Source of the DNA: a virus
Strand: one strand, 5' to 3'
Length of the DNA stretch: 64,000 nt
Virus record (IMG/VR): IMGVR_UViG_3300024255_001088
Under the pieces are notes generated by a model. That model was not told the origin of the DNA, ran no database searches, and saw nothing but the letters and a program-made list of their open reading frames with translations. Positions 1 to 64,000 of the stretch are shown in pieces. How positions within the stretch are numbered: the first letter of the stretch is position 1; each line of letters starts with the position of its first letter. Both the position numbers and the translations under genes were made by a program.

Positions 1-158
1 AAGAATTCCAGCAAAATTGTGAAGAAAAATGTCCTGAGGTATATAATAATACAAAACGTTATGCTTGTCTATACATAAAACAACATGAGCCTAAAAGTTT
101 TGGATTTAAAACATCAATAGAAAATAATCAATTTACAGAACAGAAATTCATAAAATGA
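1..158 (+). CDS. 3' end of a hypothetical protein (partial, truncated by window)
   Basis: Open frame from nt 3 (EFQQNCEEKCPEVY...QKFIK) ending in TGA 156-158, overlapping the next ATG (ATGA coupling). Confidence 0.6.
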   Translation, partial: EFQQNCEEKCPEVYNNTKRYACLYIKQHEPKSFGFKTSIENNQFTEQKFIK

Positions 159-787
159 ATAAATGGGAATTTAATAAAGAATTAGCACCAAATTTTGTAG
201 ATCATGCAAAGAAGCATATCCCTGACTATGACAAAGTCATAGATATATCTGTTGAATTATGTGAAGACCTGTATAATAAGCAGTCATCAATAATAGATGT
301 GGGTTGTGCATCAGGGGAAACATTAAAACGTTTACATGCTAAAGGGTTTACGAACATATATGGTGTAGACAATAGCCAGGCAATGTTAGATGTATGTCCA
401 GATAATATTGCAACATACAAATTATCTGAGGATTATCCTATAGGGTTTCCTACTATGGATGTTATTATATGCAATTGGACCTTACATTTTATAAAGGACA
501 AGATATCATACTTAAACTCAATTAAAAATAATTTAAAGGATGGCGGTACATTTGTATTATCTGAAAAAACAACATTAGACCCTCTAATGATAGGTAAGTA
601 TCACGAATTTAAAATTAATAACGGTGTGCCAGAAGAAGAGATAAAGATAAAAGAAAAACAATTACTTGATGTAATGTTTATAGATGATACTGAATGGTAT
701 CTTAGTACTCTAAAAGAGATAGGGTTCAGTAAAGTAAATGTTATCAATGCACACTACTGTTTCAATACCTTTATTTGCAGAGTTTAG
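155..787 (+). CDS. Class I SAM-dependent methyltransferase, CmoA-like
   Basis: IIDVGCASG motif I, GVDNS, NWTLHF, GGTFVLSEK and N-terminal W-F-x-HIPDY pattern resemble the CmoA family. Confidence 0.8.
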   Translation: MNKWEFNKELAPNFVDHAKKHIPDYDKVIDISVELCEDLYNKQSSIIDVGCASGETLKRLHAKGFTNIYGVDNSQAMLDVCPDNIATYKLSEDYPIGFPTMDVIICNWTLHFIKDKISYLNSIKNNLKDGGTFVLSEKTTLDPLMIGKYHEFKINNGVPEEEIKIKEKQLLDVMFIDDTEWYLSTLKEIGFSKVNVINAHYCFNTFICRV

Positions 788-833
788 CAATACATATACA
801 TAAATATACTTTTTAAAATATAAAAGGAAATAT

Positions 834-1256
834 ATGAATATAATTAAACACTTCATGGATAACTTGAAGACGGTGTTGGTCACAAGAGCAACAGATTTTG
901 ACGGAAGGTCAGACAGGCCTGAATTTTGGTTCTTCTCATTATACATAAGTATAATTGCAGTACTACTGGGATTAGTAGATAACTATGTAATAGGATTTAC
1001 ATTTTGGAGTATACTGGAACCATTCGGTGAGATGGAAGAATGTGGAGTATTAGTAGCATTGTTTATGTTAGCAACTCTTGTTCAAAGTATATCACTAACA
1101 GCAAGAAGATTACACGACAGAGGTCGTAGTGGTTGGTGGCAGTTAATGTTTGTAGTACCAGGATTAAACTTTATACCATTATATTGGTGTGTAAGAGATG
1201 CAAAGGATACAACTGAAGCATTAACATACGAGAACCCATATGGGTTCCGTTATTAA
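834..1256 (+). CDS. DUF805 (YhaH/YhaI-like) membrane protein
   Basis: FDGRSDRPEFWFF and RRLHDRGRSGWW signatures; hydrophobic segments. Confidence 0.9.
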   Translation: MNIIKHFMDNLKTVLVTRATDFDGRSDRPEFWFFSLYISIIAVLLGLVDNYVIGFTFWSILEPFGEMEECGVLVALFMLATLVQSISLTARRLHDRGRSGWWQLMFVVPGLNFIPLYWCVRDAKDTTEALTYENPYGFRY

Positions 1257-1266
1257 GGAGAAGAGG

Positions 1267-1563
1267 ATGAAAAAAGGTGATTTAATAAGTGTAGTAACCA
1301 TGAGTGGTGAATACATTGGAAAGTTTGCAGGCGATGATAATGGTCTCAGACTGGAGAACCCACGAATGATAGTACAGGCGCCTAACGGTGGCATGGGGTT
1401 CGCAAAAGGAGTTGCAGTGACAGGTAAAGTGGATCCTGAATTCATGGTCATTGCAAACTATGTATTTCTTTGTGAAACAAATGAAGATGTACAAGAAGCT
1501 TATAGAACTGCATTTTCGGGTATAGAAGTACCTAAGAAGAAAAAGATTATAGTGAATAAGTAA
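1267..1563 (+). CDS. Conserved hypothetical phage protein (possible Sm-like beta fold)
   Basis: ORF 1240-1563; start at 1267 preferred because TAAGGAG precedes it; GDLISVVTMSGEYIGK...LENP pattern. Confidence 0.6.
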   Translation: MKKGDLISVVTMSGEYIGKFAGDDNGLRLENPRMIVQAPNGGMGFAKGVAVTGKVDPEFMVIANYVFLCETNEDVQEAYRTAFSGIEVPKKKKIIVNK

Positions 1564-2159
1564 TGTCGAGTCGTGAGGGATTTGATAGTTATCAGTTATA
1601 CTTAGGAATTAAATTACATTTTAATTCAGCATCGTATGACTTCATCAAATACAATGGTAAGGTCAAGGCAGACTTACCATCCTTCATGAAACGAAAAGAC
1701 AAGTATCACTTTGCCAAACTGGCGAGAACATATAAGAGTGAACTACTTGATTTCTATGTTGCCAACCTATCGTTGAAAGATGCATGGGTTGGTGATTTAC
1801 TAGAAAATGAATCTAAGAAACTCTACTTAGATTGGAAGAAAAGACAACAGAGATTATCTTATCAGTTTGAACAAGACATGATGTATCTATTAAAGAAGAA
1901 ATCTATACAGGAGATATTGACTGTCACAAACGGACAACACCCCTATCTACTCAAACAATTCCTTGGTAAGAACATATCACTAGAGACAATGTGTATACTA
2001 GATGATGTGACTGAATACAGTAAGAAATGGAATACTCTTATATCAGAAACACTGATATATCCAGACACAATAAACAAGATTGATAAGTATAAGTCATTTA
2101 TGAATTATAACATCAACAACTATAAACAAAAACTTATAAAACTATGCAAGACAACCTAG
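1563..2159 (+). CDS. gp59: Helicase loader (T4 gp59-like)
   Basis: YLGIKLHF...YDFIKYNGK...KRKDKYHF motifs; located just upstream of gp32. Confidence 0.9.
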   Translation: MSSREGFDSYQLYLGIKLHFNSASYDFIKYNGKVKADLPSFMKRKDKYHFAKLARTYKSELLDFYVANLSLKDAWVGDLLENESKKLYLDWKKRQQRLSYQFEQDMMYLLKKKSIQEILTVTNGQHPYLLKQFLGKNISLETMCILDDVTEYSKKWNTLISETLIYPDTINKIDKYKSFMNYNINNYKQKLIKLCKTT

Positions 2160-2896
2160 ACATGTTATACTTGGTTGGTAATGGACCATCGAGAGAGAAA
2201 GTAAACCTTAACACCTTATCAGAGTGGTGGGGAATGAATTACATCTATAGAACACATTCTCCAGACATGTGTTTTGTACATGATGTTCATCCTCAGAAAG
2301 TAATGATTGAAGAAGAATACTATAAGAAAGGAAAAGTTTGTGTCGCCGAGTGGAACGAACTACCCATAGAAATGTGGGATATGATAAAGTTAGGATTACC
2401 TGGTGAGACACACGAAGTCAGAAAAGAAGATGATGATGCATTTGTGATGCAAGGGGAGAATTATTACGGAGATGATGCAAGGTCATATATGATTGGATAT
2501 AATCGGGCCTATGCGAATAACATAGTTATATATGAAAATCAATTGCTCAAGAACTTGTATTGTGGAATGTATGCATTAGGTTATGCAGTACATCATGGTT
2601 ACAAGAACATATGTTTATTAGGGTTTGATGCATTACAATTCGATAGTGGAGAGAATGTATACAATAAACAAGGTATTTATACTTACAGTGAACATAATGA
2701 ATATGGTGTAAGAATAATACAACAATCTCAATTTGTGAGCCTTATGGAACACATAAATATAGAACATCCTGAAGTGAAGGTTTTTTTTAAAAACCCCATT
2801 GAAGGATTCGACCAAATCGTGTATAATGAATTATTATCTCGATTTAAAGTCGAAGATAAATGGATTCTAGGTCAAGGCCTAGAGTCTTTGATATAA
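2144..2896 (+). CDS. Hypothetical protein with Maf/DUF115 or sialyltransferase-like nucleotide-binding motifs
   Basis: LVGNGPS near N-terminus, GMNYIY, and ICLLGFD. Confidence 0.55.
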   Translation: MQDNLDMLYLVGNGPSREKVNLNTLSEWWGMNYIYRTHSPDMCFVHDVHPQKVMIEEEYYKKGKVCVAEWNELPIEMWDMIKLGLPGETHEVRKEDDDAFVMQGENYYGDDARSYMIGYNRAYANNIVIYENQLLKNLYCGMYALGYAVHHGYKNICLLGFDALQFDSGENVYNKQGIYTYSEHNEYGVRIIQQSQFVSLMEHINIEHPEVKVFFKNPIEGFDQIVYNELLSRFKVEDKWILGQGLESLI

Positions 2897-2924
2897 TGCG
2901 ATATGAATACAATAGGAGAATACA

Positions 2925-3824
2925 ATGTCAACATCGTTAGATAAGCTCAGACAGGCTATGGAGTCTGCATCACCAGCTCAAGGTGATAAAAAAACCTACG
3001 GAGATGATACTTTCTGGAAACCAGAACTTGATAAATCAGGTAATGGTTATGCAGTAGTTCGTTTCTTGCCAACACCAGAAGGAGATGAGATGCCATGGGT
3101 ATCTTACTTCGACCATGGTTTCCAAGGTCTAGGTGGTTGGTATATCGAAAAGTCTTTAACTACCATTGGTAAAAAAGACCCTGTAAGTGAATACAACACA
3201 TCGTTGTGGAACACAGGAATTGAGGCTAACAAAGAACAAGCTAGAAAACAGAAGCGTAGACTTCATTATGTTTCTAACATCTTTGTTGTTTCAGACCCCA
3301 AGAATCCTGATAATGAAGGGAAGGTATTTCAATACCGATATGGTAAGAAGATTTTTGAAATGTTGAAAGAGGCTATCTCTCCAGCATTTGAAGATGAGTC
3401 TGCTATTAATCCTTTTGACTTAAGAGGCGAGGGTGCGAACTTTAAGATTAAAATTAGAAAAGTAGACGGCTACTGGAACTATGACAAATCAGAGTTTGAT
3501 TCACCTGCGAATCTATTTGAAGATGAGGCGAGATTAGAAAATATCGCTATGTCTACAAAGAGTCTATCAGAGATTATATCACCTAGTAAGTTTAAGTCTT
3601 ATGAAGAACTTAAAGAGAAACTCGATAGAGTTCTTGGTCTTGCAGGTGCTGTAGCAAATTCTACTGCTGAATCAATTGCAGACGACATGGAAGAAGTGCC
3701 ATGGTCTGGAGTTAATAAAGAAACAGTAGCAGAAGAACCTGTAATCTCATCAGTAGAATCTACTTCAGAAGTTGAAGAAGAAGATGATGCGATGGATTAC
3801 TTTAAGAAGTTAGCTGACAGCTAA
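2925..3824 (+). CDS. gp32: Single-stranded DNA-binding protein
   Basis: DKSGNGYAVVRFLP, GGWYIEKSLTT, YRYGKKIF, GANFKIKI, NYDKSEF; acidic C-terminus; AGGAG RBS. Confidence 0.97.
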   Translation: MSTSLDKLRQAMESASPAQGDKKTYGDDTFWKPELDKSGNGYAVVRFLPTPEGDEMPWVSYFDHGFQGLGGWYIEKSLTTIGKKDPVSEYNTSLWNTGIEANKEQARKQKRRLHYVSNIFVVSDPKNPDNEGKVFQYRYGKKIFEMLKEAISPAFEDESAINPFDLRGEGANFKIKIRKVDGYWNYDKSEFDSPANLFEDEARLENIAMSTKSLSEIISPSKFKSYEELKEKLDRVLGLAGAVANSTAESIADDMEEVPWSGVNKETVAEEPVISSVESTSEVEEEDDAMDYFKKLADS

Positions 3825-3837
3825 TTTCTTTATAGGG

Positions 3838-3995
3838 TGTAGTTGTATTATATAATGCATGAAGTGATTGCAACTACAGACTTCGGCCGTGGATATGGGG
3901 GTATCGAAGTAGGGGAAAGGTTATCAGCAAAACACAAGCGGGATAATCGGTGAAGAGCGGGTTGCTGTAAGCGTTGGGGCGACTTCACACTTTTT
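3838..3995 (+). ncRNA. Putative structured RNA or leader upstream of rpsU
   Basis: GC-rich intergenic island with four consecutive hairpins: 3838-3847/3869-3878, 3880-3886/3904-3910, 3919-3925/3942-3948, 3950-3955/3983-3988, followed by a T run. Confidence 0.5.
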
Positions 3996-4008
3996 AAGAG
4001 AATATTAT

Positions 4009-4245
4009 ATGCCAAAAGTTAGTCCAAAATTAAATCCTAAAACCAGACAGTCGGAGGGATTCGATAGCATGTTGAGAAGATTTAAAAGAGCATGTGATAA
4101 GGCAGAGATAGTACAAGAAGTTAGACAACGACAGTACCACGAGAAACCTAACGACACTAAGAATCAAAAGAATCAAGACCTTAAGCGTAGAAAGAAATTA
4201 GACGCTAAGAGAAAGGCACAAAGTAATTATAGAAAAATAAGATGA
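4009..4245 (+). CDS. rpsU: Phage-encoded 30S ribosomal protein bS21
   Basis: FDSMLRRFKRACDKAEIVQEVRQRQYHEKP matches the bS21 core; basic, 78 aa. Confidence 0.92.
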   Translation: MPKVSPKLNPKTRQSEGFDSMLRRFKRACDKAEIVQEVRQRQYHEKPNDTKNQKNQDLKRRKKLDAKRKAQSNYRKIR

Positions 4246-4439
4246 GTAATTGGCATGGGGGCAAGGGTTCTAAGAGAAGGAACTCAAACGAAGAAGCCTA
4301 TGCTGATAATTGGGAGAAAATCTTTGGTAAGAAAAAACCAGAGGTAAAAGTTAGAAAAGAAACACCTAGTCAAGGTGCTACACAAGTCCATTCGGACAAA
4401 ACATTATACAGTAGAAAAAAAAGATTTATACCTGAATAG
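4242..4439 (+). CDS. Small basic hypothetical protein
   Basis: ATGA-coupled to rpsU; GGKGSKRR...YADNWEKIFGKK. Confidence 0.7.
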   Translation: MSNWHGGKGSKRRNSNEEAYADNWEKIFGKKKPEVKVRKETPSQGATQVHSDKTLYSRKKRFIPE

Positions 4440-4440
4440 G

Positions 4441-6402
4441 TTAAGTTGTAGAATAACTCATTTGATTGTCGTTGACAGATTCCATGTTTACTTGCATTGA
4501 TTCTTGGTTACTCACATTGGTGTTGTTTGCAATATTATTAACTACAGTATCACCCCCACCTGCCATTTTAGATGAATCTATGTCTGCTTTTAAGTTCGCC
4601 AGTTGGTCTCCAGAGAGATTTGTTTCTATGTTTGAGGTCAATGCATCAATCATTCCTTGAGGGTCTTCGACACCCAACATATCTCCTGCAATACTAGTAG
4701 CTACTTCGTCTCCCTTTCTGCCTCCCCATATACCACCAATAAGACCACCAACAACTCCACCTACTAGAGTACCAACTCCAGGAATAATAGAACCAATAGC
4801 AGCACCAGCAGCTGCACCACCAAGGGCGCCTGCACCTCTACCAACTGAACCAGCAGCATTCGCCTTGTTCGCCTTAATCGCACCTTCGAATTCTTCTTTA
4901 GTCAATGGTCTTAGTCCGCCATTGCCGTCATCTATAACTGGTGTCTTGTTTTCATATGCGGCTGTTATGAGGTCTAGTTTCTTCGCATTAGAATTTGCAT
5001 CCATAACTGTTTCTGCAACTGCACCAGCGATTGGTATCTTCTTAAGAACTTGAGAACCTGCTTTCTTAGCAATTTCTTTGGCGCCACTCTTAGCTACATC
5101 ATCAGTTGAACTAGCAACTGTATTTTTTACAAACTTACCTGTTTTCTCATCAATAAGTTTTCCAGCTTTATTTAACTTTGTGCCTTTTGGTGTTGTGGGG
5201 GCTGGTGGCACCAGTTTAGGGAACATCTTAGAGAGACTTGCTCTTAATCCTTTAAAGATATCCGTAATCTTAGTTTTTACTAATTGCAGTGCTGTGGCAA
5301 TACCTGTAGCAAAAGTCTCACCAGTTGTTTTCATTTCGGAGATGACCCAAGTGACACCTGCTGCTAAGGCAAGGTATGGAGCCATTCGCAATAAAAATAA
5401 GAGACCTTCTTGAAGCTTTCTTCCGGTCTGAAACTTAGTTTCGTCCTTTTCTCTTTTTTTACTAAATAATTCTTGTTGTTTGTTCTTTTTATCAGCGAGT
5501 GTTTTTTCTAACTTCATCTTCGCTTCATATTCTCTCATCTCAAAACGGTCATTACTTTGACCTTCATTAGCTACAGAGTTACCTATATCTTGTATAGATT
5601 GACCAGAGATGTTTACAGTATTGTCTGCTACTTGGTTACCAAATGCTCTTTCCTTTTGATTGTCCTTGTCGTTGAAGTCGGCTATATCTTTTTCAGCATT
5701 ATCTACATCTCTTTGAGCGCTGTCCTTTGCAAGAGGATTTATTTTACTACCAAAACCTGTAGCCTTTTCGCCAACAAATTTGGCGCCGCCTACAATTTTG
5801 TCTTTTAATGTCCCAAGAAGTTCTACTCCTTTCGAAACTCCAGGTATCATCATTAAGAGTTTTCCTAGTAATATTCCGAACGGACTAAGAATACCCAAGA
5901 GCATTGTAAATGTACCACGAAGTATATTGAACACAGCAACAGTTTTAAATATTGCTGTCTTTAGTGTATTGAAGAAAGGACCAAGGGCACCAATACCATT
6001 TGTTAATTCTTTTACACCTGTATGAAATCTTTCACCACCTGTTTGTATAAGAGCAGCTGATTGACCAACTCGTTCTTTCAGGTCATTAAACATCTTATTA
6101 AAGTTTACACCCCTAAGAGATTGGAACATTCTCTCAAACGGACCAGCAAGAGCGCTTAGCGCTCTTGTTAAACCAGTTGCTTCTTCGCCATCTTGTTGTA
6201 TGTGTTCTTTTTTTAGTTTATTGCCGATTGCAATTTTACCTTTTAATTCACTAAATCCATGTTTGGTTTCGATGTTACCACGGAATGTATTGACATCGGT
6301 ATTCTTAGACCACTTGTTGGTCTCTTCATGATGCCTAAGGGAATCTCCTAGTAATCTAGAATGAATTTCTTGATGATTAGCGCTGGGATTTGGTAATGGC
6401 AT
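4441..6402 (-). CDS. Probable tape-measure / baseplate hub protein (gp29-like)
   Basis: 653 aa, helical and coiled-coil, hydrophobic segments and glycine zipper; lies downstream of gp26/gp51. Confidence 0.6.
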   Translation of the reverse strand: MPLPNPSANHQEIHSRLLGDSLRHHEETNKWSKNTDVNTFRGNIETKHGFSELKGKIAIGNKLKKEHIQQDGEEATGLTRALSALAGPFERMFQSLRGVNFNKMFNDLKERVGQSAALIQTGGERFHTGVKELTNGIGALGPFFNTLKTAIFKTVAVFNILRGTFTMLLGILSPFGILLGKLLMMIPGVSKGVELLGTLKDKIVGGAKFVGEKATGFGSKINPLAKDSAQRDVDNAEKDIADFNDKDNQKERAFGNQVADNTVNISGQSIQDIGNSVANEGQSNDRFEMREYEAKMKLEKTLADKKNKQQELFSKKREKDETKFQTGRKLQEGLLFLLRMAPYLALAAGVTWVISEMKTTGETFATGIATALQLVKTKITDIFKGLRASLSKMFPKLVPPAPTTPKGTKLNKAGKLIDEKTGKFVKNTVASSTDDVAKSGAKEIAKKAGSQVLKKIPIAGAVAETVMDANSNAKKLDLITAAYENKTPVIDDGNGGLRPLTKEEFEGAIKANKANAAGSVGRGAGALGGAAAGAAIGSIIPGVGTLVGGVVGGLIGGIWGGRKGDEVATSIAGDMLGVEDPQGMIDALTSNIETNLSGDQLANLKADIDSSKMAGGGDTVVNNIANNTNVSNQESMQVNMESVNDNQMSYSTT

Positions 6403-6422
6403 ATAATCTATTTATCCTTTCT

Positions 6423-6794
6423 TTACTTTCCGAACGCTTTTCCAGCTTCTGATATTCCAAATGCACCCAATGTCACAACTACAAATGATGTGTAGATTGT
6501 TTCAGATACTTTTAGGTCCATATCCCAAACTAGAGCAGTCACTAAATCTGTAATGCCAAATACGACCATTAAGAAGAATGATATAAAACCGATAATTGAT
6601 TTTTCATTCACATCATTGTCATCTAAGAATAAGTCTCCAAATGTTCTCTTCCTTGGTTCAAGTTGATTTCTGGCTGCGATTGCATCCTCTTTCATCTCCT
6701 TGATTTGGTCTTCTTGTTCATCGAGTTTTTCGATGAGGGCCATATACTTATCCAGGTCAATTTCGACTTCATTACTATCGTTATCTTTAGCCAT
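6423..6794 (-). CDS. Hypothetical membrane protein (coiled coil plus two TM segments)
   Basis: Acidic coiled-coil N-half; two hydrophobic helices in C-half; AGGAG RBS. Confidence 0.65.
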   Translation of the reverse strand: MAKDNDSNEVEIDLDKYMALIEKLDEQEDQIKEMKEDAIAARNQLEPRKRTFGDLFLDDNDVNEKSIIGFISFFLMVVFGITDLVTALVWDMDLKVSETIYTSFVVVTLGAFGISEAGKAFGK

Positions 6795-6796
6795 AA

Positions 6797-6985
6797 TTAT
6801 CTCCTATTTTGTTGCGCCTTCTGGCGTTCCTTTTCTTCTTCAAGGTGATTTAACAGCATCTTGATATATATTTCCCTTTCCCATGGTATCATTGTTTCTA
6901 ACTCCGACAATGAATACTTATGGTGTTGCATCATCTGAAAGTTAGTTGTATAATAATTAACTATACTCTCATGCGAAAGGGACAT
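6797..6985 (-). CDS. gp51: Baseplate hub assembly catalyst (gp51-like)
   Basis: NYYTTNFQMMQHHKYSLSELETMIPWEREIY; directly after gp26. Confidence 0.85.
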   Translation of the reverse strand: MSLSHESIVNYYTTNFQMMQHHKYSLSELETMIPWEREIYIKMLLNHLEEEKERQKAQQNRR

Positions 6986-7692
6986 TAAAAAAAATTGTTA
7001 AGCCCTTGTAATTCTACTGAAGTTTCTTCTTTGCATTTTGGGCAAGTCCATTCCACTTTATGTTTAAGTGATGGTACTGCATCAAAATACTCAGATATCT
7101 TTTCAAATTGTGTCACTGTTAAACTTTCGATAAATTCATTAATTTCTGAATCTCTATACTCAGATAACTCAAATACATTCTCATCATCGAAGAGTCTAAC
7201 CATACACTCTCTTAAAACTGGTAAGATTGTTTCTGCTTCATCTAAACCTTCTAACTTCATTACTAGTTTAGTTAGAGGTGGTTGAAGTTCAACGATTAAG
7301 TTCTCGTTCAGTTTTACTTTATTATCTTGCATACCAGTTGTGTCGACTTTGATATCACCCAAGTTTATTTCTTGATTAGATATGCCATCACAATCTGGAG
7401 ATGCTTGACAGATTAAAGGAAGAGTCACACTTTCTCCAATCGATTTAGACCTTATCTGTAAAAACAAATATTCTAAATCAGCGATTGGTATCTTGTTCGC
7501 ATCAACCTTTCCGTCCGTCACTGATTTAATTAAGTCTAATATGCCACTGAAAATATCAGAAGCTTCGGCACTTTCTTTTGCCTGTAAAAGAAAACTTTGT
7601 TCTTTAACAAGGAAAGGTCTGTACTTGACCTTTGTTTTGCTGACTGGTAATTCGCAATTATACGAGGGTGCAGTCTGTATCGGTAAACCCAT
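6985..7692 (-). CDS. gp26: Baseplate hub subunit / assembly chaperone
   Basis: YRPFLVKE, DLEYLFLQIRSKSIGE, CxxC motifs, terminal GLNNFF. Confidence 0.92.
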   Translation of the reverse strand: MGLPIQTAPSYNCELPVSKTKVKYRPFLVKEQSFLLQAKESAEASDIFSGILDLIKSVTDGKVDANKIPIADLEYLFLQIRSKSIGESVTLPLICQASPDCDGISNQEINLGDIKVDTTGMQDNKVKLNENLIVELQPPLTKLVMKLEGLDEAETILPVLRECMVRLFDDENVFELSEYRDSEINEFIESLTVTQFEKISEYFDAVPSLKHKVEWTCPKCKEETSVELQGLNNFF

Positions 7693-7720
7693 AATGTAGT
7701 TTCTCCTAATTTATTATATA

Positions 7721-8410
7721 CTATCCAAAAAGACCGTCTAGTCTAGCAAGTCTATCTTGAAATCTTTGTCCGGCATCACTACTAGAGTTGCCGCCATTTC
7801 TTAAATTTCTTAAATCATTAAGTACATCTAAGAATCTTCTTCCTTTATTTATGCCACTTACAGAGTTAGGTTTTTTATAATCTGTTGTAAATGTTCTAAA
7901 TGCAAAGGTACATTCAAATCTCATTATATCTCCACTCTCAGAATTCAATTCTTGTTGTGCAAAAGATACTGGATATGCTTCGTAAAGTTTATAGACCAAT
8001 GAGTCTTTATCTGAATTTGTTATTTGTGATATTTCAATCTCACCAATGTAATCGTTATAGTATGAGAATTGTGGATTGATTGAAGTTCCGGAATCTTTTC
8101 CTCTAAACACTGCGGCCTGCCATGCCTCTATTACATATCTATCAGCAAATGTTGAGTCACATAAGAAAGTAAATGATACTTCACCTCCGTCATGTGTTAA
8201 GTTGTAAGGCAACTTTCTAGTTGGTCCATATTCAGACCAATCAGCAGTTTCTAATTGTCTGCCTGGTAATGATGCGGTGATACATCTTAGTCCCTCAAAA
8301 GACTTTGCACCAAATAGAGTATCGCAAAAGAAATTTACTTGAAATCTATTTGCTCTGGCACCTTGGTCAAAGTTGTGTCTTAGTTTATCTATGTTTAATC
8401 TATCAGCCAT
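7721..8410 (-). CDS. gp54: Baseplate tail-tube initiator (gp54-like, tail-tube fold)
   Basis: ARANRFQV, ASLPG, YEAYP motifs homologous to gp19; syntenic position. Confidence 0.75.
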   Translation of the reverse strand: MADRLNIDKLRHNFDQGARANRFQVNFFCDTLFGAKSFEGLRCITASLPGRQLETADWSEYGPTRKLPYNLTHDGGEVSFTFLCDSTFADRYVIEAWQAAVFRGKDSGTSINPQFSYYNDYIGEIEISQITNSDKDSLVYKLYEAYPVSFAQQELNSESGDIMRFECTFAFRTFTTDYKKPNSVSGINKGRRFLDVLNDLRNLRNGGNSSSDAGQRFQDRLARLDGLFG

Positions 8411-9035
8411 TTATTTTCTCCAGACTTTCTTTCCATATTTCTTTTTGTTCTTTCTTTTGCCATTGGGCAAGTGGTAACATTGCAATTGAGTCCCAATAAT
8501 CAGGAGTCACCTCAAGTGGTCTGTTTATAATTTGTGTTGTTAGATATTTTCTATAACACGCCTTAAAGTATCTTAGTTTTCTGATACCTGATATCATCTC
8601 ATATGTCATTCTAATTTTTGAACGCATAAGTTCAGCATGATACCTATCCAACTTGTCTCCTTGACCTAGTATCTCTTCGTCTGGTTCTTGTATCTCATAC
8701 TTGTACAACTCATACAAAAATCTAACACGAAGTCTAGGCGGAAGATAATGCAAATTAAGTCCTGTAAATCCGTCCTGTGTAATCTCTAATATAAAGATTA
8801 AAGGAAATCTATCCCAATAAGGAAGTTTATCTTTAGTCTTTGCATCATAAAAGAAAAGATACATTCTACCTTCTAAATATCTTTTCGCTTTTCTTAATTC
8901 TGATTGTCTATAAAAACCTTCACTAGATAACTTCATGGTCTGAACTCTTTGTCTAAACCAAGTCAATGCTTGTAAAGACCTTTGTTCTAGTTCGACAGGT
9001 TTTTCAGTTCTTAAAATATCTAATAGACTTTCCAT
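8403..9035 (-). CDS. gp2: DNA end protector protein
   Basis: YDAKTKDKLPYWDRFPL, GLNLHYLPP. Confidence 0.93.
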   Translation of the reverse strand: MESLLDILRTEKPVELEQRSLQALTWFRQRVQTMKLSSEGFYRQSELRKAKRYLEGRMYLFFYDAKTKDKLPYWDRFPLIFILEITQDGFTGLNLHYLPPRLRVRFLYELYKYEIQEPDEEILGQGDKLDRYHAELMRSKIRMTYEMISGIRKLRYFKACYRKYLTTQIINRPLEVTPDYWDSIAMLPLAQWQKKEQKEIWKESLEKING

Positions 9036-9049
9036 GCCTATTATTTATG

Positions 9050-9925
9050 TTAAATTTTATAGATATTGAAGTTTTCTTTTTCGATTCTTTCGCAAGACTC
9101 AGGATAAAGTCCTAAAATCTCCGTGAGGTCAGCTAGCTTTAGAGTATAATCATTTTTGGTTTCAATCGCTACACCTGTCGAACCTTCTGTTCGTACATAC
9201 TGTTTTACATCATCATCCGGATTGCCAATGAGTACGGGTAATTTTCTATCGAACATTGTACGAATCAATTCTACCGAACCTGCAATACTTGGTCTATCTT
9301 CTTGCATGTGACATTCCATTATCTTACCATCCATATTACTGTAAAAATTAGTTTTGCCGTCTACAGTGAAGATATTCGCCCATTCTTCGAAGCGGAGAGG
9401 CGCTTTGTTTTCAAAATGCCCTACATTATCCCACAAAACTATCTTCTCCTCTCTTGCTTTTAGATACCATAATGCATGAATACGAGACATGCCTGGATGA
9501 ACAAAGATATACTTGCTTTCTGTTAGTGCTTGTATAGTAGAATCTAGTCCAACAGTTCTATATTGGTCTACAAGATACATTATTTTAGATGTATGATATG
9601 AGTAATTGTCAATTTCACTTTCACCTGTAATCTTTGTTAGAGTTTTTTGTTCTACTGGTGTACCGTCTATGTTGTCAAGTAGTCTTGTTGCCCATTGATT
9701 TAAGACTGCATCGGTATATCTTCCACTTTTTTCACCTATGAGTTCTTTTTCCTCGCAGTCTCTTAGGGTAACTAGATAAGGCTTGTGTGAGTTTTTACTA
9801 ATCCAGTCGAAGTGTTCTTTTGCTTTTGCAGTTTCTTCTGATATCTCTTCCTCAGTCTTTTCATGAAAGTGAAACCATGTGGATTTTTTATACTTTATCT
9901 CTTCTGTAGATTCTTCTTCAAACAT
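9050..9925 (-). CDS. Hypothetical protein with ParB/Srx-like motif, paralogous to the N-terminal domain of 49034..50581
   Basis: YHTSKIMYLVDQYRTVGL...IQ...VHPGMSR aligns by eye with YHGAKAHWLVDSIRKEGL...IQ...IHPGSVR. Confidence 0.55.
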   Translation of the reverse strand: MFEEESTEEIKYKKSTWFHFHEKTEEEISEETAKAKEHFDWISKNSHKPYLVTLRDCEEKELIGEKSGRYTDAVLNQWATRLLDNIDGTPVEQKTLTKITGESEIDNYSYHTSKIMYLVDQYRTVGLDSTIQALTESKYIFVHPGMSRIHALWYLKAREEKIVLWDNVGHFENKAPLRFEEWANIFTVDGKTNFYSNMDGKIMECHMQEDRPSIAGSVELIRTMFDRKLPVLIGNPDDDVKQYVRTEGSTGVAIETKNDYTLKLADLTEILGLYPESCERIEKENFNIYKI

Positions 9926-10649
9926 TCTTTATATACTCCTCGACTCTTCTCAGGTCTTCTATTGTGTCTACTGAAAGACCTTCATCTTTCACTTTAGTCA
10001 TTCTAACTTTTAATCCGTTTTCTACATATCTTAACATTTCTACTGATTCAGATTTCTCATTCTCACCCACAGGTAAATTAGGAAACATTTCTAACATATC
10101 TCTATCAAATGCGTACAAACCTAGTTGTTGTTTATTTGATATTGGTAATCTTGAATAGTGCAATGCATAAGTCTTAAGAAGTTGTGGTGTTCCTATTGCA
10201 ACCTTTACCACATTCTTATCATGTAGTTTGTAGTCATCGTCTATATCGACATATGCATTTGATACACCGCCAGTATGATTCTCTATAAGTGAATCAATTG
10301 CATCTGGATTGATAAGAGGTTCGTCTCCTTGAATATTGACAAATACATTTCCGTCTAGCAGTTCTAGTGCTTTCGCACATCTGTCTGTACCAGAACGCAC
10401 ATCTTCTACTATCATGACACAACGCATCTCATTCTTAGAACAGTAATCATTGATTCGTTCATCGTCTGTAAGAACAACTATGGTATCAAGTTGTTTACAC
10501 TTTGCAACTTGGTCATAGGTTCTTTTAATCATAGGCACACCATCTATTAATGCTAGAGGTTTACCATCAAATCTACTTGATGTCCATCTTGCAGGTATTA
10601 ACCCTACAGTGTGATTATCTGTTCTATTCGGTCTAGAGAGATTTCGCAT
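9918..10649 (-). CDS. kdsB: CMP-KDO synthetase-like cytidylyltransferase
   Basis: IPARWTSSRFDGKPL, SGTDR, VNIQGDEP, VKV, ESVEMLR, SVDT. Confidence 0.92.
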   Translation of the reverse strand: MRNLSRPNRTDNHTVGLIPARWTSSRFDGKPLALIDGVPMIKRTYDQVAKCKQLDTIVVLTDDERINDYCSKNEMRCVMIVEDVRSGTDRCAKALELLDGNVFVNIQGDEPLINPDAIDSLIENHTGGVSNAYVDIDDDYKLHDKNVVKVAIGTPQLLKTYALHYSRLPISNKQQLGLYAFDRDMLEMFPNLPVGENEKSESVEMLRYVENGLKVRMTKVKDEGLSVDTIEDLRRVEEYIKNV

Positions 10650-11200
10650 TTCACTTGTCCATATCCATATTTCACATGAATGAATTTTATACCTGCTCTT
10701 TCAGCAGCCCATTTATCAGTTTGCATATCACCGACATAATAAGTATCTAGTGGGTCTACATTACACATCGCCGTTGCAAATAGTAATTGGTCAGGCGCAG
10801 GTTTGCCTCTTAGACCAGATTTAGGACTAACAACACAATCAAACTCAGGTAAGTCTTTTATCATTACCTTTGTTCGGTCTATATCTTTTGAGGTGGCAAT
10901 GGCAATCTTATGGCCATCTTCTTTCAACTTGTTTAGTGTTTCTACTACACCAGGATATATAGACACTAACTCACAAGACATTAATGATGCTTCATCATAA
11001 GTCTTTTTGATTGCACATTGATTTTCGGTTATACCTATTTCTGTTAATATAGTTTTGAATGGTTTGCCTACATGTTTGAAGTAGTCTTCAAAAGTGGGTT
11101 CTACTTTGTGTTCTAGTTTTACAATGTCCCAAGACATGTTCATGTTTTTCTTCGAGTCGATGAGAACGCCATCGAGGTCGAACATATAAAGTTTCTTCAT
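10604..11200 (-). CDS. HAD-superfamily phosphatase
   Basis: FDLDGVLIDS motif I, ATSK, KPAP, YVGD motif IV. Confidence 0.92.
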   Translation of the reverse strand: MKKLYMFDLDGVLIDSKKNMNMSWDIVKLEHKVEPTFEDYFKHVGKPFKTILTEIGITENQCAIKKTYDEASLMSCELVSIYPGVVETLNKLKEDGHKIAIATSKDIDRTKVMIKDLPEFDCVVSPKSGLRGKPAPDQLLFATAMCNVDPLDTYYVGDMQTDKWAAERAGIKFIHVKYGYGQVKCEISLDRIEQIITL

Positions 11201-11637
11201 TTTTTTGGTACTAAATGGTCCTCTGTTAATATTCTAAATGCAAGTTTTCTTTCAGCACAAAACTCTTCGGCAGCTTTGAACTTTGATTGATTTACTGCAT
11301 AGTTAGATACTTCTGTTAAGTATCTTTTGGTTTTTCTTTTGGGTTCTTTAGGTGGTGAAAGATATTTTTTAGGTTTCACCTCTATGATTTCACGAATAAT
11401 TTTACCTTGCTTATTCTTATACTTAATATAGAAGTCTGGAAAGTATCTATGGATTCTATTATCGAGAGGTGACCTGTAAGGTATGATTACTTCTTCGCTA
11501 CCCCATTCTAATATAGAAGCACTTCCATCGCAATAAACCATAAATCTTCTCTCCCAAAGAGAACGATAAAAGATTTTTGTTGGGTCTCCTTTATATTTTT
11601 TGTAGTTCTTTGGTTTGAACCTTCCACTGTATGACAT
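11197..11637 (-). CDS. gp4: Head completion protein (TnsA-like nuclease fold)
   Basis: YSGRFKPKN...YRSLWE...WGSEE...HRYFPDF...IEVKP. Confidence 0.95.
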   Translation of the reverse strand: MSYSGRFKPKNYKKYKGDPTKIFYRSLWERRFMVYCDGSASILEWGSEEVIIPYRSPLDNRIHRYFPDFYIKYKNKQGKIIREIIEVKPKKYLSPPKEPKRKTKRYLTEVSNYAVNQSKFKAAEEFCAERKLAFRILTEDHLVPKK

Positions 11638-11675
11638 AAATAACTATATTAAAGATTAATCTAAGAGTATTTATA
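11635..11675. promoter_or_regulatory. Divergent late promoters for gp48 (+, CATAAATA 11635-11642) and gp4 (-, TATAAATA 11668-11675)
   Basis: Match to the T4 late consensus on each strand. Confidence 0.7.
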
Positions 11676-12847
11676 TGGCATATATCGACAAACTCCTGAA
11701 CAAATTCAACAAAGTAAAAAATGCAGTCAACAGCATTAAAGGTATTCAGAGTAAAATTCAGTCTATCAACTACACAACAGCTATCGATGCTTTGGGTCTT
11801 GAGAAAGGAGCTGCAGAAGATTTAATCAACAGTAGAAGAAGTTCACTAGAAAAACAATTAAGTTCTTCTGGTATGGCCAGAGGTCATTCTGCTAAACCAC
11901 CTTCTGTTAGGGGAACTAATATAGTTTATCCCTTTCATGACAGATTAGAGAATTACTTAGTCTTTGATATCAGACCAAGAAAGGCAAGAGGAGAATTTGT
12001 ATCTCATCCTGTGCATAAAAACAGAACAATTGCATTGTATGTTCCAGATGCAGTTATATCACAGGCTGCCGTGACATATAGAAACGAGGGTGTTAATACA
12101 TTTCAGAGAACTATAGATGATATGATAACTAATTTCGAAGGATTCGATGGTAGTATTACTGAAGGCGCTAAGAAAATGGGAACAAAGTTCTTACAAAATG
12201 CAGTCAACACCTTGCAAGGTGGTTTAACAAATCTAAAAACTGGTCGTGCAAGTAATCCATTACAAGAACAATTCTTAGATGGTGTTCCTTTTAGGTCATG
12301 GGATTTTACATTTGACTTTTGGGCCAAATCAGCAGACGAAGCTGCAATGGTAAACGAAATTATCTACACATTCAGAAGTTCTATGTTACCAGATGCATAC
12401 TCAGAAAGTTTTGATATAACAAAAGATGGTGAAGGTATGTTTGGTAAAGATTTTGACCCTAAGATGAAACAGGTAGTAAAAGATGCTGACCTAAACGCAA
12501 GTTATTTTAATTATCCGAATGTATTTGAAATATCATTTGAAGGTCCAATGGGAAGTAAAGTAGATGGTTTCTTACCTGCTGTTTGTACAAACGCACAGGT
12601 AGACTATACTGGTGGTCAGAAGTTCTCAACATTTGCTGATGGTAATCCTGTTCATATACAGTTGACACTTAACTTCTTAGAGATTAAGACTATGACTCTT
12701 GGTAATTATGAATCCATTAGTCCTACTGCTGTTTATGATGGTAGTAGACCAATGACCACCGATACAACATTTAACGCATTGTCAAGTTCAAACGAAGAAT
12801 ATAATGATTCGATAGATAGACCTAATCCAGAAGACCCAGGAACATAA
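11675..12847 (+). CDS. gp48: Baseplate tail-tube cap
   Basis: IALYVP, NPLQEQF...FRSWDFTF, YPNVFEI, VDYT, LNFLEI. Confidence 0.85.
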   Translation: MAYIDKLLNKFNKVKNAVNSIKGIQSKIQSINYTTAIDALGLEKGAAEDLINSRRSSLEKQLSSSGMARGHSAKPPSVRGTNIVYPFHDRLENYLVFDIRPRKARGEFVSHPVHKNRTIALYVPDAVISQAAVTYRNEGVNTFQRTIDDMITNFEGFDGSITEGAKKMGTKFLQNAVNTLQGGLTNLKTGRASNPLQEQFLDGVPFRSWDFTFDFWAKSADEAAMVNEIIYTFRSSMLPDAYSESFDITKDGEGMFGKDFDPKMKQVVKDADLNASYFNYPNVFEISFEGPMGSKVDGFLPAVCTNAQVDYTGGQKFSTFADGNPVHIQLTLNFLEIKTMTLGNYESISPTAVYDGSRPMTTDTTFNALSSSNEEYNDSIDRPNPEDPGT

Positions 12848-12848
12848 T

Positions 12849-13586
12849 ATGGCAGATAAATTTTTTAGTAATTTTCCAGAAATTCAATATCAACTTGCCG
12901 ATGGTAGGATTGTATACATCAAAGACTTCTTTAGAAAGTCTAAGATAGAACAAGAATCAGTAAACTCATTAGTAGAGTATGAACTATACTCATTGACCGA
13001 TGGTGAAAGACCAGACACACTTGCAACGAAGATGTATGGTAATGGTAATCTACATTGGACATTCTTTCTTGTCAATGACATAGAAAACTATTATGATTGG
13101 CATAAAGATGTTGGTACATTTGAACGATACATTGATAAAAAATATCCAGGTCAGTATGCTATAGGAACTACAACTGCTGAGATTGTATCTGCCAAATCAT
13201 TTACAGGTGATGTTGCTAATAAGTTTTTACTAGGCGAAAAGGTCACAAGTGTATCAGCAGAAGGAAGAATTATAACTGTTGAACCTGAAAAATACAGAAT
13301 CGCAATTGAGACTGTATCAGGAAGTTTTGTCTCAGGCGAAACAATAACAGGTAAAGTTTCAACAAGAACATTTACACCAAGTTCAATAATCAATCATAGA
13401 GATGGCGTAAAGTATTATGAGAACGCAGACGGTCTTAGAAAGAATCAATCCGCTGTAGGCTACACTTCAAAAACAATCTATGATTGCGAATACGATTTAA
13501 ACGAATCTAAGAGACATATAAAAGTCATCTCACCCAATATCATAAACAACATAGTGAGAAGATTTGAAAAAGTAATGACATCATGA
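12849..13586 (+). CDS. gp53: Baseplate wedge subunit
   Basis: FFSNFP, DGERPDTLATKMYG...HW, NESKRHIKVI. Confidence 0.9.
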   Translation: MADKFFSNFPEIQYQLADGRIVYIKDFFRKSKIEQESVNSLVEYELYSLTDGERPDTLATKMYGNGNLHWTFFLVNDIENYYDWHKDVGTFERYIDKKYPGQYAIGTTTAEIVSAKSFTGDVANKFLLGEKVTSVSAEGRIITVEPEKYRIAIETVSGSFVSGETITGKVSTRTFTPSSIINHRDGVKYYENADGLRKNQSAVGYTSKTIYDCEYDLNESKRHIKVISPNIINNIVRRFEKVMTS

Positions 13587-15067
13587 GTAATAATTATCAA
13601 CAAGGCGAACTTGTTGTTGATTCAGTATCTATAGTAAATCCAGAAAAGGAATCAGTAGATATACTTGGATTAACATCTAACATAACCATATACGAATCAA
13701 TAGATAAACCATTCTTGTCTGGTCGTATAACTGTTGTTGATGGTTTAGATATTATCAAAAACTATAAACTAGTTGGTCAAGAATCACTCACAATTAAAGT
13801 GAGACAAAGAGAAGGTTCAAATGATGAGATGTCATCACCAGAATTTTCTATTGATAAAGTATTCAGAATTTACAGTGTCACTAACATTAAAACAATTGAC
13901 CAAATTACTAAATCATATGTACTACATTTTGTAGACCCCAAATTCTTTATATGTCATAAGACTAAAATTAATCAAACTCTTCGTGGTTCATATTCTAATA
14001 TGTTGCTACAAGTCTTAGAAGAGAACGGAGGTTTCAAAACACTTCCTAAAGTTGGTTATGATAAATGGGACGAAACAGAACCAGGACATAATCAAGTAGT
14101 TGTACCAAATTGGAACATTAATAAGTTCATAAGTTTTATATGTGAAAATGCAGAGTTGAAATCAAACAAATCTTGGAAGAATAGTATGTTCTTTTATCAA
14201 ACTCTTAGTGGTGAATTTAGATTTGATGGTTTTCAGAGTATGGTCGCAAGAGAATTTCCTATAGGGTTTGACTACTATCCAAGAAACAATGTTTCTACTG
14301 AAGACCATGACTTAAATGAAGAATTTATTGGATTGAATACTCAAATAATAAATTACGAAATGCCTCAAAGATTCAATACAATGAAAGGTGTATCTCATGG
14401 TTCATATGCATCGATGTTAAAAACTTATGATCCAGTTAGAAAACTAGAAGAAGAAAATGTATACTCTATAACAAAAGTCTTTGAAAGAGGAAACGATGAC
14501 GGACATGTATCTAAGTTTCCTATGATAAGAACTTCTTCACCCGAAACAATTTACAAAGCAGATGATATGATTTCTTCTGCTGATAGTCCAGAGTTCAGTG
14601 AAGAAACTATAGACTATGCACCCGATGTATCATACGATTCTTATGTCATGCACAAAGTAAATATGACAAATGCATTTTCAGATGAAGCAAAATTAGTAGA
14701 CGCTAGTGGCAATAAATCTATAACACAACAAAAGGGACAAGAATACAGAGATTCTGGACCACTTGAAAGAAGAGCATTATTATCTATGTTTGAACAAAAT
14801 GTAGTTAAAGTTGTTATACCATTTAGAAGTGATATCTCAGTTGGCACTGTAGTCAAATTGACTCTACCAACACATGAGAAAAAGAATGATGACCAACCTG
14901 GAGATGAAATGATGGATAATAGATATTTAATAGGTAAGATGACTGTAAGTATAAACCCATTAGCGAATACAGGAAAGTTGACATTACAAACAATCAAAGA
15001 AAGTTATGGTGTAGATATAACAACATATAAACCATTAGACAAAGTATCTAAACCAGAGGCATCATAA
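13583..15067 (+). CDS. Baseplate hub protein (gp27-like)
   Basis: IYESIDKPFLSGRITVVD, FFYQTL, G-x-YLI pattern; lies between gp53 and gp5. Confidence 0.65.
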   Translation: MSNNYQQGELVVDSVSIVNPEKESVDILGLTSNITIYESIDKPFLSGRITVVDGLDIIKNYKLVGQESLTIKVRQREGSNDEMSSPEFSIDKVFRIYSVTNIKTIDQITKSYVLHFVDPKFFICHKTKINQTLRGSYSNMLLQVLEENGGFKTLPKVGYDKWDETEPGHNQVVVPNWNINKFISFICENAELKSNKSWKNSMFFYQTLSGEFRFDGFQSMVAREFPIGFDYYPRNNVSTEDHDLNEEFIGLNTQIINYEMPQRFNTMKGVSHGSYASMLKTYDPVRKLEEENVYSITKVFERGNDDGHVSKFPMIRTSSPETIYKADDMISSADSPEFSEETIDYAPDVSYDSYVMHKVNMTNAFSDEAKLVDASGNKSITQQKGQEYRDSGPLERRALLSMFEQNVVKVVIPFRSDISVGTVVKLTLPTHEKKNDDQPGDEMMDNRYLIGKMTVSINPLANTGKLTLQTIKESYGVDITTYKPLDKVSKPEAS

Positions 15068-16077
15068 TGGATTGGTATTACGGCATAGTAGAAGATAGAA
15101 ACGACCCACTGAAGATTGGTCGTGTTAGAGTTCGTGTTCATGGTTGTCATACGGATGATAAGAATAAAATATCCTCACCAGACTTACCTTGGTCACATGT
15201 TATCATGCCCACAACAAATGCTGGTCTTGGTGGTTTTGGTATTCAACATTCTCTCGTAGAGGGAACTACTGTATTTGGTTTCTGGAGAGATGAAGACATG
15301 CAAGACTTTGTTGTCATGGGTGTTCAACAAGGTATCTCACAACAAGGATATAAAGAAACTATAACCGATGAATTAATTCTTCGTAGTGTAGATAAAGGTT
15401 TCAATGACCCTAGAAGAAAGACTGAGGCAGATTACAGTGGAACGAATGATGGTTTAAATCCACCTAGTGCTCCACAAAGACCAAACTCATTATCTCTTTC
15501 ACTAGAAAAATCTCCACAATTACTTAAAGATGCAGGCATAACATATGGTGGGGCAGGTTCAAAGAGAGTAGAATTTACAGAGGCAGATAAAGAGTTGCCT
15601 TATTATCCTTTAGTCAAAGATGCAACAGATGTAAATGTATTTACAACAGGTGATGCGAAGTATGACTCAAGGGATATGTCCGAGTATATCACAAATGCTA
15701 AGTCAAATGCAACCCCTATGTATCCTTTCAACAAAGCATTGTACACTGAATCTGGTCACATAGTAGAACTAGATGATACAAGAGGCAATGAGAGAATCTC
15801 AGTAGAACATAGAACAGGTACTTTCTATGAAATAGATGCAGATGGTAATGAGATTCATAGAGTAGTCAATGATAACTATACAGTTATATGTAAAGATAAC
15901 GAACTCTATGTTGGTGGTAAAGTAAACATAAAAGTTTTAGGCGATGCAACAGTAAATGTTGATGGCGAAACAAAAGTACATTCTAAAAAGAAGATGACCT
16001 TAAGTTCAGGTAATGAAGTTGAAGTTGTCGCACCAATAGTATCAATCAATGGTGCAGAAGTGAAACTGAATTCATAA
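15067..16077 (+). CDS. gp5: Baseplate central spike, no lysozyme domain
   Basis: GIVEDRNDPLKIGRVRVRVHG OB-fold; YPFN...TESGH...DDT...ERI...HRTGT; short beta-helix. Confidence 0.93.
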   Translation: MDWYYGIVEDRNDPLKIGRVRVRVHGCHTDDKNKISSPDLPWSHVIMPTTNAGLGGFGIQHSLVEGTTVFGFWRDEDMQDFVVMGVQQGISQQGYKETITDELILRSVDKGFNDPRRKTEADYSGTNDGLNPPSAPQRPNSLSLSLEKSPQLLKDAGITYGGAGSKRVEFTEADKELPYYPLVKDATDVNVFTTGDAKYDSRDMSEYITNAKSNATPMYPFNKALYTESGHIVELDDTRGNERISVEHRTGTFYEIDADGNEIHRVVNDNYTVICKDNELYVGGKVNIKVLGDATVNVDGETKVHSKKKMTLSSGNEVEVVAPIVSINGAEVKLNS

Positions 16078-17594
16078 TGGCTATAACACTACAAGTTCCA
16101 AGTTCGTTTGCTTGTCCGAATGATGACATATTCTCTTTACCAACTAGAGAAGATTTAGTCAATGCAATAAACGATATCGCAAAAATCCCTAGTGAGTTAA
16201 AAGCAGAGGCAGTAAAACTAGGTGATGAACTTTCTGTAGAAGCACAAGAAGAAATAGACAAGATTGTTGAAGACATAGAAAAGTTTATGGACACGATTGC
16301 TGAAATATTGAGTCCTTATTGGAAGAAAGGTCAAACTCGTAATTGGCAGAAAGAAGCGAAAGATGCGATTACAGAATTCATACAAGAGTTTCATATCTAT
16401 GTACCAACTAAAGTTGCAGAACTAATATCAAAAATTATACCTGTCTCTTTAAAACTAAGTCTCTTCGGATTGACTATCGATTGTCTTAGATTGTTTGACC
16501 CAGCATATCAAAAAGAATTACAAGACCAGATATCAGGAATAACAAAAGAACATCTTGCAGAACTCGAAAAGATTAAAGAAGACTTGAAAAAGGATGTTAT
16601 AACCCAAGAAGAGTTTGAGAAAAAACTAAAAGAGTTAAACGAGAAGAAGAGTAAGATTGTAGATAAGTTCTTTGCATTTATTCCAGAAAAGATTAGAGGG
16701 TTTAATGCAGAGTTTGGTGTCAAGTGTGATGAGTGGAAAGCAAAGATGACTTGGCAATACATTAAAACTAAGATACAAGAATTCTTAACTAATGGTTTAC
16801 ATGCAGTCTTTGGTAAGTTGATTGATAAGTTTGATAAGATATGGGATGCATTAGGTTTGCCCAATCTCATATCTCTATTCACTATGGACATTCCTACTCT
16901 AATTGATGAGGCAATAAAATCATTTAAAGAGAAGAGAGATAAGTTAGTAGAAGACCTAAAAGACCCAGATTTAGAACAAAAGGCAAGAGACAAAATATTA
17001 GAAAAGATTGATGGTGTCAACAAACAGATAACAGATGCATTGAATGAATTTAGTATTTTTGGTTTTGATATCGCAAAGATTATAGGTGGCAAAATAGATG
17101 AAACTGTAACCTCTATTGAAGATAAGATTGTAGAAATTAAAATTGCATTTGAGGATTTCAAACAAAACTGGCAGAAGAAGTTGATGTTTGATTGGGTTAA
17201 GTTAGTTAAGAAGTTTTTTAGTGCGATAGGTTTAGGTTCAATATTCAAACCAATCTTTTTTACTTTATGTGACTTACTTAAACTTATTGGTTTTCCTCCA
17301 TCGATACCGAGTATTGGTGCGATTGCAGGTTTAACAAGTATAGTTCAGACAGAACCAAAAGTAAACACATATGTTCCTGATAGAGGAGACGATAGTGGTG
17401 TTAATTTTAAGAACGGAGATAGTGAGACAACAACATTTGATATTCCTGTCGCATCAGGAAATACAAAAGTATTTAAAGACGGTGTAGAATTAGAAATAGG
17501 AACAGATTATACAGTATCAGGTGGGTTGAATCCTAAAGTCATTTTTAATACGGCACCTTTATTAACCGAAAGTGTATCAATACTGAAAATATAA
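16077..17594 (+). CDS. Hypothetical helical virion-module protein
   Basis: 505 aa, coupled to gp5; coiled-coil body with a C-terminal beta domain (VFKDGVEL...DYTV). Confidence 0.6.
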   Translation: MAITLQVPSSFACPNDDIFSLPTREDLVNAINDIAKIPSELKAEAVKLGDELSVEAQEEIDKIVEDIEKFMDTIAEILSPYWKKGQTRNWQKEAKDAITEFIQEFHIYVPTKVAELISKIIPVSLKLSLFGLTIDCLRLFDPAYQKELQDQISGITKEHLAELEKIKEDLKKDVITQEEFEKKLKELNEKKSKIVDKFFAFIPEKIRGFNAEFGVKCDEWKAKMTWQYIKTKIQEFLTNGLHAVFGKLIDKFDKIWDALGLPNLISLFTMDIPTLIDEAIKSFKEKRDKLVEDLKDPDLEQKARDKILEKIDGVNKQITDALNEFSIFGFDIAKIIGGKIDETVTSIEDKIVEIKIAFEDFKQNWQKKLMFDWVKLVKKFFSAIGLGSIFKPIFFTLCDLLKLIGFPPSIPSIGAIAGLTSIVQTEPKVNTYVPDRGDDSGVNFKNGDSETTTFDIPVASGNTKVFKDGVELEIGTDYTVSGGLNPKVIFNTAPLLTESVSILKI

Positions 17595-17605
17595 TAACGG
17601 AGATG

Positions 17606-17613
17606 TATAAATA
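17606..17613 (+). promoter_or_regulatory. T4-type late promoter
   Basis: TATAAATA just upstream of gp25. Confidence 0.8.
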
Positions 17614-17618
17614 GATAT

Positions 17619-18047
17619 ATGGCAAATCTCAATGACTACTCAAAACCGAATTCTAAAGTAAATGCTCAGAAGAATGAGTATACAGACTTGGATATACTAT
17701 TTAGTGCGAATCCTATATCAGGCGATATCACAACTAAGAAGGATTCAGATGCAGTTAAGAGGTCAGTAAGAAATATTTTGTTAACCAATCACTATGAAAG
17801 ACCATTTAAACCAAATTTTGGTGCAAATTTGAGGTCTCAATTATTCGAATTAGATGGTATTGGTGCAAAAAAGAGAATAACAAAAGACATAATAGAATCA
17901 TTATCAATATTAGAACCTAGAATTGGCAATATAAGAGTAGATATAAGTGATTCAGAGGCAAACAACATAGATGTAAGAGTCAGTTATGTCATTAGAAACG
18001 GATTAAAACAATCAAGTGTAGATTTTACAGTAAGTAGGGTACGATAA
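17619..18047 (+). CDS. gp25: Baseplate wedge subunit
   Basis: YTDLD, AVKRSVRNILLT, ERPFKPNFG, EPRI. Confidence 0.95.
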   Translation: MANLNDYSKPNSKVNAQKNEYTDLDILFSANPISGDITTKKDSDAVKRSVRNILLTNHYERPFKPNFGANLRSQLFELDGIGAKKRITKDIIESLSILEPRIGNIRVDISDSEANNIDVRVSYVIRNGLKQSSVDFTVSRVR

Positions 18048-19918
18048 TGACAATAAAAAGTTCACAAATAAACGCAACAGACCTAGATTTCGAAGAAATT
18101 GGCGATAATATCAAGACCTACCTTAAAGGTCAAGAAAAATTTAAAGATTATGACTTCGAAGGTTCTAATATGTCGGTACTTATTGACATGTTGGCATATG
18201 CAGGACACATTGGTGGTCTAAACACAAACCTGGCTGCATCAGAAATGTTTCTAGACTCAGCACAATTAAGAAAGAATGTTGTATCTCGTGCAAAAGACTT
18301 AGGGTTCACACCTGCATCTGAAAGAGCTACGGCTGCTCAGATTGAAGTTAAACTTACAAATATCTCTAACGCAAACGGAACTATACCAACAGCGAATGAC
18401 ATGACTCTAAACAGAGGTCACAACTTCTCTACAACATTTGATGGCATATCATATAACTTTGTTAATGCATCTTCAGTAGTACCTATTAGAGATAATCAAG
18501 TATTCACCTATTCATTGGTAGATATCATTCAAGGTCAGTATGTGACAGATTCATTTGTATTTGATAATCAGATTAAAAATGCAAAGTTTGTATTGTCTAA
18601 TGGAAGAGTTGATAAATCCAGATTAGAAATATCTGTAAACTCAAACGGTTCAGTATCAAAGTATTCACTCTCAACAGAAGTGTCAACAATTACAAGTTCA
18701 TCTCGTGTATTCTATGCACAAGAAAACGAAGAGGGTTTTATTGAGATATACTTTGGTGATGGTGTATTGGGCAATGGTTTGAATGATGGCGATGTTATAA
18801 GTGCCACTTATATTGCAGTTGATGATATTCATGCTGATGGTGCAAAAATATTCACATCTACAGATACAATCAATGGATTCTCAAACGCTACTATCACGAC
18901 TTTGACGATTGCTGGTGGCGGTGCAGAGAAAGAATCTATCGAATCAATTAAGTTCAAAGCAACAAAGTTCTATACATCACAAAATAGATTAGTCACATTG
19001 AATGACTATAAAGCAAAGGTACAAGAATACTATCCCAACGCTGATGCAGTTGCAGTATGGGGTGGCGAAGACAACGATCCACCTGAGTATGGTAAAGTAT
19101 TCATAACACTTAAACCACAAAATTCAGATTACTTATCAACTGTAGAAAAAAATCAAGTACAGAATAAACTAAATCAACTTAACATGTTGACTGTTAGACC
19201 TGTAATTGTAGATGCAGAGATAGTTAAAATTCTATTGACTACTGTATTCAAATACAACCAAGCAGATACTACATTATCAAAAGGAGAGTTAGAGACCATA
19301 GTAAGAAATGGCATAGTCTCTTTTGATAATACAAATTTAAACAACTTCGATAGTATATTCAGACATTCAAATCTCGCCAAGGCGATTGATGAAACGAATG
19401 TTGCAATACTATCCAATGTGACCAATGTTAGATTGCAAAAACGAAAACATCTTAAGATAAGCCTTACAGAAGGTTTTAATGTTATCTTTGGAAATGGTTT
19501 TTATCATCCTCATGACGGCCATAACAAGGCTGCTGGGGGCATTTTAACATCAACAGGTTTTAAGGTCGAAGGCGATATAGTCAATACTTACTTCTTTGAT
19601 GATGACGGTTCTGGTAATGTCAGACGATATTCATTAGATAGTGGTACAAGAGTGTTCGCAGACCAAAGTGCTGGTACTATAGATTATGCCAGTGGAAAGA
19701 TTTCGATTGATGCCATCAAATTTACTTCAACAGTAAATAGTGACACATCGATAGACTTCACCGTTATACCTTCAAGTGGCGATGTTGTTGCAATTAGGGG
19801 TTCCCTAGTTGACATCAGCATTGACGACATTAGGGTTAGTGGCGAAGTTGACACCATTAGTAGTGGTGAGAGTAGTGCTGGGGTAGGTTTTACATCTACA
19901 TCTAGTACAAATTATTAA
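18047..19918 (+). CDS. gp6: Baseplate wedge subunit
   Basis: LDFEEI, FKDYDFEGS, EMFLDSAQLR, QNRLVTLNDY, WGGEDN. Confidence 0.96.
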   Translation: MTIKSSQINATDLDFEEIGDNIKTYLKGQEKFKDYDFEGSNMSVLIDMLAYAGHIGGLNTNLAASEMFLDSAQLRKNVVSRAKDLGFTPASERATAAQIEVKLTNISNANGTIPTANDMTLNRGHNFSTTFDGISYNFVNASSVVPIRDNQVFTYSLVDIIQGQYVTDSFVFDNQIKNAKFVLSNGRVDKSRLEISVNSNGSVSKYSLSTEVSTITSSSRVFYAQENEEGFIEIYFGDGVLGNGLNDGDVISATYIAVDDIHADGAKIFTSTDTINGFSNATITTLTIAGGGAEKESIESIKFKATKFYTSQNRLVTLNDYKAKVQEYYPNADAVAVWGGEDNDPPEYGKVFITLKPQNSDYLSTVEKNQVQNKLNQLNMLTVRPVIVDAEIVKILLTTVFKYNQADTTLSKGELETIVRNGIVSFDNTNLNNFDSIFRHSNLAKAIDETNVAILSNVTNVRLQKRKHLKISLTEGFNVIFGNGFYHPHDGHNKAAGGILTSTGFKVEGDIVNTYFFDDDGSGNVRRYSLDSGTRVFADQSAGTIDYASGKISIDAIKFTSTVNSDTSIDFTVIPSSGDVVAIRGSLVDISIDDIRVSGEVDTISSGESSAGVGFTSTSSTNY

Positions 19919-19992
19919 TAATATGAAAAAAGTGGTCATGGTTTATGCCATGAGTAGTTTCCCATTCAATTGGATTATAGGAGGAAAATAGA

Positions 19993-20484
19993 ATGGCAGA
20001 TAAGAAAATAACAGCATTAACAGAGATTGCGGCAGGTGATGTCAACAGTGTAGATTTACTACATGTGGTTGATAACCCAGGCGGAACTCCAGTTAATAAA
20101 AAAATGAGTTTGGCAAGAATGTTTAACAATCTTCCAACTTACATTGCATTTGATGATGTTGAAGCATTAACAGATGCAGGTGCAATCAGTAATACTAAAG
20201 CAGTGACAACACTAGACATGACCAGCGAAGGCGGTGATGTTCAGTTTACACTTGCTAGAGGTGTTTCAGTTGGACAAATCAAAATCATCGTAAGAAATGA
20301 TGATGGTGTTTCACATAATGCAGATATTACCGTTACAGGTTATAAAGATGCAACTTCAGGTGCTCCTCAGGTTCTTTTAGAAACTGGTGGTGCTTGTGTC
20401 TTAATTGCATTGGGTTCAGAGGGGTCATTAGTTTGGCATCCACTCTCAATCGTTGGAACAAATTCAACAGTAGCTGGTATATAA
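19993..20484 (+). CDS. Virion structural protein, hypothetical
   Basis: [12 protein letters not shown]-terminus common in phage fibre proteins; AGGAGG RBS. Confidence 0.65.
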
Positions 20485-20503
20485 TACCAAATAGGATTCA
20501 TAA

Positions 20504-23500
20504 ATGGCACATGAAAAACACATTGTAGATAGATTATCTACTCGACTACCAAGTCTTCTTCCTGAGTATATCAGAGATGAGGCACCAGTATTTGAGTTGT
20601 TTCTACAATCATATTTTGAGTACCTAGAATCCGAAATCATAGTCCTGACATCGAAAGGTGAATTAACAGGAATACGATACGAGGACGGTACCTCTGAGAC
20701 AGCCTCTTCAGTGCTGATTGAAGAAGGTACCGAAACCTCTGCTCCTGATACATTAACATCTAAGTTAATACAAGAGGGAGAAATAGAACCATTCTCAGTG
20801 GGTGAATACATCTACGGAAACAAAAGTGGTTCAGTTGCAAAGATTAAAGTTATTAATGGTCTAACATTAATAGTAGACACTATATCAGGTACAGGTTTCT
20901 CAGAGACAGAAACAATCACAGGAAGAGATGGTAATCAGACTGGTGTAGTTAAGACATATAAAGAAAACCAAGTAGTCGCAAACAACAGACTATTAGATTA
21001 TTCAGATATAGACAAAACATTGGAAACATTTTTACAGTATTTCCAAAAAGATTTCGTACCATCTCTAGATTTAAAAGAGACACAAAACGCAAGATTAACT
21101 ATTAAGAATATCGGAACACTGTACAAACAAAAGGGTACTGCTGATTCTGTTAAGTTCTTGATGAGATTATTATATGGTGAAGATGCCGAGATATCTTACC
21201 CCATAGACGAAACTGTATTCGCATCCGAATCAGGATATGGTGAAGATAGAAGACTTGCAATTTCAATGAATCTATCACAAGCTGTACCGTCAGCAACTGA
21301 TAGAATAAGACAATATGACATTAACGATGCTAGTATTGTGACAGCAGAGGCAGTCGTAGAACAAGTATCACCAATAGATTTAGCAAACAATGAGTATTCA
21401 CTCTCTATATCGAAAGACCACAGAGGAACATTTGAGTTCAACAAAGAGGCAAAAGTATTAGATAGAGATGGTGTCACCGAGTATATCGGAACAGTTAAGG
21501 GTATTGTATCTACAGTAGACCCAACAAACGGTTCAATCTATTTCTCATTAGAAGACTCAACTGGTTCTATATTAGACGAAGATGGAAATGGATTACTACA
21601 TGAAGAAACTTCAATTGGTTCTATGTATAGTCCTCAAGACTTCATCAACTTCACTGGTTCAAAAACAGATACAGATGCAAATAGGGCATTAGGTAATGTG
21701 ACAGGACTAACTAGAGGTCCTGTAGAAAAGATTTATATAGAAACTACTGGTCAAACTTACAGTGGTGGAGATATTGTAGTATTCGATGACGAAGGTACAG
21801 GCGGAGGTGGTGCAGAGGGTATCATTGGTGCAGTCGGTGATGAGATAATCTTAGAAGATGCTCATGCAGATGAACAGTATGAAATAACCGCAGTTGCAAA
21901 CCAAACTGTATTTGGTGGTGTAATACAAAATGGAAATAGATTCGATAATGTATTAGATGACCATGGCAAACCAATTTCAATTAACAGATTTCACGGTGCA
22001 TTAGAAGTTCACATCGATGGCATAGTTCAATCACAATCAACATATAGTATAGAACCACAAAAGATAACATTCACAACAAATCCAAATTTAAGTGGCGGAG
22101 AAAGAGTAGAGATATTTACCGATAAGAGTAGATTACTGTACGAAGATGGTACAGAGATGTTAATCAATGCATATCAAAATACTGATGGTGGTTCAATTGT
22201 ATCAACAGACCAAAGAGTAAGACGAGTCGAAATAACAAGTGGTGGTGCAGGATATGAAACACTGCCTCAAGCATTCCCAGGTGGTTATCTATACTTTAAA
22301 GATACGACAGGATTCCAAAAGGGTGAAACTATTACAGGTTCTACTTCAAACGCTACAGGTACAATTTTAAGACTAGAACCGAAAAAGAACAGAATCGTAA
22401 TTAAAAGATTCAGTACTGATACTGGTGTTTTCCAAGATGGCGAAAACATAGTAGGGGGAAATTCTTCTACAACTAAAGTTTGTAGTAGTGCCAAGGTATC
22501 AGATGGTACAGGTGCTAAGTTCTTCGCATGGTCATCTAGGATTGGTGGTATTGAGAAGGTAACTTTACTAGACCAAGGTAGTAAGTTTGATTCAGATGCA
22601 GTATTAGACGAAGCAACATCTTTCCATAATATGTTGATAACTACACCATCAGGTAATCTAAACAAAGGCATAACAATTACTGGTGTAATTTCTGGTGCTA
22701 CTGCAACAGTTCAAAATTACGATACAATCAGACAAATACTCAAGTATAAAAACTTAAAGGGTATGTTCATCAATGATGAAAAGGTAACTTATGAGAGTTC
22801 AGATAGTTTCTTAATTCTTAAGAATGACCCATATACTGCAAGAGGTAAAGTTGCTGGTGAAGGTTTAATAAACGATGGTTTCTTAAGTGACAAAGGTTAT
22901 CTATCTTCTAAAGTTGCAAACATACAAGATAGTAAATTCTATCAGTCTCACTCTTATGTTATTAAAGTTGGTGAGTCAATCAATAAGTATCGTTCTATAG
23001 TTAAAGACTTAGTTCATCCATCAGGTCACTTATTCTTTGGTGAGGTTGCACTCAAGTCTCAACTTCTAGGTTCATCATTAGATGGTGTTAAAGAAATACC
23101 ATTTGATGTTAATGAACAGAACAAAATGGGAATTATTTCTACAGAGTTTGTTCCCACAATTGTCATTCAGGCATACCCAACAGACAATATGTTGTTCGAA
23201 GAATCTACTAGAGATAAATCAGTTAGAGTTTTAACTGAAGACGGTCATCTGTTAGAAAATGAAGACTCCAGAGACAATGTAGCACATCTAAGTAAAGAAA
23301 CTCTCATGTTGTTCCATACAACTTCTGCTGAAGTAGAAAATCAAGACATGATACTTCAATATCGTGAGGCATCAGGTACAAACATATCAACAGATAAACA
23401 CAAGGGTGCAGGTCATTTAAACATTCTAAACAGAAAAGAGTTTATAACAAGTGCATTAGATACTAAAATAGATAATGACCCAAGTACTGTATCATCAATT

Positions 23501-24310
23501 AGAAGACCAACAATAACAGAATTCAATACATTCATACAAAAATCTCCAAGAAGAGATGGCGCTGTGACTGTATTAAATCTCGACACTGCCGACCACGATT
23601 ACTATGTGAATAATTCAAATGTTCCATTGACAAGTGAATACGGTAATGTTGCGATAAGACCTGCTGACTCTGGTAAAGTATTTCAGTTCTGGCATCCGTC
23701 AGAAGAAGTATTGATACATGAAGACGGCACAAAGATTTTAAACGAAGAACCTTTAAACTATGTAAGATTCGATCCATTCGATAGAGACTTATATGGTGAA
23801 AAGATTTTAATGGAAGATGGTTCAGGTAGTTTCTTACTAGAAGACGAAACTGTACCTGAGACTAGAGAGTATTTTGTGACTGAAAGGTCAATTGAACTAG
23901 ACAATTCTTACATGTATATGGAAGACAATTCTAGAATAGTATTTGAAGATGGTGTTCCTATAGTAGATGAAGAGTCAGGCGAAGAGGTACATACATTCAT
24001 TCCAATTGGTCCGACTTTAAAAACCCTAAATAAGATTGCATTCCAAAATTGTTATAAGATATCTCATTATATCTTAGATGAGACTTCTAGTGCAAATGAA
24101 GAAGACAAAATCTTATTAGAAGATGGCATAAGTGGTCTACTTTCAGAAGATTCTGAAAAAGACGGACTAACAATTAAACAGATGAGTGACCTGACAGGTC
24201 TTTTATATGTCGAAGAGATAGATAAAAAACAGAGAAGAAGAACTAATATTGCATTTAGTTCCTATGTTAATTCATCAAATATTACAAATAGTGCCTTGGC
24301 ATTGTTATAA
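20504..24310 (+). CDS. gp7: Baseplate wedge initiator
   Basis: LPEYI...FLQSYFEYLE, LYKQKGT, IQDSKFYQSHSYVIK...VHPSG; lies between gp6 and gp8. Confidence 0.85.
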   Translation: MAHEKHIVDRLSTRLPSLLPEYIRDEAPVFELFLQSYFEYLESEIIVLTSKGELTGIRYEDGTSETASSVLIEEGTETSAPDTLTSKLIQEGEIEPFSVGEYIYGNKSGSVAKIKVINGLTLIVDTISGTGFSETETITGRDGNQTGVVKTYKENQVVANNRLLDYSDIDKTLETFLQYFQKDFVPSLDLKETQNARLTIKNIGTLYKQKGTADSVKFLMRLLYGEDAEISYPIDETVFASESGYGEDRRLAISMNLSQAVPSATDRIRQYDINDASIVTAEAVVEQVSPIDLANNEYSLSISKDHRGTFEFNKEAKVLDRDGVTEYIGTVKGIVSTVDPTNGSIYFSLEDSTGSILDEDGNGLLHEETSIGSMYSPQDFINFTGSKTDTDANRALGNVTGLTRGPVEKIYIETTGQTYSGGDIVVFDDEGTGGGGAEGIIGAVGDEIILEDAHADEQYEITAVANQTVFGGVIQNGNRFDNVLDDHGKPISINRFHGALEVHIDGIVQSQSTYSIEPQKITFTTNPNLSGGERVEIFTDKSRLLYEDGTEMLINAYQNTDGGSIVSTDQRVRRVEITSGGAGYETLPQAFPGGYLYFKDTTGFQKGETITGSTSNATGTILRLEPKKNRIVIKRFSTDTGVFQDGENIVGGNSSTTKVCSSAKVSDGTGAKFFAWSSRIGGIEKVTLLDQGSKFDSDAVLDEATSFHNMLITTPSGNLNKGITITGVISGATATVQNYDTIRQILKYKNLKGMFINDEKVTYESSDSFLILKNDPYTARGKVAGEGLINDGFLSDKGYLSSKVANIQDSKFYQSHSYVIKVGESINKYRSIVKDLVHPSGHLFFGEVALKSQLLGSSLDGVKEIPFDVNEQNKMGIISTEFVPTIVIQAYPTDNMLFEESTRDKSVRVLTEDGHLLENEDSRDNVAHLSKETLMLFHTTSAEVENQDMILQYREASGTNISTDKHKGAGHLNILNRKEFITSALDTKIDNDPSTVSSIRRPTITEFNTFIQKSPRRDGAVTVLNLDTADHDYYVNNSNVPLTSEYGNVAIRPADSGKVFQFWHPSEEVLIHEDGTKILNEEPLNYVRFDPFDRDLYGEKILMEDGSGSFLLEDETVPETREYFVTERSIELDNSYMYMEDNSRIVFEDGVPIVDEESGEEVHTFIPIGPTLKTLNKIAFQNCYKISHYILDETSSANEEDKILLEDGISGLLSEDSEKDGLTIKQMSDLTGLLYVEEIDKKQRRRTNIAFSSYVNSSNITNSALALL

Positions 24311-24313
24311 ATA
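24306..24313 (+). promoter_or_regulatory. T4-type late promoter
   Basis: TATAAATA upstream of gp8. Confidence 0.8.
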
Positions 24314-24354
24314 ATAGAACGAATTATAAAAAATAACTTGGAGTTATAAAGAAA

Positions 24355-25857
24355 ATGGCAGCAATAATCACAGAAAAATTTAGAACGCACAATGCAAGGC
24401 AGTTCATTGAAGACTTCTCAGAGAGTGGTCAAAAGAACTATGTCTTTATTGGTCGTTCACATGCATGGGCAGATGACACACAACCACCTCCTCCTGCGAA
24501 CTCAGAATCAGAAGAAATCGGTGTATATGAAGACATGATTGCCCTAAAGGCAGTCGCTTCAACTGATATCTCACATGGATTGGTAAGATATAATTGGACA
24601 GATGGTACTAAGTATGATGAATACAGAGATAACTATTCTGCTTCCAATACAACCAATGTCACAAATGTATCTAACTTCTTCGATGGAAGAGGTTATGTAA
24701 TTACAGACGAATTTAAAGTATACAAATGTTTAAGAACAGGTGTTGATTCAAATGATGCAACTATAAATTCTACAGTTAAACCAACAACTATTTCAACAAC
24801 AGTTCCTGAAGTGACCGCAGATACAAATGCATCTTTAGGATATATGTGGAAATTTATGTACTCAGTTACCGCTTCAGATGTTATTAAGTTTGTCACTAAC
24901 GACTTTATACCAGTAAAATCACTTGGTGCTAAATCTGCTGTAGTAGGTTCTGGTACAAATGGTGGGTTTGGTTCAACTGCTGATGATGATGGTTCTGCTC
25001 AATGGGATGTTGAAAACGCTGCCGTAGACGGCGCAGTTTATCATTATGTCGTAACCGCTGCCGGTTCTGGTTACACAAGTGGTTCATCAAATACATTTAC
25101 AGTTAATGTTCCTGTACAGGGAGATGGTTCTGGTGCAGAAGTCACTTTAAGTTTCGTTTCAGGTAATTTAAAACAAGCATATCATCGTTCTGGTACTAGT
25201 TATTGGGGAACAGGTTATAAAAGAGCATCATTACCTACATTAGACTCCAATGTTTCAGGTATTGCAGGTGGTTCAGGTGCTACAGTTCATATTATAATGT
25301 CGCCAATTAATGGTCATGGTGCTAACCCTATCGAAGAAATGGGTGGTAACTATGCAATCGTAAACTCTAGATTAGAGTTTGGTGAAGGTCTTGATGGTGG
25401 GTTTAGTGATTTCCCAACAGACAATGACTTCAGAAGAATTGGTCTTATTAAGAATCCAGTAAAAGCATCATCTGGTGCTGTTTCTGGAGATGCAACAATG
25501 ACTGCAACAAATATGTTGACAGTTGATAATGCTTCTTCAATTAATGTTGATGACTTACTTACAGATGCTTCATCTGAATCAGCAACCACTGCTAAAGTAA
25601 GAGTTGTATCTAAGACAAGTAATACTCTAAAAACCTTACCTGTTGCTAATTCAGGTGGCGAATATATCGCATTTGCAAATGATGATGAAGTCTATAAAGA
25701 TGGCACAAAAGTTGCTGATGTTACCGCATCTGGTGTCTCTTCTGACCATCCAGAAATGCAAAGATTTACAGGTCAAATTCTCTATGTTGAAAATAGAGGC
25801 GCAGTTTCAAGAGCCGCTGACCAAATTGAAGATATTAAACTAATTATTGAAATGTAA
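24355..25857 (+). CDS. gp8: Baseplate wedge subunit
   Basis: MAAIITEKFR, YVFIGR, VYKCL, GYMWKFMY, DFRRIGL, QIEDIKLIIE. Confidence 0.93.
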   Translation: MAAIITEKFRTHNARQFIEDFSESGQKNYVFIGRSHAWADDTQPPPPANSESEEIGVYEDMIALKAVASTDISHGLVRYNWTDGTKYDEYRDNYSASNTTNVTNVSNFFDGRGYVITDEFKVYKCLRTGVDSNDATINSTVKPTTISTTVPEVTADTNASLGYMWKFMYSVTASDVIKFVTNDFIPVKSLGAKSAVVGSGTNGGFGSTADDDGSAQWDVENAAVDGAVYHYVVTAAGSGYTSGSSNTFTVNVPVQGDGSGAEVTLSFVSGNLKQAYHRSGTSYWGTGYKRASLPTLDSNVSGIAGGSGATVHIIMSPINGHGANPIEEMGGNYAIVNSRLEFGEGLDGGFSDFPTDNDFRRIGLIKNPVKASSGAVSGDATMTATNMLTVDNASSINVDDLLTDASSESATTAKVRVVSKTSNTLKTLPVANSGGEYIAFANDDEVYKDGTKVADVTASGVSSDHPEMQRFTGQILYVENRGAVSRAADQIEDIKLIIEM

Positions 25858-25860
25858 TAT

Positions 25861-25883
25861 AGGGAGTTTAACTCCCCCTTTTT
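25861..25883 (+). terminator. Putative intrinsic terminator
   Basis: GGGAGT-TTA-ACTCCC stem followed by a T tract after gp8. Confidence 0.55.
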
Positions 25884-25912
25884 ACATTCTTAAATTTAAA
25901 GAAGATTAAACT

Positions 25913-28900
25913 ATGTCAGAAAAAACAGACTTAAATATATCACCATACTACGATGACTACAATGAGGATAATAATTATCACAAAGTACTCTTCAGAGCAG
26001 GTAGACCCCTACAGGCAAGAGAACTAACTCAGTCACAATCAATCTTACAAAACCAAATACAAAAATTTGGTAGTCACATGTTCAAAGAGGGTTCGATTGT
26101 CAATGGTGCAGAGACAGACATCGATATGGATGTCGAATATGTTAAAGTCGAGGCAACTAATCCTAACTCTACTGGAACAGCTGATGTCGCTACATATCTA
26201 AGTGGTTTCACAGGTAAACTAATTCAAGGAGAGACAACTGGAGTCGTTGCAGAGATAGTAAAAACAGTTGCATCTACAGGAACAGATTTAGCAACTATTA
26301 TTGTAAGATATTTACAACATGGTACAGACGAAACTGCAACAACAAATCCTTCAGAAAGATTTAGTCCTTCTGAAGAGATAAGTGAAGTTAATGTTAGTGC
26401 CGCTGGTGCAATAACCACTGCATCAAATAACAATGAATTCAAAGTAGCTGCACTTGGTCTTTCACCAGTCGGCCGTTCATCTATTGCAAATATAAATGAG
26501 GGTGTTGTATTCTTAAGAGGATACTTCGTCAAAGTAGATGCACAAACAATTGTATTAGAAAAGTATAATGGTAAACCTTCTTATAGAATTGGTCTAGACA
26601 TTGTAGAAGAACTTGTTGGTTCTGGCACTGATACAACTCTACTAGACAATTCACAAGGAACAACAAATGAAAACGCTGCTGGTGCAGATAGACTTAAGTT
26701 CACATTAACACTTGCTAAGTTCGCACTAACTGCTACAACAGATACAAACTTTGTAGAGTTGGGAAGAGTTAGTAATGGTGTTATAGAATTAGAAGTAAAA
26801 AGACCAGTATACAATCATATAGAAAACACACTTGCACAAAGAACATTTGATGCGAATGGTGATTTTGTAATACGACAATTCACACATTCATTTAGAGAAC
26901 ATTTACTAGACGGATTCAATAGAGGATTCTATGAAGCGTATCAAGGTGGAGATGAGAGTCAATTTGTTATGCAAGTCTCTCCTGGTAAAGCATATGTTAA
27001 AGGTTACTCTATTGATAAAACAGGCACAACGAATTTAACATTAAACAAGGCAAGAACAACAGAGGCGCTTACAAACGCAAACACACCTGCAAGACTAGGA
27101 AACAAATTAAGAATTAAAGATTCACATGGTCAACCAGAGTTTGGTGATTCTACAAATACAGAATCATATAAAGCAATTCAACTATTTGATAAGGCAACTG
27201 CAACACCAGGCACACTTAATGCATATTCAGATGCAGACTATGTTGGTCATATCGGTTTTGCAAGAGTAAGAAACATTGACGAACACTCAACTGCTTTTGA
27301 AAATCTATATCTATTTGATATCAAGATGTTCACAATGCTAAGTTGTACAGTCAACGCAGACAACTTTAAGGCAGGTGATAAAGTCACAGGTTCAGCATCT
27401 GGTGCAACAGGTATTGTTGCATATGCAGATACTACAAACAATCATGTTATGGTACATGATGTTGTCGGTACATTTAAAACAACAGATGCCCTAGCATTAA
27501 AAGGACAAGGTACATACAGTTCGTCTTCTACTATCGCTGCTGTTCGTAGTTTTCAGGTAGAAGATGCAAGAAGTGTTGGTCAAACTAGGTCTTCTGAAAC
27601 AACAGGAACACAACACTTTACTGCCAATATTGCACTAGACCACGACAAAATCATATCGGGTCTAACAACAATCAATAGTAATAAGTCTTTGACTGGTGTC
27701 GGTACTGCCTTCTTGACTGAACTAAGAAAGGGTGATATAATCTTAGATGGTAATGGTGTCGAACAAGTAATCGATTCGGTTACAGACAATTCAAATGCGA
27801 CTACAATTAGTGCGCCAACAAGTGCAGTTCAAGTTGGATTACTTAGACGAAGAGCAAAACTTTACAATCAAGACCAATCTTCTACAGTATTTGCATTCCC
27901 TAGAGACCATGTAAGTAAATCAACACCTACAGAGATTACAGTTAAGTATCAAAAAGAATTTACAGTTGGTTCTTCTGGTGAGATAAACCTCACAAAAGAA
28001 GCAAACGAATCATTTGAACCAAAAAACAACGACAACTATCAGTTCGCAATTGTAAAACAATCAACAGATAGTAATAGAACTAGAGCTGATGGTGTAGTTC
28101 TAGGAGGCGATGATGTCAGTTCCGTCAATGTGTCATCAGGTGAAGTTGTATTGGGTGCAACTGCTGATGCAGGTGCAGTCGTAAGGGCGACATATACAGT
28201 TAGTGTCACTAACCCAACATCGAAATCAAAGAACTTAAGAGAGTTTCGTGCATTAAGATTCACTAAGAACGATGCACATGCAGATAATCCATTCTATGGT
28301 ACTGCATACGACCACAAAGAACTATCTCTTGGTGTCTCAGATGTATACAAAATCAGAGGCATATTTGAGGCAGTTCCAGGAACAGATACAAGTGGTATTG
28401 CAACACCACCAAATGCAGTCATAACTCTAACATCTGGTACAAGTACTACAGGAAATATAATTAAAGGTGCTACAACAGGTGTTCGTGCTAAACTTATGAA
28501 GTTTACTGATACGCAAACATGTTATTTTTACTATTTAGGAACTGAAAAGTTTACCGCAGGCGAAACAGTAGTAGATGAAACAACAGGTGGAATTGCAACC
28601 ATAACATCATTAGGAGTTCAATCTCCTGAAATCACAAGTAGATACTCTTTAGATAATGGTCAAAGAGATGGTTATTACGACCACGCAAAACTTATTTTAA
28701 AACAAGGACAGACAACACCGAATAATCAAATAACAGTATTGTTTGATATGTTTACAGGTGGTTCTGGTGATTTCTATGATGTAAATTCATATTCAAGTGT
28801 TCCATATAAAGACATTCCTAACTTCTCACCAAACAAAGTAGACTTGGGTGGTTTTGAACCAGATGGACAATTTGAACTTGCAGATGCAGTAGACTTTAGA

Positions 28901-31900
28901 CCATCAGTTGGTCAACTATTTGGTAATGCAGATTTAGTTAGTCAGAGTTATGTATTCAATATTGCAAGTATATTAGATGTATCAGACTACAGTAGTGGTA
29001 ATGGTACAGGTCACTTAATATCTCCATTTGCATATGAAGCAAGAAGTTTTGAATCCTCTAGAGATAATCTATTAGGAGTATCTTCTGCTGATATTACGAC
29101 ATCACATTCAACATATTCAAGATGTCCTTTACCCACATCAATGATTAAGTCAGACATAGAGTTCTATGTGCCTAGAATCGATAAAGTATTCTTACATAGA
29201 AGTGGTAAATTCGAAGTTGCACAAGGTAATCCGACCTTAACACCACAAAGACCAAATTCAATTGATGATTCTTTAGAAATGTTCGAATTGTTTATACCTG
29301 CATTTACAAGAAATGTAAAACAAATACAAGTAAAAACAAAAGACTACAGAAGATTTACAATGGGCGACATTGGTAAAATCAATCAGAGAGTCACAAACTT
29401 AGAAAGAATTACTGCATTGTCTTTATTAGAGAAAGACACACAAACAAAACAGATATTAGATGCACAAGGTTTCGATAGATTCAAATCTGGTTTCTTAGTA
29501 GATAACTTCAGAGGTCACAAAATTGGTGATGTATCTCATCCTGATTATCATGTTGGTATAGATACTAAATTGGGACAATTAAGACCAGAATCAGTATCAA
29601 ACTTCTTTGATATGGAATTAAATGCATCTGGTTCAACTGGTTATCAGCAGACTGGTGATTTAATTACATTACCTTACTCACAAGTATCATATGTAAATCA
29701 AGATAAGGCATCTAGACATGTCAATGTTAATCCATATCATGTATTTGCATTTATAGGTAATGTCAAATTAACTCCTGGTTCTGATATATGGAATGATACA
29801 GAACAATTACCAGAAGTTAGAATCAACAGAGAAGGAAACTTTGACGCTGTTCTTGCAGAGAATCAAAACTCACTTGGAACAATATGGAATAACTGGCAGA
29901 CAACATGGGTTGGTGAACCAACCGTAGTTAGTTCTTCAGTAGATGCAGCTGTTCCTGGCAATTGGTCTGGTGACCCTGCTCAAGGTGGTGAATGGGTTCA
30001 AGGTACAATCATAACAACAGAGATTACCGAAACACCAGAAATTCAATCAAGACAAGGTGTTAATACTTCAGTAGTTGAAGACTTTGTAGAAACAAGAAAC
30101 GATAGAGTTGTTAGTGTCAGTGTTATACCTTTCATTAGAAGTAGAGAGATAACCGCAGTAGGAACTAACTTAAAACCAAACACAAAACACTTTGTATACT
30201 TTGATGGTATCAGAGTAGATGGTTATGTCACACCTAGTAGTGCTGACTTCTCACAAGATGGAACAACAAACAAGGGTGTTGGAATAAAAACAAATGGTAA
30301 TGGTAAAGTAGAATGTAAGTTCTTAATACCTAATGACCAATTCCAAAGATTCCCAACAGGACAAAGAGAATTAAAGATAACATCTCAGTCATCGAATCAA
30401 AGTAATCCAGATTCAATGGGCGCAGAGATTTATCAAGCACAAGGTCTCTTAAATAGTTCACAAACAGAAATAGTATCTACTAGAAATGGTAGAGTGGTGA
30501 CAGAAAGATTATCAGGCGAAAGAACAATTACAAGAAGAGGTGAAAGATTAAATGTGACAGGAGATGGTTCATTACCACCCCCACCACCACCTATTGTGCC
30601 GCCTCCTCCAGTACCACCGACACCACCACCTATGCCACCAACTCCGGTATATGTGCCAGTCCCTGTACCAGTTCCGGTACCTGTGCCAGTCCCTGTACCA
30701 GTTCCGGTACCTGTGCCTGTGCCTACACCGCCTACTACTGTTCCTATACCACCTCCTGTACCATTACCTCCAAGGTTCCCACCCGCTGATTTAATGGTTC
30801 TTCCAAGAGAAGAAGGCAGAAGAATATTTGACTTTGATATTCCAGCAGAACCAAGAGGTTGGCAAGACCCATTAGCAGAATCATTCATGGTAGAATCTGA
30901 TGGCGGTATGTTCCTAACATCTATAGATGTATTCTTTAAGAGTAAGGCAACTAGTTTACCTGTATCAGTAGAAATCAGAAATATGATAAATGGATATCCA
31001 GGACAGACAACTATACCATTCTCAATTGTGACAAAGAATCCAGATGAAGTCAATACTTCAGATGATGGTTCATCCGCAACTACATTTACATTTGAGTCAC
31101 CTGTATACCTAGAAGACAAACATGAATATTGTTTTGTTGTGTATACTAACTCAACAGATTACGAGTGTTTCATTTCCAGAATGGGCGAAACAGATTTAAT
31201 TACTGGACAGACAATATCAGGACAACCATACGCTGGTTCGTTGTTCATGTCTCAGAACGCATCTACATGGACAGCAGAACAAACAGATGACTTGAAGTTT
31301 AATATGAGAGTCGCTAAGTTTAATACAACTACAGCTGCAAACATCGTGTTTAACAACGCACATTTACCACCCAAGAAATTGCAGAATAATTCAATAGAAA
31401 CTTTTTCTAATCAATCATTCTTTAGAGTATACTCTTACTCACATGGTATGTACGACAATCAATCGAATGTTGTTATATATGGCGTAGAAGGAGATAAGAA
31501 GAATGGTGTATTAACTGTAGCAGGTTCAACAACAGGAACTCCAACTGCTGGTACATATAACAATAGTGGCGCCAATTGGGATTCCACAGGATATACCTAC
31601 AGTGGTACTGGTACAGGACTTAAGATTGATACAATAACAGTTAATAGTGGAAATCAAATTAGTTCAGTGACAATCAAAGACCCAGGTGTAGGTTATACTG
31701 CAAACGAATCTATCACTATTAATAACTATGATGGTTCAAACAATGCAACTATAACATTATCAAGTGTTGGAGATACATTGGGTGGTTTCCCTGTAGATTC
31801 AATTAATAAAGTATTCAGTAGTATCAATAATTACGGTATCGACTCATTTGCATGTACACCAGACTTAACATCGTATCACTTATCATATACCAATGCAGTT

Positions 31901-32722
31901 GAATCAACTATTGCTGGTGGTGGCCAAGCATATGCAACTACTAACATGTACTATGATGTATTGCATACAATGATACCTTCTTTAACATATAAAGACACAA
32001 CATTATTGTCAAGTGTTAGAAGAACAGGAACTAATTCACCTGAAGATAATAATTTAGATTCAACATTTACATTACGCTCAAAGAATGAATTCATTACATT
32101 AAATGACAATAACTATTTCGAAAGACCTAGTATTATCGCATCGAGTATTAATGAAGCAGAAGAACAGACTGGTGGCACAAATAATAAATCATTTGAATGT
32201 AGATTACAGTTTACTAGTGCTAACCAGAACTTATCTCCAGTAATTGATATTGGTACGATTGGTTGTTTGGGTATCATGAATAGAATCAATGATATTGATT
32301 CTGCTAATGACCTACCTGGTGGTTCAACTGGTTCTATGATTCATGTGCCTTCAACTGATCCAGATGGCGATAATAACGCCATGGTCTATATCACTAGAAA
32401 AGTGAATCTTAAGAATCCTGCAACTACATTGAAAGTTATTGCAGACAACTATAGACCACCTGAATCTGATTTAAAATTCATGTTTAAGATATTAAAGAAT
32501 GACGAGACAACACCTATCGATGACTTAGGGTTTGAATACTTCAATACGAATGGGGATCCAGATGTGGTGACCGAAAAAGATGCAAGAAACTTTAAAGAGT
32601 ACGAATATACTGCTGAAGGTTTACCAGAGTTCACAGGTTTTGTAGTTAAGATTGTTGGTCAATCAAGTAATACTTCGATTGTACCACTAGTGACTGCATT
32701 GAGGTGTATTGCTCTTGCGTAA
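25913..32722 (+). CDS. Giant virion structural protein (VrlC/DUF4815-like)
   Basis: DLNISPYYDDY, VLFR...LQARELTQ, GADRL, RFKSGFLVDNF, DPLAESF, EQTDDLKF; 2269 aa. Confidence 0.85.
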   Translation: MSEKTDLNISPYYDDYNEDNNYHKVLFRAGRPLQARELTQSQSILQNQIQKFGSHMFKEGSIVNGAETDIDMDVEYVKVEATNPNSTGTADVATYLSGFTGKLIQGETTGVVAEIVKTVASTGTDLATIIVRYLQHGTDETATTNPSERFSPSEEISEVNVSAAGAITTASNNNEFKVAALGLSPVGRSSIANINEGVVFLRGYFVKVDAQTIVLEKYNGKPSYRIGLDIVEELVGSGTDTTLLDNSQGTTNENAAGADRLKFTLTLAKFALTATTDTNFVELGRVSNGVIELEVKRPVYNHIENTLAQRTFDANGDFVIRQFTHSFREHLLDGFNRGFYEAYQGGDESQFVMQVSPGKAYVKGYSIDKTGTTNLTLNKARTTEALTNANTPARLGNKLRIKDSHGQPEFGDSTNTESYKAIQLFDKATATPGTLNAYSDADYVGHIGFARVRNIDEHSTAFENLYLFDIKMFTMLSCTVNADNFKAGDKVTGSASGATGIVAYADTTNNHVMVHDVVGTFKTTDALALKGQGTYSSSSTIAAVRSFQVEDARSVGQTRSSETTGTQHFTANIALDHDKIISGLTTINSNKSLTGVGTAFLTELRKGDIILDGNGVEQVIDSVTDNSNATTISAPTSAVQVGLLRRRAKLYNQDQSSTVFAFPRDHVSKSTPTEITVKYQKEFTVGSSGEINLTKEANESFEPKNNDNYQFAIVKQSTDSNRTRADGVVLGGDDVSSVNVSSGEVVLGATADAGAVVRATYTVSVTNPTSKSKNLREFRALRFTKNDAHADNPFYGTAYDHKELSLGVSDVYKIRGIFEAVPGTDTSGIATPPNAVITLTSGTSTTGNIIKGATTGVRAKLMKFTDTQTCYFYYLGTEKFTAGETVVDETTGGIATITSLGVQSPEITSRYSLDNGQRDGYYDHAKLILKQGQTTPNNQITVLFDMFTGGSGDFYDVNSYSSVPYKDIPNFSPNKVDLGGFEPDGQFELADAVDFRPSVGQLFGNADLVSQSYVFNIASILDVSDYSSGNGTGHLISPFAYEARSFESSRDNLLGVSSADITTSHSTYSRCPLPTSMIKSDIEFYVPRIDKVFLHRSGKFEVAQGNPTLTPQRPNSIDDSLEMFELFIPAFTRNVKQIQVKTKDYRRFTMGDIGKINQRVTNLERITALSLLEKDTQTKQILDAQGFDRFKSGFLVDNFRGHKIGDVSHPDYHVGIDTKLGQLRPESVSNFFDMELNASGSTGYQQTGDLITLPYSQVSYVNQDKASRHVNVNPYHVFAFIGNVKLTPGSDIWNDTEQLPEVRINREGNFDAVLAENQNSLGTIWNNWQTTWVGEPTVVSSSVDAAVPGNWSGDPAQGGEWVQGTIITTEITETPEIQSRQGVNTSVVEDFVETRNDRVVSVSVIPFIRSREITAVGTNLKPNTKHFVYFDGIRVDGYVTPSSADFSQDGTTNKGVGIKTNGNGKVECKFLIPNDQFQRFPTGQRELKITSQSSNQSNPDSMGAEIYQAQGLLNSSQTEIVSTRNGRVVTERLSGERTITRRGERLNVTGDGSLPPPPPPIVPPPPVPPTPPPMPPTPVYVPVPVPVPVPVPVPVPVPVPVPVPTPPTTVPIPPPVPLPPRFPPADLMVLPREEGRRIFDFDIPAEPRGWQDPLAESFMVESDGGMFLTSIDVFFKSKATSLPVSVEIRNMINGYPGQTTIPFSIVTKNPDEVNTSDDGSSATTFTFESPVYLEDKHEYCFVVYTNSTDYECFISRMGETDLITGQTISGQPYAGSLFMSQNASTWTAEQTDDLKFNMRVAKFNTTTAANIVFNNAHLPPKKLQNNSIETFSNQSFFRVYSYSHGMYDNQSNVVIYGVEGDKKNGVLTVAGSTTGTPTAGTYNNSGANWDSTGYTYSGTGTGLKIDTITVNSGNQISSVTIKDPGVGYTANESITINNYDGSNNATITLSSVGDTLGGFPVDSINKVFSSINNYGIDSFACTPDLTSYHLSYTNAVESTIAGGGQAYATTNMYYDVLHTMIPSLTYKDTTLLSSVRRTGTNSPEDNNLDSTFTLRSKNEFITLNDNNYFERPSIIASSINEAEEQTGGTNNKSFECRLQFTSANQNLSPVIDIGTIGCLGIMNRINDIDSANDLPGGSTGSMIHVPSTDPDGDNNAMVYITRKVNLKNPATTLKVIADNYRPPESDLKFMFKILKNDETTPIDDLGFEYFNTNGDPDVVTEKDARNFKEYEYTAEGLPEFTGFVVKIVGQSSNTSIVPLVTALRCIALA
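30575..30785 (+). repeat. Proline-rich (PPP / PV dipeptide) coding repeat
   Basis: About 70-aa Pro/Val tract; includes tandem copies of gtgccagtccctgtaccagttccggtacct. Confidence 0.9.
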
Positions 32723-32930
32723 GATAGTACATAAAGTGGAAGGATTTTCAGACCTAATTAGGGATGAATCCTCTCATGCCATTATCAATACTAACGAAGA
32801 ACAGTATAGGTTGACAATGAAAAGAAGAGATTTTTTAAAAACTCAAAAGAATGAAATAAATACTCTTAAGAAAGAGGTAACAGAAATTAAAGACTTATTA
32901 AAAGATATAGTAGAGAAATTACATGGCTAA
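32709..32930 (+). CDS. Small coiled-coil hypothetical protein
   Basis: KVEG...LIRDESSHAIIN...EINTLKKEVTEIKDLL; follows the VrlC-like gene; start uncertain. Confidence 0.7.
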   Translation: MLLRKIVHKVEGFSDLIRDESSHAIINTNEEQYRLTMKRRDFLKTQKNEINTLKKEVTEIKDLLKDIVEKLHG

Positions 32931-35301
32931 AACAGTAGACAACTTCGCAACAATTGAAGACTTTAGAACTACCTATAACGAACTCGCATATGATGTGGGT
33001 GAAGTTTCTGGTCTAAGGGAAGGATTAAAATCTGGAAACAACGGAACACTAGTTGATGCTGTCAATGTTTTAGAAGACAAACAGTTTTTCTTCCAAGAGT
33101 TCATATTCGTTGCATCAACAAACCAAACACTATTTACAGGTAACGATGAGTTTGTAAATAACTTAATTTTTGTAAAAGATAAGATTCAAGTATTTAAAAA
33201 CGAAAGACATTTGATAGAAGATGTAGATTTCATTATTTCTAATCCTACTGGTACAGGTTCGCATGAGGGTATCACACTAACAGGTACTTATGCATCTGGT
33301 CAAGCAAATGCAATGTCTACTAACGATAGACTTCATGTATACTCATACACTGGTGCATTTGTAGGAACAAATATTGCAAACTCAGTTGCATCATTCTTCC
33401 AGAAAACAGTTGAGAACACAATCTATAACACCAATGCAAACGGTGTTATTATAAATGGAGATAGTTCATCACCAACAACTCTACTAGAATCTGGATATAC
33501 AATACAACTTGCAGGCAAGACATTTGCAGAAGATGATATCTTACTCACAACAGGCAAGACACTAACTGCACCTACTATCACTGATTCTACAATGAGTATC
33601 AACAGTGGTTCTATAACAGGCGCAGTCAACGGAACATTCTCAGGATTCTTAGATATCGAAGGTAACATCGATGTAAATGGTACATCTAATTTAGATGTTG
33701 TAGACATTGATGGTACAGTAAATATGGCATCAACACTAACAGTTGATGGCAATACAGACTTAAATGCAAACCTTACAGTAGACGGAAACACAACATTAGG
33801 TAACGCCGCTTCTGATACAATCACATTTACAGGTTATGCAAACTCTCATTTAAGACCAGAAACAACTAATACATATTCATTGGGTTTAACATCAAAGAGA
33901 TGGTCAAATGTATATTCAAACTTATCAAATGTATCAGGAACTGCAACAGTAGGAACTCTAACAGATGGTACATTGAGTATCACTGGTGGCGACATTACAA
34001 GTGTCGATGATATAACAGGTGACACAAACTCAGTATTCAAATCAGGTAGTTCTGTAGTTAATAACATTAAAAACTTTGCTGGTACTCACACAATACTAGA
34101 TACAACATCTGACCACGACAGTAATGCAAACGCAGGTTCTTTGACTGGTACAGTTTCAAGTATTGCAAACCACACAACACAAAACTTAACAGAACATAGT
34201 TCTAATCTATATTATACAGATGCAAGAGCAGACGCTAGAATCGCATTAAAGAATATAGATTATCTTGCAAATGTAACCAATTCAGCGCTTGCAAATGATG
34301 ATGTTTTATTGTATAATGGTAGTGCATGGGTGAATACGCCAATGCAAGAGAGAGTTGAAGATATCGCTGGTGCAATGTTCGCTGGTAATACTGAAACAGG
34401 TCTATCAGTCACATACAACGATACTACAGGCAAAACAAATCTAGTAGTAGACAATTCAACTTTCACATTAACAGGTGGAGTCACAGGTACTGCTACTCAG
34501 ACTGCAAAGGGTAATTTGACAATTGCAACTACTCTTAGAGATTTGACAAAAGGAGATATTACTGATACTCAACTTGCTCTAAATGATTTATACGATGTTT
34601 CAGATGGAAACAATACTGATGACCAAATCTTAGTACAAGACACTAATGGTACATGGTCGAATGTCACACTCACCGAGAAAGTACAAGACATTTCTGGTGG
34701 AATGTTCACAGGCAATACTGAAACAGGTATTACTGCAACATATCAAGATTCAGATGGAACTGTTGACCTTGTAGTAGACAATTCAATTTTCACATTAACA
34801 GGCAAAGTCACTGGTACCCAGACTCAGACTGCAAAGGGTAATGTATCTATTTCCACCTCAGTCAATCTCGCATTATCAGACTTACCATCAATCGACTTAG
34901 AAGATTTAGCAAATGTCAATAGTGGTGCAAATACTGGTCAAGTATTAGTTTGGAGTGGTAGTGCTTGGAACCCTGCTGACCAAGCTGGTAGTACTAGTAA
35001 TTTAACTGAAGACGCTTCTGCTGTATTCTTTACAGACAACAGAGTTGCAGATGTCTTTAAGGTGAGTGATAATGTTGAACTAAATAAAGGTATAAAAATC
35101 ACCTACAATGATAATCCAGAAGGTGGTACTAATACAACTACAGATGGTGAGATAACATTCGAAGCTTCAGTTAGTAATGGTATCGCTCTAGATGGTAACG
35201 ACATAGAGTTAGATTATAGTGTGATAACAGACTCAGATTTATCTAGTGGTCTTCCGAGTGGTAGTGGAAAAGAGATTGGTCATCTTTTCTTTTTAATATA
35301 G
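32923..35301 (+). CDS. Tail-fibre-like structural protein (fibre of cassette 1)
   Basis: T/G/S/D-rich beta repeats; duplicated VxDIxGxMFxGNTETG module; NLYYTDARAD; ends PSGSGKEIGHLFFLI. Confidence 0.75.
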   Translation: MAKTVDNFATIEDFRTTYNELAYDVGEVSGLREGLKSGNNGTLVDAVNVLEDKQFFFQEFIFVASTNQTLFTGNDEFVNNLIFVKDKIQVFKNERHLIEDVDFIISNPTGTGSHEGITLTGTYASGQANAMSTNDRLHVYSYTGAFVGTNIANSVASFFQKTVENTIYNTNANGVIINGDSSSPTTLLESGYTIQLAGKTFAEDDILLTTGKTLTAPTITDSTMSINSGSITGAVNGTFSGFLDIEGNIDVNGTSNLDVVDIDGTVNMASTLTVDGNTDLNANLTVDGNTTLGNAASDTITFTGYANSHLRPETTNTYSLGLTSKRWSNVYSNLSNVSGTATVGTLTDGTLSITGGDITSVDDITGDTNSVFKSGSSVVNNIKNFAGTHTILDTTSDHDSNANAGSLTGTVSSIANHTTQNLTEHSSNLYYTDARADARIALKNIDYLANVTNSALANDDVLLYNGSAWVNTPMQERVEDIAGAMFAGNTETGLSVTYNDTTGKTNLVVDNSTFTLTGGVTGTATQTAKGNLTIATTLRDLTKGDITDTQLALNDLYDVSDGNNTDDQILVQDTNGTWSNVTLTEKVQDISGGMFTGNTETGITATYQDSDGTVDLVVDNSIFTLTGKVTGTQTQTAKGNVSISTSVNLALSDLPSIDLEDLANVNSGANTGQVLVWSGSAWNPADQAGSTSNLTEDASAVFFTDNRVADVFKVSDNVELNKGIKITYNDNPEGGTNTTTDGEITFEASVSNGIALDGNDIELDYSVITDSDLSSGLPSGSGKEIGHLFFLI

Positions 35302-35311
35302 TGAACAAAAT

Positions 35312-36901
35312 ATGTCAGACGATATTTTTATAAAACATGATAAGAATGGTGGAACTTTTCAGCAACCCTTTTTAGCCAGAGTACCTGCAACCGGTCAACA
35401 ACCGAATATCGCACAAAGAATTTATCAGGTTACTACTCAAGGAACACAACCATTTACATATCAAAGTAGAACACCTACAAATGTTCAGACGCCTAGTAAT
35501 GCACAAAATCCAATAATTGCTCAAGGTATCGCACAAACAACTTATCAACATAGGTCGCCTGCTATATACACAAGTAGGGCGCCTTCAATATACAATATTC
35601 AAACACCTTCTACATATCAACATAGAAGTCCTTTGATATATCAACATAGGTCACCGTTTACTTATCAGTTAAATTATCAACATAGAGAACCTTCTACATA
35701 TCAACATAGAAGTCCTTTGATATATCGTACACCGACTCAGACTAGAACGCCTAGCATCTATACAAATAGACAACCTTTAACATATGAACATAGAAGTCCT
35801 TTTACATATGACCACAGAAGTCCTTTAACATATGACCACAGAAGTCCTTCTCGAACACCTTCTACATATCAAAATAGACAACCTTTAATATATGACCATA
35901 GGTCGCCTTATCAAAGTCCGTTTACTTATCAACATAGAAGTCCGTTGATATATGACCATAGGTCGCCTTCTACATACGATAATAGAGAACCTAGTATCTA
36001 TCAACATAGAAGTCCAGACACTTATCAGCATCAATCGCCGAGTACTTATCAGCATAGGTCACCGTCTCAGAGTCCGTTTACATACGACCATAGGTCACCA
36101 TTTACATATGACCATAGGTCACCGTCTCAGAGTCCGTTTACATACGACCATAGGTCACCATTTACATATGACCATAGGTCGCCTTATCAAAGTCCGTTTA
36201 CATACGACCATAGGTCACCATTTACATATGACCATAGGTCACCATTTACAACTCCAGTAATTGTTAATACACAAAGCTCAAGAAATGCACGAACACCGTT
36301 TATCTTTAGTGAATTACAACAGCAAAACATTGGTACTACGACTGCTCCATATGCTGAAGTTCATTGTGAGATGTCACTTATAGATTCTAGCGGTCGAGAA
36401 CCTTGGATTGTATTATATTGTGTTGAATCAAGTAATGATGTTAATGTATATGTTTATGCTTCAGCTGATGCATTTGGACTTCCTGATGCATATCTGAAAG
36501 AAACAAATACCGGCGGTACTCAAAATGGTCAGGATCAAAACATTGAAGAAAATAGTGATGTTCTTCTATACAAAATAGACGATGCTGGAACTAATTATTC
36601 TGTTGCTAGAAGTACCTCTACTCATGGTACCTTCAATGAGGGTACTCTGAGCGGAAACATTTCTGGAGGCACTGCAATAACTAGCACTTCTTGGACTTAT
36701 GGTACAACTAATGGTACTTTTACCAAGTGGAAATGTGATAATGCTAACTCTGGAGATGTTAAGGAGTACGAGACAACTAATACATTTACATTTACAAGTC
36801 CAGATGCTAATATGGGAACTCATACAATAACGCTAAAAGTGAATCTGTATTACGAAAACGAACAACCAGAAGAAGATGAAGAAGAAAATGACCAGGAGTA
36901 A
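35312..36901 (+). CDS. Repeat filament protein A (PxTYxHRS array plus ~200-aa C-terminal domain)
   Basis: 310-aa proline-punctuated array (aa 19-328), then a non-repetitive domain with an acidic tail. Confidence 0.85.
   Translation: MSDDIFIKHDKNGGTFQQPFLARVPATGQQPNIAQRIYQVTTQGTQPFTYQSRTPTNVQTPSNAQNPIIAQGIAQTTYQHRSPAIYTSRAPSIYNIQTPSTYQHRSPLIYQHRSPFTYQLNYQHREPSTYQHRSPLIYRTPTQTRTPSIYTNRQPLTYEHRSPFTYDHRSPLTYDHRSPSRTPSTYQNRQPLIYDHRSPYQSPFTYQHRSPLIYDHRSPSTYDNREPSIYQHRSPDTYQHQSPSTYQHRSPSQSPFTYDHRSPFTYDHRSPSQSPFTYDHRSPFTYDHRSPYQSPFTYDHRSPFTYDHRSPFTTPVIVNTQSSRNARTPFIFSELQQQNIGTTTAPYAEVHCEMSLIDSSGREPWIVLYCVESSNDVNVYVYASADAFGLPDAYLKETNTGGTQNGQDQNIEENSDVLLYKIDDAGTNYSVARSTSTHGTFNEGTLSGNISGGTAITSTSWTYGTTNGTFTKWKCDNANSGDVKEYETTNTFTFTSPDANMGTHTITLKVNLYYENEQPEEDEEENDQE
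35366..36295 (+). repeat. Coding repeat array A
   Basis: Mostly 24-bp units such as ccatttacatatgaccataggtca; all Pro-to-Pro units are of even length. Confidence 0.9.
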
Positions 36902-36907
36902 TGTGAT

Positions 36908-38002
36908 ATGCCAGTAGGACAACAACCATCCATATACCAACATCCTATTGCTACACAGGCGCAACAACCAGCGCAACAACCTAATATTAGAAACAAACAA
37001 CACCCTGTTATTAGAAACAAACAGGAAAGTAATCAAGAACCTAATATTAGAAACAAACAACACCCTGTTATTAGAAACAAACAGGAAAGTAATCAAAATC
37101 CTGTTATTAGAAACAAACAAGAACCTAATATTAGAAGCAAACAGGAAAGTAATCAAAATCCTGTTATTAGAAACAAACAACATCCGTTTATTAGAGACAG
37201 ACAAAATCCGGTTGAAAGAGCTCATCAAACTCCTTATACTGCAAATAAACAAAATCCTGTTATTAGAGACCAACAGGTGCCTAGTATAAGAAACGCCCAA
37301 CAGAATGCTCAAGAACCTAATATTAGAAGCGCTCAAAGTCCTTACATCGCAGATGCACAAGCGAATACGCAGAATCCTTTTATTAGAAATCAACAAGAAC
37401 CTAATATTAGAAGCAAACAGGAATCTGTTATAAGAAACAAACAGTCTGCTTATCAAGCGAGTAAACAAACTCCTTCTATAACAAGAACACCAGCGAGTCA
37501 ACAAGAACCTAATATTAGAAGCGCACAAACACCTTCTATTAGACAAGCGCTTAAAAATAAACAACAACCTAATATTAGAAGTCAACAAGAACCTAATATT
37601 AGAAATAAGAGAACACCTTCAGCACATAACGCACAATATCTTAATACTCACAATAGACAAGACCCTGTTATTAGAAGACAACCATTTACATATCCTTTCT
37701 CATATAGAAGTCCTTCTACTTACAGACATCCTACTATTGGTCAACAACCATATATTGCACAAGGTCAGGCTTCTTATAGTTTTCAACAAAACAGACAACA
37801 ACCATATGGATTCAGGTCTCCGTTTATATTTCAAGCAACAGAGAACTCTAATCGACCAATAACGCCAGTTGCAAAAGTGAAAGGAGTCTTTATAAAAGAT
37901 AGTGATGGTGTTGTAAAAGCTTCAACTAAAGTCTTTGTTAAGAAAGATAGTTCAACAGTTGAGAAAATTCATCAGGTACCTGCTTTGCCGTTTGACGAAT
38001 AG
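36908..38002 (+). CDS. Repeat filament protein B (PNIRxxQE array), mirror partner of A
   Basis: 310-aa array (aa 7-316); C-terminal VKGVFIK...KVFVKK motif. Confidence 0.85.
   Translation: MPVGQQPSIYQHPIATQAQQPAQQPNIRNKQHPVIRNKQESNQEPNIRNKQHPVIRNKQESNQNPVIRNKQEPNIRSKQESNQNPVIRNKQHPFIRDRQNPVERAHQTPYTANKQNPVIRDQQVPSIRNAQQNAQEPNIRSAQSPYIADAQANTQNPFIRNQQEPNIRSKQESVIRNKQSAYQASKQTPSITRTPASQQEPNIRSAQTPSIRQALKNKQQPNIRSQQEPNIRNKRTPSAHNAQYLNTHNRQDPVIRRQPFTYPFSYRSPSTYRHPTIGQQPYIAQGQASYSFQQNRQQPYGFRSPFIFQATENSNRPITPVAKVKGVFIKDSDGVVKASTKVFVKKDSSTVEKIHQVPALPFDE
36926..37855 (+). repeat. Coding repeat array B
   Basis: cctaatattagaaacaaacaa-type units. Confidence 0.9.
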
Positions 38003-38019
38003 GATGACTAAATAGTAAT

Positions 38020-38352
38020 ATGGCTATAATCGCAAATTTATTTATCGACCAGGGAACAGACTTTACAGTTGCTGTAGATGTTTCCGATGCAACAGGAAGC
38101 GTTTTAAATCTCTCTGGTTATTCATCAGCAGGACAAATAAGAAAGACATACGGTTCTTCAACCATATCTGCCACATTTGCTACCAGTAATGAGAACGCTA
38201 CAGGTAAAGTGACATTATCTTTGACTGATACTCAAACATCAGCATTAGAACCTGGAAGATATGTGTATGATATGAACATAACAAGTGCTGGTGGTATAAC
38301 AACAAGAGTTGTAGAAGGTCAAGCAATAGTCACACCAGGAGTAACCAGATAA
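38020..38352 (+). CDS. Virion structural adaptor protein
   Basis: ANLFIDQGTDF...GRYVYD...RVVEG...VTPGVT; CTAAATA upstream. Confidence 0.75.
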   Translation: MAIIANLFIDQGTDFTVAVDVSDATGSVLNLSGYSSAGQIRKTYGSSTISATFATSNENATGKVTLSLTDTQTSALEPGRYVYDMNITSAGGITTRVVEGQAIVTPGVTR

Positions 38353-38591
38353 TGGCAATAAAAGGCGTAGTATCAAGAGTCGCTACTATAGGTGGCGTAT
38401 TATCCAACACAACAAATCTAAGAGCAAAACAAGTGACTGTTGGTTCTCAATCCGGTACTGATATCAGTGCAAAATCTATCAACGAACTTTCAGATGTAAA
38501 TGCATCGGAAACAGATGATGGTCTTCTCTCATATGACCAGTCAACTGATAAGTGGACAACCACCACTACGATAGACGGCGGAACATTCTAA
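38352..38591 (+). CDS. Small fibre-associated protein
   Basis: INELSDVN...LLSYDQSTDKW, ends IDGGTF. Confidence 0.7.
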   Translation: MAIKGVVSRVATIGGVLSNTTNLRAKQVTVGSQSGTDISAKSINELSDVNASETDDGLLSYDQSTDKWTTTTTIDGGTF

Positions 38592-38617
38592 AACACTAAA
38601 TAATAGTACAAATCAAG

Positions 38618-38698
38618 GTTGTCGACCAGTGAGACAACGACCCTCATTGTGAGAGGACAGTTTTATATTATGTATTCACGACTCAGGAGTGCTGAGTC
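38618..38698 (+). promoter_or_regulatory. Structured 5' leader (three hairpins) upstream of a fibre gene
   Basis: GTTGTC/GACAAC, CTCA/TGAG and GACTCAG/CTGAGTC stems, downstream of CTAAATA. Confidence 0.45.
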
Positions 38699-38733
38699 AC
38701 AACAATTAATTTAATTTTTATAGGAAAATAAAA

Positions 38734-40368
38734 ATGGCAACAGTAATTCAAATCAAAAGAAGTACAGGCGCATCTGCTCCGGCGATATCAGATTTATCGG
38801 AAGGTGAATTGGCGTATGTACAAGATAGAAGTAATTCTGGTGCATCTGCTAAACTATTCATCGAATCAGTAGATTCAGATAATTCTACAGCCCTAATCCA
38901 TGCGATTGGTGGTAAGTATTATACTGATATGCTTTCTGGTTCTTCAGCAACACCTGCTAACTTTAAAGTTGGTAATGGTTCTACTGCTGGTGCAACTTTA
39001 CAAATCATGGAAGATTCCGATAACGGAACAAACTTCGTTGGTCTTAAAGCTGCAGATACTCTTGGTTCTTCAGTAACCTTCACGCTGCCTACCGCAGACG
39101 GTTCTGCTAACCAAGTTATAGCAACAGATGGTTCAGGAAATCTTTCTTTCGCTTCAACAACTTCAACCCTTGCTGGTGGTAGTGATGTAAACATCACATC
39201 TGCTGCTGATGGTGCGATGTTATTATATGATACAGGAACATCAAAATGGATTGACAATGTAATGTCTGGTGACGCCACTATGGCCGACACAGGTGTTATG
39301 ACAATCGCAAACAACGCTATCAACGCTGCTAAATTAGCAGATGATGCAGTAGATACTGCAGCTATCTTAGATAGTAATGTGACATTAGATAAGATTAACT
39401 TCTTTGTAGACGAAGACAACATGGCTTCTAACTCAGCAGTTAAAGTTCCTTCTCAACAATCAGTAAAAGCATATGTAGACAGTAGTGTAACCGCTTCAGA
39501 CTTAGATATGGCTGGTGACAGTGGAACAGGTGCAGTAGACTTAGACTCTCAGTCACTAACAATCGCTGGTACAGCAAACGAGATTGAAACATCAATGTCA
39601 GGACAAACTTTAACAGTTGGTCTTCCAAACAATGTGACAGTCGCAAATAACTTAACAGTTTCAGGAAACTTAATATCAGACGATATTACAACTGCAACTT
39701 TAACAACATCTGGTAACTTAACAGTCACAGGAAACTTGGCAGTTAATGGTACTACAACAACAGTAAACTCAACAACAGTAAATATCGCTGACCCTGTATT
39801 CGAAATTGGTTCAGATAGTTCAGACGATAACCTAGACAGAGGTATTAAATTTAAGTACAACTCCGGTGGTGCTAAAATTGGTTTCTTTGGTATGGATGAT
39901 ACAGATGGTTCTTTTGTCGCTCTAACAAGTGCAACAGATAGTTCTTCAGTATTCTCTGGTACTGCAATGGCAGGTAAATTCGGTGACTTAACAGCTGCTG
40001 GTTTAGCAATGAGTGGAAGTATTTCTTCTTATGCAGGTTCAGCTCCTACAGATGGTCAAGTCTTAATTGGTGACACATCTTCAGGTTTAATGGACGCTGC
40101 TACTCTTACTGCTGGTGATGGTATTGATATCACTAATGGTGCAGGTGCAATTACGATTGCTGCTGAAGTATCAACTGCTTCTAACTTAGGTTCTGTAATT
40201 GTCGCTGCTGGCGAAGGTATGGATGTAGCGTACTCAGGTGGTACAGCAACCATTACTGGAGAAGATGCAACGACATCTAATAAAGGTATCGCTAGTTTTG
40301 CTAGTGCTAACTTTACAGTATCAAGTGGTGCAGTTACCATTACTGCTATTGACGGTGGAACATTTTAA
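38734..40368 (+). CDS. Tail fibre protein (Mtd_N-like N-terminus)
   Basis: MATVIQIKRS...GELA; FTLPTADG; QQSVKAYVD; ends IDGGTF. Confidence 0.75.
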   Translation: MATVIQIKRSTGASAPAISDLSEGELAYVQDRSNSGASAKLFIESVDSDNSTALIHAIGGKYYTDMLSGSSATPANFKVGNGSTAGATLQIMEDSDNGTNFVGLKAADTLGSSVTFTLPTADGSANQVIATDGSGNLSFASTTSTLAGGSDVNITSAADGAMLLYDTGTSKWIDNVMSGDATMADTGVMTIANNAINAAKLADDAVDTAAILDSNVTLDKINFFVDEDNMASNSAVKVPSQQSVKAYVDSSVTASDLDMAGDSGTGAVDLDSQSLTIAGTANEIETSMSGQTLTVGLPNNVTVANNLTVSGNLISDDITTATLTTSGNLTVTGNLAVNGTTTTVNSTTVNIADPVFEIGSDSSDDNLDRGIKFKYNSGGAKIGFFGMDDTDGSFVALTSATDSSSVFSGTAMAGKFGDLTAAGLAMSGSISSYAGSAPTDGQVLIGDTSSGLMDAATLTAGDGIDITNGAGAITIAAEVSTASNLGSVIVAAGEGMDVAYSGGTATITGEDATTSNKGIASFASANFTVSSGAVTITAIDGGTF

Positions 40369-40405
40369 TTAATATTCTTTAACACACTTTCAATAGGAGA
40401 TAGAA

Positions 40406-41230
40406 ATGGCAACAGTTATACAGTTTAAAAGAAGTTCGACTCAGAACGCAGTTCCTAGTACTGGTGATTTATCACTAGGGGAACTGGCTGTCAATACTTA
40501 TCACGGTAGATTTTATACCGAGAAAAATGATGGTTCCGCTGCTGTTGTAGAGATTGGGTCTAACCCAAAAACTCTACAAATTAATGACGCTATAACATTT
40601 CCAACCAGTGATGGTTCAAATGGACAAGTTCTTCAGACCAATGGTTCAGGAATAGTTTCATTTGCAACTTTAGGTGGTTCAGGTGTTTCAATTTACAAAT
40701 ACACCGTTTCGGGTAACCAAACTGTATTTACAGGTAATGATGATGACAGTAATGCATTGTCTTACACTGTAGGTTCAGAACAAGTATTCCTTAATGGTGT
40801 TAAGTTAGTTGATGCTGGTGCAGATTATACTGCAACCAACACCACGACAATCACACTGGAAGAAAATGCAATTGCAGGTGATACAGTAGAAGTAGTAGCA
40901 GTTACCGCTGCTAATTTAGTACAAGGATACTATACAAATAGTGTCTTTAGTGCAACTACTGCTAATCAAGTATTATCAAGCAATGCAGTATCTAATAAAG
41001 GTATTAAATATGTTATTACTGCCACTCATGCGAGTGCAGGAACACATTCAGCCGAAGTATTATTAATCAATGATGGATCCAATGCATATTTCGTTCAATA
41101 TGGCGATATATTCAGTACTGCTTCATTATTTTCGTTGACAGCTGATGTTAATTCAGGAAACATGAGACTCTTATGTACACCTGCTAACACCAACACAACG
41201 GTTAATACTTTCCAAATAAGACAATCATAG
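40406..41230 (+). CDS. Tail fibre-associated protein
   Basis: MATVIQFKRS...GELAVN; FPTSDG; VFLNGVKL; C-terminal domain shared with the next two genes. Confidence 0.75.
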   Translation: MATVIQFKRSSTQNAVPSTGDLSLGELAVNTYHGRFYTEKNDGSAAVVEIGSNPKTLQINDAITFPTSDGSNGQVLQTNGSGIVSFATLGGSGVSIYKYTVSGNQTVFTGNDDDSNALSYTVGSEQVFLNGVKLVDAGADYTATNTTTITLEENAIAGDTVEVVAVTAANLVQGYYTNSVFSATTANQVLSSNAVSNKGIKYVITATHASAGTHSAEVLLINDGSNAYFVQYGDIFSTASLFSLTADVNSGNMRLLCTPANTNTTVNTFQIRQS

Positions 41231-41241
41231 GGGGATAGAAA

Positions 41242-41652
41242 ATGGCTATAACAAGAAGTTTTAAACTCGCTGAATTCATCCGTCACATGTCTTATAACTC
41301 TAGTACAGATAGAATAGAAACAGGTAAAGAGATTCAAGACGAGAATACAACAACAGGTGGTATCACTAAAACTGCTACTACTGAATTCTCACTTGATACC
41401 TTTGCTCATGCTACCTATAGAGCTGCGAGATATATCGTGGCGATGTCAGAGGGAAGTAATTTCCACTCAACAGAGATAATGTTAGTACATGACGGTTCTA
41501 CCGTGACATTAACACAATACGGAACGCTTAAAGATACTAACTTAGCGACATTTGATGCAGACATTAATGGAGACAATGTTAGACTACTATGTACACCGGC
41601 GGGTACAAACTCAACGGTTATTAAGTTTAACAGAACTACAGTCGAAGCTTAA
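41242..41652 (+). CDS. Virion structural protein, paralogue of the 40406/41731 C-terminal domain
   Basis: YRAARY...STEIMLVHDG...TQYG...FDADIN...VRLLCTP. Confidence 0.75.
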   Translation: MAITRSFKLAEFIRHMSYNSSTDRIETGKEIQDENTTTGGITKTATTEFSLDTFAHATYRAARYIVAMSEGSNFHSTEIMLVHDGSTVTLTQYGTLKDTNLATFDADINGDNVRLLCTPAGTNSTVIKFNRTTVEA

Positions 41653-41670
41653 ATTCAGTAATATATTATG

Positions 41671-41701
41671 AAAAGGGGGACTTTAGAGTCCCCTTTTTTT
41701 T
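41671..41701 (+). terminator. Intrinsic terminator, possibly bidirectional
   Basis: AAAAGGGGGACT-TTAG-AGTCCCCTTTTTTTT. Confidence 0.85.
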
Positions 41702-41730
41702 GTCGGTAGATAAATTACATAAATAACACC

Positions 41731-42549
41731 ATGGCATCGAAAGTAAAATTTTTCGCAGATTTAGGTGTACAGTCAAAACTAAACACTCAAGTAGATGGCG
41801 ATTTAACAGTTGCAGGTGACTTAACGGTTACAGGGACAACTTTAACAGTCAATTCTACAACGACATCTGTTGGCGACTCAATGTTTGAGTTCGCAAATCA
41901 AAATACTAGTTCAGACCTAATCGATATTGGTTTCTACGGAAACTACAACGATGGTTTATCAGATGGTGGTGCATCTGAGTACACAGGTCTATTCAGAGAT
42001 GCATCGGATTCTACATGGACATTATTTGATGGTTTAGAGGTAGAACCAGGAACTACAGTTAATACTGGTGGTTCGGGTTACGCACTTGCTGATTTAAAAC
42101 TTGGAGATTTAACTTCTTCAACACTAACAGCAGGTGGATTATTATATCCAACTTCAGATGGTTCTAACAACCAAGTCTTAATGACTAATGGTTCTGGTAC
42201 TTTATCTTTCCAAGATGCTGGTTCAGGACTTACTTCTGGTACAGTGACTACAACATCGACTACTATCACAAATTTAGATACAATGGCGATTGCAAGTTAT
42301 AGAGGTGCAAAGTATACTATAACAGTCTCAGACGCTACTGGTGGTGATTATGAGATAACAGAGGTTCATGTAATACACGATGGTACTAACGCAAGTATAA
42401 CGCAGTTTGGTACAGTCCTACAAGGTACATCTAGTGAGTTAGGAAGTTTCTCAGTAGATATCAACTCAGGCAATCTCAGATTGAGAGTCACTTCTGCCAG
42501 TACAAACTCCACAGTTTATAATTTTAAGCGAATAGACCACGCTGTATAA
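41731..42549 (+). CDS. Tail fibre-associated protein
   Basis: GDLTVTGT repeats, YPTSDG, shared C-terminal domain (YRGAKY...HDG...TQFG). Confidence 0.75.
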   Translation: MASKVKFFADLGVQSKLNTQVDGDLTVAGDLTVTGTTLTVNSTTTSVGDSMFEFANQNTSSDLIDIGFYGNYNDGLSDGGASEYTGLFRDASDSTWTLFDGLEVEPGTTVNTGGSGYALADLKLGDLTSSTLTAGGLLYPTSDGSNNQVLMTNGSGTLSFQDAGSGLTSGTVTTTSTTITNLDTMAIASYRGAKYTITVSDATGGDYEITEVHVIHDGTNASITQFGTVLQGTSSELGSFSVDINSGNLRLRVTSASTNSTVYNFKRIDHAV

Positions 42550-42609
42550 AATAGTTATAACTAATTGAATTTTATTAGGGAAAATGAGGTCTTTAGAACG
42601 ACACCAATC

Positions 42610-42617
42610 TATAAATA
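42610..42617 (+). promoter_or_regulatory. T4-type late promoter
   Basis: TATAAATA. Confidence 0.75.
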
Positions 42618-42658
42618 ATAGTATTAATTACTAATACTTTTACAAAAGGACATAAGAA

Positions 42659-42877
42659 ATGGCAACAACACAAACATTTGTAATCGAGTATGGGTTATCA
42701 GTAGGGTCATCTGAAGTCATAAATTCAAGTGGAAAAATCGTACCAGGTGCGTTATCCAATGTGGATTCAGACGACATAACAGAAGGCTCAACTAATCTGT
42801 ATATGACTACTTCAAGATTCAACTCTGCATTTGATACGAGACTATCTAACGCCACTATTGATGGAGGCACTATCTAA
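42659..42877 (+). CDS. Small fibre-associated protein
   Basis: FVIEYGLSVG, DDITEGSTNLY, ends IDGGTI. Confidence 0.7.
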   Translation: MATTQTFVIEYGLSVGSSEVINSSGKIVPGALSNVDSDDITEGSTNLYMTTSRFNSAFDTRLSNATIDGGTI

Positions 42878-45354
42878 TGACAAGTAAAAATTTCATAATC
42901 AAAAATGGTCTAACAGTAGGAACTACTGAGGTCATAACATCTGCTGGTTTAATTACTGGCGCAGCTGTCAACGAGGCAGTTGACGATAGAGTTGATTCTC
43001 TATTAACTGCTGGAACAGGTATCTCATTAACATATGATGACACTGCTGGCACACTAACAATTAACGGACAACAAGGTGACATCACAGGTGTGAACGCTGG
43101 TGCTGGTTTAACTGGTACTGCAAGTTCAGGTGATGCAACACTAAACATTGGTGCTGGTACAGGTATTACTGTAAATGCAGACGATATTGCAGTCAACTTC
43201 AAAGATGAAGATGACATGTCTTCAAACTCAGCAACTCATGCCGCTACTCAACAATCAATTAAAGCATATGTTGACGCTCAAGTTGCAACAGTTCCGACTG
43301 GAGACATAACAAGTGTAGTCTCAGGAACTGGTCTAACAGGTGGCGGAACAAGTGGCGATGTCACTGTAAATGTTGTTGCAGGTAATGGTCTTATCGCAAA
43401 CGCAGACGATGTGACAATCGATACTTCGATAACAGCAGATTTAACTACTGCACAAACTTTAACTAACAAAACATTAACGACTCCAATTCTAAATGGAACA
43501 ATTTCGGGTACTGCTGTCTTAGACCAAGACAACATGTCTTCTAATAGTAATACTCATCTTGCAACACAACAATCAATCAAGGCATATGTAGACTCTTCAG
43601 TTGCAGGTAAAGATAATACAGACGAGATTACAGAAGGTTCAAGTAACCTATACTTCACAAATGAAAGAGTAGACGATAGAGTAGATGCTCTACTAACTTC
43701 TGGTGTCAATGTCGCTATGACATATGACGATGCAAATGGAAGTTTAGAGATTAGAGTACCTTATGAGAATATACAAGATACAGTTGGCGCTCAGATTGCA
43801 ACCAATGGTTCACATACAGGTCTTACTGCAACATATGATGATGCAGGTGACGGCGCTGTAGACCTTGCAGTATCAACATCACATGTTAGGGGTTTAATAT
43901 CTGCTGGTGGTGACTTATCATACAACAGTTCAACAGGTGTAATTAGTTTCACAAACGATGCTGGTGATATCTCTTCAGTAGTTGCTGGAACTGGTATGAC
44001 TGGTGGGGGAACTTCTGGTGATGTGACAGTCAATGTTATTGGGGGAGACGGTATTACTGCAAACGCAAATGATATCGCATTGTCTTCTTCAGTCGCTGGT
44101 GATGGTCTTTCATTCTCAAGTGGTGTTCTTGCAGTAGGGGTTGACGATAGTTCTATAGAAACAAGTTCAGATACATTACAAGTGAAAGCACTTGGTGTCA
44201 CAAATGCCATGTTGGCAGGTTCAATTGCTGAAGGCAAACTTGCAGGTGGTATTTCAAACGCAAAACTTGCTAACTCATCCATAACAATAGACGGAAGTGC
44301 TGTTTCATTGGGTGGTTCAATAACTACTACAAATACACAACTTACACAAGAACAAGTCGAAGACTTTGTTGGTGGTATGTTAGATGGTACCGAAACAGGT
44401 ATCTCTGTATCATACGATGATACAAATGGTAATCTTGACTTTGTTATTGGCGCTGACGACATTACTAACGATATGTTGGCAGGGTCAATTAATCAATCCA
44501 AACTTGCAGGTTCAATTGCAAACGCAAAACTTGCTAATAGTACGATAACAATTGATGGACAATCAGTTGCATTGGGTGGTTCAGTCACAACAACTAACAC
44601 TCAATTATCAACAGAGAATGTACAAGATATCGCTGGGGCGATGTTCTCAAGTAATACTGAAAGTGGTATTACTGCAACATATCAAGATGCAGATGGTACA
44701 ATCGATTTGAATGTTAATGACCCAACAATATCCTTGACAGGCGATGTGACAGGTTCTGCTACAATGACCAATTTAGGTAATGTTAGTATCTCTACTACAG
44801 TCGCTGCTAACTCAGTCGCACTTGGAACAGATACAACAGGTAACTATGTCGCAGGTGTAAGTGCAGGAACTGGTGTCTCAGTAAGTGGTTCTGGAGAAGG
44901 TGCAACATCAACAGTATCTATTGGACAGGCAGTTGGAACATCAAGTAATGTTCAATTTGGAAACTTAGTTCTCACAGGCGACTTAACAGTTAATGGTTCA
45001 ACAGTAACCAACTCTTCAACAAATACAACTATCGAAGACCAACTTATAGAGTTAGGGACAGGTAATAGTGGTTCTGCTTCAGGCGATGCAGGTTTTGTTA
45101 TCGAAAGAGGAAGTGATGCCAATGTATTTATTGGTTGGGATGAAAGTGCTGATGCAGTCACATTCGGAACAGGAACATTTACAGGTGCATCAACAGGTGA
45201 TTTAACGATTACACCAAGTGCAGTAAACACTGGCGCATTGACAATTACAAATGCAACAAACAGTGGTGGCACAGCGAGAAACATACATCAGTCAACATCA
45301 GCTCCAGGCGGAAGTGATGGCGCAGTTGGCGATTTATGGGTTCTTTACTCTTAA
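42877..45354 (+). CDS. Long tail fibre protein (fibre of cassette 2)
   Basis: Repeated GDITSVxAGTGLTGGGTSGDVT, QQSIKAYVD and KLANS modules; ends STSAPGGSDGAVGDLWVLYS. Confidence 0.8.
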   Translation: MTSKNFIIKNGLTVGTTEVITSAGLITGAAVNEAVDDRVDSLLTAGTGISLTYDDTAGTLTINGQQGDITGVNAGAGLTGTASSGDATLNIGAGTGITVNADDIAVNFKDEDDMSSNSATHAATQQSIKAYVDAQVATVPTGDITSVVSGTGLTGGGTSGDVTVNVVAGNGLIANADDVTIDTSITADLTTAQTLTNKTLTTPILNGTISGTAVLDQDNMSSNSNTHLATQQSIKAYVDSSVAGKDNTDEITEGSSNLYFTNERVDDRVDALLTSGVNVAMTYDDANGSLEIRVPYENIQDTVGAQIATNGSHTGLTATYDDAGDGAVDLAVSTSHVRGLISAGGDLSYNSSTGVISFTNDAGDISSVVAGTGMTGGGTSGDVTVNVIGGDGITANANDIALSSSVAGDGLSFSSGVLAVGVDDSSIETSSDTLQVKALGVTNAMLAGSIAEGKLAGGISNAKLANSSITIDGSAVSLGGSITTTNTQLTQEQVEDFVGGMLDGTETGISVSYDDTNGNLDFVIGADDITNDMLAGSINQSKLAGSIANAKLANSTITIDGQSVALGGSVTTTNTQLSTENVQDIAGAMFSSNTESGITATYQDADGTIDLNVNDPTISLTGDVTGSATMTNLGNVSISTTVAANSVALGTDTTGNYVAGVSAGTGVSVSGSGEGATSTVSIGQAVGTSSNVQFGNLVLTGDLTVNGSTVTNSSTNTTIEDQLIELGTGNSGSASGDAGFVIERGSDANVFIGWDESADAVTFGTGTFTGASTGDLTITPSAVNTGALTITNATNSGGTARNIHQSTSAPGGSDGAVGDLWVLYS

Positions 45355-45386
45355 TAAATAGAATAGTATTTTAAGGACTATATAAT

Positions 45387-47489
45387 ATGGCGACAGGCTC
45401 ACAAAAGGTAAAAACACCAACAGGTTGGAATAGTACCCGAGGTGCATGGGTAAAAACAGACTCAGGCACATGGAAAGCTGCTGACCAGATTTATGTAAAA
45501 ACACCTACAGGTTGGAACAATGCTTCTGGACAACAGAGTGTTCAACAACCTTACCCTTATATCGCAAACGCACAAGAACCCAATATAAGAAACAAACAGA
45601 ATCCTTATCCTTATATTGCAAACGCACAAGAACCTAATATAAGAAACAAACAGAATCCTTATCCTTATATTGCTAATGCACAAGAACCTAATATTAGAGA
45701 TAGAAGACAACCTGCGATTTATCAAAATCCAGTAAATGCACAAGAACCTAATATTAGAAATCAACAAGAACCTAATATTAGGTCACAACAAGAACCTAAT
45801 ATTAGAGATGCTAGACAACCTGGTACATATCAACATAGGTCACCTAGTACATATAGAGACCCTCGTTCATATCAGAATCCTTCTACATATAATCATAGAA
45901 GTCCGTTGACATATCAACATAGAAGTCCGTTGACATATCAACATAGGTCACCATTTATATATCAACATAGGTCACCTTCTACATATAGTAATAGACAACC
46001 TAGTACATATCAACATAGGTCGCCTTATAGAAGTCCGTTTATCTATCAACATAGAAGTCCGTTGACATATGACCACAGGTCTCCTTTAATATATCGTAAT
46101 CCGTTTACTTATAATCACAGGTCTCCTTTAACATATGACCATAGGTCACCTTATCAAAGTCCATTTACTTACGACCATAGAAGTCCGTTGACATATCAAC
46201 ATAGGTCACCTTATAGAAGTCCGTTCACTTATCAACATAGAAGTCCGTTGACTTATCAACATCAGTCACCGAGTATTTACCAGAATCCAAGTACCTATCA
46301 GAACAGACAACCTAGTACTTATCAGCATCAGTCGCCAAGTATTTACCAGAATCCTAGTACTTACGACAATAGACAACCTAGTAGTTATCAGCATCAGTCG
46401 CCAAGTATTTACCAGAATCCGAGTACTTACAACAATAGACAACCTGGTACATATGACCATAGGTCACCTTATAGAAGTCCGTTCACTTATCAACATAGGT
46501 CACCATTTACATATGACCATAGGTCGCCGTTTACATATCGTAATCCGTTTACTTATAACCATAGGTCGCCTACTACATATAATCACAGGTCACCATATAC
46601 ATATGACCATAGGTCGCCTAGTACATACAATCACAGGTCACCTAGTACATATCAGGCAAGACAACCTAACGCTGCTAGAAACCCATTTAGTGCAAGACAA
46701 CCGTTCACTTATCAGGCAAGAGAACCTAATACATATAATCATAGGTCGCCTAGTACATACCAAGCAAGACAACCGAATAGTGCTAGACAACCATTTAGTG
46801 CGAGACAACCGTTCACTTATCAGGCAAGACAACCAAACTCTGCTAGAAACCCATTTAGTGGAAGAAATCCTTTCACTTATCAGGCAAGGTCGCCTTCGAT
46901 TGCAAACAATAGGTCTCCTGCAACTTATTCATTCAGAATGCCGTTTACCTTTGGTGGTGGAGGAGGAGGCGGAGGTTGCTTCGCTCCAGGTTCAATGATA
47001 TGGTTAGGCGATGGTTCACATGCACCTATCGAGTCATGTGTTGTTGGTCAATGGGTCATGTCTTGGAACGAAAGTACTAAATTACTTGAACCTAAGAGAA
47101 TACAACAAATTAATCCTCAGCCAATCAGTTCTATATGGGATATAACATTCTCAGATGGTAGAATTCTACAGATGACTGATACTCACCCATTGATGTTACC
47201 AAATGGTGAATGGGGTGCATTTGATATTGAGAAATCAGTAAAAGAACATTGGTGGATGGAAGATATAGAAACACATGAACTTAAAGTTGGAGATAGTATA
47301 TTCAGTATGTTAGATGGCATAATGTTTGATAGACAAGATGAAATGGGACTAGAGATAGTATCAATAGAAGAACACTCAGAAATGGAAGTTTATAACTTAA
47401 CTGGTATTGAAGATAACTCGAACTTCTTTGTTAATGGCATGTTAGCACATAACTTTAACAATCTACCTATTCCTGTAGGACAAAAATAA
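45387..47489 (+). CDS. Repeat filament protein C with C-terminal Hint domain
   Basis: N-terminal VKTPTGW repeats, 464-aa array (aa 55-518), Gly8 linker, Hint domain. Confidence 0.88.
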   Translation: MATGSQKVKTPTGWNSTRGAWVKTDSGTWKAADQIYVKTPTGWNNASGQQSVQQPYPYIANAQEPNIRNKQNPYPYIANAQEPNIRNKQNPYPYIANAQEPNIRDRRQPAIYQNPVNAQEPNIRNQQEPNIRSQQEPNIRDARQPGTYQHRSPSTYRDPRSYQNPSTYNHRSPLTYQHRSPLTYQHRSPFIYQHRSPSTYSNRQPSTYQHRSPYRSPFIYQHRSPLTYDHRSPLIYRNPFTYNHRSPLTYDHRSPYQSPFTYDHRSPLTYQHRSPYRSPFTYQHRSPLTYQHQSPSIYQNPSTYQNRQPSTYQHQSPSIYQNPSTYDNRQPSSYQHQSPSIYQNPSTYNNRQPGTYDHRSPYRSPFTYQHRSPFTYDHRSPFTYRNPFTYNHRSPTTYNHRSPYTYDHRSPSTYNHRSPSTYQARQPNAARNPFSARQPFTYQAREPNTYNHRSPSTYQARQPNSARQPFSARQPFTYQARQPNSARNPFSGRNPFTYQARSPSIANNRSPATYSFRMPFTFGGGGGGGGCFAPGSMIWLGDGSHAPIESCVVGQWVMSWNESTKLLEPKRIQQINPQPISSIWDITFSDGRILQMTDTHPLMLPNGEWGAFDIEKSVKEHWWMEDIETHELKVGDSIFSMLDGIMFDRQDEMGLEIVSIEEHSEMEVYNLTGIEDNSNFFVNGMLAHNFNNLPIPVGQK
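45549..46940 (+). repeat. Coding repeat array C
   Basis: 66 Pro-initiated units of 2, 4, 6 or 8 aa. Confidence 0.9.
46977..47453 (+). other. Hint (intein-like / BIL) auto-processing domain
   Basis: Block A CFAPGSMI, block B TDTHP, block F VYNL, block G FFVNGMLAHN; +1 residue is Phe. Confidence 0.9.
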
Positions 47490-47529
47490 TGAAGATGATA
47501 ATTAAATTAAGAGTAGGGAGTAAAATCTA

Positions 47530-48996
47530 ATGCCACAGCAACCTCTAATTGGACTTGCTCAATCGCCAAGTACTTCTAATGTGCAAACTCCGTATATTGC
47601 TAATGGCCAGCAACCTTATACTGGTCAACAACCATATACATATCAGTCGCCATATATTGCATCTGGTCAGACTCCTTATACTGGTCAGACTCCTTATACT
47701 TACCAGAGTCCTTATATTGCGAATAATCAACAACCCAATATTAGAAGTTATCAAAGTCCGTATATTGCGAATGGTCAGACTCCTTATACTGGTCAACAAC
47801 CTTATACTTTCCAGAGTCCATACATTGCGAATAATCAAGAACCTAATATAAGGAACAATCAGGAACCCAATATTAGAAGCATACAAGAACCTAATATTAG
47901 AAACCAACAAGAACCTAATATTAGAGATGCTCAGTCACCTAGTAATGCTCAGCAACCTACAATTAAGAACAAACAAGAACCTAATATTCGTTCAGCGCAA
48001 CAGTCAGCACAAGAACCAAATATCAGAAACTTTCAGACTCCTTACATTGCTAATGCACAAGGGGCTAGTGCAGCTCAAGAACCTAATATCAGAAATGCAC
48101 AAACACCTTATATTGCAAACAGACAAAACACTGCAAATGCACAAGAACCTAATATTAGAAACAGACAAACACCTTATATTGCAAACAGACAAACCACTTC
48201 AAATGCACAAGAACCAAACATAAGGTCACAACAAGAACCTAATATTCGTTCAGCGCAAGCGTCAGCACAAGAACCAAACATAAGGTCACAACAAGAACCT
48301 AATATTAGAAACAAACAGCAGAGTGCTCAACAACCTACTATTAAGAACCAACAGGAACCTAATATTAGAGATGCTCAGTCACCTAGTAATGCTCAGCAAC
48401 CTAATATTAGAAGTCAACAAGAACCTAATATTCGTTCAGGTCAAACGGTAACGCAAGAACCTAATATTAGAGACAGACAAACACCTTATATTGCTAATGC
48501 ACAAAATCCGTTTATTAGAAATGCTCAAGAACCAAACATAAGGTCACAACAAGAACCTAATATTAGAGCTCAACAAGAACCTAATATTAGAAACAGACAA
48601 ACAACAGCGAGCTATCAGAATCCTGTAAATGCTCAGAATCCGTTTATAAGAAATAATCAGACTCCATTTACATATGACCATAGAAGTCCGTTGACATATG
48701 ACCACAGGTCTCCTTTAACATATGACCATAGAAGTCCGTTTACTTACAGAAATCCTGCAAATAGTCAGACACCTCTTACATATCAACATCAGAGTCCTTC
48801 TACATATGCTAGACAAGGTCAAACACCAACGACTTATCAACATAGAAGTCCTTCTACATATGCTAGACAAGGTCAGACACCAACGACTTATCAACATAGG
48901 TCACCTAGTACATATGCTAGACAAGGTCAAACACCTGTTATCCGTTGGGATGGTTCATTGTCACAAACATGGCCAGGAACACCTGTTAATTCTTAA
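47530..48996 (+). CDS. Repeat filament protein D, mirror partner of C
   Basis: 464-aa array (aa 5-468), C-terminal RWDGSLSQTWP. Confidence 0.88.
   Translation: MPQQPLIGLAQSPSTSNVQTPYIANGQQPYTGQQPYTYQSPYIASGQTPYTGQTPYTYQSPYIANNQQPNIRSYQSPYIANGQTPYTGQQPYTFQSPYIANNQEPNIRNNQEPNIRSIQEPNIRNQQEPNIRDAQSPSNAQQPTIKNKQEPNIRSAQQSAQEPNIRNFQTPYIANAQGASAAQEPNIRNAQTPYIANRQNTANAQEPNIRNRQTPYIANRQTTSNAQEPNIRSQQEPNIRSAQASAQEPNIRSQQEPNIRNKQQSAQQPTIKNQQEPNIRDAQSPSNAQQPNIRSQQEPNIRSGQTVTQEPNIRDRQTPYIANAQNPFIRNAQEPNIRSQQEPNIRAQQEPNIRNRQTTASYQNPVNAQNPFIRNNQTPFTYDHRSPLTYDHRSPLTYDHRSPFTYRNPANSQTPLTYQHQSPSTYARQGQTPTTYQHRSPSTYARQGQTPTTYQHRSPSTYARQGQTPVIRWDGSLSQTWPGTPVNS
47542..48933 (+). repeat. Coding repeat array D
   Basis: 55 Pro-initiated units of 6-14 aa. 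Confidence 0.9.
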
Positions 48997-49033
48997 TCAC
49001 TAAATATTAGTGTAGAAATTAAGGAACTATATT

Positions 49034-50581
49034 ATGAGCGTAAAATCAGACTCACTCGAGCACACAAAGGAACTTCTCAAAGATTGGGATCCAACAGATA
49101 AGAACACACATGTTCAGTTGGGTTCTTTTGATGTATCAAAAGATTATAAAGAAACAGAAGCATATAAATCTTTAAAATGGGTGACAGCGAACAAAACAGG
49201 AAAATTAAAACAGGTCAAATGGGGTGATATGACTAAGTTAATCAAGGAACAAAAGTTTCTTGGTTGGAACAAACTACAATCTCATTCATGGGCATATCAT
49301 TACTTTCTTTCTAAAGGATACACTGCACCACCCGAAAATCCAAAACCAGGAATTGCAGGTATGGATTTTAAAAATTCAAATGATGAATATCAAAAGATAG
49401 AAGAATTCACAGATACTAAGTTAAGCGAACAACAAGATTCTAGTCTTAATGCTGTATATTATCATGGTGCAAAGGCACATTGGTTAGTCGATAGTATCAG
49501 AAAAGAAGGTCTATGGAATGCAATTCAAGGCACTGTATCTACAGCAGGTATGAACTCCAGAGATGAACGAATGTATCAGTTATCTATACATCCAGGTTCT
49601 GTTCGTTCAGGTGTTTTCGAAACTATGAATGACCCAGACTTAGATTTATGGATATGGGATAACCACGATGCTATACCTCTTCCAGAAACACCTATAGATG
49701 AAATGATTGACGAAATGAAGTCGCAACTTGTAGAAAGAAATGCAGACCACTACTCAATGTCGTTTTCATTCACTCGTGGATATTTAGAAATACATAGTGA
49801 CTTATTGAAGATGAACTTCAGAGGAGATGTGACAGACTTCAATAAAAAAGTAAATAAACTTTCTGCTGGCAAACCCTTGACAATCTATGTCGGATATGAT
49901 AGTAGACACAAAGACATTGCAGAACTAAGTGCTAAATGTCTTAAGAGTAGTATATTATTTGGAGCAGGTCATGGTGATGTACATGATATATTAGGAGATT
50001 GGACTCCTGAGATAAAGTTTCTTGACATATCAAAGATTCCAGAGTATAATAGAGAGTATGCAGCTCAATCAACAGAGTTCACATATAGTAGATTCTTAAT
50101 TCCTTACTTAGAAAACTATGAAGGATTTAGTATTTTTATTGATGATGATATACTATTCAATGAAAGTATCTTACCAATGTTCTACTATTTAGATTTAGAT
50201 GATGCAGTTGCATGTGTTCAGTATGATTTTGATACTTATGCTGAAACAAAATTTAACGGTGAAAAGAATGTATCTTATCCTAAAAAACTTTGGTCATCAT
50301 TAATGATATTTAATAATGGTCACGAAGACTGTAAGAAACTTACGCCAGAAGTTATCAATACTGAAAGTGGTAAATATCTACATCAATTTGAATGGACAGA
50401 TAAGATATCAGAAATACCAGAATGGTATGTTATAACTGAGGGGCATGATACGCAAGAAGAAAAGTGGCGTGCTTGTGCTATACATTATACTAGAGGTGGT
50501 CCTTGGATTGAAGGCATGGATACTTCTGAAATAGAACACCTAAATATGTATGAAAGATTTAAAAATAAACATCAAAACTAG
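49034..50581 (+). CDS. Two-domain protein: ParB/Srx-like N-terminal domain plus GT-A glycosyltransferase
   Basis: IYVGYDSR, STEFTYSRFLIPYL, FIDDD (DxD), WSSLMIFN, LHQFEW, HYTRGGPW. Confidence 0.8.
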   Translation: MSVKSDSLEHTKELLKDWDPTDKNTHVQLGSFDVSKDYKETEAYKSLKWVTANKTGKLKQVKWGDMTKLIKEQKFLGWNKLQSHSWAYHYFLSKGYTAPPENPKPGIAGMDFKNSNDEYQKIEEFTDTKLSEQQDSSLNAVYYHGAKAHWLVDSIRKEGLWNAIQGTVSTAGMNSRDERMYQLSIHPGSVRSGVFETMNDPDLDLWIWDNHDAIPLPETPIDEMIDEMKSQLVERNADHYSMSFSFTRGYLEIHSDLLKMNFRGDVTDFNKKVNKLSAGKPLTIYVGYDSRHKDIAELSAKCLKSSILFGAGHGDVHDILGDWTPEIKFLDISKIPEYNREYAAQSTEFTYSRFLIPYLENYEGFSIFIDDDILFNESILPMFYYLDLDDAVACVQYDFDTYAETKFNGEKNVSYPKKLWSSLMIFNNGHEDCKKLTPEVINTESGKYLHQFEWTDKISEIPEWYVITEGHDTQEEKWRACAIHYTRGGPWIEGMDTSEIEHLNMYERFKNKHQN

Positions 50582-50595
50582 ATTATGGAGTTATT

Positions 50596-51147
50596 ATGAA
50601 TATGTTAATTTATTGTGAGAATGGTCATCTTACTATTAGAAAACCAAATGGCCTAGAATGGAGACATGATAATGTCGATAAACCTAATTTAGGGTTTGAG
50701 TATGATGTTCTTATCTATGATGACATCGAAGTCAAGATTATGGAATGGAAAGAAAATGTTCAGTTTGATGAACAAGAAAAAATTTCATTAACAGATGTTG
50801 AGTTAGATGCAATCGAAAACTACATTCAAAATTCTGTTCCACCTTCCGATGTGACATTATCCAATCAATACAGTCAACAAATTAATGATGTTGGTAAAGA
50901 TTACTTAGACCAACAAATTCAAACTTATGGATTTGAAAGTCTGGTAGATGTTATGGCTGCAGGTAGAGATGGTTCAAATCATCCTTTAAGGTCAGATGCA
51001 AGAAGAGTATTAGAATACTATGATGTGATGTGGAACATCTATGTAAATATTATGAATGATGTAAAATCAACTAGAGAAGATTTACTTCCAGATGTAGAAG
51101 AATATATTAATAGATTCCCACCGCCACAAAAAGCATTAATAGAGTAG
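50596..51147 (+). CDS. Hypothetical protein (possible fibre assembly factor)
   Basis: 183-aa ORF with GGAG RBS; no clear motif. Confidence 0.55.
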   Translation: MNMLIYCENGHLTIRKPNGLEWRHDNVDKPNLGFEYDVLIYDDIEVKIMEWKENVQFDEQEKISLTDVELDAIENYIQNSVPPSDVTLSNQYSQQINDVGKDYLDQQIQTYGFESLVDVMAAGRDGSNHPLRSDARRVLEYYDVMWNIYVNIMNDVKSTREDLLPDVEEYINRFPPPQKALIE

Positions 51148-51150
51148 TTT

Positions 51151-51885
51151 ATGTCCCTAGAAATAGTCAAGGTAGATAAACCTTTTACTATTAAAGACTT
51201 TCCTTTAGGAAATAAAGTCTATGTAATAGACAATTACTTAGAAACTTCTATACATCGATGGATTCATCGTAAAACTTCTGAGGGTCCTAGGTGGTCTAAA
51301 CAAAATCAAGTAAACGCACAACATCCCACAGGTTTACCTCATCATCAACTTTGGGGTGCATCATTCTTTAAAACAGATGATTATGGTAATCCAAAAATGG
51401 AATATGGGGAAACAAGCGACACTGTAGAACATGCTAAATGGTTGAACAGAAGAATATGTACAGACTTTGGTTTTAAATGGAAAAGATTTCAGTATATGGG
51501 AACCAATTCTCAAACTCATGGTCAACATGGTACAACTCATTGTGATTGTGATGAACAAGATGAATGGAACCTATCATTTCTATATTACTATAATAAATTC
51601 TGGAATCCTGCATGGGGTGGAGATTTAAGATTTTATGATAAAGGTGTTTATCAAGCCGGTTTAGATGGAAGAGAAGAACACATAGAAAAACATTCTATAG
51701 GAAGTATAGAGTTTAAACCAAACAGATTGTTAATGTTTGATGGAAGAATACCACATGGTGCAGATGCACCAACAGAACGAGCTCGATATGCAGATAGATG
51801 TTCTATCGTACTTAGGGGTGACGAGATAGAACTAGTAGATAAGGAAGAATTATATAATGCCAACGATAGATTTCACTACATTTAA
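51151..51885 (+). CDS. 2OG-Fe(II) oxygenase, prolyl-hydroxylase-like
   Basis: HCD, WNPAWGG, FKPNRLLMFDGRIPH, distal R. Confidence 0.88.
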   Translation: MSLEIVKVDKPFTIKDFPLGNKVYVIDNYLETSIHRWIHRKTSEGPRWSKQNQVNAQHPTGLPHHQLWGASFFKTDDYGNPKMEYGETSDTVEHAKWLNRRICTDFGFKWKRFQYMGTNSQTHGQHGTTHCDCDEQDEWNLSFLYYYNKFWNPAWGGDLRFYDKGVYQAGLDGREEHIEKHSIGSIEFKPNRLLMFDGRIPHGADAPTERARYADRCSIVLRGDEIELVDKEELYNANDRFHYI

Positions 51886-52693
51886 CGAAGAGAGTCTTAG
51901 AGACTGGAAACCAGTTCTTGCTAAATCGTTAAGTCCTGATTGGTGGAAAAAAATGAAAGTCTTTCAACACGATAGAGGACAAAGAATACAGACTATTCGT
52001 GCTTGTCCGGCAATGGACGATTGGTTAAAATCTGGTTGGTACATTCTTGCAAATAGAGATATGGAAGTTGTTTTTGATAACGGCAAAACATATACTCAAG
52101 AATTTGGTAAAAAGGTGGCACAATCTCAAGCATCTCCTTCTCATCCTGCAGCTCAGTTTGCACACTCATTCAGTTATTTAGGAGAAGAAGGTCCAATTAA
52201 AGATGCATTTAAAATGAGAAATGCTTGGAATATAATAACGCCAAAGGGTTATTCTTGTTTCTATTTAGACCCCTTTTTATTTCAAAACAATCATTTTGCA
52301 ACATGGCAAGGTGTTATAGATACAGATGACTTTAATATCAATCAAGACAATTCACAAATTATTTTCTATCCTAAAGTTAGTCATTCGTTTGTTATACCAA
52401 AAGGAACTCCCCTAGTTCAAGTTATACCTTTTAAAAGAGAAGAATGGGTATCGACTTATCAGTTAAAAGACACTGCTGGATGGCACAAAGATAGAACCGA
52501 AGATAGAGTACAAGAACTTCCTAGCATGGACCAAGTAAACAGAGAGAAGTACGATAAACTATTAAAAGAGAAACCCAACAATATGGGTGCATATAGAAGT
52601 GAAGGACATTGGAAACAAAAAGGTAAGAATTTCAAAGAAATGGAACCTCCACCAGAGTGTCCATTTCATAAAGGAGAAATAGATGGCGATTAA
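51857..52693 (+). CDS. Conserved hypothetical phage protein
   Basis: TIRACPAMDDW, TPKGYS, GVIDTD, IPKGTPLVQVIPFKRE; this type often accompanies 2OG oxygenases. Confidence 0.65.
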   Translation: MPTIDFTTFNEESLRDWKPVLAKSLSPDWWKKMKVFQHDRGQRIQTIRACPAMDDWLKSGWYILANRDMEVVFDNGKTYTQEFGKKVAQSQASPSHPAAQFAHSFSYLGEEGPIKDAFKMRNAWNIITPKGYSCFYLDPFLFQNNHFATWQGVIDTDDFNINQDNSQIIFYPKVSHSFVIPKGTPLVQVIPFKREEWVSTYQLKDTAGWHKDRTEDRVQELPSMDQVNREKYDKLLKEKPNNMGAYRSEGHWKQKGKNFKEMEPPPECPFHKGEIDGD

Positions 52694-53393
52694 ATTATTT
52701 AGTCCAGCAGTAATTTGTATTAGAGAATGGTTATATAATCCAGAAGACAAAGTAGAAGGATTGACGCCAGAGTATTTTCAAATGTTGAAGGATGAAATGG
52801 ATGCTATGAGAACTAGAGACCGTGAAGGTAGAAGCAGGTCTAATAAAGGTCTTGGTTGGCAATCAAACGATGGTATCGATAACAATCCCATATTCAATAA
52901 GTTGATGAGACAAATTAAAAGAACAGTGTCGGAAGAGATTATGGGTTATTGTGGATTCGAAAAAGGAACTGCTCAATGTGTTATGCATAACTCATGGGGA
53001 AACATAAACTATCCAGGTGGATATAATGCACCACATTTACATAATGGTTGTACTTATTCTGGTGCATGTTATATTAGGGCAGACGGAGACGAGGGAGATA
53101 TTAAGTTTATAGAAACAACTAAACACTATGTTGGAATGGCTCTATCTTCACCTAGAATGGAAGAATCTTGGGGTTGGCAACCAAAAACTGGAGACATACT
53201 TTTATTTCCTAGTGGCACCATGCATCTGGTTGAACCAAACACGACAGATAAAGATAGATATAGTATATCGTTTAATATAGAGATTTCTCAACCCAATGGA
53301 GAAATTCTTATTGAAGAGAATGGCGAAGAATGGCATAAAGAAAACATGGGTTTAGTATTCAGAACAGATAGATTTGGTAAGTTGATACAGTAG
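52683..53393 (+). CDS. Putative 2OG-Fe(II) oxygenase (TIGR02466-like)
   Basis: GWQS, WGNIN...PHLH...SGACY, LFPS...HLVEPN...RYSISFN. Confidence 0.88.
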   Translation: MAIKLFSPAVICIREWLYNPEDKVEGLTPEYFQMLKDEMDAMRTRDREGRSRSNKGLGWQSNDGIDNNPIFNKLMRQIKRTVSEEIMGYCGFEKGTAQCVMHNSWGNINYPGGYNAPHLHNGCTYSGACYIRADGDEGDIKFIETTKHYVGMALSSPRMEESWGWQPKTGDILLFPSGTMHLVEPNTTDKDRYSISFNIEISQPNGEILIEENGEEWHKENMGLVFRTDRFGKLIQ

Positions 53394-53413
53394 TTAGTTT
53401 CATAAATAACACT

Positions 53414-53674
53414 ATGGATATAGTCATAGACCCACACTTACTTTGGAATATTGTTCTTACTGTTGTAGTAGTTCCTGTCGGATGGATGATTCGAGGAATC
53501 TTTGCTGAACAAAAGAGAATGGATATTCTTATCAATAAAACAAGAGAAGAAATCGCCAAGGATTATGTCACTAGAGAACAGATGGAGAAGTCTTTTCAGA
53601 GAATTATCGACTCTATAGAGCGTATAGATGAGAAGATAGATAGACTACAAACAAAAACTTTTTTCCAAGATTAG
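53414..53674 (+). CDS. Small membrane-anchored coiled-coil protein
   Basis: One TM helix, then TREEIAKDYVT...IDEKIDRL; CATAAATA upstream. Confidence 0.7.
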   Translation: MDIVIDPHLLWNIVLTVVVVPVGWMIRGIFAEQKRMDILINKTREEIAKDYVTREQMEKSFQRIIDSIERIDEKIDRLQTKTFFQD

Positions 53675-53680
53675 AATTCA

Positions 53681-53688
53681 TATAAATA
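53681..53688 (+). promoter_or_regulatory. T4-type late promoter
   Basis: TATAAATA upstream of gp13. Confidence 0.8.
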
Positions 53689-53712
53689 GTAGTATAAACA
53701 GGAAATACTACT

Positions 53713-54528
53713 ATGGCAACTCCAAACAGCAAAGCAACATTTAAAGAGTACATCAAAAGAAAACTTGGTGCACCTGTTCTGGAAATCAACATCGATGAAG
53801 ACCAGTTTGATGATAGAATAGACGAAGCACTTCAATACTTCTACAATTATCATTACGATGGAACGATTAAATGTTATCTAAAACATCAAATGACCGCTAA
53901 CAAAAAAACTCAAATGAAGAGTGATGAATCATTCACTGAGAACGCAGCTGGTACTCACGCATATTCAGACGAACAATTCAAACAACAACAAAATTATATT
54001 GTTCTTCCAGAGTTTGTTATGGCAGTTATGAACATATTTCCATTCAATGATAAGTCAGCACTCAACATGTGGGACATTAGATATCAGTTAAGATTGAATG
54101 ATTTATATAGTATGAACGCTACTAACATGTTGCACTATGAAATGGTTCAACAACAGATTCAAACAATGAATCACATTCTTATTGGTAGAACACCAATTAA
54201 TTACAATCAACATCAAAACAGATTATACTTACACATGGATTCAAACTTTGTACATGAAGGTGAGTATATTGTTATTGAATGTTATAGAAAGATAGACCCA
54301 AATAACTTTACAGATGTGTACAACGACATGTGGTTAAAAAAATATGCAACAGCATTATGTAAATATCAGTGGGGAGAGAACTTATCTAAATTCTCAGGTA
54401 TCGCATTACCAGGTGGTGTGACACTAGATGGACAACAGATGAAACAAGAGGCACAAGAAGAAATAACAAGACTCGAAGAAGAGGCAAGACTAAATCATGA
54501 CATGTTACCCATGGACATGATGGGTTAA
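53713..54528 (+). CDS. gp13: Neck protein
   Basis: LGAPVLEIN, YHYDG, WLKKYATAL, QWGENLSKF...LPGGVTLDG. Confidence 0.95.
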   Translation: MATPNSKATFKEYIKRKLGAPVLEINIDEDQFDDRIDEALQYFYNYHYDGTIKCYLKHQMTANKKTQMKSDESFTENAAGTHAYSDEQFKQQQNYIVLPEFVMAVMNIFPFNDKSALNMWDIRYQLRLNDLYSMNATNMLHYEMVQQQIQTMNHILIGRTPINYNQHQNRLYLHMDSNFVHEGEYIVIECYRKIDPNNFTDVYNDMWLKKYATALCKYQWGENLSKFSGIALPGGVTLDGQQMKQEAQEEITRLEEEARLNHDMLPMDMMG

Positions 54529-54534
54529 TAAATT

Positions 54535-55386
54535 ATGGCAACAAATGTATTTTTTAATCATGCAGTAAATTCTGAACAACATCTCTATGAAGATTTAGTT
54601 GTTGAGTCTTTAAGAATGTATGGTCACGAGACAATGTATCTACCTCGACAAGTTATCGAAGAGGATAGTATACTCAATGAAGATGTGCAATCTAAATTTG
54701 GTGATGCATACTCAGTTGAAATGTACATTGAAAATACAGATGGTTTCGAAGGCGAAGGCGACCTCATGTCTAAGTTTGGTTTACAGATTAGAGACCAGGC
54801 GACCTTTGTTGTATCATTAAGAAGTTGGGAAAGATTCATCTCACTAGACTCAAATCTCGCAACATCATTTAGACCAAACGAAGGAGATTTAATCTACTTC
54901 CCTCTTAGTGGTTCTATGTTTGAAATTAAATTTGTAGAACATGAAGACCCATTCTATCAAGTGGGTAAACTGTTTGTATTCAAACTAAGATGCGAACTAT
55001 TCGAATATAGTCAAGAAGATTTCGATACTGGAATTGGTGACATAGACTTGATAGAAGATGAACAAGCATACTCATTGAATATGACAATGAACAATGGTAA
55101 TGCAACAGACTATATTGCGAATGAAACTCTCGCACTCAATGGTACAGTTGTTGCAGAAGTTGTATCTTGGAATCAACCAACAAGTAAACTTCTCGCAAAA
55201 GATATCACAACAACACTACAAGTTGGCGATGTATTAAATGGTGCCAATGGCGCAACATTTACTATCTCATCTATAGACGATAGAATGACATTCAACAATG
55301 ATGCAGCCGCTCAGAACTTAGACTTTGAGAATAAAGATTCATCATACTTAGACTTATCAGAAACAAACCCATTTGGTGAACCATAA
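54535..55386 (+). CDS. gp14: Neck protein
   Basis: EQHLYEDLVVESL, YLPR, SKFG, RPNEGDLIYFP, NPFGE. Confidence 0.95.
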   Translation: MATNVFFNHAVNSEQHLYEDLVVESLRMYGHETMYLPRQVIEEDSILNEDVQSKFGDAYSVEMYIENTDGFEGEGDLMSKFGLQIRDQATFVVSLRSWERFISLDSNLATSFRPNEGDLIYFPLSGSMFEIKFVEHEDPFYQVGKLFVFKLRCELFEYSQEDFDTGIGDIDLIEDEQAYSLNMTMNNGNATDYIANETLALNGTVVAEVVSWNQPTSKLLAKDITTTLQVGDVLNGANGATFTISSIDDRMTFNNDAAAQNLDFENKDSSYLDLSETNPFGEP

Positions 55387-56423
55387 TGTTCGGTACATAT
55401 TTTTACAATGAAACTATTAAACGATGTGTATCAGTATTTGGCACGATGTTTAATAACATTCAGTTTAAGAAAGTTAAGGCAGACGGAACAGTCTTATCTT
55501 CTCCTATGGTGCCAATATCATATGGTCCTAAACAAAAGTTTTTAGATAGAATTGCTGAAGAGGCGAATCTATCAGATAGAAATAGGAGTGCAATATCGTT
55601 ACCAAGGATGGCATTTGAATTGACAGGTTTTGAATATGATGTTCAAAGACAACAGAACAAACTTATAAGGGCAGTCAAACCTGTAATGGAAACAAATGGC
55701 AAAAAGGGGTTTCAATATGCACCTGCACCTTATAATCTAAACTTTACATTATCTATTCTAACTAAGAATATGAATGATGCATTGCAAATCGTAGAACAGA
55801 TACTACCTTACTTTCAACCAGAATATACAGTCACCATGAAGATGGTTGATGATATGGCAGACCATAGAGATGTACCCATAATATTAAACTCAGTATCATT
55901 TCAAGATGACTATGAGGGTTCAATGGAAGATAGAAGAGTTATAGAATATACTTTAGACTTTACAATGAAGACATACTTCTTTGGTCCTATCTATACAGGC
56001 AATATCATTAAGAATGTTATTGAAAGAACTTATATTGGCGACAACTCTAATACATTCTCATCATCAACAATAGGTGCCTCAGGATTAGTCAAAGAGGTTA
56101 AACACTATGAACCTGCATTCCAAGAGTTATCAAATGCAGTAAGTAACCTAAACATAATCACCTTCCCTAGTGCAATAAATAGTAAGATAAGTGTAGGAGA
56201 TGAAGTATTTGGTACCAACTTAGATACCAATCCCACAATAACCACAATTGCAACTAACAGAGAACAAATAACAGTTTCGGCTGCTGTGAACATGACCGAT
56301 GCTAGTAATAAATTACTCTTTGTTGGTTCAGTCGATGCAGACGATACTTTCGTTGTTGCAGAGAATGTATCTTTCTATGACGATGGTGTCAAAGATGATT
56401 ATAGTGAAGAAGACAATAGTTAA
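55386..56423 (+). CDS. gp15: Tail sheath stabilizer / terminator
   Basis: YFYNETI, VPISYGPKQKF, LPRMAFE, QIVEQILPYFQP. Confidence 0.95.
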   Translation: MFGTYFYNETIKRCVSVFGTMFNNIQFKKVKADGTVLSSPMVPISYGPKQKFLDRIAEEANLSDRNRSAISLPRMAFELTGFEYDVQRQQNKLIRAVKPVMETNGKKGFQYAPAPYNLNFTLSILTKNMNDALQIVEQILPYFQPEYTVTMKMVDDMADHRDVPIILNSVSFQDDYEGSMEDRRVIEYTLDFTMKTYFFGPIYTGNIIKNVIERTYIGDNSNTFSSSTIGASGLVKEVKHYEPAFQELSNAVSNLNIITFPSAINSKISVGDEVFGTNLDTNPTITTIATNREQITVSAAVNMTDASNKLLFVGSVDADDTFVVAENVSFYDDGVKDDYSEEDNS

Positions 56424-56438
56424 TTATGAATGAAATAG

Positions 56439-56939
56439 ATGAAAATAATAGATAATGCATTAGACCAAAACTACTTTAATGAACTAGTAGATAAATTTAC
56501 CCATCCAAATTTTCCATATTTTTTAAATAAAGTCAATAGAGATAGTGATGAGATACAATTTATACATGCATTATACGCTGATAATCAACCTCAAAGTAAT
56601 GCATATGAATGGATTGAACCCATATTAGATGAGTTAAATGTTTGTTCTTTAATACGATGTAAACTTAATATGATGCCAAGAACTGATACAATTAAAGAAA
56701 ATGAATTTCATGTGGATATTCCGACTGCACCAAAAAATTTTAAAACTGCATTGTTATATCTAAATACAAATAATGGATACACTATGCTAAAAGAATCGAA
56801 TGAAATAGAAAATGTTAATAGTGTTGCAAATAGAATATTGATGTTTGATGGACATACACAACACACAGGTACAACCAATACATGTAGTAAAAAATATAGA
56901 CATGTACTGAATATAGACTATTTCGAGGCAATAACATGA
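56439..56939 (+). CDS. 2OG-Fe(II) oxygenase-like protein
   Basis: FHVD, TALLYLNTNNGYT, SVANRILMFDG...H...R. Confidence 0.8.
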   Translation: MKIIDNALDQNYFNELVDKFTHPNFPYFLNKVNRDSDEIQFIHALYADNQPQSNAYEWIEPILDELNVCSLIRCKLNMMPRTDTIKENEFHVDIPTAPKNFKTALLYLNTNNGYTMLKESNEIENVNSVANRILMFDGHTQHTGTTNTCSKKYRHVLNIDYFEAIT

Positions 56940-57331
56940 ATGATATAGATGAAAAATTAGATGACCTTTTAAATATAGAATCGGACATCAAAGAAGAAAC
57001 AAAGATAGTTAAACTTCCTTCTCGACATGAGAACATGGAAACAGATTACAAATACGCTAGAGAAAATCTGTATGGACTCGTAGAAAGAGGACAAGATGCA
57101 ATCGAAGGCATACTACAATTATCAAAAGAAACAGAACACCCTCGTGCATACGAAGTTGCAGGTCAGTTAATTAAAACAGTAGGTGAAACAGCAGAGAAAC
57201 TTATAGATTTACAGAGTAAATTGAAGAAGTTAGAGGGCGAAGAACAACAGAAGATAGGACAACAACACAATCATTTGTATGTTGGGTCAACTTCTGAATT
57301 ACAAAAGTTCCTTAAGAAGAACAAAGACTAA
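56936..57331 (+). CDS. gp16: Terminase small subunit
   Basis: DYKYARENL, HPRAYEVAGQLIK, VGSTSELQK. Confidence 0.95.
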   Translation: MNDIDEKLDDLLNIESDIKEETKIVKLPSRHENMETDYKYARENLYGLVERGQDAIEGILQLSKETEHPRAYEVAGQLIKTVGETAEKLIDLQSKLKKLEGEEQQKIGQQHNHLYVGSTSELQKFLKKNKD

Positions 57332-57334
57332 AAT

Positions 57335-58918
57335 ATGGTTCAAGCGAAGAACGAAGGTTACTTAGGTAACAATTTAATCAAAAGAGCAGGTGTAGAAACA
57401 AAGTATACACCAGAACAGATAGCAGAATATCAAAAATGTTCTGAGGATCCTTGTCACTTTATACAAAATTATTGTCAGATTATATCACTAGATGAAGGTC
57501 TAGTACCGTTTAAACTTCGTGGATATCAAGATAAACTCATAAATCATTTTAATGACAATAGATTTAGTGTCATTCTTGCCGCCAGACAGAGTGGTAAGTC
57601 TATAACATCTTGTGCATATCTTTTATGGTATCTATTGTTCACTCCAGAAGTCACCACAGCGATTCTGGCGAACAAAGGTGCGATTGCCAGAGAGATGGTG
57701 TCTCGTATTGTAACCATGTTGGAGACCGTGCCATTCTTCTTACAACCAGGCGTAAAGATTCTAAACAAAGGAAACATCGAGTTCGGCAATGATAGTAAAC
57801 TGGTCGCAGCTGCTACATCTTCATCGTCTATTCGTGGTATGTCAATTAACATGTTGTACCTTGATGAGTTTGCTTTCGTAGAAGATGCGGAGACATTTTA
57901 TACTGCTACATATCCTGTTGTCACATCTGGTAAAGATTCAAAAGTTATTATCACATCTACTGCAAATGGTGTGGGTAATATGTTTCATAAGATATACGAA
58001 AGTGCTATACATGGCCAATCAGAGTATAAATCATTCACTATTGGTTGGCAAGATGTACCAGGTCGTGATGAAGAGTGGAAGAAACAAACTATTGCAAACA
58101 CCTCAGAGGCACAGTTCGAACAAGAATATGGCAACAGTTTCTTAGGTACTGGTAACACTCTTATCAATGCAGATACATTATTGGGTATGAGAGCATTAGA
58201 TGGCGAATGGAAAAAAGATGGTTTAATAGTATATGATACGCCAAAAAAAGACCATAACTATGTTGTAACCGTTGATGTATCACAAGGCAGAGGGTTTGAC
58301 TATTCTACTTTTAGTATCTTTGATGTATCTCAAAGACCATTCAAACAGGTTTGTACATATAGGGATAACATGATTAGCCCCATGCTGTTTCCGGATTTAA
58401 TAAATAAGTACTGTAGTAGATATAATGAAGCACTTGTAATAATAGAAAACAATGCAGAGGGTTCAATGGTCGCTACACAATTGCACTATGACATAGAATA
58501 TCCAAATGTCTTTGTGCAAGGCATGACACATGCGAAAGATATCGGCATAACAATGTCGAGAAAGATTAAGAGAGTTGGTTGTTCCACTTTAAAGGAACTA
58601 CTAGAAGAAAACAGACTATCTGTAGTAGATAGAGCAACGATTACAGAACTTATGACATTTGTTAATAAAGGTTCTTCTTTCGAGGCAGACAGAGGTTATC
58701 ATGACGACATGGTAATGAATTGTGTACTCTTTGCGTGGTTTGTAACCACAGAGTTCTTCACACACCTAACAGACACCGCTGTTAAAGATTTATTGTATTC
58801 TGAACAACAGAAAATGATAGAAGATGACATGTTACCAGCGGGAGTATTTGGGGACCAAGATGGAGACGAATCATTTGTTGACGCTAGTGGCGACAGATGG
58901 TACTCTAAGGGTTCTTAG
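57335..58918 (+). CDS. gp17: Terminase large subunit
   Basis: Walker A ARQSGKS, Walker B LDEFAF, ITSTANG, nuclease VDVS and HDDMVM. Confidence 0.98.
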   Translation: MVQAKNEGYLGNNLIKRAGVETKYTPEQIAEYQKCSEDPCHFIQNYCQIISLDEGLVPFKLRGYQDKLINHFNDNRFSVILAARQSGKSITSCAYLLWYLLFTPEVTTAILANKGAIAREMVSRIVTMLETVPFFLQPGVKILNKGNIEFGNDSKLVAAATSSSSIRGMSINMLYLDEFAFVEDAETFYTATYPVVTSGKDSKVIITSTANGVGNMFHKIYESAIHGQSEYKSFTIGWQDVPGRDEEWKKQTIANTSEAQFEQEYGNSFLGTGNTLINADTLLGMRALDGEWKKDGLIVYDTPKKDHNYVVTVDVSQGRGFDYSTFSIFDVSQRPFKQVCTYRDNMISPMLFPDLINKYCSRYNEALVIIENNAEGSMVATQLHYDIEYPNVFVQGMTHAKDIGITMSRKIKRVGCSTLKELLEENRLSVVDRATITELMTFVNKGSSFEADRGYHDDMVMNCVLFAWFVTTEFFTHLTDTAVKDLLYSEQQKMIEDDMLPAGVFGDQDGDESFVDASGDRWYSKGS

Positions 58919-58922
58919 ATAT

Positions 58923-58938
58923 TATAAATATATAAATA
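58923..58938 (+). promoter_or_regulatory. Tandem T4-type late promoters
   Basis: TATAAATATATAAATA upstream of gp18. Confidence 0.8.
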
Positions 58939-58988
58939 AAAGTGTAAACAACTTTTACAATGTAAAAATACATTAACAGGAGAAAAGT

Positions 58989-60992
58989 ATGGCATTTCAA
59001 GTTTCACCAGGCGTTCAGGTCAAAGAGATTGACTTATCGAATGTTGTTCCAGCAGTATCCTCAACAAGAGGTGGATTCGCTGGCGTATTCCAATGGGGAC
59101 CTGTTGATGAAGTAAAAACAGTTTCAGATGGACAACAACTAGTTGAAGAATTCTACAAACCAGCAGACACAAACGCCTCTGTTGAAGACTTCTACACTGC
59201 CGAGTCTTTCCTGAGATATGGTTCTTCATTATCAGTAGTTAGAATTTCTAACACTGGTTTATTCAACGCAAACCAAACAGGAAACTCAGCAACATTATTA
59301 AAAAATTCAGACGACTATGTAAACACCTATAAATCAGGTGGGGCAGCAGGTACAGTCGGTAAGTGGGTTGCAAGACACGCTGGGGCTTTAGGTAATTCTA
59401 TTAAAGTTCACATGTGTGCTTCTTCAAACGCATATTTCAATGACGCTGCTACCGCAGTCAACAATGGGTCAGGCTACGCAATTGGTTCAACATCAGTTGT
59501 AGTAGATTCAGGCGCCGCTGTTATAATTGGCGACATCATTAAGTTCGCAAATCACACAACTCATTATCAAGTAGTTGGTATTTCAACAAATACATTGACA
59601 TTTAAGGCATTAAATCAACCCGCTGGGACTGGTCTTACAAGTGCTCTTGTTGATGATGAATCAGTTGATAGATATTGGGAACATTACGCATTATTCGACA
59701 AAGCACCAGGAACATCAGCAGGGGCCACATCAGTTGGCGCAGTAAATGATGAGATTCACCTTGTTGTTGAAGATGAAGATGGTCTATTCACAGGCACTAA
59801 AGGCGCTGTGTTAGAGTCATTCTCATTCGTATCACTAGGGTCAGATGCAAAGAATTCTACAGGTAATTCAAACTACTACAAAGATGTAATCGAAAGAGAA
59901 TCAAAGTATGTTTGGTGGTCAGGTCACTCAACTGCAACAGACTTAACAGTCTCAGAAAACAGAACATTACAGGCTTCAGTCGGTAATGTCTTCACAAGAC
60001 CTGCTCTTCCTGAAATCTCATCACTAACAGGTGGTGCAGATGGTCGTGCAAACCCAACAGTTGGTCAAAAGACCGATGCATGGGACAAACATTTCTCAGA
60101 TGCAGAAACAATAGATATGGCTTTCTTAGTCGTTGGGTCAACATCCAGTGACGCTGGGGGTGGTTCAGAGGGTGCTCAAGATACTCTTGCAGACCACAAT
60201 TCACTAGTAAACAGTGCAATACAAATTGCAGAATCAAGAAAAGACTGTTTAGTAGTTGCATCTCCAAGAAGAACTTCAGTAGTTGGCGTATCAAGTGAGT
60301 CAACACAATCAACAAATGTTAAGGCAGATTACGCATCATGCACATCTAGTTCTTACGCAGTATTCGACAGTGGTTGGACTTATCAATACGAGAAGTACAA
60401 TGACAAATATTGTTGGGTACCTGCATGTGGACACACTGCTGGAATTATGGCAAGAAGTGACTTACTTCAAGACCCATGGTTCTCGCCTGCTGGGTTCTCA
60501 AGAGGACAATACTTAGGTATCACTAAACTTGCTTTCAATCCGAAACAGTCAAGTAGAGATGACCTATATCGTGCAAGAATTAATCCAGTAGTTACCTTCC
60601 CAGGACAGGGAACAGTACTATTTGGAGATAAGACTGCATTAACATCACCTTCCGCATTTGATAGAATAAATGTACGAAGACTATTCATCACTTTAGAAAA
60701 GGCAATATCAACTGCCGCTAAGGCTCAATTGTTTGAATTTAACGATTCATTCACAAGGGCTCAGTTTAGGGCTGCTGTAGAACCTTTCTTAAGAGATGTT
60801 AAAAACAGAAGAGGATTAGTAGATTTCTCAGTCGTTTGTGACGAAACAAACAATACCGACTCAGTGCAAGATAGAAACGAATTTGTATGTTCTATCTTCT
60901 TGAAACCTTCTAAATCAATTAACTACATAACTTTAAACTTTGTTGCTGCTAGAAGTGGTGTTCAGTTTGAAGAAATTTACGGCGCAGTATAA
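58989..60992 (+). CDS. gp18: Tail sheath protein
   Basis: VSPGVQVKEID, PWFSPAG, FDRINVRRLF, FEFND. Confidence 0.98.
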   Translation: MAFQVSPGVQVKEIDLSNVVPAVSSTRGGFAGVFQWGPVDEVKTVSDGQQLVEEFYKPADTNASVEDFYTAESFLRYGSSLSVVRISNTGLFNANQTGNSATLLKNSDDYVNTYKSGGAAGTVGKWVARHAGALGNSIKVHMCASSNAYFNDAATAVNNGSGYAIGSTSVVVDSGAAVIIGDIIKFANHTTHYQVVGISTNTLTFKALNQPAGTGLTSALVDDESVDRYWEHYALFDKAPGTSAGATSVGAVNDEIHLVVEDEDGLFTGTKGAVLESFSFVSLGSDAKNSTGNSNYYKDVIERESKYVWWSGHSTATDLTVSENRTLQASVGNVFTRPALPEISSLTGGADGRANPTVGQKTDAWDKHFSDAETIDMAFLVVGSTSSDAGGGSEGAQDTLADHNSLVNSAIQIAESRKDCLVVASPRRTSVVGVSSESTQSTNVKADYASCTSSSYAVFDSGWTYQYEKYNDKYCWVPACGHTAGIMARSDLLQDPWFSPAGFSRGQYLGITKLAFNPKQSSRDDLYRARINPVVTFPGQGTVLFGDKTALTSPSAFDRINVRRLFITLEKAISTAAKAQLFEFNDSFTRAQFRAAVEPFLRDVKNRRGLVDFSVVCDETNNTDSVQDRNEFVCSIFLKPSKSINYITLNFVAARSGVQFEEIYGAV

Positions 60993-61003
60993 GGAGTAAT
61001 TAG

Positions 61004-61501
61004 ATGGCAAGTATAGACCAATTCAAAGCACAACTTCTAGGTGGTGGCCCAAGAGCTAACCGTTTTAGAGTTTTTATACCTAGAACAGGTAATAAGATTG
61101 AATTCTTATGTCAATCAGCACAGATTCCTGCTGCTACATTAGGTGTTGTTGAACAACAGTTCAGAGGACATGTTTTAAAACTCGCAGGAGATAGAACATT
61201 CGAACCTTGGACCGTGACAATTATTAATGATGTAGAATTCTCAGCAAGAACTGCACTAGAAGGATGGCAAACAGACATTCAAGAACTAGACAGTGGTGAA
61301 GGACAAACAAACCTTGACTACTTAGTAGACAGAGCATTTGTTGAACAATTAAACAAAGATGATTCCGTCCTTGCGAGATACGAATTCTTTAACATGTTTC
61401 CAACTAGTATTGGTGCGATTGACTTATCTTATGAGACAGTTGACACATTGGAGACATTTGATGTTGAATTCCAGTATTCGCATTGGGAAAGAGTCCTTTA
61501 A
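61004..61501 (+). CDS. gp19: Tail tube protein
   Basis: GGPRANRF, KLAGDRTFEPWTVT, FPTSIG. Confidence 0.96.
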   Translation: MASIDQFKAQLLGGGPRANRFRVFIPRTGNKIEFLCQSAQIPAATLGVVEQQFRGHVLKLAGDRTFEPWTVTIINDVEFSARTALEGWQTDIQELDSGEGQTNLDYLVDRAFVEQLNKDDSVLARYEFFNMFPTSIGAIDLSYETVDTLETFDVEFQYSHWERVL

Positions 61502-61533
61502 AAATAAAGTGAAAATAGCACCATTTAGGGTGT

Positions 61534-61541
61534 TATAAATA
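61534..61541 (+). promoter_or_regulatory. T4-type late promoter
   Basis: TATAAATA upstream of gp20. Confidence 0.8.
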
Positions 61542-61546
61542 TAATT

Positions 61547-63079
61547 ATGGATATTTTTGGGTTTGAAATAAATCGTAAGGGGTTGAAAGACGAATTACGA
61601 GATGTAGATATACAGAAGAAGTCAGCGACTTCTTTTGTAGCACCGGCCGAGGATGATGGAACTCCCATTGTTCAACAGTCGCCAGGTGGTTTCATATCAG
61701 GTGGGGCATATGGTTCCTATGTTGATATGGAAGGAGGTATCAAGAATGAGGTCGCACTCATTAGAAGATACAGAGAGACATCTCTTGTGCCAGAATGTGA
61801 TATTGCTATCGAAGATATAGTAAATGAATGTATAGTTTCAGATACCCAAGATAGAGTAGTCTCATTAGATTTAAGAGATGTAGAATTGTCCGACAGCATC
61901 AAACAAAAGATGCACGAAGAATTCAAGGTGATTCTAACCTTGATGAAATTCCATCAAAATTCACATGAACTATTCCGTAAATGGTATGTTGATGGTCGTA
62001 TTTACTTTCATAAGATTGTAGATTCTAAAAGACCACAACAAGGCATGGTTGACATTAGAAATGTTGACCCATTAAAGATTAAGAAAGTTCGTAATGTCGA
62101 AAAAGAAAAAGACGCTAAAACGAAAATAGATATAATCAAAAAAGTTGAAGAATTCTATATGTTTAACGACAAAGGATTCGACAAAGGTGTCGCAAATGAA
62201 GGCGCCACAGTTAAGATTGCACCAGAGGCAGTAAGTTATACTACTTCTGGTATGTTAGATTACACAAAGAATGTTGTAATCGGATATTTGCATAAGGCAT
62301 TGAAGACTGCAAATCAGTTATCAATGATGGAAGATGCACTTGTTATTTACAGAATATCAAGGGCACCAGAAAGAAGAATCTTCTATATTGATGTTGGTAA
62401 TTTACCTAAAGTAAAGGCAGAACAATACCTTGCAGATACAATGAACAAGTATAGAAATAAACTTGTTTACAATGCAGACACAGGCGAAATCAAAGATGAT
62501 AGACGCCACATGTCAATGTTAGAAGACTTTTGGTTACCAAGAAGAGAAGGTGGTAGAGGAACAGAGATTACTACACTACCAGGTGGTCAGAACCTTGCAG
62601 AGATAGAAGATATAGAATACTTTAAAAAGAAACTATATCGTTCTCTCAATGTACCTACATCTAGACTTGAAGCAGATAATGGTTTCAACATGGGTAGGGC
62701 ATCAGAAATTAGTAGAGATGAACTTAAATTTAACAAGTTCACTAAGAGACTACAAACTAAGTTTGCAAGACTTTTTACTGATTTACTTAGAACACAAATG
62801 GTTCTAAAAAATATTGTATCAGGCGCTGAGTTTGATTCAATGAAAGATTTTATACATTATGATTTTGCAACAGACAATCACTTCCAAGAGTTAAAAGAGG
62901 GAGAGATTATCAGAGAAAGATTAGATATTCTTTCACAGGCAGAATCATTTATTGGTAAGTATTTTTCAGACGATTATGTCAGAAAACATATACTTCGTTT
63001 CTCAGAAGACGATATCGCTAGAATACAAGGCGAGATAGATTCAGAGGGACATGGTGAAGAAGAAGGAGAAGACTTTTAA
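61547..63079 (+). CDS. gp20: Portal protein
   Basis: WYVDGR, RAPERRIFYIDVGN, EDFWLPRREGGRGTEITTLPG. Confidence 0.98.
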   Translation: MDIFGFEINRKGLKDELRDVDIQKKSATSFVAPAEDDGTPIVQQSPGGFISGGAYGSYVDMEGGIKNEVALIRRYRETSLVPECDIAIEDIVNECIVSDTQDRVVSLDLRDVELSDSIKQKMHEEFKVILTLMKFHQNSHELFRKWYVDGRIYFHKIVDSKRPQQGMVDIRNVDPLKIKKVRNVEKEKDAKTKIDIIKKVEEFYMFNDKGFDKGVANEGATVKIAPEAVSYTTSGMLDYTKNVVIGYLHKALKTANQLSMMEDALVIYRISRAPERRIFYIDVGNLPKVKAEQYLADTMNKYRNKLVYNADTGEIKDDRRHMSMLEDFWLPRREGGRGTEITTLPGGQNLAEIEDIEYFKKKLYRSLNVPTSRLEADNGFNMGRASEISRDELKFNKFTKRLQTKFARLFTDLLRTQMVLKNIVSGAEFDSMKDFIHYDFATDNHFQELKEGEIIRERLDILSQAESFIGKYFSDDYVRKHILRFSEDDIARIQGEIDSEGHGEEEGEDF

Positions 63080-63261
63080 TGTCAGAAATAGCAAAAAACA
63101 TAGTGGACCAAATAGAGTCCGGTAAATTACAAGATGCTCAGGATTCTATTTTCCAGGGTATCAAACAAAAGGCTGCTGACCAGGTCGACATGAAAAGAGT
63201 CGAAATGTCAGTTGATTGGATGAATGGCGAAAACTTGGGACCAGATAACAACGATTCTTAA
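63079..63261 (+). CDS. Prohead core protein (gp67-like)
   Basis: Small acidic ORF immediately after portal; synteny only. Confidence 0.55.
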   Translation: MSEIAKNIVDQIESGKLQDAQDSIFQGIKQKAADQVDMKRVEMSVDWMNGENLGPDNNDS

Positions 63262-63532
63262 TGAGGCGAAGTTTAAACTTCCGTCAGAACAGAAAGAAGT
63301 TAAGAAGTCTACTGAAAAAGTAGGCAGTAAAACACTGGACATAAGATTCGGCGAAGATAAACGAGGCAAGATTCATGTTTATGTTAATACAGTCTCAATG
63401 GGAGACCCATACAGAAACATGAAAGAAGCTGAAAAAGAGATGAAGAATATTAAAATGGTAATGAAGCAAATGAATGAAGAAGACATCTCATTAGAAGAAA
63501 TTTTAGGAGTTATAAATGAAACTAATATCTGA
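63224..63532 (+). CDS. Prohead core protein (gp68-like) or hypothetical
   Basis: Lies between portal and prohead protease; synteny only. Confidence 0.5.
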   Translation: MAKTWDQITTILNEAKFKLPSEQKEVKKSTEKVGSKTLDIRFGEDKRGKIHVYVNTVSMGDPYRNMKEAEKEMKNIKMVMKQMNEEDISLEEILGVINETNI

Positions 63533-64000
63533 ATTTGTTGATTACGCAATTGAACCAGTAATCGTAGAAGAAAACGAAAAGGGCGAGAAAGATTACTTCA
63601 TTGAAGGTGTATTCATGCAGGCCGACATTAAAAACAGAAACGGCAGAGTTTATCCAAAAGAAGTAATGAAAAAAGAAGTAGACCGCTACTGTAAAGAGTT
63701 CGTTGAAAAAGGACGAGCATTTGGTGAGTTAGGACATCCTGACGGACCAACAATCAATTTAGACAAAGTATCTCACATGATAACAAAATTAGAAGAAGAT
63801 GGTTCTAATTTCATGGGAAGAGCAAAAATTTTAAGCACCCCAAACGGTCAAATCGTAAGAAATTTGATTAATGATGGTGCAAAACTTGGCGTATCATCAA
63901 GAGGTTTGGGTTCGCTCGAACAAAGAGGTGGTGCCCAATATGTTAAAGGCGATTTTCAACTTGCAACCGCAGCTGATATCGTTGCAGACCCCTCCGCACC
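63516..64000 (+). CDS. gp21: Prohead protease (partial, runs off window)
   Basis: ATG at 63516 after AGGAG: MKLISE...FIEGVFMQADIKNRNGRVYP...GELGHP...GVSSRGLGS...DIVADPSA. Confidence 0.95.
   Translation, partial: MKLISEFVDYAIEPVIVEENEKGEKDYFIEGVFMQADIKNRNGRVYPKEVMKKEVDRYCKEFVEKGRAFGELGHPDGPTINLDKVSHMITKLEEDGSNFMGRAKILSTPNGQIVRNLINDGAKLGVSSRGLGSLEQRGGAQYVKGDFQLATAADIVADPSA

Follow-up and report, generated by a model that had tools for sequence, protein, structure and literature searches.

Two fibre-led three-gene units

Why do two pairs of genes with mirror-like repeats each stand behind a long fibre gene, and could their products build onto the end of that fibre? We asked this of an uncultured marine T4-like phage, using a window of 64,000 nt (the whole stretch of DNA analysed; IMG/VR record IMGVR_UViG_3300024255_001088) in which a three-gene unit is present twice, as F1-A-B and F2-C-D. 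An earlier sequence-only reading had described this unit as fibre, outgoing strand with tip and returning strand, and had proposed that the base of the two strands completes a knob on the fibre end. All six genes lie on the + strand and the gaps within each cassette are 6-40 nt.

In the first cassette, fibre F1 (32923..35301, 792 aa) matches the structural protein family phrog_697 and its last 15 residues, PSGSGKEIGHLFFLI (35254-35298), form the proposed adaptor. Protein A, the outgoing strand (35312..36901, 529 aa), begins with an N-terminal hairpin, MSDDIFIKH.. (aa 1-18, 35312-35365), continues as an array of TYDHRSPF-type octads (aa 19-328, 35366-36295) and finishes in a globular, hypervariable tip domain (aa 329-529, 36296-36898). 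Protein B, the returning strand (36908..38002, 364 aa), carries an array of QEPNIRNK-type octads (aa 7-316, 36926-37855) followed by a C-terminal base with VFIKDSDGVVK and VFVKKDSSTVEKIHQ hairpin motifs (aa 317-364, 37856-37999).

The second cassette is led by fibre F2 (42877..45354, 825 aa), whose last ~30 residues, ..ARNIHQSTSAPGGSDGAVGDLWVLYS (45262-45351), are again the proposed adaptor. Outgoing protein C (45387-47489, 700 aa) starts with a domain of three KVKTPTGW-type beta-hairpin motifs, taken as part of the base (aa 1-49, 45387..45533). Its array (aa 50-522, 45534..46952) is made of QEPNIR/PYIAN units and then TYQHRSP units, and its tip end (46953..47489) consists of a Gly8 linker (aa 523-530), a Hint/intein-like domain from Cys531 to His688-Asn689, and an 11-residue tail. 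Returning protein D (47530..48996, 488 aa) is almost entirely array (aa 1-469, 47530-48936) and closes with the C-terminal base tail VIRWDGSLSQTWPGTPVNS (aa 470-488, 48937-48993).

The two fibres share a module with 40% identity over 210 residues (BLASTP of F1 against F2, E 3e-26), the alignment spanning VEDIAGAMF..NTETG..TYND in one and VQDISGGMF..NTETGITATYQD in the other. The shared pattern V(E/Q)DIxGxMF..NTE(T/S)G..TY.D..G, the two long fibre genes upstream of the mirror pairs and the fibre end motifs (PSGSGKEIGHLFFLI in F1, PGGSDGAVGDLWVLYS in F2) are thus as the earlier reading had described them. The translations likewise contain every base motif it had named: IFIKH at the N-terminus of A, VFIKD/VFVKK at the C-terminus of B, VKTPTGW/WVKT/IYVKT at the N-terminus of C and RWDG..W at the C-terminus of D.

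Fibre-like structural genes surround the region, which has a VrlC-like baseplate gene on one side and the neck genes on the other; directly upstream of it is a 2269-aa phrog_358/VrlC homologue (VrlC/DUF4815 baseplate gene), and neighbouring genes match phrog_697, 17885, 18186 and 31660. In pelagimyophages the region after this baseplate gene is the 'host recognition cluster' (PMC7029224). By location, the cassettes belong to the tail-fibre/host-recognition module of T4-like marine myophages. Directly after D lies a 515-aa gene for a GT8-like glycosyltransferase (49034..50581, + strand) that matches phrog_28018 (E 8e-44) and, just above the cut-off, PF01501 (E 2.4e-5, 24.5 bits; cut-off 24.3). 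Wherever the gene lists of relatives were inspected it occupied the same place; a role as accessory to cassette 2 is possible.

Antiparallel pairing of A with B and of C with D

The lists of proline spacings in partner proteins mirror each other. For A and B, 30/35 array prolines of B coincide with those of A in one antiparallel register; the best parallel register gives 21, and arrays with shuffled units never exceed 17. Among 45 C/D pairs, up to 41/41, 42/42 and 56/57 prolines coincide in antiparallel register, the last of these in a close relative (L009) where a single register accounts for the match to C; controls gave about 50% of prolines for the parallel register and about 40% for shuffled units. 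Parallel pairing was rejected, with only about half of the prolines matched in the best parallel register. Array lengths co-vary between partners over 234-552 residues, 99.2% and 98.6% of Pro-Pro spacings are even, and aromatics always fall at the opposite parity to proline. Facing residues follow a symmetric table (H·R, R·I, S·N, T·Q, Y·A or G, and P·P), and the antiparallel register brings the base motifs of A and B, and those of C and D, to the same physical end. A/B and C/D are true antiparallel partners.

An origin at the DNA level, with D as an inverted copy of C, was also rejected: the antisense frames are full of stops, and blastn (word size 7) found no minus-strand match between partner genes in either pair. 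The arrays match no Pfam or PHROG family, a PDB sequence search returned nothing for the cassette proteins, and the repeat motifs of A-D were not found in the literature.

Variable tips and a Hint domain

While the arrays follow one code, the tips differ. Homologues of the A tip domain form one cluster only (85% identity), and other members of the A family (P0052, P0062, P0069 and P0105) have unrelated tip domains; in the ESM Atlas the A tip gave only a sub-threshold Ig/PKD lead (score 0.76). Across relatives the tip end is a Hint domain, a short aromatic-Gly cap or a globular domain. Such variability is as might be expected of a distal, host-facing end.

The tip domain of C is, from its sequence features, a predicted Hint/intein-type domain, with a Cys nucleophile, a TxxH block, a terminal His-Asn and a profile score above threshold when taken in isolation (PF14890, 36.1 bits against a cut-off of 35.8; PF01079 also matched). 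For the whole C protein the PF14890 score is 31.1 bits. C531, T597, H600, H688 and N689 are invariant in seven relatives (alignment A1). Residue 690, at position +1, is Phe rather than the Cys, Ser or Thr of splicing domains, so splicing is not expected and cleavage or acyl transfer is predicted instead. In mirror register the start of the poly-Gly stretch of C faces residue 1 of D. The Hint domain is absent from many relatives, and searches of the literature turned up no relevant case of such a domain in a tail fibre.

Conservation of the unit and of its ends

Synteny was searched in IMG/VR in both directions, from the pair side and from the fibre side; the family is a large one there, with C-type relatives in 297 stretches and relatives of the F2-type fibre end in 202. 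Every distinct C-type gene with an upstream gene (52/52) is preceded by a fibre ending in DGAVGD[LM]W[IV][LY]Y[SA]. Conversely, a C/D pair comes after all 80 F2-type fibre ends; in 11 cases the order is swapped to fibre-D-C. The same holds for the other cassette type: an A-type gene begins 1-16 nt after each of the 17 distinct F1-type ends found, and every A-type gene found is preceded by a fibre ending in GH[LI][FYW]F[LV][IV]. Recurring in every related locus examined, and in both search directions, the fibre-pair arrangement is far beyond chance, and the proposal of a conserved, duplicated three-gene cassette stands. A search of 50,697 phage records for relatives of A, C or the F2 end came back empty, and no cultured carrier was found.

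Conservation peaks at the proposed junction, that is, at the fibre end and the base termini. In 39 fibre/C/D triplets, identity of the F2-type fibre rises from 28% in the body to 83% in the last 30 aa and 89% in the last 12 aa, and reaches 84% in the C N-terminal domain and 69% in the D tail. Mean column identity of the C N-terminal domain is 79% in 17 diverse relatives, and the D tail motif RWDG..WP is kept in 45 pairs. Variants of the F1-type end travel with variants of the base: FFL/YFL co-occurs with IFIK and VFVKKD, and WFV with IY(I/V)N or FVN and VHVND. This co-variation may reflect only shared ancestry.

A proposed composite fibre

On balance we lean, with some caution, towards the reading that each cassette specifies a single composite tail fibre in a marine T4-like myophage, with a two-chain filament on the fibre end. 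The fibre F1 or F2, probably a trimer, would be held on the virion by its N-terminus and would present an adaptor of the form ..G-D/H-L-W/F-x-L-x. From there the outgoing chain (A or C) would contribute one to three beta-hairpin motifs, then a continuous beta-type strand of proline-punctuated 8-residue units, and at its tip a hypervariable globular domain in A or, in C, a Gly8-Hint domain with predicted autoprocessing activity. The returning chain (B or D) would begin beside this tip, run back unit for unit with complementary residues and end in further hairpin motifs beside its partner's N-terminus. The base so formed, from the N-terminus of A or C and the C-terminus of B or D, would bind the C-terminal adaptor of the fibre, and the filament would thereby extend the fibre and show the tip to the host.

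Much of the sequence-only reading is retained here, namely the conserved and duplicated unit, the antiparallel partners and the gathering of the base motifs at one conserved end; completion of a knob in trans and docking on the fibre tip we infer, and that the filament extends reach for host capture is speculation. The rule on which that reading had drawn, that in many fibres GDLW is followed in cis by YVK..W strands, was not significant. A further point against the composite-fibre reading is the stoichiometry, since three fibre chains would have to carry a filament of two.

A stronger form of the proposal would amount to a new mode of fibre building, combining an adaptor completed in trans, a protein 'duplex', and Hint shedding or C-D ligation; as a joint claim we regard it as possible and somewhat doubtful. 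Hairpins from two further proteins would complete the adaptor strand of the trimeric fibre in trans, and the two chains would zip antiparallel over about 300-470 residues by a sequence-coded pairing rule, giving a filament of ~100-150 nm if the strands were fully extended. In C/D, the Gly thioester of the Hint reaction might shed the Hint domain or ligate C to the facing N-terminus of D, and ligation would close the hairpin covalently. If this were true, abundant uncultured marine myophages would carry a fibre extension on an undescribed principle, in which a simple residue code keeps two different chains in exact register, matched repeat numbers set the length and the tip is swappable. It would bear on how phages find scarce hosts, offer protein design a programmable antiparallel hetero-duplex, and help to annotate the large 'hypothetical' share of host-recognition clusters in marine phages. 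The three-gene unit also names the partners for co-expression: the fibre C-terminus, the outgoing chain and the returning chain.

Tests of the junction and alternative readings

Contact between the fibre end and the base was examined in several ways. A profile of the 49-aa C N-terminal domain, run against 1.84 billion proteins, found none in cis behind a fibre, and a cis-fused ancestor of fibre and C was accordingly set aside. All 22 matches with E<1e-8 (20 of them <1e-10) lie at or near the first residue of their protein. Weaker matches were translated CRISPR-like repeats or unrelated proteins ending in three IYVKTxxGWKEA hairpins (P0153 and P0154), which shows that other proteins do have the hairpin motif in cis, though in none does it follow a GDLW fibre end. 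AlphaFold2 gave low confidence both for a read-through chimera of fibre end and C N-domain (mean pLDDT 44.8; L020, 16-row alignment) and for a natural in-frame A-TAA-B read-through (pLDDT 32.5). The idea of a split domain, with an Mtd_N/hyaluronidase-type fibre N-terminal domain shared out across the fibre-C junction, was rejected after hhalign aligned the fibre end plus C N-domain with the cis N-domain of neighbouring fibre proteins, the MATVIQ(I/F)KRS proteins, over just 13-14 residues and without significance (probability <4%). Mtd_N in a neighbouring gene was a weak match only (E 0.034).

These outcomes, from the missing cis fusion to the low pLDDT and hhalign values, are what one might see if the mirror pairs were virion filaments attached away from the fibre tip, perhaps on the baseplate, neck whiskers or capsid, with the conserved fibre end serving the fibre's own trimerisation or folding and the neighbourhood reflecting a co-inherited, co-expressed module. 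Either gene order after the fibre occurs, and small ORFs split C from D in some relatives, which suggests that exact adjacency is not required. Against an attachment elsewhere, the association is strict both ways in every locus examined, each paralogous cassette keeps its own fibre-end type, and conservation peaks exactly at the three termini; we therefore consider it rather unlikely.

The pairs could also serve as fibre assembly factors or as molecular rulers, in the manner of Tfa, gp38 or gp57A, binding the fibre C-terminus during folding and making no distal extension. Fibre chaperones and adhesins are typically encoded just downstream of the fibre gene, as the pairs are here, and gp38 and gp57A are encoded downstream of fibre genes as well (PMC6957217). 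Moreover, a 110-aa gene directly after B (38020..38352, + strand), found after B in relatives too, matches phrog_3304 'L-shaped tail fiber protein assembly' (E 2e-24) and weakly PF23926 LtfC; it looks like a gene for a tail-fibre assembly protein and is a possible accessory of cassette 1. At the same time, a strict mirror code kept over arrays of 234-552 residues, together with hypervariable or autoprocessing tips, is hard to reconcile with a chaperone, and array length does not follow fibre length, which ranges from 462 to 1317 aa across loci, making a role confined to assembly improbable. That the arrays are unpaired, disordered low-complexity regions in a coincidental neighbourhood would fit their lack of a Pfam or PHROG family and of a confident AlphaFold2 structure, but is highly improbable given the exact mirror spacing in dozens of pairs, the co-varying lengths, the 99% even spacings and a symmetric residue code with no DNA-level cause.

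Comparison with known systems

A part added to a fibre end is known from T2-type phages, where the gp38 adhesin sits on the tip of gp37, and from lambda and Mu (Stf-Tfa). Like the T4 long tail fibre (gp34-35-36-37), these fibres come from consecutive late genes whose products are joined end to end. Docking of the base on the composite fibre proposed here would follow, by analogy, what gp37, gp38 and Tfa do in T4, T2 and lambda, where each attaches at the end of the fibre. The likeness would lie in a downstream gene product seated on the C-terminus of the upstream fibre and in the T4-like host-recognition setting, T4-like fibre organisation and the marine host-recognition module having been described before (PMC6957217, PMC7029224). 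Unlike in those phages, the distal part here would be two different repeat proteins with a mirror code rather than a homotrimer or a small adhesin, and searches of Pfam, PHROG and PDB showed no sequence relation of F1, F2 or A-D to gp36, gp37, gp38 or Tfa.

In the needle of T4 gp37 (D10-D11) the chain goes out and back, D10 being formed by residues 811-881 and 1010-1026 (PMC6957217). The cassette pairs would share with it the out-and-back course and a long thin beta structure, and do share regularly spaced histidines. In gp37, however, a single polypeptide of the homotrimer supplies both strands, and HxH pairs bind iron, whereas the cassette proteins are separate gene products with one His per 8-residue unit and arrays of 310-470 residues. 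Matched outgoing and returning repeats with a functional tip domain are also found in the stalk of streptococcal antigen I/II (SpaP/SspB) and in the arms of SMC/Rad50. Those are single chains, built from an alpha-helix and a polyproline-II helix or from coiled coils, while the cassette pairs are two chains with a beta-type 2-residue periodicity and a residue-level pairing code. Finally, the predicted Hint domain of C shares with BIL/Hedgehog-type Hint domains a Cys nucleophile after Gly, the TxxH block and the terminal His-Asn, but differs from them in where it lies: at the putative tip of a fibre strand in a phage, beside the N-terminus of the partner chain.

The fibre/pair cassette is conserved among relatives

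The sequence-only reading had described two cassettes, each a long fibre gene followed by a mirror pair of repeat-array genes, and its gene placement was right: fibre F1 (32923–35301, 792 aa), A (35312–36901) and B (36908–38002), then fibre F2 (42877–45354, 825 aa), C (45387–47489) and D (47530–48996), all on the + strand and tightly spaced. The module that it saw in both fibres was borne out as well (210 residues, E 3e-26); F1 ends in PSGSGKEIGHLFFLI and F2 in PGGSDGAVGDLWVLYS. The outgoing chain A starts MSDDIFIKH and runs through a TYDHRSPF-type octad array into a 200-residue globular C-terminal domain, and in its returning partner B a QEPNIRNK-type array leads to a C-terminus carrying VFIKD and VFVKK motifs. 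C, the second outgoing chain, has three KVKTPTGW-type motifs in residues 1–49, both array types, Gly8-Cys and a Hint domain (PF14890, 36.1 bits against a cut-off of 35.8) in which Cys531, TxxH (597–600) and His688-Asn689 are all present and the +1 residue is Phe. D likewise contains both array types, with VIRWDGSLSQTWPGTPVNS at its end.

The succession of a fibre and a mirror pair holds for related IMG/VR loci whether the survey starts from the pair or from the fibre. Where a C-type gene has a gene upstream of it (52 distinct cases), that gene is always a fibre ending ..DGAVGD[LM]W[IV][LY]Y[SA], and the gene after the C-type one, where callable, is D-type, ending ..RWDG.....WP. Upstream of every A-type gene the fibre ends GH[LI][FYW]F[LV][IV], and the readable downstream gene is always B-type. 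Searched from the fibre side, F2-type ends have the pair next in 80/80 loci, and the F1-type ends found have an A-type gene 1–16 nt downstream (17/17 distinct). In this survey mirror pairs did not commonly lack an upstream fibre, a lack that the sequence-only reading had named as counter-evidence. The order is C-D in 69 of the 80 loci and D-C in 11 (L182, L184, L198, L200, L202–L204, L206, L210, L212 and L213); the same genes thus make up the cassette throughout, in an order that varies.

A/B and C/D as antiparallel partners

With adjacent units added together, C read forwards and D read backwards have the same Pro-Pro spacings, and likewise for A and B. Across 45 distinct C/D pairs from IMG/VR, almost every D proline falls on a C proline in one antiparallel register (for example 56/57, 45/46, 41/41 and 42/42), whereas the best parallel register, which we rejected, reaches about 50% of prolines and shuffled unit order about 40%. 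For A/B in the window, 30 of 35 prolines coincide antiparallel, against 21 in parallel and at most 17 with shuffled units. Partner arrays, 234–552 residues long, always match in length. In A/B as in C/D, residues opposite one another obey a symmetric code: P·P, H·R, R·I, S·N, T·Q, F·Q/E and Y·A/G. Spacings between prolines are even in 99.2% (C) and 98.6% (D) of cases; in C arrays proline lies on one parity (2234 vs 11) and F, Y and H on the opposite one (2765 vs 38), a two-residue periodicity across hundreds of residues, as would be seen in a single uninterrupted beta-type strand. No inverted DNA similarity was found between partner genes, and the mirror therefore belongs to the proteins. Judged from these sequence patterns, A/B and C/D are real antiparallel partners. 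The mirror register puts C residues 1–49 and D residues 470–488 at the same end, and at the other end the Gly8-Hint junction of C faces D residue 1.

Long antisense or alternative-frame ORFs within the arrays (36833–37588, -; 45462–45767, -; 46453–46998, +; one of 251 aa, for example, reads SNIRFLF..) were rejected as genes and are repeat by-products (AATATT is its own reverse complement).

An out-and-back geometry is a feature of the antigen I/II stalk and of SMC arms, and the pairs recall that of the gp37 needle; unlike in all three, each strand here is the product of its own gene, and a residue code relates the two. In the gp37 needle, the D10 domain is made of residues 811–881 and 1010–1026 (PMC6957217). 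The literature searched yielded no description of the A–D repeats, and their database relatives are all unnamed proteins from marine metagenomes.

Conserved junction, variable tip, and proposed docking on the fibre

Comparison of 39 distinct triplets gave identities of 28% for the fibre body, 83% for its last 30 residues and 89% for the last 12, with 84% for the C N-domain and 69% for the D tail; fibre length across relatives is 462–1317 residues. Variants of the three termini co-occur in the A/B family, a co-occurrence for which lineage alone could account. Relatives carry one of three kinds of tip, which is either a domain (Hint or globular) or a short aromatic-Gly cap, and the A tip domain occurs in a single homologous cluster only. 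A constant proximal junction with a variable distal end is the pattern that a host-facing fibre extension would give. In three loci (L069:5651–9785, L081:10001–14075 and L070:10001–13610) the C-type tip is a globular aromatic/Gly-rich domain instead of Hint, and 1–2 small ORFs (85–88 aa) separate C from D.

That each pair docks on the fibre's C-terminal end, completing a knob in trans, was the interpretation of the sequence-only reading. The interpretation is supported in part, for the conserved cassette and the antiparallel pairs; the docking itself is what we infer. T4-type segmented fibres and fibre-tip adhesins follow the same logic, a downstream gene's product attaching to the fibre C-terminus as the pairs would here; no homology of the cassette proteins to either was found. 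A profile search of 1.84 billion proteins never placed the C N-domain behind a fibre, only at protein N-termini. Some of its weak hits are other proteins whose C-terminal end carries three IYVKTxxGWKEA hairpins in cis, with no GDLW strand ahead of them; these are probably phage tail proteins (one, P0154, matches phrog_6977 at E 0.003). The AlphaFold2 model of a chimera in which the L020 fibre end reads through into the C N-domain (16 aligned sequences; pLDDT 44.8) had low-confidence strands at LWILYS and the hairpins, and that of the A-TAA-B product, a read-through in the natural frame (896 aa), had a mean pLDDT of 32.5. We lean slightly towards a filament docked on, and extending, the fibre. 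Attachment of the filament elsewhere on the virion appears unlikely, and that the pairs are assembly factors more improbable still.

In the window the A stop (TAA) and B start share a frame two codons apart (36899–36910), as in L020, L052, L100 and L127 but not in other relatives, a distribution that gives no indication of a conserved read-through.

Genomic setting and neighbouring genes

The IMG/VR virus record containing the window is linear, 140 kb and an estimated 77% complete. Immediately upstream of the cassettes lies a VrlC/DUF4815-type baseplate protein (25913–32722, 2269 aa, phrog_358), whose closest cultured relatives are Methylophilales phage Melnitz (35% identity) and cyanomyophages. 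Pelagimyophages have a hypervariable region between VrlC and gp14, named the 'host recognition cluster' by Zaragoza-Solas et al. (PMC7029224), and the position of the VrlC-like gene therefore puts the cassettes in that region. Within the VrlC-like protein, two conserved halves are joined by a long linker rich in Pro (PPPPPPIVPPPPVPPTPPP followed by a PV-dipeptide run; window 30700–31000).

Directly 3' of B, and kept there in relatives, is a 110-aa gene (38020–38352). Its match is phrog_3304 (E 2e-24), 'L-shaped tail fiber protein assembly', with a weak one to the LtfC beta-sandwich. Three fibre-module proteins (38352–38591, 38734–40368 and 42659–42877) end ..IDGGTF or ..IDGGTI, each with a downstream neighbour that starts MATVIQ(I/F)KRS.. 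or MTSKNFIIKNGL..; these ends and starts may be a second end-to-end adaptor motif set in the same cluster. The cassette fibre end compared with the N-terminal domain of neighbouring fibre proteins (MATVIQIKRS..APAISDLSEGELAY) gave only 13 residues alike (hhalign probability <4%). After the C/D pair comes a 515-aa gene (49034–50581) for a protein that has a GT8 glycosyltransferase domain (PF01501 at threshold, phrog_28018 E 8e-44) and might have the filament or the host's surface as its substrate. The gene holds this place in all relatives with an inspected gene list, C/D-swapped loci included.

What the first reader, a model, noticed from the sequence alone, without database searches (positions are those of the whole stretch)
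35312..38002. Second, independent mirror pair (A/B, 310 aa each) obeys the same rule
Seen: A aa 19-328 read backwards gives 14,4,8,8,4,8,8,4,8,8,4,8x6,4,8,8,4,8x4,6,6,8,12,8x4,16,6,6,8,16,6,6. B aa 7-316 read forwards gives 6+8,4,8,12,8,12,8,12,8x5,12,8,12,8,24,6,6,8,12,8,8,16,6+4+6,6,6,18+6,12. Cumulative boundaries agree throughout and both total 310 aa. The pattern differs from C/D, so each pair has its own 'barcode'. Inference: A pairs with B and C with D, giving two filaments (about 100 and 150 nm) that avoid cross-pairing. Replication in one genome makes coincidence very unlikely.
Basis: partly seen in the sequence, partly recalled or inferred. Interest (0 to 1): 0.92.

Follow-up and report, generated by a model that had tools for sequence, protein, structure and literature searches.

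The report
Mirror-coded two-protein phage fibre
Two neighbouring genes of an uncultured marine T4-like phage encode repeat proteins that match unit for unit when one is read backwards, so they most likely zip together head-to-tail into one long thin fibre, a building principle I could not find described for any protein.

Summary
31 of B's 36 cut points coincide with A's when A is reversed (z 8.5, 0 of 3000 shuffles). Parallel and non-cognate (A/D, C/B) matches are at background. C/D match 56 of 56.

The mirror is not an antisense or inverted-duplication artefact. Facing units are almost always of opposite type: xPxTYxHR faces EPNIRxxQ. Facing residues co-vary in one register. All 195 Pro-Pro spacings in the four arrays are even.

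In 42 non-identical related gene pairs with 32 different length combinations, 39 keep the mirror rule. Nine loci carry a single gene in the same slot, with A's N-terminus, B's C-terminus and, where scored, a self-mirrored pattern. This is a natural fusion.

Best reading: an antiparallel two-chain ladder, probably a beta-ribbon. It runs out along A, carries A's variable C-terminal domain at the tip, and returns along B. It lies in the host-recognition cluster of a pelagimyophage-like genome.

No structure or binding data exist and structure prediction failed. The fibre lengths of about 100 and 150 nm are inference. This scan had already found the same phenomenon in other genomes.

The parts
35312..36901 (+). 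Gene A (529 aa), the outgoing chain. It has a conserved N-terminus, a 310-aa proline-punctuated array and a C-terminal non-repeat domain.
   Evidence: ORF. Parse. At least 278 homologues in marine metagenomes. No Pfam, PHROG or PDB match.
35312..35362 (+). A aa 1-17, the conserved N-terminal piece (MSDDIFIK...). In the mirrored register it lies beside B's C-terminal tail, so I propose it as the virion-proximal end.
   Evidence: M1-K8 are invariant in alignment A2. The motif M[SA]D[DEK]I[FY][IV] is present in 30 of 42 A-like proteins and 9 of 10 single-chain forms.
35363..36292 (+). A array, aa 18-327: 40 units, mostly the 8-mer xPxTYxHR ('Y type'), with 4-, 6-, 12-, 14- and 16-residue units.
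   Evidence: All 40 Pro-Pro spacings are even.
36293..36898 (+). A aa 328-529, a non-repeat C-terminal domain. In the mirrored register it sits at the fold-back end next to B's N-terminus, so I propose it as the distal tip.
   Evidence: Register. This domain is only 26% identical in relative L005 while the arrays are 84-90% identical. The AF2 model was unusable, with pLDDT 32.
36908..38002 (+). Gene B (364 aa), the returning chain. It starts 6 nt after A's stop codon.
   Evidence: No Pfam, PHROG or PDB match.
36923..37852 (+). B array, aa 6-315 (310 aa). Mostly the 8-mer EPNIRxxQ ('N type'), with Pro-less 4-residue inserts (ESNQ and similar).
   Evidence: All 34 Pro-Pro spacings are even.
37853..37999 (+). 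B aa 316-364, the conserved C-terminal tail (RPI..AKVKGVF...EKIHQ). I propose it as the proximal anchor together with A's N-terminus.
   Evidence: Conserved in alignments A3 and A1. The KIH motif is present in 39 of 42 B-like proteins and 6 of 10 single-chain forms by the regex used.
36053..36243 (+). 60-nt tandem array in A: 3.2 copies, 96% matches, encoding the (8,8,4)x3 block at aa 248-311.
36974..37203 (+). 60-nt tandem array in B: 3.8 copies, 89% matches, aa 23-99. It faces the array in A in the mirrored register, with a matched number of 20-aa blocks.
45387..47489 (+). Gene C (700 aa), sister system. It has a 464-aa array followed by Gly8-Cys and a Hint-like domain.
   Evidence: Pfam Intein_splicing and Hint hits are below the curated cut-offs.
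47530..48996 (+). Gene D (488 aa), C's mirror partner. 56 of its 56 cut points coincide with C's.

Best explanation
A and B are the two strands of one hairpin-shaped, two-chain fibre.

Proposed structure (inferred)
- The 310-residue arrays lie side by side in opposite directions and pair residue by residue.
- Each Y-type octad of one chain (xPxTYxHR) faces an N-type octad of the other (EPNIRxxQ, or its PYIA variant).
- Every shorter or longer unit (2, 4, 6, 10, 12, 14 or 16 residues) faces a unit of the same length.
- The order of unit lengths and types acts as an address that fixes both the partner and the register.
- The conformation is most likely a continuous antiparallel beta-ladder. All spacings are even, and the register that co-varies (position i faces position 10-i) is the one that puts every proline of both chains in a non-hydrogen-bonded position.
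- Arg5 would then lie over Tyr5, Asn3 beside His7, and position 7 against position 3.

Proposed function (inferred)
- The conserved end (A's N-terminus plus B's C-terminal tail) would attach to the virion.
- A's variable C-terminal domain would sit at the far tip.
- The pair lies in the host-recognition cluster between the baseplate and neck genes, so a host-binding or whisker-type fibre is the likely role.

What is shown and what is not
- Shown: mirror and complementarity statistics, co-variation, co-evolving patterns in relatives, and natural fusions.
- Inferred: direct binding, beta geometry, length of about 100 nm, oligomeric state and function.
For: (1) Mirror match specific to the cognate partner. 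A/B match 31 of 36 cuts (z 8.5) and C/D 56 of 56 (z 13.5). A/D, C/B and parallel alignments are at background.

(2) Not a DNA artefact. There is no inverted DNA similarity. tblastn of B against A's DNA hits only the sense frame. A and B are therefore distant parallel paralogues whose unit order is nevertheless mirrored.

(3) Opposite unit types face each other. This holds for 146 of 149 8:8 facing units in 10 pairs and 228 of 235 unique units in 42 IMG/VR pairs. There are no Y:Y or N:N pairs, against about 50% like-with-like expected at random.

(4) Residue co-variation.
- Arg/Lys at position 5 of the N unit goes with His at position 7 of the Y unit in 113 of 118 cases (Fisher p 6e-13).
- On 133 unique unit pairs the strongest mutual information is between positions 7 and 3 (Z 13.9; Ala with Phe, Gln with Leu). 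The anti-diagonal i+j=10 is the best register.

(5) Held-out test. A facing-residue log-odds matrix trained on unrelated loci gives A/B 302 bits and C/D 666 bits at full register. All other partners or shifts score 116 bits or less. The i+j=10 register beats i+j=9.

(6) Co-evolving patterns in relatives.
- Orthologous pairs in the same gene order have different patterns, yet each matches its own partner.
- Y and N blocks are swapped between chains in some relatives and remain complementary.
- A survey seeded on the conserved downstream 110-aa gene found 42 non-identical pairs: z>=5 in 32, z 3-5 in 7, z<3 in 3.

(7) Natural fusions. Nine loci, plus the P0092 family of 446-610 aa, carry one gene in the A+B slot. 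It has A's N-terminus and B's C-terminus. The P0092 family shows self-mirrored patterns in which Y faces N in 43 of 44 units; the IMG/VR single-chain loci score only z 1.6-3.9 on the slip-tolerant test.

(8) Even spacings. 195 of 195 Pro-Pro spacings in the four arrays are even.

(9) Close relatives.
- Relatives 84-90% identical have no indels in the arrays.
- Substitutions co-locate in facing units (rho 0.43, p 0.003). They include paired changes: Ile4 to Glu with Asp6 to Gln, and Lys7 to Gln/Arg with Phe3 to Ser.
- 60-nt tandem blocks occur at facing positions of both genes in matched number.

(10) Genomic context.
- The genes are 6 nt apart.
- They lie between gp8-like and DUF4815 baseplate genes and the T4 neck, gp15, terminase, sheath and portal genes.
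- This is the region that PMC7029224 calls the host recognition cluster of pelagimyophages.
- The tip domain diverges far faster than the arrays.
Against: - There is no physical evidence of any kind: no structure, proteomics or micrograph. I found no homologue in 50,697 GenBank phage records, so no cultured virion can be consulted.
- AF2 gave no confident model of the single-chain form or of the tip domain (pLDDT 31-32).
- I know of no solved precedent for a 100-nm ribbon of only two strands.
- Neither face of the proposed ribbon is clearly hydrophobic, so higher-order bundling or another geometry may be needed.
- Three of 42 surveyed pairs score z<3. A divergent subfamily with 10-residue units keeps equal path lengths, but its prolines are offset by 2.
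- Co-variation counts are inflated by shared ancestry and by tandem duplication of unit pairs.
Confidence: 0.72

Rival explanations
1. The same antiparallel A/B pairing holds, but the object is not a lone two-stranded ribbon. The hairpins might bundle, for example three A/B hairpins around a threefold axis as in the six-stranded needle of T4 gp37. Alternatively they might adopt a more compact cross-beta or other extended conformation, so the length would be well below 100 nm.
For: Phage fibres are generally trimers (general knowledge). One His per Y unit could line an axis. Neither ribbon face is strongly hydrophobic. AF2 was uninformative.
Against: The co-variation is fully explained by contacts within one pair of strands. 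There are no HxH motifs. Matched 2-residue inserts and exclusively even spacings fit continuous residue-by-residue pairing better than stacked hairpins or sandwiches.
Confidence: 0.15
2. B is a full-length template or chaperone. It pairs with A during folding or assembly and is then removed, so the mature fibre lacks B.
For: Tail-fibre chaperones encoded next to fibre genes are common (general knowledge; PMC9608196, PMC7289586). The genes are tightly coupled.
Against: In nine loci the returning array is covalently part of the same polypeptide. B carries the conserved terminal tail that lies beside A's conserved N-terminus. A stoichiometric residue-for-residue template has no precedent that I know of.
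Confidence: 0.06
3. A and B do not touch each other. Both lie in opposite directions along a common third scaffold whose irregularities impose the same pattern on each.
For: A mirrored length pattern alone would allow this.
Against: This reading does not predict the strict opposite-type rule. It does not predict the size and charge compensation between facing residues, or the partner specificity of the held-out residue matrix. No third gene with a matching pattern exists in the 140-kb record; only A, B, C and D were found.
Confidence: 0.04
4. The mirror is an evolutionary or statistical by-product with no structural meaning: an inverted duplication read on the antisense strand, near-palindromic periodic arrays, or chance.
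For: Periodic patterns such as (8,8,4)x3 are partly self-mirroring. A against itself gives 24 of 41.
Against: There is no inverted DNA similarity and no antisense-frame protein match. 0 of 3000 shuffles reach the observed match. The irregular part of the pattern (6,6,8,12...16,6,6) also matches. The rule recurs with different patterns in dozens of loci.
Confidence: 0.02

Closest known systems
Needle domain of the T4-type long tail fibre tip, gp37 (iron-His needle described in PMC6957217; out-and-back chain path from my own knowledge of Bartual et al. 2010)
   Same: It is a phage fibre in which the chain runs to the tip and returns, so outgoing and returning segments are antiparallel and must match in length. 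It has histidines at regular intervals and a receptor-binding tip at the fold-back.
   Different: gp37 is one chain, a homotrimer, and tens of residues per limb. It has HxH iron sites and no two-type unit code. Here the limbs are 310-464 residues, lie on two genes (or one in the fused forms), have one His per octad and show no sequence similarity.
Streptococcal antigen I/II stalk (A-region alpha-helix wound with P-region polyproline II helix, V domain at the tip; PMC6586375)
   Same: It is a long thin stalk made by two different repeat arrays of opposite direction. One array is proline-rich, a variable domain sits at the fold-back, and both ends meet at the anchor.
   Different: It is a single chain with 82- and 39-residue repeats in an alpha/PPII hybrid, and it is a cell-wall-anchored bacterial adhesin. 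Here the units are octads, all spacings are even (which suggests beta), and the chains are usually split over two genes.
Antiparallel coiled-coil arms of SMC/Rad50 proteins and the antiparallel spectrin heterodimer (general knowledge; review PMC5082667)
   Same: Two long segments pair antiparallel, and interruptions in one must be matched by interruptions in the other. Length is conserved while sequence drifts.
   Different: These are alpha-helical heptad structures. They have no proline punctuation, no two-type complementary unit code and no phage context.
Triple-stranded beta-helix of T4 gp5 C-terminal domain (VxGxxxxx octapeptide repeats; general knowledge)
   Same: It has octapeptide periodicity in a phage tail structural protein built of beta strands.
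   Different: It is made of three identical parallel chains with a Val/Gly motif. The mirrored hetero-pairing seen here is incompatible with a parallel homotrimer.

Membership tests
T4 gp37-type tail-fibre needle | Detectable sequence or profile similarity to gp37 or related fibre families | tested here: not met
   No Pfam, PHROG or PDB sequence hit for A or B.
T4 gp37-type tail-fibre needle | HxH motifs that coordinate iron along the axis | tested here: not met
   Y units carry a single His (xHR). No HxH motifs are present in the arrays.
T4 gp37-type tail-fibre needle | Out-and-back chain path with matched antiparallel limbs | tested here: met
   Met at the level of sequence logic only: mirrored patterns and self-mirrored single-chain forms.
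T4 gp37-type tail-fibre needle | Homotrimeric assembly | not testable with these tools
   No confident model was obtained.
T4 gp5C-type triple beta-helix | VxGxxxxx octapeptide and three identical parallel chains | tested here: not met
   The units are xPxTYxHR and EPNIRxxQ. The best parallel match is at background while the mirror match is significant.
Antigen I/II adhesin stalk | Ala-rich about 82-residue repeats, Pro-rich about 39-residue repeats and an LPXTG anchor | tested here: not met
   None of these is present in A or B. There is no Pfam hit.
Collagen-like phage fibre | Gly-X-Y triplets | tested here: not met
   There is no Gly periodicity. Only 7 of 40 (A) and 17 of 34 (B) Pro-Pro spacings are multiples of 3, while all are even.
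6-fold beta-flower (Pfam PF21786) | Score above Pfam's gathering threshold | tested here: not met
   The window's A has no hit. Homologue P0003 scores 28.5 against a cut-off of 34, over its 20-residue-period block.
Hint / intein-like autoprocessing domain (protein C only) | Pfam Hint or intein profile above threshold, N-terminal Cys and C-terminal His-Asn | tested here: inconclusive
   Intein_splicing scores 31.1 against a cut-off of 35.8, and Hint scores 21 against 29.7. Cys follows Gly8 and a His-Asn-Phe lies near the end. This domain is not part of A/B.

The most novel reading that the evidence does not exclude
These phages use a natural, sequence-addressable protein-protein pairing code. 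Two complementary unit types plus length 'punctuation' specify partner and register over hundreds of residues, much as base pairing does for nucleic acids. One virion can thereby assemble several orthogonal two-chain fibres of genetically set length, and the two genes must co-evolve their insertions and unit swaps.
Probability: 0.6. Interest if true: 0.95.

Novelty: categorically new. Interest (0 to 1): 0.88.

Why it matters
If the pairing is real, this is a new class of fibrous protein architecture and a new kind of molecular recognition: a long hetero-duplex of polypeptides whose partner and register are written in a simple two-letter, length-punctuated code.

- It would explain how a phage makes fibres of defined length from two genes.
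- It gives a clean natural system for studying co-evolution of insertions and deletions between interacting proteins.
- It could offer designable, orthogonal 'protein zippers' for nanomaterials.
- It would assign a role to a widespread family of unannotated genes: at least 278 homologues in ocean metagenomes. These lie in the host-recognition region of abundant marine myophages.

Tried and rejected
- Complex prediction of A 202-316 with B 20-131 returned no verdict (score 0.00). It is not used as evidence either way.
- AF2 on the single-chain homologue P0092 with a 15-row alignment gave pLDDT 31. Its only long strands, 18-37 and 417-436, sum to 454, which equals the i+j=10 register, but confidence is too low to count.
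- AF2 on A's tip domain gave pLDDT 32, so no fold search was run.
- ESM Atlas gave only sub-threshold Ig/PKD leads for the tip and nothing for B's tail.
- Pfam, PHROG and PDB sequence searches were all empty for A and B.
- GenBank phages: blastn and tblastn gave no real hits, only spurious mycobacteriophage matches. BLAST's low-complexity filter may hide some.
- The antisense or inverted-duplication origin was rejected.
- I thought by eye that B's C-terminal tail resembles C's N-terminus. BLASTP finds no alignment, so I dropped this.
- There is no detectable similarity between the middle of the single-chain forms and A-like tip domains.
- AXH and beta-flower Pfam hits in homologues are below threshold.
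- The rigid-offset mirror test under-scores pairs with 1-2-residue register slips (L008, z 2.2). A slip-tolerant Viterbi version was used for the survey.
- Literature searches found no description of this family or principle.
Full report
CONTEXT

The window belongs to a linear IMG/VR virus record of 140,007 bp, estimated 77% complete. GC content is about 35%. It is a T4-like myovirus.
- A gp8-like baseplate wedge protein is 33% identical to those of Pelagibacter phages Mosig and HTVC008M.
- Next comes a 2269-aa DUF4815 protein.
- Downstream lie a T4 neck protein, gp15, large terminase, sheath and portal.

Genes A/B and C/D lie between the DUF4815 gene and the neck gene, among fibre-like genes, a GT8 glycosyltransferase and 2OG-Fe(II) oxygenases. 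Zaragoza-Solas et al. (PMC7029224) describe the stretch between VrlC and gp14 in pelagimyophages as a hypervariable 'host recognition cluster' holding tail fibres and glycosyltransferases. I infer from position that the DUF4815 protein is the VrlC equivalent; I did not test this. The paper does not mention the proteins studied here.

A (35312-36901, 529 aa) and B (36908-38002, 364 aa) are adjacent, 6 nt apart. Both arrays total 310 residues.

| Comparison | Coinciding cut points | Control |
|---|---|---|
| A reversed vs B | 31 of 36 | shuffled unit order 13.1 +/- 2.1, max 22; z 8.5; 0 of 3000 |
| A vs B, parallel | 21 | background |
| A/D, mirrored | 19 | chance |
| C/B, mirrored | 18 | chance |
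| C reversed vs D | 56 of 56 | z 13.5 |

The residue-level mirrored alignments are printed (A/B; C/D).

NOT A NUCLEIC-ACID OR DUPLICATION ARTEFACT

An inverted duplication read on the opposite strand would also mirror a repeat pattern. No inverted DNA repeats link A and B. The reverse complement of the Y-unit consensus is no closer to the N-unit consensus than the direct strand is. tblastn of B against A's DNA hits only the sense frame. A and B are therefore distant paralogues in the same direction, both with Pro at unit position 2. Ordinary duplication would give a parallel pattern, not a mirrored one. The mirror needs another cause.

A PAIRING CODE

Two unit types dominate: xPxTYxHR (Y) and EPNIRxxQ (N).
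- **Opposite types face each other.** In the mirrored register Y faces N almost without exception. In 10 gene pairs, 146 of 149 facing 8:8 units have exactly one aromatic-5 unit, with no Y:Y and no N:N. Both C and D switch type along their length, and the partner switches at the same place.
- **Sub-types also match.** PYIA units face His-less TYx(N/A)R units. Arg/Lys at N-unit position 5 goes with His at Y-unit position 7 in 113 of 118 cases (Fisher p 6e-13).
- **Unit lengths match.** Six-residue units face 6-residue units, 4 faces 4, and GQ faces NP.
- **Residues co-vary in one register.** On 133 unique unit pairs the strongest mutual information links N-unit position 7 with Y-unit position 3 (Z 13.9; Ala with Phe, Gln with Leu). 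The anti-diagonal i+j=10 is the best register.
- **Caveat.** These counts are not phylogenetically independent.

I therefore also ran a held-out test. A facing-residue log-odds matrix was learned only from IMG/VR pairs that are not close relatives of the window. It scores A/B at 302 bits and C/D at 666 bits in the full-length register. Every other partner, self-pairing or shifted register scores 116 bits or less. The i+j=10 matrix beats i+j=9.

GEOMETRY (INFERENCE)

All 195 Pro-Pro spacings in the four arrays are even. This is what a two-residue beta-strand periodicity requires. It is not what a three-residue polyproline or collagen geometry, or a heptad coiled coil, would give.

In an antiparallel ladder, pairs alternate between hydrogen-bonded and non-hydrogen-bonded. 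Only an even i+j puts Pro2 of both chains in the non-bonded class, and even unit lengths keep it there along the whole array. This stereochemical expectation comes from general knowledge of beta-sheets. It was derived independently of the co-variation and picks the same register.

On that model one face carries Asn3/His7, Arg5/Tyr5 and position 7/position 3. The other face carries Pro2/Arg8, Ile4/Asp-or-Gln6 and position 6/Thr4. At about 3.3 A per residue the arrays would span roughly 100 nm (A/B) and 150 nm (C/D). That figure stands or falls with the extended-ribbon assumption.

CO-EVOLUTION IN RELATIVES

Close relatives:
- Seven IMG/VR relatives 84-90% identical have no indels in either array.
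- Non-synonymous changes are frequent (46 against 25 synonymous in A).
- Substitutions concentrate in the half of the ladder nearest A's C-terminal domain. They fall in facing units (rho 0.43, p 0.003).
- They include paired changes: Ile4 to Glu with Asp6 to Gln, and Lys7 to Gln/Arg with Phe3 to Ser.
- These paired changes recur in the three copies of a 20-aa block. Those copies are recent tandem repeats in both genes (60-nt period, 96% and 89% matches, at facing positions). I count them as one coordinated change, not three.

More distant relatives:
- Distant orthologues in the same gene order have different patterns and lengths. A ranges from 422 to 695 aa and B from 257 to 390 aa. Each still matches its own partner (z 6-12).
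- The cross-locus matrix is dominated by its diagonal.
- Y and N blocks have moved between chains yet stay complementary.

To avoid choosing loci by the repeats themselves, I seeded a survey on the conserved 110-aa gene downstream of B. It returned 80 loci.
- 42 non-identical split pairs, with 32 length combinations.
- With a slip-tolerant score, z>=5 in 32, z 3-5 in 7 and z<3 in 3.
- 228 of 235 unique facing octads are of opposite type, where about 50% would be expected at random.
- The weak cases belong to a divergent subfamily with 10-residue units. There, path lengths still agree but prolines are offset by two residues.

NATURAL FUSIONS

A subfamily of single proteins (P0092 and relatives, 446-610 aa) has patterns that mirror themselves about the middle. 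Y faces N in 43 of 44 octads. In locus L016 such a gene sits exactly where A+B sit elsewhere: DUF4815, then about 67 aa, then about 415 aa, then this gene, then about 111 aa, then about 72 aa.

In the survey, nine loci have one gene in that slot. It carries A's N-terminal motif and B's C-terminal tail. On the slip-tolerant self-mirror test these loci score only z 1.6-3.9. This is a classical gene-fusion argument for interaction.

It also fixes the topology: out along the first array, a middle or tip region, and back along the second array. In the split form A keeps the tip domain, and B's N-terminus begins next to it. The two conserved termini (A's first 8 residues are invariant; B's tail) meet at the other end. 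The tip domain diverges much faster than the arrays (26% against 84-90% identity in L005). This gradient, a conserved anchor with a variable tip, is typical of phage receptor-binding fibres (general knowledge).

WHAT FAILED

- Structure prediction was uninformative.
- The complex job returned no verdict.
- There are no Pfam, PHROG or PDB relatives of A or B.
- There are no real homologues in 50,697 GenBank phage records.
- Database names are all 'hypothetical protein'.
- Literature searches found no description.
- The genome record holds only these four family members.

COMPARISON WITH WHAT IS KNOWN

In topology the object works like the gp37 needle of T4-type long tail fibres and like the antigen I/II stalk of streptococci. 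In its matched-interruption logic it works like SMC or spectrin antiparallel pairs. It fails the defining sequence features of each of these (see the membership table). I therefore rate the architecture and the recognition principle as new in kind. The likely biological role, a phage host-recognition or whisker fibre, is a familiar one.

EARLIER NOTES OF THIS SCAN

First-stage notes on this genome already describe the C/D pair, a residue code and the Hint domain at C's tip. Follow-up reports on other genomes reached the same reading of mirror-complementary fibre pairs. I re-derived the rule on my own loci. From the short texts shown, I could not see the following in those notes: the even-spacing and proline-parity argument, the held-out partner-specificity score, the matched 60-nt tandem blocks, the conservation gradient, and the placement of the single-chain forms in the same genomic slot.

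VERDICT

Physical pairing, geometry, length and function remain to be shown.

Noticed in passing
window 36899-36910: A and B are in the same reading frame, separated only by a TAA stop and two codons (TGT GAT). Read-through would give a single chain like the natural fused forms. Relatives L008-L010 and L012-L014 have the two genes in different frames, so this is probably coincidence.
   Followed up: partly
window 46941-47489: Protein C ends its array with Gly8-Cys followed by a Hint/intein-like domain (Pfam hits below threshold) and a His-Asn-Phe near the end. In the mirrored register this domain sits at the fold-back next to D's N-terminus. Several homologues also carry PF14890.
   Followed up: partly
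window 49034-53393: A GT8 glycosyltransferase and two 2OG-Fe(II) oxygenase genes (one of the prolyl-hydroxylase-type family PF13640) lie directly downstream of C/D. The same order follows the C/D-like pair in L015. They might modify the Pro/Tyr/Asn-rich arrays, or host surface sugars as PMC7029224 suggests.
   Followed up: no
window about 30530-30800: The 2269-aa DUF4815 protein contains a long Pro-rich and (Pro-Val)n stretch.
   Followed up: no
window 38734-41230: Two fibre-like proteins (544 and 274 aa) share the N-terminus MATVIQ[IF]KRS. The 544-aa one matches PHROG structural and tail-fibre families.
   Followed up: no
L005:5378-5986 compared with window 36302-36898: In a relative whose arrays are 84-90% identical, A's C-terminal domain is only 26% identical. 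This looks like tip-domain replacement.
   Followed up: partly
L092 and L094, ORF 4266-4982: A 238-aa B-like protein has a fairly self-mirrored pattern (rigid z 5.5-6), but no recognisable A-like array gene lies directly upstream. It could be an antiparallel homodimer or have a displaced partner.
   Followed up: no
L053, L060, L065-L074: A divergent subfamily with 10-residue units (for example TPFTYARQGR facing YPYIA-type units). Path lengths still agree, but proline positions are offset by two residues, so the proline-anchored test scores weakly.
   Followed up: partly
L060, ORF 2538-4169: This A-like protein ends with a Gly9 run followed by short Pro/Phe-rich repeats instead of a Hint domain.
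   Followed up: no

What the first reader, a model, noticed from the sequence alone, without database searches (positions are those of the whole stretch)
35366..48933. Residue-level complementarity code between facing repeat units
Seen, by hand alignment in mirrored register where position i of an 8-mer faces position 8-i. In C/D all 30 PxI(R/K) units face PxxYxH(R/Q)S units (mostly N2-H6, R4-Y4). All 9 PYIA units of D face His-less PxTYx(A/N)R units (Y2-A/N6). Position 6 versus partner position 2 tends to be size-compensated: G/A opposite F, Q opposite L, N/R opposite S, Y/F opposite N/G, with some exceptions. The same tendencies hold in A/B: PYTANKQN faces PSTYDNRE, PVIRDQQV faces PLIYDHRS, and the only Asp at position 2 (PDTYQHQS) faces Arg (PFIRDRQN). 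Inference: a base-pair-like cross-strand code that might be usable for programmable heterodimers.
Basis: partly seen in the sequence, partly recalled or inferred. Interest (0 to 1): 0.88.

Follow-up and report, generated by a model that had tools for sequence, protein, structure and literature searches.

The report
Mirror-coded two-protein phage fibre duplex
Two pairs of neighbouring genes in an uncultured marine T4-like phage encode repeat proteins that complement each other residue by residue when one is read backwards; facing residues co-vary across dozens of relatives, which points to an apparently undescribed sequence-coded antiparallel protein duplex.

Summary
One ungapped antiparallel register (i+j=522 for C/D, 334 for A/B) puts all 67 prolines of C opposite Q or R of D, and 55 of 56 the other way.

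All 30 PxI(R/K) units face His-bearing PxxYxH units. All 9 PYIA units of D face His-less units. The A/B examples are correct.

About 30 distinct homologous gene pairs from marine viral contigs keep the same rule. Cognate pairs score 0.90-1.05, non-cognate pairs have a median of 0.50, self-pairing scores about 0.5 and parallel pairing 0.42.

Over 624 facing unit pairs, mutual information peaks at the mirrored positions. T2-i6 gives 1.25 bits against 0.17-0.22 after unit shifts; T6-i2 gives 1.00.

In 10 disjoint orthologue contrasts, T2 changed 52 times and i6 changed with it 44 times (odds ratio 37).

The code is degenerate and has clade dialects: F faces A or G in most clades, and K in A/B. 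"Base-pair-like" therefore overstates it.

Physical pairing and the beta-ribbon geometry are inferred, not shown. The complex prediction gave no verdict.

No Pfam, PHROG, PDB or literature match exists for the repeats. The scan had already found this family on other genomes, and follow-up agents there reached similar conclusions.

The parts
35312..36901 (+). Gene A (529 aa). Outgoing chain of pair 1. Residues 19-328 (nt 35366-36295) are T-type units PxTYxHRS with 4- and 6-residue inserts. Residues 329-529 are a non-repeat distal domain.
   Evidence: No Pfam or PHROG hit. The distal domain has one homologue cluster only.
36908..38002 (+). Gene B (364 aa). Returning chain of pair 1. Residues 2-316 (nt 36911-37855) are i-type units P(N/V)IRNKQE. 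The short C-terminal domain lies opposite the N-terminus of A.
   Evidence: The antiparallel register i+j=334 gives 35 P-Q pairs against 24 for the next diagonal.
45387..47489 (+). Gene C (700 aa). Outgoing chain of pair 2. Its parts are a conserved N-terminal anchor (residues 1-54), i-type and PYIA units (55-144), T-type units (145-522; the whole repeat is nt 45549-46952), a Gly8 linker (nt 46953-46976), a Hint/intein-like domain from Cys531 to Asn689 (nt 46977-47453), and an 11-residue tail.
47530..48996 (+). Gene D (488 aa). Returning chain of pair 2. PYIA and PNIR units occupy residues 2-378 and T-type units residues 379-468 (the repeat is nt 47533-48933). A conserved C-terminal tail lies opposite the anchor of C.
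   Evidence: At i+j=522, 55 of 56 Pro face R or Q of C.

Best explanation
A with B, and C with D, each pair one-to-one and antiparallel along their whole repeat regions (about 310 and 465 residues), so that residue i of the upstream chain lies against residue S-i of the downstream chain.

Both chains are extended, beta-type strands. All unit lengths are even, and every proline sits on the same parity and faces Gln or Arg. This fits placement in the pair sites of a two-stranded antiparallel ribbon that do not hydrogen-bond across the strands.

Partner and register are set at three levels:

1. Mirrored irregular unit lengths (4, 6, 8, 10, 12, 14).

2. Two complementary unit types. T (PxTYxHRS) always faces i (PxI[R/A]xxQx).

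3. Side-chain complementarity on the even face. T6/T8 pair with i2/i4: His opposite Asn and Arg, while Asn, Ala or Arg lie opposite Tyr and Ala. T2 pairs with i6/i8: F with A/G/K, L with Q, S with A/N/R, T with R/K/Q, G or A with S.

The duplex is most likely the shaft of a host-recognition fibre. The upstream chain runs out to a distal domain or a processed end, and the downstream chain runs back to the anchor.

Shown: the register, the unit complementarity, the covariation, and their conservation in relatives. Inferred: physical binding, beta geometry, stoichiometry and presence in the virion.
For: - Register: a single ungapped antiparallel diagonal explains 67 of 67 and 55 of 56 prolines in C/D, and 39 of 40 and 33 of 35 in A/B.
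- About 30 distinct homologous pairs of different length do the same. Mean scores are cognate 0.97, X-X 0.49, Y-Y 0.57, parallel 0.42; the non-cognate median is 0.50.
- Where T and i units interleave along a chain (L019, L029, L056), the partner is the exact complement. Of 637 facing pairs, 624 are T:i and none is T:T.
- P-P spacings are even 1771 times and odd 106 times. All Pro in the window's repeats lie on one parity.
- MI is 1.25 bits for T2-i6, 1.00 for T6-i2 and 0.93 for T6-i4, against 0.17-0.38 after unit shifts. The facing odd-position pairs carry almost none (0-0.12 bits).
- Within one unit class and one protein pair, MI is 1.48 against a shuffle maximum of 0.32. On unique unit pairs it is 1.49.
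- In 10 disjoint orthologue contrasts (247 unit pairs), T2 and i6 changed together 44 times, T2 alone 8, i6 alone 25 (OR 37, p=9e-23). With a strict filter the counts are 22, 8 and 22 (OR 17, p=2e-10).
- The same code holds whichever chain carries the T unit.
- Coupling is lateral (k=0, 1.25 bits) plus one-sided diagonal (k=+2, 0.83 bits; 0.55 conditional on k=0 against a null of 0.13; k=-2, 0.21 bits). By my own knowledge this is expected in a twisted antiparallel sheet.
- A code learnt from other clades scores the window's true registers best.
- The genes lie in the fibre-rich host-recognition cluster of a pelagimyophage-like genome (PMC7029224).
Against: - No structural or binding evidence exists. 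The repeats have no relative in the PDB.
- No natural fused out-and-back chain was found (weak evidence).
- The strong size anticorrelation at T2-i6 would fit face-to-face packing as well as in-plane pairing.
- Phage fibres are normally trimeric, so a lone two-stranded ribbon may be the wrong stoichiometry.
- Facing units are partly co-amplified copies, which inflates raw counts.
- The code has dialects. Under a code learnt from other clades, A/B scores negative in absolute terms (-1.56 bits per unit), although its true register is still the best one.
Confidence: 0.75

Rival explanations
1. The same out-and-back pairing, but as a trimer of heterodimers (3X+3Y). This would be a six-stranded antiparallel needle like the distal needle of T4 gp37. 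The conserved odd face would pack around the three-fold axis, and the covarying even face would make the X-Y contact.
For: [quoted passage not shown]
- Phage fibres are generally trimers (own knowledge).
- Positions 1, 3 and 7 on the odd face are nearly invariant in both unit types, as expected for a second, conserved interface.
- The neighbouring genes are fibre-like.
Against: - There is no HxH motif, only one His per T unit.
- The repeats have no sequence relation to any PDB chain.
- The odd face is mostly polar (P, T/I, R/Q).
- The free 4- and 6-residue inserts seem easier to fit in a ribbon than in a packed needle (inference).
Confidence: 0.3
2. The residue-level association is a by-product of history. 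Facing units were co-amplified by mirrored tandem duplications, so identical pairs recur without any residue-specific contact. On this view only matched lengths are selected.
For: TRF finds tandem DNA arrays of the same period and copy number at mirror positions in partner genes: 60 nt x3.2 in A and x3.8 in B; 54 x2.8 in C and x2.9 in D; 66 x3.1 and x3.2; 108 x2.0 and x1.8.
Against: - MI on unique unit-pair types is unchanged (1.49).
- Coupled substitutions occur between orthologues, with OR 17-37.
- In 13 of 22 strict double changes, both the old and the new pair belong to the code learnt from other clades.
- The same pairs recur in clades of different architecture and in both chain orientations.
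Confidence: 0.1
3. The mirror relation is a relic of DNA. One gene arose from the antisense strand of the other, so facing residues were once encoded by complementary codons (sense-antisense peptides). On this view the "code" reflects the genetic code rather than contacts.
For: - In-frame identity of one gene to the reverse complement of its partner is the highest of 61 offsets (0.355 and 0.338).
- Across 18 pairs, codon positions 1/2/3 match at 0.37/0.26/0.39 against about 0.27/0.19/0.27 in shifted registers.
- Antisense-compatible residue pairs make up 24% against 14-19% in shifted registers.
- L-Q, S-R, G-S, F-K, Y-I, R-P and D-I are sense-antisense pairs.
Against: - The excess is small, and the register shifted by -1 also reaches 24%.
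- The commonest pairs (F-A, H-N, Y-R, P-Q) are not antisense pairs.
- The two genes are co-directional, and no inverted DNA repeat links them.
- Ongoing coupled substitutions need selection on the proteins.
Confidence: 0.05

Closest known systems
Needle domain of the T4 long tail fibre tip, gp37
   Same: Extended strands run out to a distal tip and back, antiparallel, forming a long thin shaft in a host-recognition fibre of a T4-like phage (PMC7291167).
   Different: In gp37 the outgoing and returning strands belong to one chain of a homotrimer. It uses His-x-His metal sites (own knowledge) and has no octapeptide unit code. Here the two directions are separate gene products, with complementary unit types, no HxH, and no detectable sequence relation.
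Stalk of streptococcal antigen I/II (SpaP/SspB)
   Same: Two different repeat regions associate antiparallel to form a long narrow stalk that holds a distal domain (own knowledge; Larson et al. 2010 PNAS, not read here).
   Different: There an Ala-rich alpha-helix wraps a Pro-rich PPII helix within one polypeptide. Here there are two polypeptides with residue-for-residue equal length, a periodicity of 2, and proline every 4-10 residues in both chains, which excludes long helices.
Heterodimeric coiled-coil pairing codes (a/d core, e/g salt bridges)
   Same: A periodic repeat in which a few positions per unit decide partner and orientation. Orthogonal pairs coexist in one cell, as A/B and C/D do here.
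   Different: Those are alpha-helical heptads. Here the units are proline-punctuated 8-residue units of beta type, register is additionally set by mirrored irregular unit lengths, and the length reaches about 465 residues.
Triple-stranded beta-helix of T4 gp5 C-terminal domain (VxGxxxxx octapeptides)
   Same: An octapeptide repeat in a T4-like structural protein (own knowledge).
   Different: That helix is a parallel homotrimer with strict periodicity. Here the arrangement is an antiparallel heteropair, with no V-x-G motif and with frequent 4-, 6-, 10-, 12- and 14-residue units.

Membership tests
T4 gp37-type needle | Outgoing and returning strands lie in one polypeptide | tested here: not met
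   There are two separate adjacent genes in every locus. No relative of 855-2440 aa was found.
T4 gp37-type needle | His-x-His metal-binding motifs along the needle (own knowledge) | tested here: not met
   T units carry one His (Y-x-H-R), and i units carry almost none.
T4 gp37-type needle | Sequence relation to solved gp37 chains | tested here: not met
   phmmer against the PDB found nothing for D. For C it found only a weak intein hit to the Hint domain.
T4 gp37-type needle | Homotrimeric assembly | not testable with these tools
   Stoichiometry cannot be read from sequence.
T4 gp5 triple beta-helix | Regular VxGxxxxx octapeptides in parallel chains | tested here: not met
   There is no V-x-G motif. 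Unit lengths are irregular. The best parallel register scores 0.42 against 0.97 for antiparallel.
Collagen-like / PPII triple helix | Three-residue periodicity with Gly every third residue | tested here: not met
   P-P spacings are even 1771 times and odd 106 times. Gly is not among the ten commonest residues of any of the four repeat regions.
Antigen I/II stalk | Ala-rich helical repeats pairing with Pro-rich repeats of one chain | tested here: not met
   Both partners have Pro every 4-10 residues, and they are two chains of equal residue count.
Intein / Hint domain (C-terminal part of C only) | N-terminal Cys/Ser nucleophile, TxxH block, C-terminal His-Asn | tested here: met
   Cys531 follows Gly8. 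T597-x-x-H600 and H688-N689 are present, and all are invariant in 5 orthologues. Pfam Intein_splicing scores 31.1 bits, below the 35.8 cut-off.
Intein / Hint domain (C-terminal part of C only) | Cys/Ser/Thr at +1 of the C-extein, needed for canonical splicing | tested here: not met
   The +1 residue is Phe690 in the window and in all orthologues. The domain therefore resembles the bacterial intein-like autoprocessing type rather than a canonical intein (own knowledge).
Sense-antisense complementary peptides | Facing residues encoded by complementary codons | tested here: inconclusive
   24% of facing pairs are compatible, against 14-19% in shifted registers. Nucleotide identity to the reverse complement is 0.34-0.36.

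The most novel reading that the evidence does not exclude
These phages carry a natural, genetically encoded protein duplex. Two beta-type chains of arbitrary length recognise each other and set their register through complementary unit types and a small set of facing side-chain pairs. Many mutually orthogonal natural pairs already exist, often two per genome. If the rules transfer to short peptides, they would give a beta-strand counterpart to coiled-coil pairing codes for designing long, orthogonal heterodimers.
Probability: 0.5. Interest if true: 0.95.

Novelty: categorically new. Interest (0 to 1): 0.88.

Why it matters
Sequence-readable pairing rules are known for nucleic acids and for coiled coils, but not for extended beta-type chains. 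Here evolution appears to have run the experiment many times: hundreds of natural pairs of different length, two per genome in several phages, with coupled substitutions at facing positions.

If the pairing is physical, three things follow:

- A new fibre architecture for abundant marine phages.
- An explanation for how two paralogous fibres avoid mis-pairing in one infected cell.
- A ready-made data set for deriving and testing a beta-strand recognition code.

Tried and rejected
- Complex prediction of C 145-300 with D 222-377, with 5-row alignments, gave no verdict (score 0.00). The controls were not run.
- AlphaFold2 on the distal domain of A, as a single sequence, gave mean pLDDT 39 and is unusable. 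The Atlas feature search for that domain gave only low scores (0.76, PKD/Ig-like) and remains a lead only.
- megablast and tblastn against 50,697 GenBank phage records found nothing for A+B, for D, or for the anchor of C. One weak hit of C to Vibrio phage F23s1 lay on the strand opposite the annotated feature and was judged low-complexity noise.
- Pfam and PHROGs found nothing for the repeats.
- The search for fused forms of 855-2440 aa found none.
- No inverted DNA repeats link the partner genes.
- Searching the paper library for the repeat motifs returned no paper about these proteins. Two topical searches found no description of such a pair.
- The 251-aa ORF on the minus strand (36833-37588) was rejected as a gene. 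It lies wholly within the repeat-coding DNA of A and B.
Full report
**Context.** The window is part of a 140-kb IMG/VR virus record, estimated 77% complete. It has T4-type baseplate, sheath, portal and terminase genes. Its tail sheath is 52% identical to that of Pelagibacter phage Mosig.

The four genes lie among fibre-like genes, between the baseplate genes and the neck protein gene. This is the position of the "host recognition cluster" described for pelagimyophages (PMC7029224).

- A is at 35312-36901 and B at 36908-38002.
- C is at 45387-47489 and D at 47530-48996.
- All four encode proline-punctuated repeats of mostly 8 residues, with interspersed units of 4, 6, 10, 12 and 14 residues.
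- I call PxTYxHRS-like units T and PxI(R/A)xxQx-like units i.

**The register.** For every antiparallel diagonal (i+j=S) and every parallel one, I counted how often Pro of one chain faces Gln of the other.

| Pair | Best antiparallel diagonal | P-Q pairs | Next antiparallel | Best parallel |
|---|---|---|---|---|
| C/D | S=522 | 61 | 41 | 33 |
| A/B | S=334 | 35 | 24 | 23 |
| A/D, C/B (non-cognate) | none stands out | 22 or fewer | | |

- The alignments are ungapped over about 465 and 310 residues, and every irregular insert is mirrored.
- All 67 Pro of the C repeat face Q (61) or R (6). In D, 55 of 56 Pro face R or Q.
- Every Pro of A and C, and all but one each in B and D, lies on odd positions.

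Listing all proline-anchored facing units confirms each claim:

- All 30 PxI(R/K) units face PxxYxH(R/Q)S.
- All 9 PYIA units of D face PxTYx(A/N)R.
- The three A/B examples are correct.
- The position 2 against position 6 tendencies (F with A/G, L with Q, S with R/N/A, G or N with F or Y) are present.
- In the window alone, MI(T2;i6) is 1.60 bits in C/D (shuffle maximum 1.14, p<=2e-4) and 0.97 bits in A/B (p=0.002).

**Relatives.**

- D has more than 400 homologues in marine metagenomes and 73 loci in IMG/VR.
- Nearly every locus with enough DNA has an adjacent pair.
- In about 30 distinct pairs of different length, one ungapped antiparallel diagonal captures most of the prolines, for example 138 of 148.
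- Mean normalised scores are cognate 0.97, X-X 0.49, Y-Y 0.57 and parallel 0.42. The non-cognate median is 0.50, and only close orthologues approach the cognate values.
- Where T and i units interleave along a chain (L019, L029, L056), the partner shows the exact complement. Of 637 facing pairs, 624 are T:i and none is T:T.
- P-P spacings are even 1771 times and odd 106 times.
- A single hit in bacterial genome bins, a 121-kb contig labelled Sphingobacteriales MAG, also obeys the rule.

**Residue-level covariation.** This used 624 facing T:i pairs from 22 non-redundant protein pairs.

- The 8x8 MI matrix has its large cells at T2-i6 (1.25 bits), T6-i2 (1.00), T6-i4 (0.93), T8-i2 (1.01) and T2-i8 (0.83). 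After shifting the partner by 1-3 units these fall to 0.10-0.38. The facing odd-position pairs (1-7, 3-5, 5-3, 7-1) carry 0-0.12 bits.
- The tables are code-like but degenerate:

| T2 | facing i6 (counts) |
|---|---|
| F | A 247, G 42, K 9 |
| L | Q 65 of 67 |
| S | A 62, N 26, R 13 |
| T | R 18, K 9, Q 6 |
| G | S 19 |

| T6 | facing i2 / i4 |
|---|---|
| H | i2 N 256; i4 R 278 |
| N, A, R | i2 Y in 229 of 235; i4 A |

- Side-chain volumes anticorrelate at T2-i6 (rho -0.54) but not at T6-i2.
- Within one unit class and one protein pair, MI(T2;i6) is 1.48 against a shuffle maximum of 0.32. It is 1.49 on unique unit pairs.
- The code is the same whichever chain carries the T unit.

**Coupled substitutions.**

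- I used ten disjoint orthologue contrasts with 247 unit pairs, accepted only when the independent alignments of X and of Y agreed with the facing rule. T2 and i6 changed together 44 times, T2 alone 8 times and i6 alone 25 times (odds ratio 37, p=9e-23).
- Requiring the rest of both units to be nearly unchanged gives 22, 8 and 22 (odds ratio 17, p=2e-10). In 13 of those 22 double changes, both the old and the new pair belong to the code learnt from other clades.
- Lone i6 changes are mostly between synonyms of the code: A/G opposite F, A/N/R opposite S, K/R/Q opposite T.

**Geometry (inferred).**

- The sum rule i+j=S, the two-residue periodicity and the single parity of all prolines fit extended antiparallel strands, with Pro in pair sites that need no cross-strand hydrogen bond (own knowledge of sheet geometry).
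- T2 couples to the facing residue (k=0, 1.25 bits) and to the residue at k=+2 (0.83 bits; 0.55 conditional on k=0, null 0.13), but not to k=-2 (0.21 bits). This is the lateral plus one-sided diagonal pattern of twisted antiparallel sheets.
- Positions 1, 3 and 7 are nearly invariant in both unit types. Position 5 varies without a covarying partner. Positions 2, 6 and 8 (and 4 in i units) vary and covary.
- A fully extended duplex would be roughly 100 nm (A/B) and 150 nm (C/D) long. This is my estimate at about 3.3 Å per residue.
- Face-to-face packing or a trimeric six-stranded needle cannot be excluded.

**Limits of the "code".**

- It is not one-to-one: H(T2)=2.36 and H(i6)=2.44 bits, of which 1.25 are shared.
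- It has dialects. In A/B, F faces K seven times, which contradicts size compensation.
- Under a code learnt from other clades, A/B scores -1.56 bits per unit at its true register. That is still better than all shifted registers (-3.3 to -6.9).
- C/D scores +1.34 bits per unit against -4.1 to -5.4 in shifted registers.

**Rivals.**

- Co-amplification is real. Partner genes carry tandem DNA arrays of equal period and copy number at mirror positions. It does not explain the unique-pair MI or the coupled substitutions.
- An antisense origin gets weak support only: in-frame identity to the reverse complement is 0.34-0.36, and antisense-compatible residue pairs are 24% against 14-19%. No inverted repeat links the genes.

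**What is known.** The repeats match no Pfam, PHROG or PDB entry and no GenBank phage record, and no paper in the library describes the pair or its motifs. Earlier notes of this scan on other genomes describe the same family, and follow-up agents there reached similar conclusions. I repeated the tests independently on this window.

Noticed in passing
window 46953-47489 (C residues 523-700): C ends in Gly8, then a Hint/intein-like domain (Cys531, TDTH at 597-600, His688-Asn689), then Phe at +1 and an 11-residue tail. Homologues without the domain end directly in GGG plus about 8 residues (for example L019, L029, L032). The domain therefore looks like an autoprocessing insert at the distal end, next to the N-terminus of D. 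Whether it splices, cleaves or ligates is unknown.
   Followed up: partly
window 36053-36243 with 36974-37203; 45549-45698 with 48781-48935; 46251-46454 with 48005-48215; 46617-46834 with 47653-47849: Tandem DNA arrays of equal period (60, 54, 66, 108 nt) and nearly equal copy number lie at mirror positions in partner genes, at 80-96% identity. This implies recent matched expansions in two separate genes.
   Followed up: partly
window 35366-37855 and 45549-48933: In-frame identity of each gene to the reverse complement of its partner is the highest of 61 offsets (0.338 and 0.355). Several code pairs (L-Q, S-R, G-S, F-K, Y-I, R-P, D-I) are sense-antisense codon pairs. The excess over shifted registers is small.
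   Followed up: yes
window 35312-35365 (A residues 1-18) and 37856-38002 (B C-terminus): Beyond the repeats, the N-terminus of A (DDIFIKHDK) lies opposite a B segment that reads DSDKIFVGKVK when reversed. The antiparallel matching thus seems to continue into the anchor end.
   Followed up: no
window 36296-36898 (A residues 329-529): The distal domain of A has a single homologue cluster (85% identity) among 5.8 billion proteins. The orthologue in L068, whose aligned residues are 69% identical overall, ends in a different domain. This is the pattern of an exchangeable receptor-binding tip.
   Followed up: partly
window 49034-53393: Directly downstream of D lie a GT8-like glycosyltransferase and two 2OG-Fe(II) oxygenases (PF13640, PF13759). 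Their targets are unknown, and modification of the Pro/Ser/Thr/Tyr-rich chains is only a possibility.
   Followed up: partly
L083:2995-4787 (JAAXIF010000105.1, labelled Sphingobacteriales MAG): A 121-kb contig binned as a bacterial MAG carries a short pair in the order Y then X, with a Hint domain. It obeys the antiparallel rule (49 against 31 of 61 Pro). It is probably a phage contig in a bin.
   Followed up: partly
IMG/VR contigs behind L020/L048, L025/L050, L036/L065, L032/L066, L012/L067, L013/L068: Several related viral contigs carry two different zipper pairs, as this window does. Coexistence of two pairs that must stay orthogonal is therefore common.
   Followed up: no
window 36833-37588, minus strand: A 251-aa open frame lies opposite A and B, wholly within the repeat-coding DNA, and is not a likely gene.
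   Followed up: no

What the first reader, a model, noticed from the sequence alone, without database searches (positions are those of the whole stretch)
45387..48996. Two adjacent genes encode mirror-image repeat proteins: a candidate sequence-coded antiparallel 'protein zipper' (pair C/D, 464 aa each)
Seen: splitting both proteins at prolines gives arrays of identical length (C aa 55-518, D aa 5-468, 464 aa each). D read N to C has unit lengths 8,8,8,6,6,8,6,6,8,8,8,6,6,8,8,8,8,8,6,8,12,8,14,8,14,8,14,8,12,8,12,8,8,6,8,12,8,8,8,8,8,14,6,8,8,8,8,6,6,8,10,8,10,8,10. C read C to N gives the same series with no gap (12=8+4, 14=8+6, 10=8+2). All units have even length, consistent with beta-strand periodicity. 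C switches from PNIR-type to TYxHRS-type units at exactly the mirrored position where D makes that switch, so opposite types always face each other. Inference: the two chains pair along their full length as an antiparallel beta-ribbon, effectively a giant beta-hairpin split over two genes, up to about 150 nm at 3.3 A per residue. I know of no described phage appendage built this way.
Basis: partly seen in the sequence, partly recalled or inferred. Interest (0 to 1): 0.97.

Follow-up and report, generated by a model that had tools for sequence, protein, structure and literature searches.

The report
Mirror-complementary phage fibre protein pair
Two neighbouring genes of an uncultured marine T4-like phage encode proline-punctuated repeat proteins that match unit for unit, in length and in opposite type, when one is read backwards; dozens of related gene pairs keep this match through compensating changes, which points to a long two-protein antiparallel fibre held in register by an amino-acid pairing code that I could not find described.

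Summary
Array C (aa 55-518) and array D (aa 5-468) are both 464 aa long. With iC+iD=524, 56 of D's 59 prolines face a proline of C. Unit-order shuffles give 20.6±2.9, the best parallel register 32, and non-cognate chains at most 21. The PNIR-to-TYxHRS switch is mirrored exactly (C P145, D P379).

There is no inverted DNA similarity, and both genes are under purifying selection. A second pair in the window (A/B) and 34 further distinct pairs from viral contigs obey the same rule over spans of 248-512 aa:
- Indels are compensated at mirrored places.
- Facing 8-mers are of opposite type 601 times against 11.
- Cross-chain covariation is antidiagonal and confined to even positions.
- Pro-Pro spacings are even 3217 times against 4.

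Even 96%-identical orthologues show paired replacements at facing residues.

Best reading: C and D pair directly and antiparallel, probably as a beta-type duplex, forming the shaft of a virion fibre in the host-recognition cluster. C ends in a Gly run and a Hint autoprocessing domain at the distal tip.

The fold, stoichiometry and virion location are untested, and structure predictors gave nothing usable. Follow-up agents of this scan confirmed the same phenomenon earlier on other genomes.

The parts
45387..47489 (+). Gene C (chain 1, 700 aa): proximal cap, 464-aa repeat array, Gly8 run, Hint domain
   Evidence: ORF and translation. pN/pS is 0.23 against the L009 orthologue.
45387..45548 (+). 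C aa 1-54: conserved N-terminal cap (MATGSQKVKTPTGWN..., three VKT..G.W-like repeats)
   Evidence: Nearly invariant in 18 type-I loci (alignment A1). About 20 representative clusters carry it at their N-terminus. In the mirror register it lies beside D's C-terminal tail, with W43 facing W481.
45549..46940 (+). C array, aa 55-518: PNIR/PYIA-type units (aa 55-144), then TYxHRS/TYQARQ-type units (aa 145-518)
   Evidence: Pro-to-Pro parse; mirror statistics; matched tandem DNA repeats.
46953..46976 (+). Gly8 run (aa 523-530) just before the Hint nucleophile Cys531
   Evidence: Translation. The GGxG-C-F motif is invariant in 9 diverged loci.
46977..47453 (+). Hint (intein-like/BIL-like) domain, aa 531-689, followed by an 11-aa tail (47454-47486)
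   Evidence: Pfam PF14890 E=2.5e-7, below the gathering score. phmmer hit to the DnaB mini-intein 4o1r, E=1.3e-4. The family profile hits solved Hint/BIL/intein chains down to E=1.7e-10. Cys1, the T..H-P block and the terminal His-Asn are invariant; the +1 residue is F/Y/G/A.
47530..48996 (+). Gene D (chain 2, 488 aa): starts at the distal tip (MPQQ), 464-aa array, conserved 20-aa tail
   Evidence: ORF and translation. A GGGAG box lies upstream. pN/pS is 0.41.
47542..48933 (+). D array, aa 5-468: PYIA/PNIR-type units (aa 5-378), then TYxHRS-type units (aa 379-468)
48934..48993 (+). D aa 469-488: conserved C-terminal tail PVIRWDG..WPGTP..S
   Evidence: Conserved in 18 loci (alignment A2).
45549..45698 (+). 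Tandem DNA repeat in C (period 54 x 2.8) whose mirror partner in D is 48781-48935 (period 54 x 2.9)
   Evidence: TRF. Two further matched sets: C 46251-46454 (66 x 3.1) with D 48005-48215 (66 x 3.2), and C 46617-46834 (108 x 2.0) with D 47653-47849 (108 x 1.8).
35312..36901 (+). Gene A (chain 1 of the second, type-II pair; 529 aa): array aa 19-328, then an orphan domain of about 200 aa
36908..38002 (+). Gene B (chain 2 of the second pair; 364 aa): array aa 7-316, then a KVKGVFIKD... tail. Same frame as A, separated by one TAA and two codons.
   Evidence: Mirror iA+iB=336: 31 of 39 prolines coincide, z=9.3.
42877..45354 (+). Upstream fibre-like gene (825 aa, PHROG 697 structural protein); always precedes type-I pairs; paralogue of 32923-35301, which precedes A/B
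49034..50581 (+). Downstream gene with a GT8 glycosyltransferase-like domain; syntenic in most related loci (context only)

Best explanation
C and D are the two strands of a sequence-coded antiparallel protein duplex. C runs from a conserved virion-proximal cap out to the distal tip. D starts at the tip and runs back, so unit k of C lies against unit n-k of D.

Partner choice and register are set by two things: a barcode of unit lengths (8, 6, 4 and 2 residues between prolines) and a binary unit code in which PNIR/PYIA-type units face TYxHRS/TYQARQ-type units. Residue rules lie on the even-numbered face:
- H6 faces R/K4, and A/N6 faces A4.
- S8 faces N2, and Q/Y8 faces Y2.
- F2 faces A/G6, and L2 faces Q6/E8.

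The strict two-residue periodicity suggests extended beta-type strands, with the prolines kept in one phase. The duplex may be bundled further.

The duplex is the shaft of a fibre of the phage's host-recognition cluster. Chain 1's C-terminus carries the variable distal module. In C this is a Gly8 run plus a Hint domain, which most likely cleaves itself off at Gly530|Cys531 or transfers the Gly C-terminus to a nucleophile.

Shown: the mirror match, its conservation, compensated indels, the pairing code, and Hint homology with intact catalytic residues. Inferred: direct contact, beta conformation, stoichiometry, virion location, which end is proximal, and Hint chemistry.
For: 1. Mirror match in C/D: 56 of 59 prolines coincide, z=12.2 against unit shuffles, and only in the mirror orientation and only with the cognate partner.
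2. The independent pair A/B matches too, z=9.3. A/B and C/D do not cross-match.
3. In 36 distinct adjacent pairs, spans 248-512 aa, the cognate mirror match averages 0.85 against 0.48 for non-cognates. Landmark-defined lengths agree within 4 aa over 270-520 aa in 8 distinct type-I patterns.
4. Indel events are compensated at the same mirrored coordinates. L020 vs L022: -10 at 0, 16->6 at 306, -20 at 386, in both chains. W vs L020: -56, -22, +62 in both. L057 vs L077: +12, +18, +20 in both.
5. Matched tandem DNA repeats (periods 54, 66 and 108, with near-equal copy numbers) lie at mirrored places in C and D.
6. Facing 8-mers are heterotypic 601 times against 11, and facing 6-mers 328 against 43, including loci where each chain alternates types.
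7. Mutual information across chains (300 unique unit pairs) is confined to even-even positions and is antidiagonal: T2-N6 1.06 bits, T2-N8 0.74, T6-N4 0.82, T8-N2 0.70. It halves for units offset by 1-3.
8. Between 96%-identical orthologues (window vs L009), 12 of 21 changed D residues face a changed C residue, against 3.5±1.8 expected. Example: D Y78T+A80K with C A444H+E446S.
9. Pro-Pro spacings are even 3217 times against 4.
10. There is no inverted DNA similarity, and selection is purifying.
11. Context is the T4-like structural module, with a conserved three-gene arrangement next to fibre-like genes (PMC7029224).
12. Conserved modules sit at one physical end, while swapped or variable modules sit at chain 1's C-terminus.
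13. The Hint profile hits solved structures, and the catalytic residues are invariant.
Against: - There is no physical or structural evidence of contact, beta structure or stoichiometry. All support is evolutionary.
- Both arrays are basic (pI 10.3 and 9.9). An isolated duplex would therefore carry a large net positive charge and has almost no hydrophobic core, which argues for a higher-order assembly or another partner.
- Exceptions exist. L036 and L062 have unmatched copy numbers of a 44-aa block, and L021 has a local 8,8->10,7 change. These are metagenome assemblies of tandem repeats, so collapse is possible but unproven.
- The exact residue register (P facing P, or shifted by 2) cannot be fixed from covariation, because positions within each unit are themselves coupled.
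- No virion proteomics exists, and no cultured relative carries the genes.
- No fused single-chain form was found (weak evidence).
Confidence: 0.68

Rival explanations
1. C and D run antiparallel but do not form a simple two-chain duplex. They are co-aligned in a larger assembly, for example wrapped on or interleaved with a third periodic partner such as the trimeric fibre-like protein encoded just upstream, or as a (CD)3 bundle. Part of the 'pairing' would then be mediated by the third component.
For: A paralogous fibre-like gene of about 800 aa always precedes each pair. Both arrays are basic and polar with little hydrophobic core. Phage fibres are usually trimeric (general knowledge).
Against: One-to-one heterotypic unit pairing and residue-level antidiagonal covariation between C and D are most simply explained by direct contact. 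The upstream protein's length does not track array length: it is about 800 aa while arrays range from 248 to 512 aa.
Confidence: 0.15
2. It is an antiparallel two-chain stalk, but not beta. The chains adopt another extended conformation, such as a PPII-like or mixed helix, as in the antigen I/II stalk where an alpha-helix and a PPII helix intertwine.
For: Proline is regularly spaced and the arrays are very polar. A long two-segment antiparallel stalk exists in AgI/II adhesins; this lead came from earlier finding e1-5703444 and from my own knowledge, and was not tested here.
Against: Spacings are even 3217 times against 4, and only 972 of 3221 are multiples of 3. That fits a two-residue repeat, not the three-residue PPII repeat or a 3.6-residue helix. 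Pro is only 1 residue in 8, and there are no Ala-rich heptads. Covariation is restricted to alternate positions.
Confidence: 0.08
3. The pair is not a virion fibre. The Q/N/Y/R-rich complementary chains would form some other material, such as an adhesive or amyloid-like matrix or a cell-surface structure made during infection.
For: The composition resembles Q/N/Y-rich self-associating sequences. There is no virion proteomics.
Against: The genes sit inside the late structural and host-recognition module, between baseplate and neck/terminase genes, in conserved synteny with fibre-like genes. They have a conserved end and a swapped distal domain, like receptor-binding fibres. There is no signal peptide (by inspection).
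Confidence: 0.07
4. The mirror pattern is a by-product of how the genes arose, for example D derived from the antisense strand of C or from an inverted duplication, and has no structural meaning.
For: Antisense translation of a repeat gene would reverse the order of unit lengths (in principle).
Against: All BLASTN matches between C and D are plus/plus. Reverse-complement identity at the mirror offset is at most 0.35 against a background of about 0.30. The antisense frames of C are full of stops. Proline faces proline, which complementary codons cannot give in frame. Ongoing compensated indels and substitutions need selection on the protein pair.
Confidence: 0.02

Closest known systems
Intramolecular antiparallel coiled-coil arms of SMC/Rad50/MukB proteins (my own knowledge)
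   Same: Two long segments run antiparallel and pair along their whole length. Their lengths co-vary, and interruptions sit at mirrored positions.
   Different: Those are alpha-helical heptad repeats within one polypeptide. Here two separate gene products carry proline-punctuated 8/6-residue units, a two-residue periodicity and a heterotypic unit code.
Streptococcal antigen I/II (SpaP/SspB) stalk (lead from earlier finding e1-5703444; my own knowledge; not tested here)
   Same: A long, thin stalk made by antiparallel association of two different repeat regions (A and P) whose repeat numbers match.
   Different: It is one polypeptide, with an alpha-helix wound around a PPII helix. Here there is no Ala-rich heptad or Pro-rich triplet sequence, and the spacing is even rather than triplet.
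Needle domain of the T4 long tail fibre tip protein gp37 (PDB 2XGF; my own knowledge)
   Same: A phage fibre in which strands run out to the tip and back, so that ascending and descending segments pair antiparallel. It lies in the same module of a T4-like genome.
   Different: In gp37 both segments belong to one chain of a homotrimer, are short, carry HxH iron sites, and have no repeat code. No sequence similarity was found.
Triple-stranded beta-helix of T4 gp5 (octapeptide VxGxxxxx repeats; PMC3004832 listed, not read here; repeat and fold from my own knowledge)
   Same: Eight-residue repeats that each form one beta-strand in a long phage fibre-like structure.
   Different: gp5 is a parallel homotrimer with Gly/Val motifs. 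Here there are two different chains, in mirror order, with Pro at unit borders and units of 6, 4 and 2 residues that must be matched by the partner.
Designed or natural heterospecific coiled-coil pairs and collagen heterotrimers (my own knowledge)
   Same: Partner choice and register are encoded by a simple repeat-position code. Orthogonal pairs can coexist, as A/B and C/D do in one phage.
   Different: The secondary structure and geometry differ. No natural beta-type equivalent over hundreds of residues was found in the literature searched.
Bacterial intein-like (BIL) and Hedgehog-type Hint domains (2lwy, 6y75, 4o1r)
   Same: C's last 170 aa have the Hint signature: Cys1 after Gly, the T..H block and a terminal His-Asn. 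There is no splicing nucleophile at +1, as in BIL/Hog domains that cleave or transfer rather than splice.
   Different: The domain sits at the distal tip of a repeat-fibre chain with only an 11-aa tail after it. Its substrate or acceptor is unknown, and it is absent from many related pairs.

Membership tests
Hint (Hedgehog/intein) superfamily: C aa 531-689 | Sequence or profile similarity to solved Hint domains | tested here: met
   The family profile A3 hits 6y75 (E=1.7e-10), 8w20 (6e-9), the BIL domain 2lwy (2.8e-7) and DnaB mini-inteins (about 5e-6). The single sequence hits 4o1r at 1.3e-4. Pfam PF14890 scores 31.1 bits, below its cut-off of 35.8.
Hint (Hedgehog/intein) superfamily: C aa 531-689 | N-terminal Cys/Ser nucleophile, block-B T-x-x-H, and C-terminal His-Asn | tested here: met
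   Cys531 follows the Gly run. TDTH-P/TGGH-P and the terminal H-N are invariant across 9 loci at 33-77% identity.
Canonical splicing intein | Cys/Ser/Thr at +1 of a C-extein, and a host protein re-joined by splicing | tested here: not met
   The +1 residue is F, Y, G or A in all 9 loci, and only 4-30 residues follow. It is therefore a cleaving or transferring Hint (BIL/Hog-like), not an intein.
Hint superfamily | Autoprocessing activity at Gly530|Cys531 | not testable with these tools
   This needs expression and mass spectrometry.
Described phage tail-fibre or structural protein families (Pfam, PHROGs, NCBIfam) | Profile match of the repeat arrays | tested here: not met
   C, D, A and B match no PHROG and no NCBIfam family. 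The only Pfam hits are Hint and a chance-level Cementoin hit. All 374 database homologues are unnamed. INPHARED has no match apart from a spurious low-complexity hit.
Collagen-like triple helix | Gly at every third residue, with triplet periodicity | tested here: not met
   Gly is 2% of the arrays. Spacings are even (3217 against 4), and only 972 of 3221 are multiples of 3.
gp5-type triple-stranded beta-helix | VxGxxxxx octapeptides in a parallel homotrimer | tested here: not met
   The 8-residue period is shared, but the motif is P-x-[IT]-[RY]-x-x-[QR]-x. Two different chains are needed, and they match in mirror order, not parallel order.
Antigen I/II-type alpha/PPII stalk | Ala-rich heptad repeats pairing with Pro-rich PPII repeats | tested here: not met
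   Array composition is P 13.5% (1 in 8) and A 8%, with no heptads and even periodicity. The fold itself is not testable here.
Sense-antisense (complementary-strand) peptide pair | One gene similar to the reverse complement of the other | tested here: not met
   All BLASTN hits are plus/plus, and reverse-complement identity is at most 0.35 at any offset.
T4-like myovirus structural / host-recognition module (context) | Baseplate wedge, sheath, portal and terminase genes flanking fibre genes | tested here: met
   PHROG hits to baseplate gp6-like, gp8-like, sheath, portal and terminase proteins. The portal is 55% identical to Methylophilales phage Melnitz and 54% to Pelagibacter phage Mosig. The layout matches the pelagimyophage host-recognition cluster (PMC7029224).

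The most novel reading that the evidence does not exclude
Nature has a protein analogue of base pairing. Two unit types and a small set of facing-residue rules, together with a barcode of unit lengths, specify partner and register of an antiparallel beta-type duplex hundreds of residues (about 100-170 nm) long. Orthogonal duplexes (A/B and C/D) coexist in one virion, and the two genes co-evolve through matched block duplications. In Hint-bearing members, the Gly-thioester made at the hairpin tip may be used to close or decorate the tip covalently.
Probability: 0.5. Interest if true: 0.95.

Novelty: categorically new. Interest (0 to 1): 0.9.

Why it matters
If the two chains do zip together as the covariation implies, this would be the first natural, sequence-readable pairing code for long antiparallel protein strands.

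- It is a design principle so far known only for coiled coils and collagen.
- It would give protein engineers programmable, orthogonal, length-defined beta-type rods.
- For phage biology it defines a widespread but unannotated type of fibre in abundant marine T4-like phages, in the pelagimyophage/methylophage neighbourhood. The swappable distal modules are relevant to host recognition.
- It poses an evolutionary question that can now be tested: how do two separate genes keep acquiring matched tandem duplications and compensatory substitutions?
- The Hint domain at the tip adds a possible case of autoprocessing or protein ligation in virion assembly.

Tried and rejected
- **Complex prediction.** C aa 1-164 plus D aa 360-488, each with an 18-row alignment, gave no verdict: the score was under the mark and no controls were run. 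This is neither for nor against binding.
- **AlphaFold2 on a single-chain read-through.** I read through the L040 pair (same frame; TAA and TAG read as Gly; 343 aa spanning the distal hairpin). Mean pLDDT was 36.7 with no secondary structure, so it is uninformative.
- **AlphaFold2 on A's distal domain.** With a 2-row alignment, pLDDT was 38, also uninformative. I ran no fold search on such models.
- **Named relatives.** Megablast and tblastn against 50,697 phage records gave nothing except a Vibrio phage low-complexity match on the strand opposite to its annotation, which I discarded. All 374 protein homologues are unnamed. The ESM Atlas gave only sub-threshold repeat-protein look-alikes and holds no model.
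- **Fused single-chain forms (855-2440 aa).** None found; weak evidence.
- **Identifying the proximal cap motif.** Its distant multi-repeat hits gave only noise in Pfam.
- **Literature.** Searches for the motifs and for two-chain beta-ribbon fibres returned nothing relevant.
- **Antisense or inverted-repeat origin.** Tested and rejected.
- **Electrostatic complementarity between the chains.** Rejected: both are basic.
- **Late promoter.** TATAAATA boxes are not enriched in the window (9 against 7.4 expected). The box at 42610, upstream of the three-gene module, is only suggestive.

Full report
**1. The observation**

C (45387-47489, 700 aa) and D (47530-48996, 488 aa) are adjacent + strand ORFs. 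D P5..P469 and C P55..P519 both span 464 aa, and every unit is even. C read backwards gives D's series, with D's 12-, 14- and 10-residue units matched by 8+4, 8+6 and 8+2 in C.

With the mapping iC+iD=524, 56 of D's 59 prolines face a proline of C. The best parallel register gives 32, the cross combinations A-D and C-B at most 20, and self-mirrors at most 34. Shuffling the order of C's units 2000 times gives 20.6±2.9 (maximum 33), so z=12.2. C changes from PNIR-type to TYxHRS-type units at P145 and D at P379, and 145+379=524. The 90-aa and 374-aa sections therefore face sections of the opposite type.

**2. Not a DNA artefact, and really coding**

All BLASTN matches between the two genes are plus/plus, reflecting shared unit types. 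Reverse-complement identity never exceeds 0.35, and C's antisense frames are closed. D is therefore not an inverted or antisense copy of C. Against the 96%-identical orthologues in L009, pN/pS is 0.23 for C and 0.41 for D, arrays included.

**3. A second pair in the same window**

A (35312-36901) and B (36908-38002) obey the same rule with a different pattern: iA+iB=336, 31 of 39 prolines coincide, z=9.3. A/B and C/D do not match each other, so one phage carries two orthogonal pairs.

**4. Relatives**

A scan of viral contigs with D returned 73 loci. In every locus long enough, two adjacent repeat ORFs are present.

- Together with the window's two pairs this gives 36 distinct pairs, with mirror spans of 248-512 aa. 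In each, 67-96% of the sparser chain's prolines coincide (mean 0.85). Non-cognate combinations average 0.48, and parallel registers are much lower than the mirror register.
- Lengths measured from independent landmarks agree within 4 aa over 270-520 aa in eight distinct type-I patterns. The landmarks are first PYPY to the Gly run in chain 1, and Met to P..RWD in chain 2.
- Comparing related loci event by event shows compensation at the same mirrored coordinates. L020 vs L022: -10 at 0, 16->6 at 306, -20 at 386, in both chains. Window vs L020: -56, -22, +62 in both. L057 vs L077: +12, +18, +20 in both.
- In the window itself, tandem DNA repeats of period 54, 66 and 108 occur at mirrored places of C and D, with near-equal copy numbers (2.8/2.9, 3.1/3.2, 2.0/1.8).
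- Exceptions: L036 and L062 differ between chains by one or two copies of a 44-aa (132-nt) tandem block, and L021 has a local 8,8->10,7 change. These are short-read assemblies of tandem repeats, so collapse is plausible. They could also be real intermediates.

**5. A pairing code**

I classed units by Y/F at P+3 ('T' type, TYxHRS/TYQARQ) against the rest ('N' type, PNIR/PYIA).

- Facing 8-mers are heterotypic 601 times and homotypic 11 times. Facing 6-mers are heterotypic 328 times against 43. This includes loci in which both chains alternate between types.
- Over 300 unique facing 8-mer pairs, cross-chain mutual information is confined to even-numbered positions and is antidiagonal: T2-N6 1.06 bits, T2-N8 0.74, T6-N4 0.82, T6-N2 0.83, T8-N2 0.70, T8-N4 0.69.
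- The rules read: H6 faces R/K4; A/N6 faces A4; S8 faces N2; Q/Y8 faces Y2; F2 faces A/G6; L2 faces Q6/E8.
- The information roughly halves when the partner unit is offset by 1-3 units. Early positions of one unit therefore talk to late positions of the facing unit, as expected for antiparallel strands.
- Between the window and L009, 12 of 21 replaced D residues face a replaced C residue at shift -2, 0 or +2, against 3.5±1.8 expected (none of 5000 permutations reached 12). One example is D Y78T+A80K together with C A444H+E446S, which turns a PYIA/QARE pair into a PTIK/QHRS pair.
- The exact register (P opposite P, or shifted by two) cannot be settled, because positions within each unit are coupled.

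**6. Conformation**

Across all distinct arrays, Pro-Pro spacings are even 3217 times and odd 4 times, and only 972 are multiples of three. A strict two-residue repeat fits extended beta-type strands in which proline always occupies the same phase. For a two-stranded antiparallel ribbon that would be the non-hydrogen-bonded site (inference). It does not fit PPII, collagen or alpha-helix.

The arrays are rich in Q, N, R, Y, T, S and P. Both are basic (pI 10.3 and 9.9). The pairing is therefore not electrostatic, and an isolated duplex has little hydrophobic core. For that reason I leave open a higher-order bundle.

**7. The ends**

Two subfamilies differ in their end modules.

- Type I (C/D) has a nearly invariant 54-aa cap at chain 1's N-terminus and a PVIRWDG..WPGTP tail at chain 2's C-terminus.
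- Type II (A/B) has MSDDIF/MSEEIF at chain 1's N-terminus and a KVKGVFI... tail on chain 2.
- In the mirror register these conserved pieces lie together at one end. In C/D, W43 faces W481.

The other end is variable. Chain 1 ends in a Hint domain, a short aromatic tail, or unrelated domains of about 155-235 aa. Chain 2 starts within a few residues of its Met. The window's A and its L076 orthologue are about 93% identical through the array but have unrelated 200-aa C-terminal domains. Such a swapped cassette is typical of the receptor-binding tips of phage fibres. I therefore infer that the conserved end is virion-proximal and chain 1's C-terminus is distal.

**8. The Hint domain**

After the array, C has PFTF, eight glycines, Cys531 and about 160 residues ending in His-Asn, followed by 11 residues.

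- A profile of nine such domains (33-77% identity) hits solved Hint/BIL/intein structures down to E=1.7e-10. The single sequence hits a DnaB mini-intein.
- The Gly-Gly-x-Gly-Cys-Phe start, the T..H-P block and the terminal His-Asn are invariant. The +1 residue is F, Y, G or A, never a nucleophile.
- It is therefore a cleaving or transferring Hint domain (BIL/Hedgehog-like), not a splicing intein. Its likely action is an N-S acyl shift at Gly530|Cys531, followed by hydrolysis or transfer. This is inferred.
- Hint-less relatives end a few residues after a Gly run, like the predicted cleavage product.
- In the mirror register this chemistry happens next to D's N-terminus.

**9. Context**

The window is part of a 140-kb IMG/VR virus record with T4-type baseplate, sheath, portal and terminase genes. 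The portal is 55% identical to Methylophilales phage Melnitz and 54% to Pelagibacter phage Mosig.

The pairs lie in what Zaragoza-Solas et al. call the host-recognition cluster of pelagimyophages. That paper does not mention them (PMC7029224).

Each pair follows a paralogous fibre-like gene of about 800 aa (E=3e-26 between 32923-35301 and 42877-45354). The order fibre-like gene, chain 1, chain 2, GT8-like gene is conserved in related loci. A and B are separated by a single TAA and two codons, and C and D by 40 nt containing a GGGAG box. This fits co-expression.

**10. What is known**

No Pfam, PHROG or NCBIfam family covers the arrays. No cultured phage record carries them. All 374 homologues found are unnamed metagenomic proteins. 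Full-text searches for the motifs, and for two-chain antiparallel beta fibres, found nothing relevant.

The nearest concepts are:
- the antiparallel coiled-coil arms of SMC/Rad50;
- the antigen I/II stalk;
- the up-and-down strands of the gp37 needle;
- the octapeptide beta-helix of gp5;
- heterospecific coiled coils.

None is a two-gene, beta-periodic array pair with mirror-complementary units.

Earlier notes of this scan describe the same phenomenon in this genome and in other genomes, and two follow-ups reached the same reading. I re-derived the claims independently on this window. I added the event-level indel compensation, the orthologue substitution test, the matched DNA repeats, the even/odd count, the end-module anatomy and the Hint membership test.

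**11. Verdict**

Direct antiparallel, in-register pairing of C with D is the best-supported explanation (about 0.65-0.7). Its beta-duplex geometry, oligomeric state, virion role and Hint chemistry are inferences awaiting experiment. All three structure-prediction attempts were uninformative and count neither way.

Noticed in passing
window 32923-38002 and 42877-48996: The unit is a three-gene module present twice: a fibre-like protein of about 800 aa (the two copies are paralogues, E=3e-26), then chain 1, then chain 2. The fibre-like protein may be a third partner or the attachment site of the duplex.
   Followed up: partly
window 36314-36898 (A aa 335-529) vs L076:4367-5980: A and its L076 orthologue are about 93% identical through the array but have unrelated C-terminal domains of about 200 aa. 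A's domain has a single homologue in 5.8 billion proteins (P0056, 84%). This looks like a swapped distal, possibly receptor-binding, cassette.
   Followed up: partly
L036:2326-5609, L062:4463-7614 (compare L027, L040): Four related loci combine chain 1 and chain 2 with n or n-2 (n-1 in L036) copies of a 44-aa tandem block. L027 and L040 are matched, while L036 and L062 are unmatched. These are either assembly collapse or snapshots of one-sided duplications awaiting compensation.
   Followed up: partly
window 49034-50581: The gene after D has a GT8 glycosyltransferase-like domain (Pfam E=2.4e-5) and is syntenic with type-I pairs in most loci. GT8 includes glycogenin, which glucosylates tyrosine (my own knowledge), and the T-type units have an invariant Tyr. 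Glycosylation of the fibre is an untested possibility.
   Followed up: no
window 42610-42617: A T4-late-promoter-like TATAAATA box lies upstream of the fibre-like gene that heads the C/D module, and the next one on the + strand is at 53681. Such boxes are not enriched in the window overall (9 against 7.4 expected).
   Followed up: partly
window 45387-45548 and 37865-37999: The proximal modules of both pair types contain short repeats of the form hydrophobic-[YF]-V-K-x-x-x-G-x-[WV]-K. In type I they are on chain 1's N-terminus, in type II on chain 2's C-terminus. That is the same physical end in the mirror model.
   Followed up: no
window 47454-47486: The 11 residues after the Hint His-Asn end in PVGQK, which resembles the N-terminal MPVGQQ of B and MPIGQ.. 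of many chain 2 proteins. The meaning is unknown.
   Followed up: no
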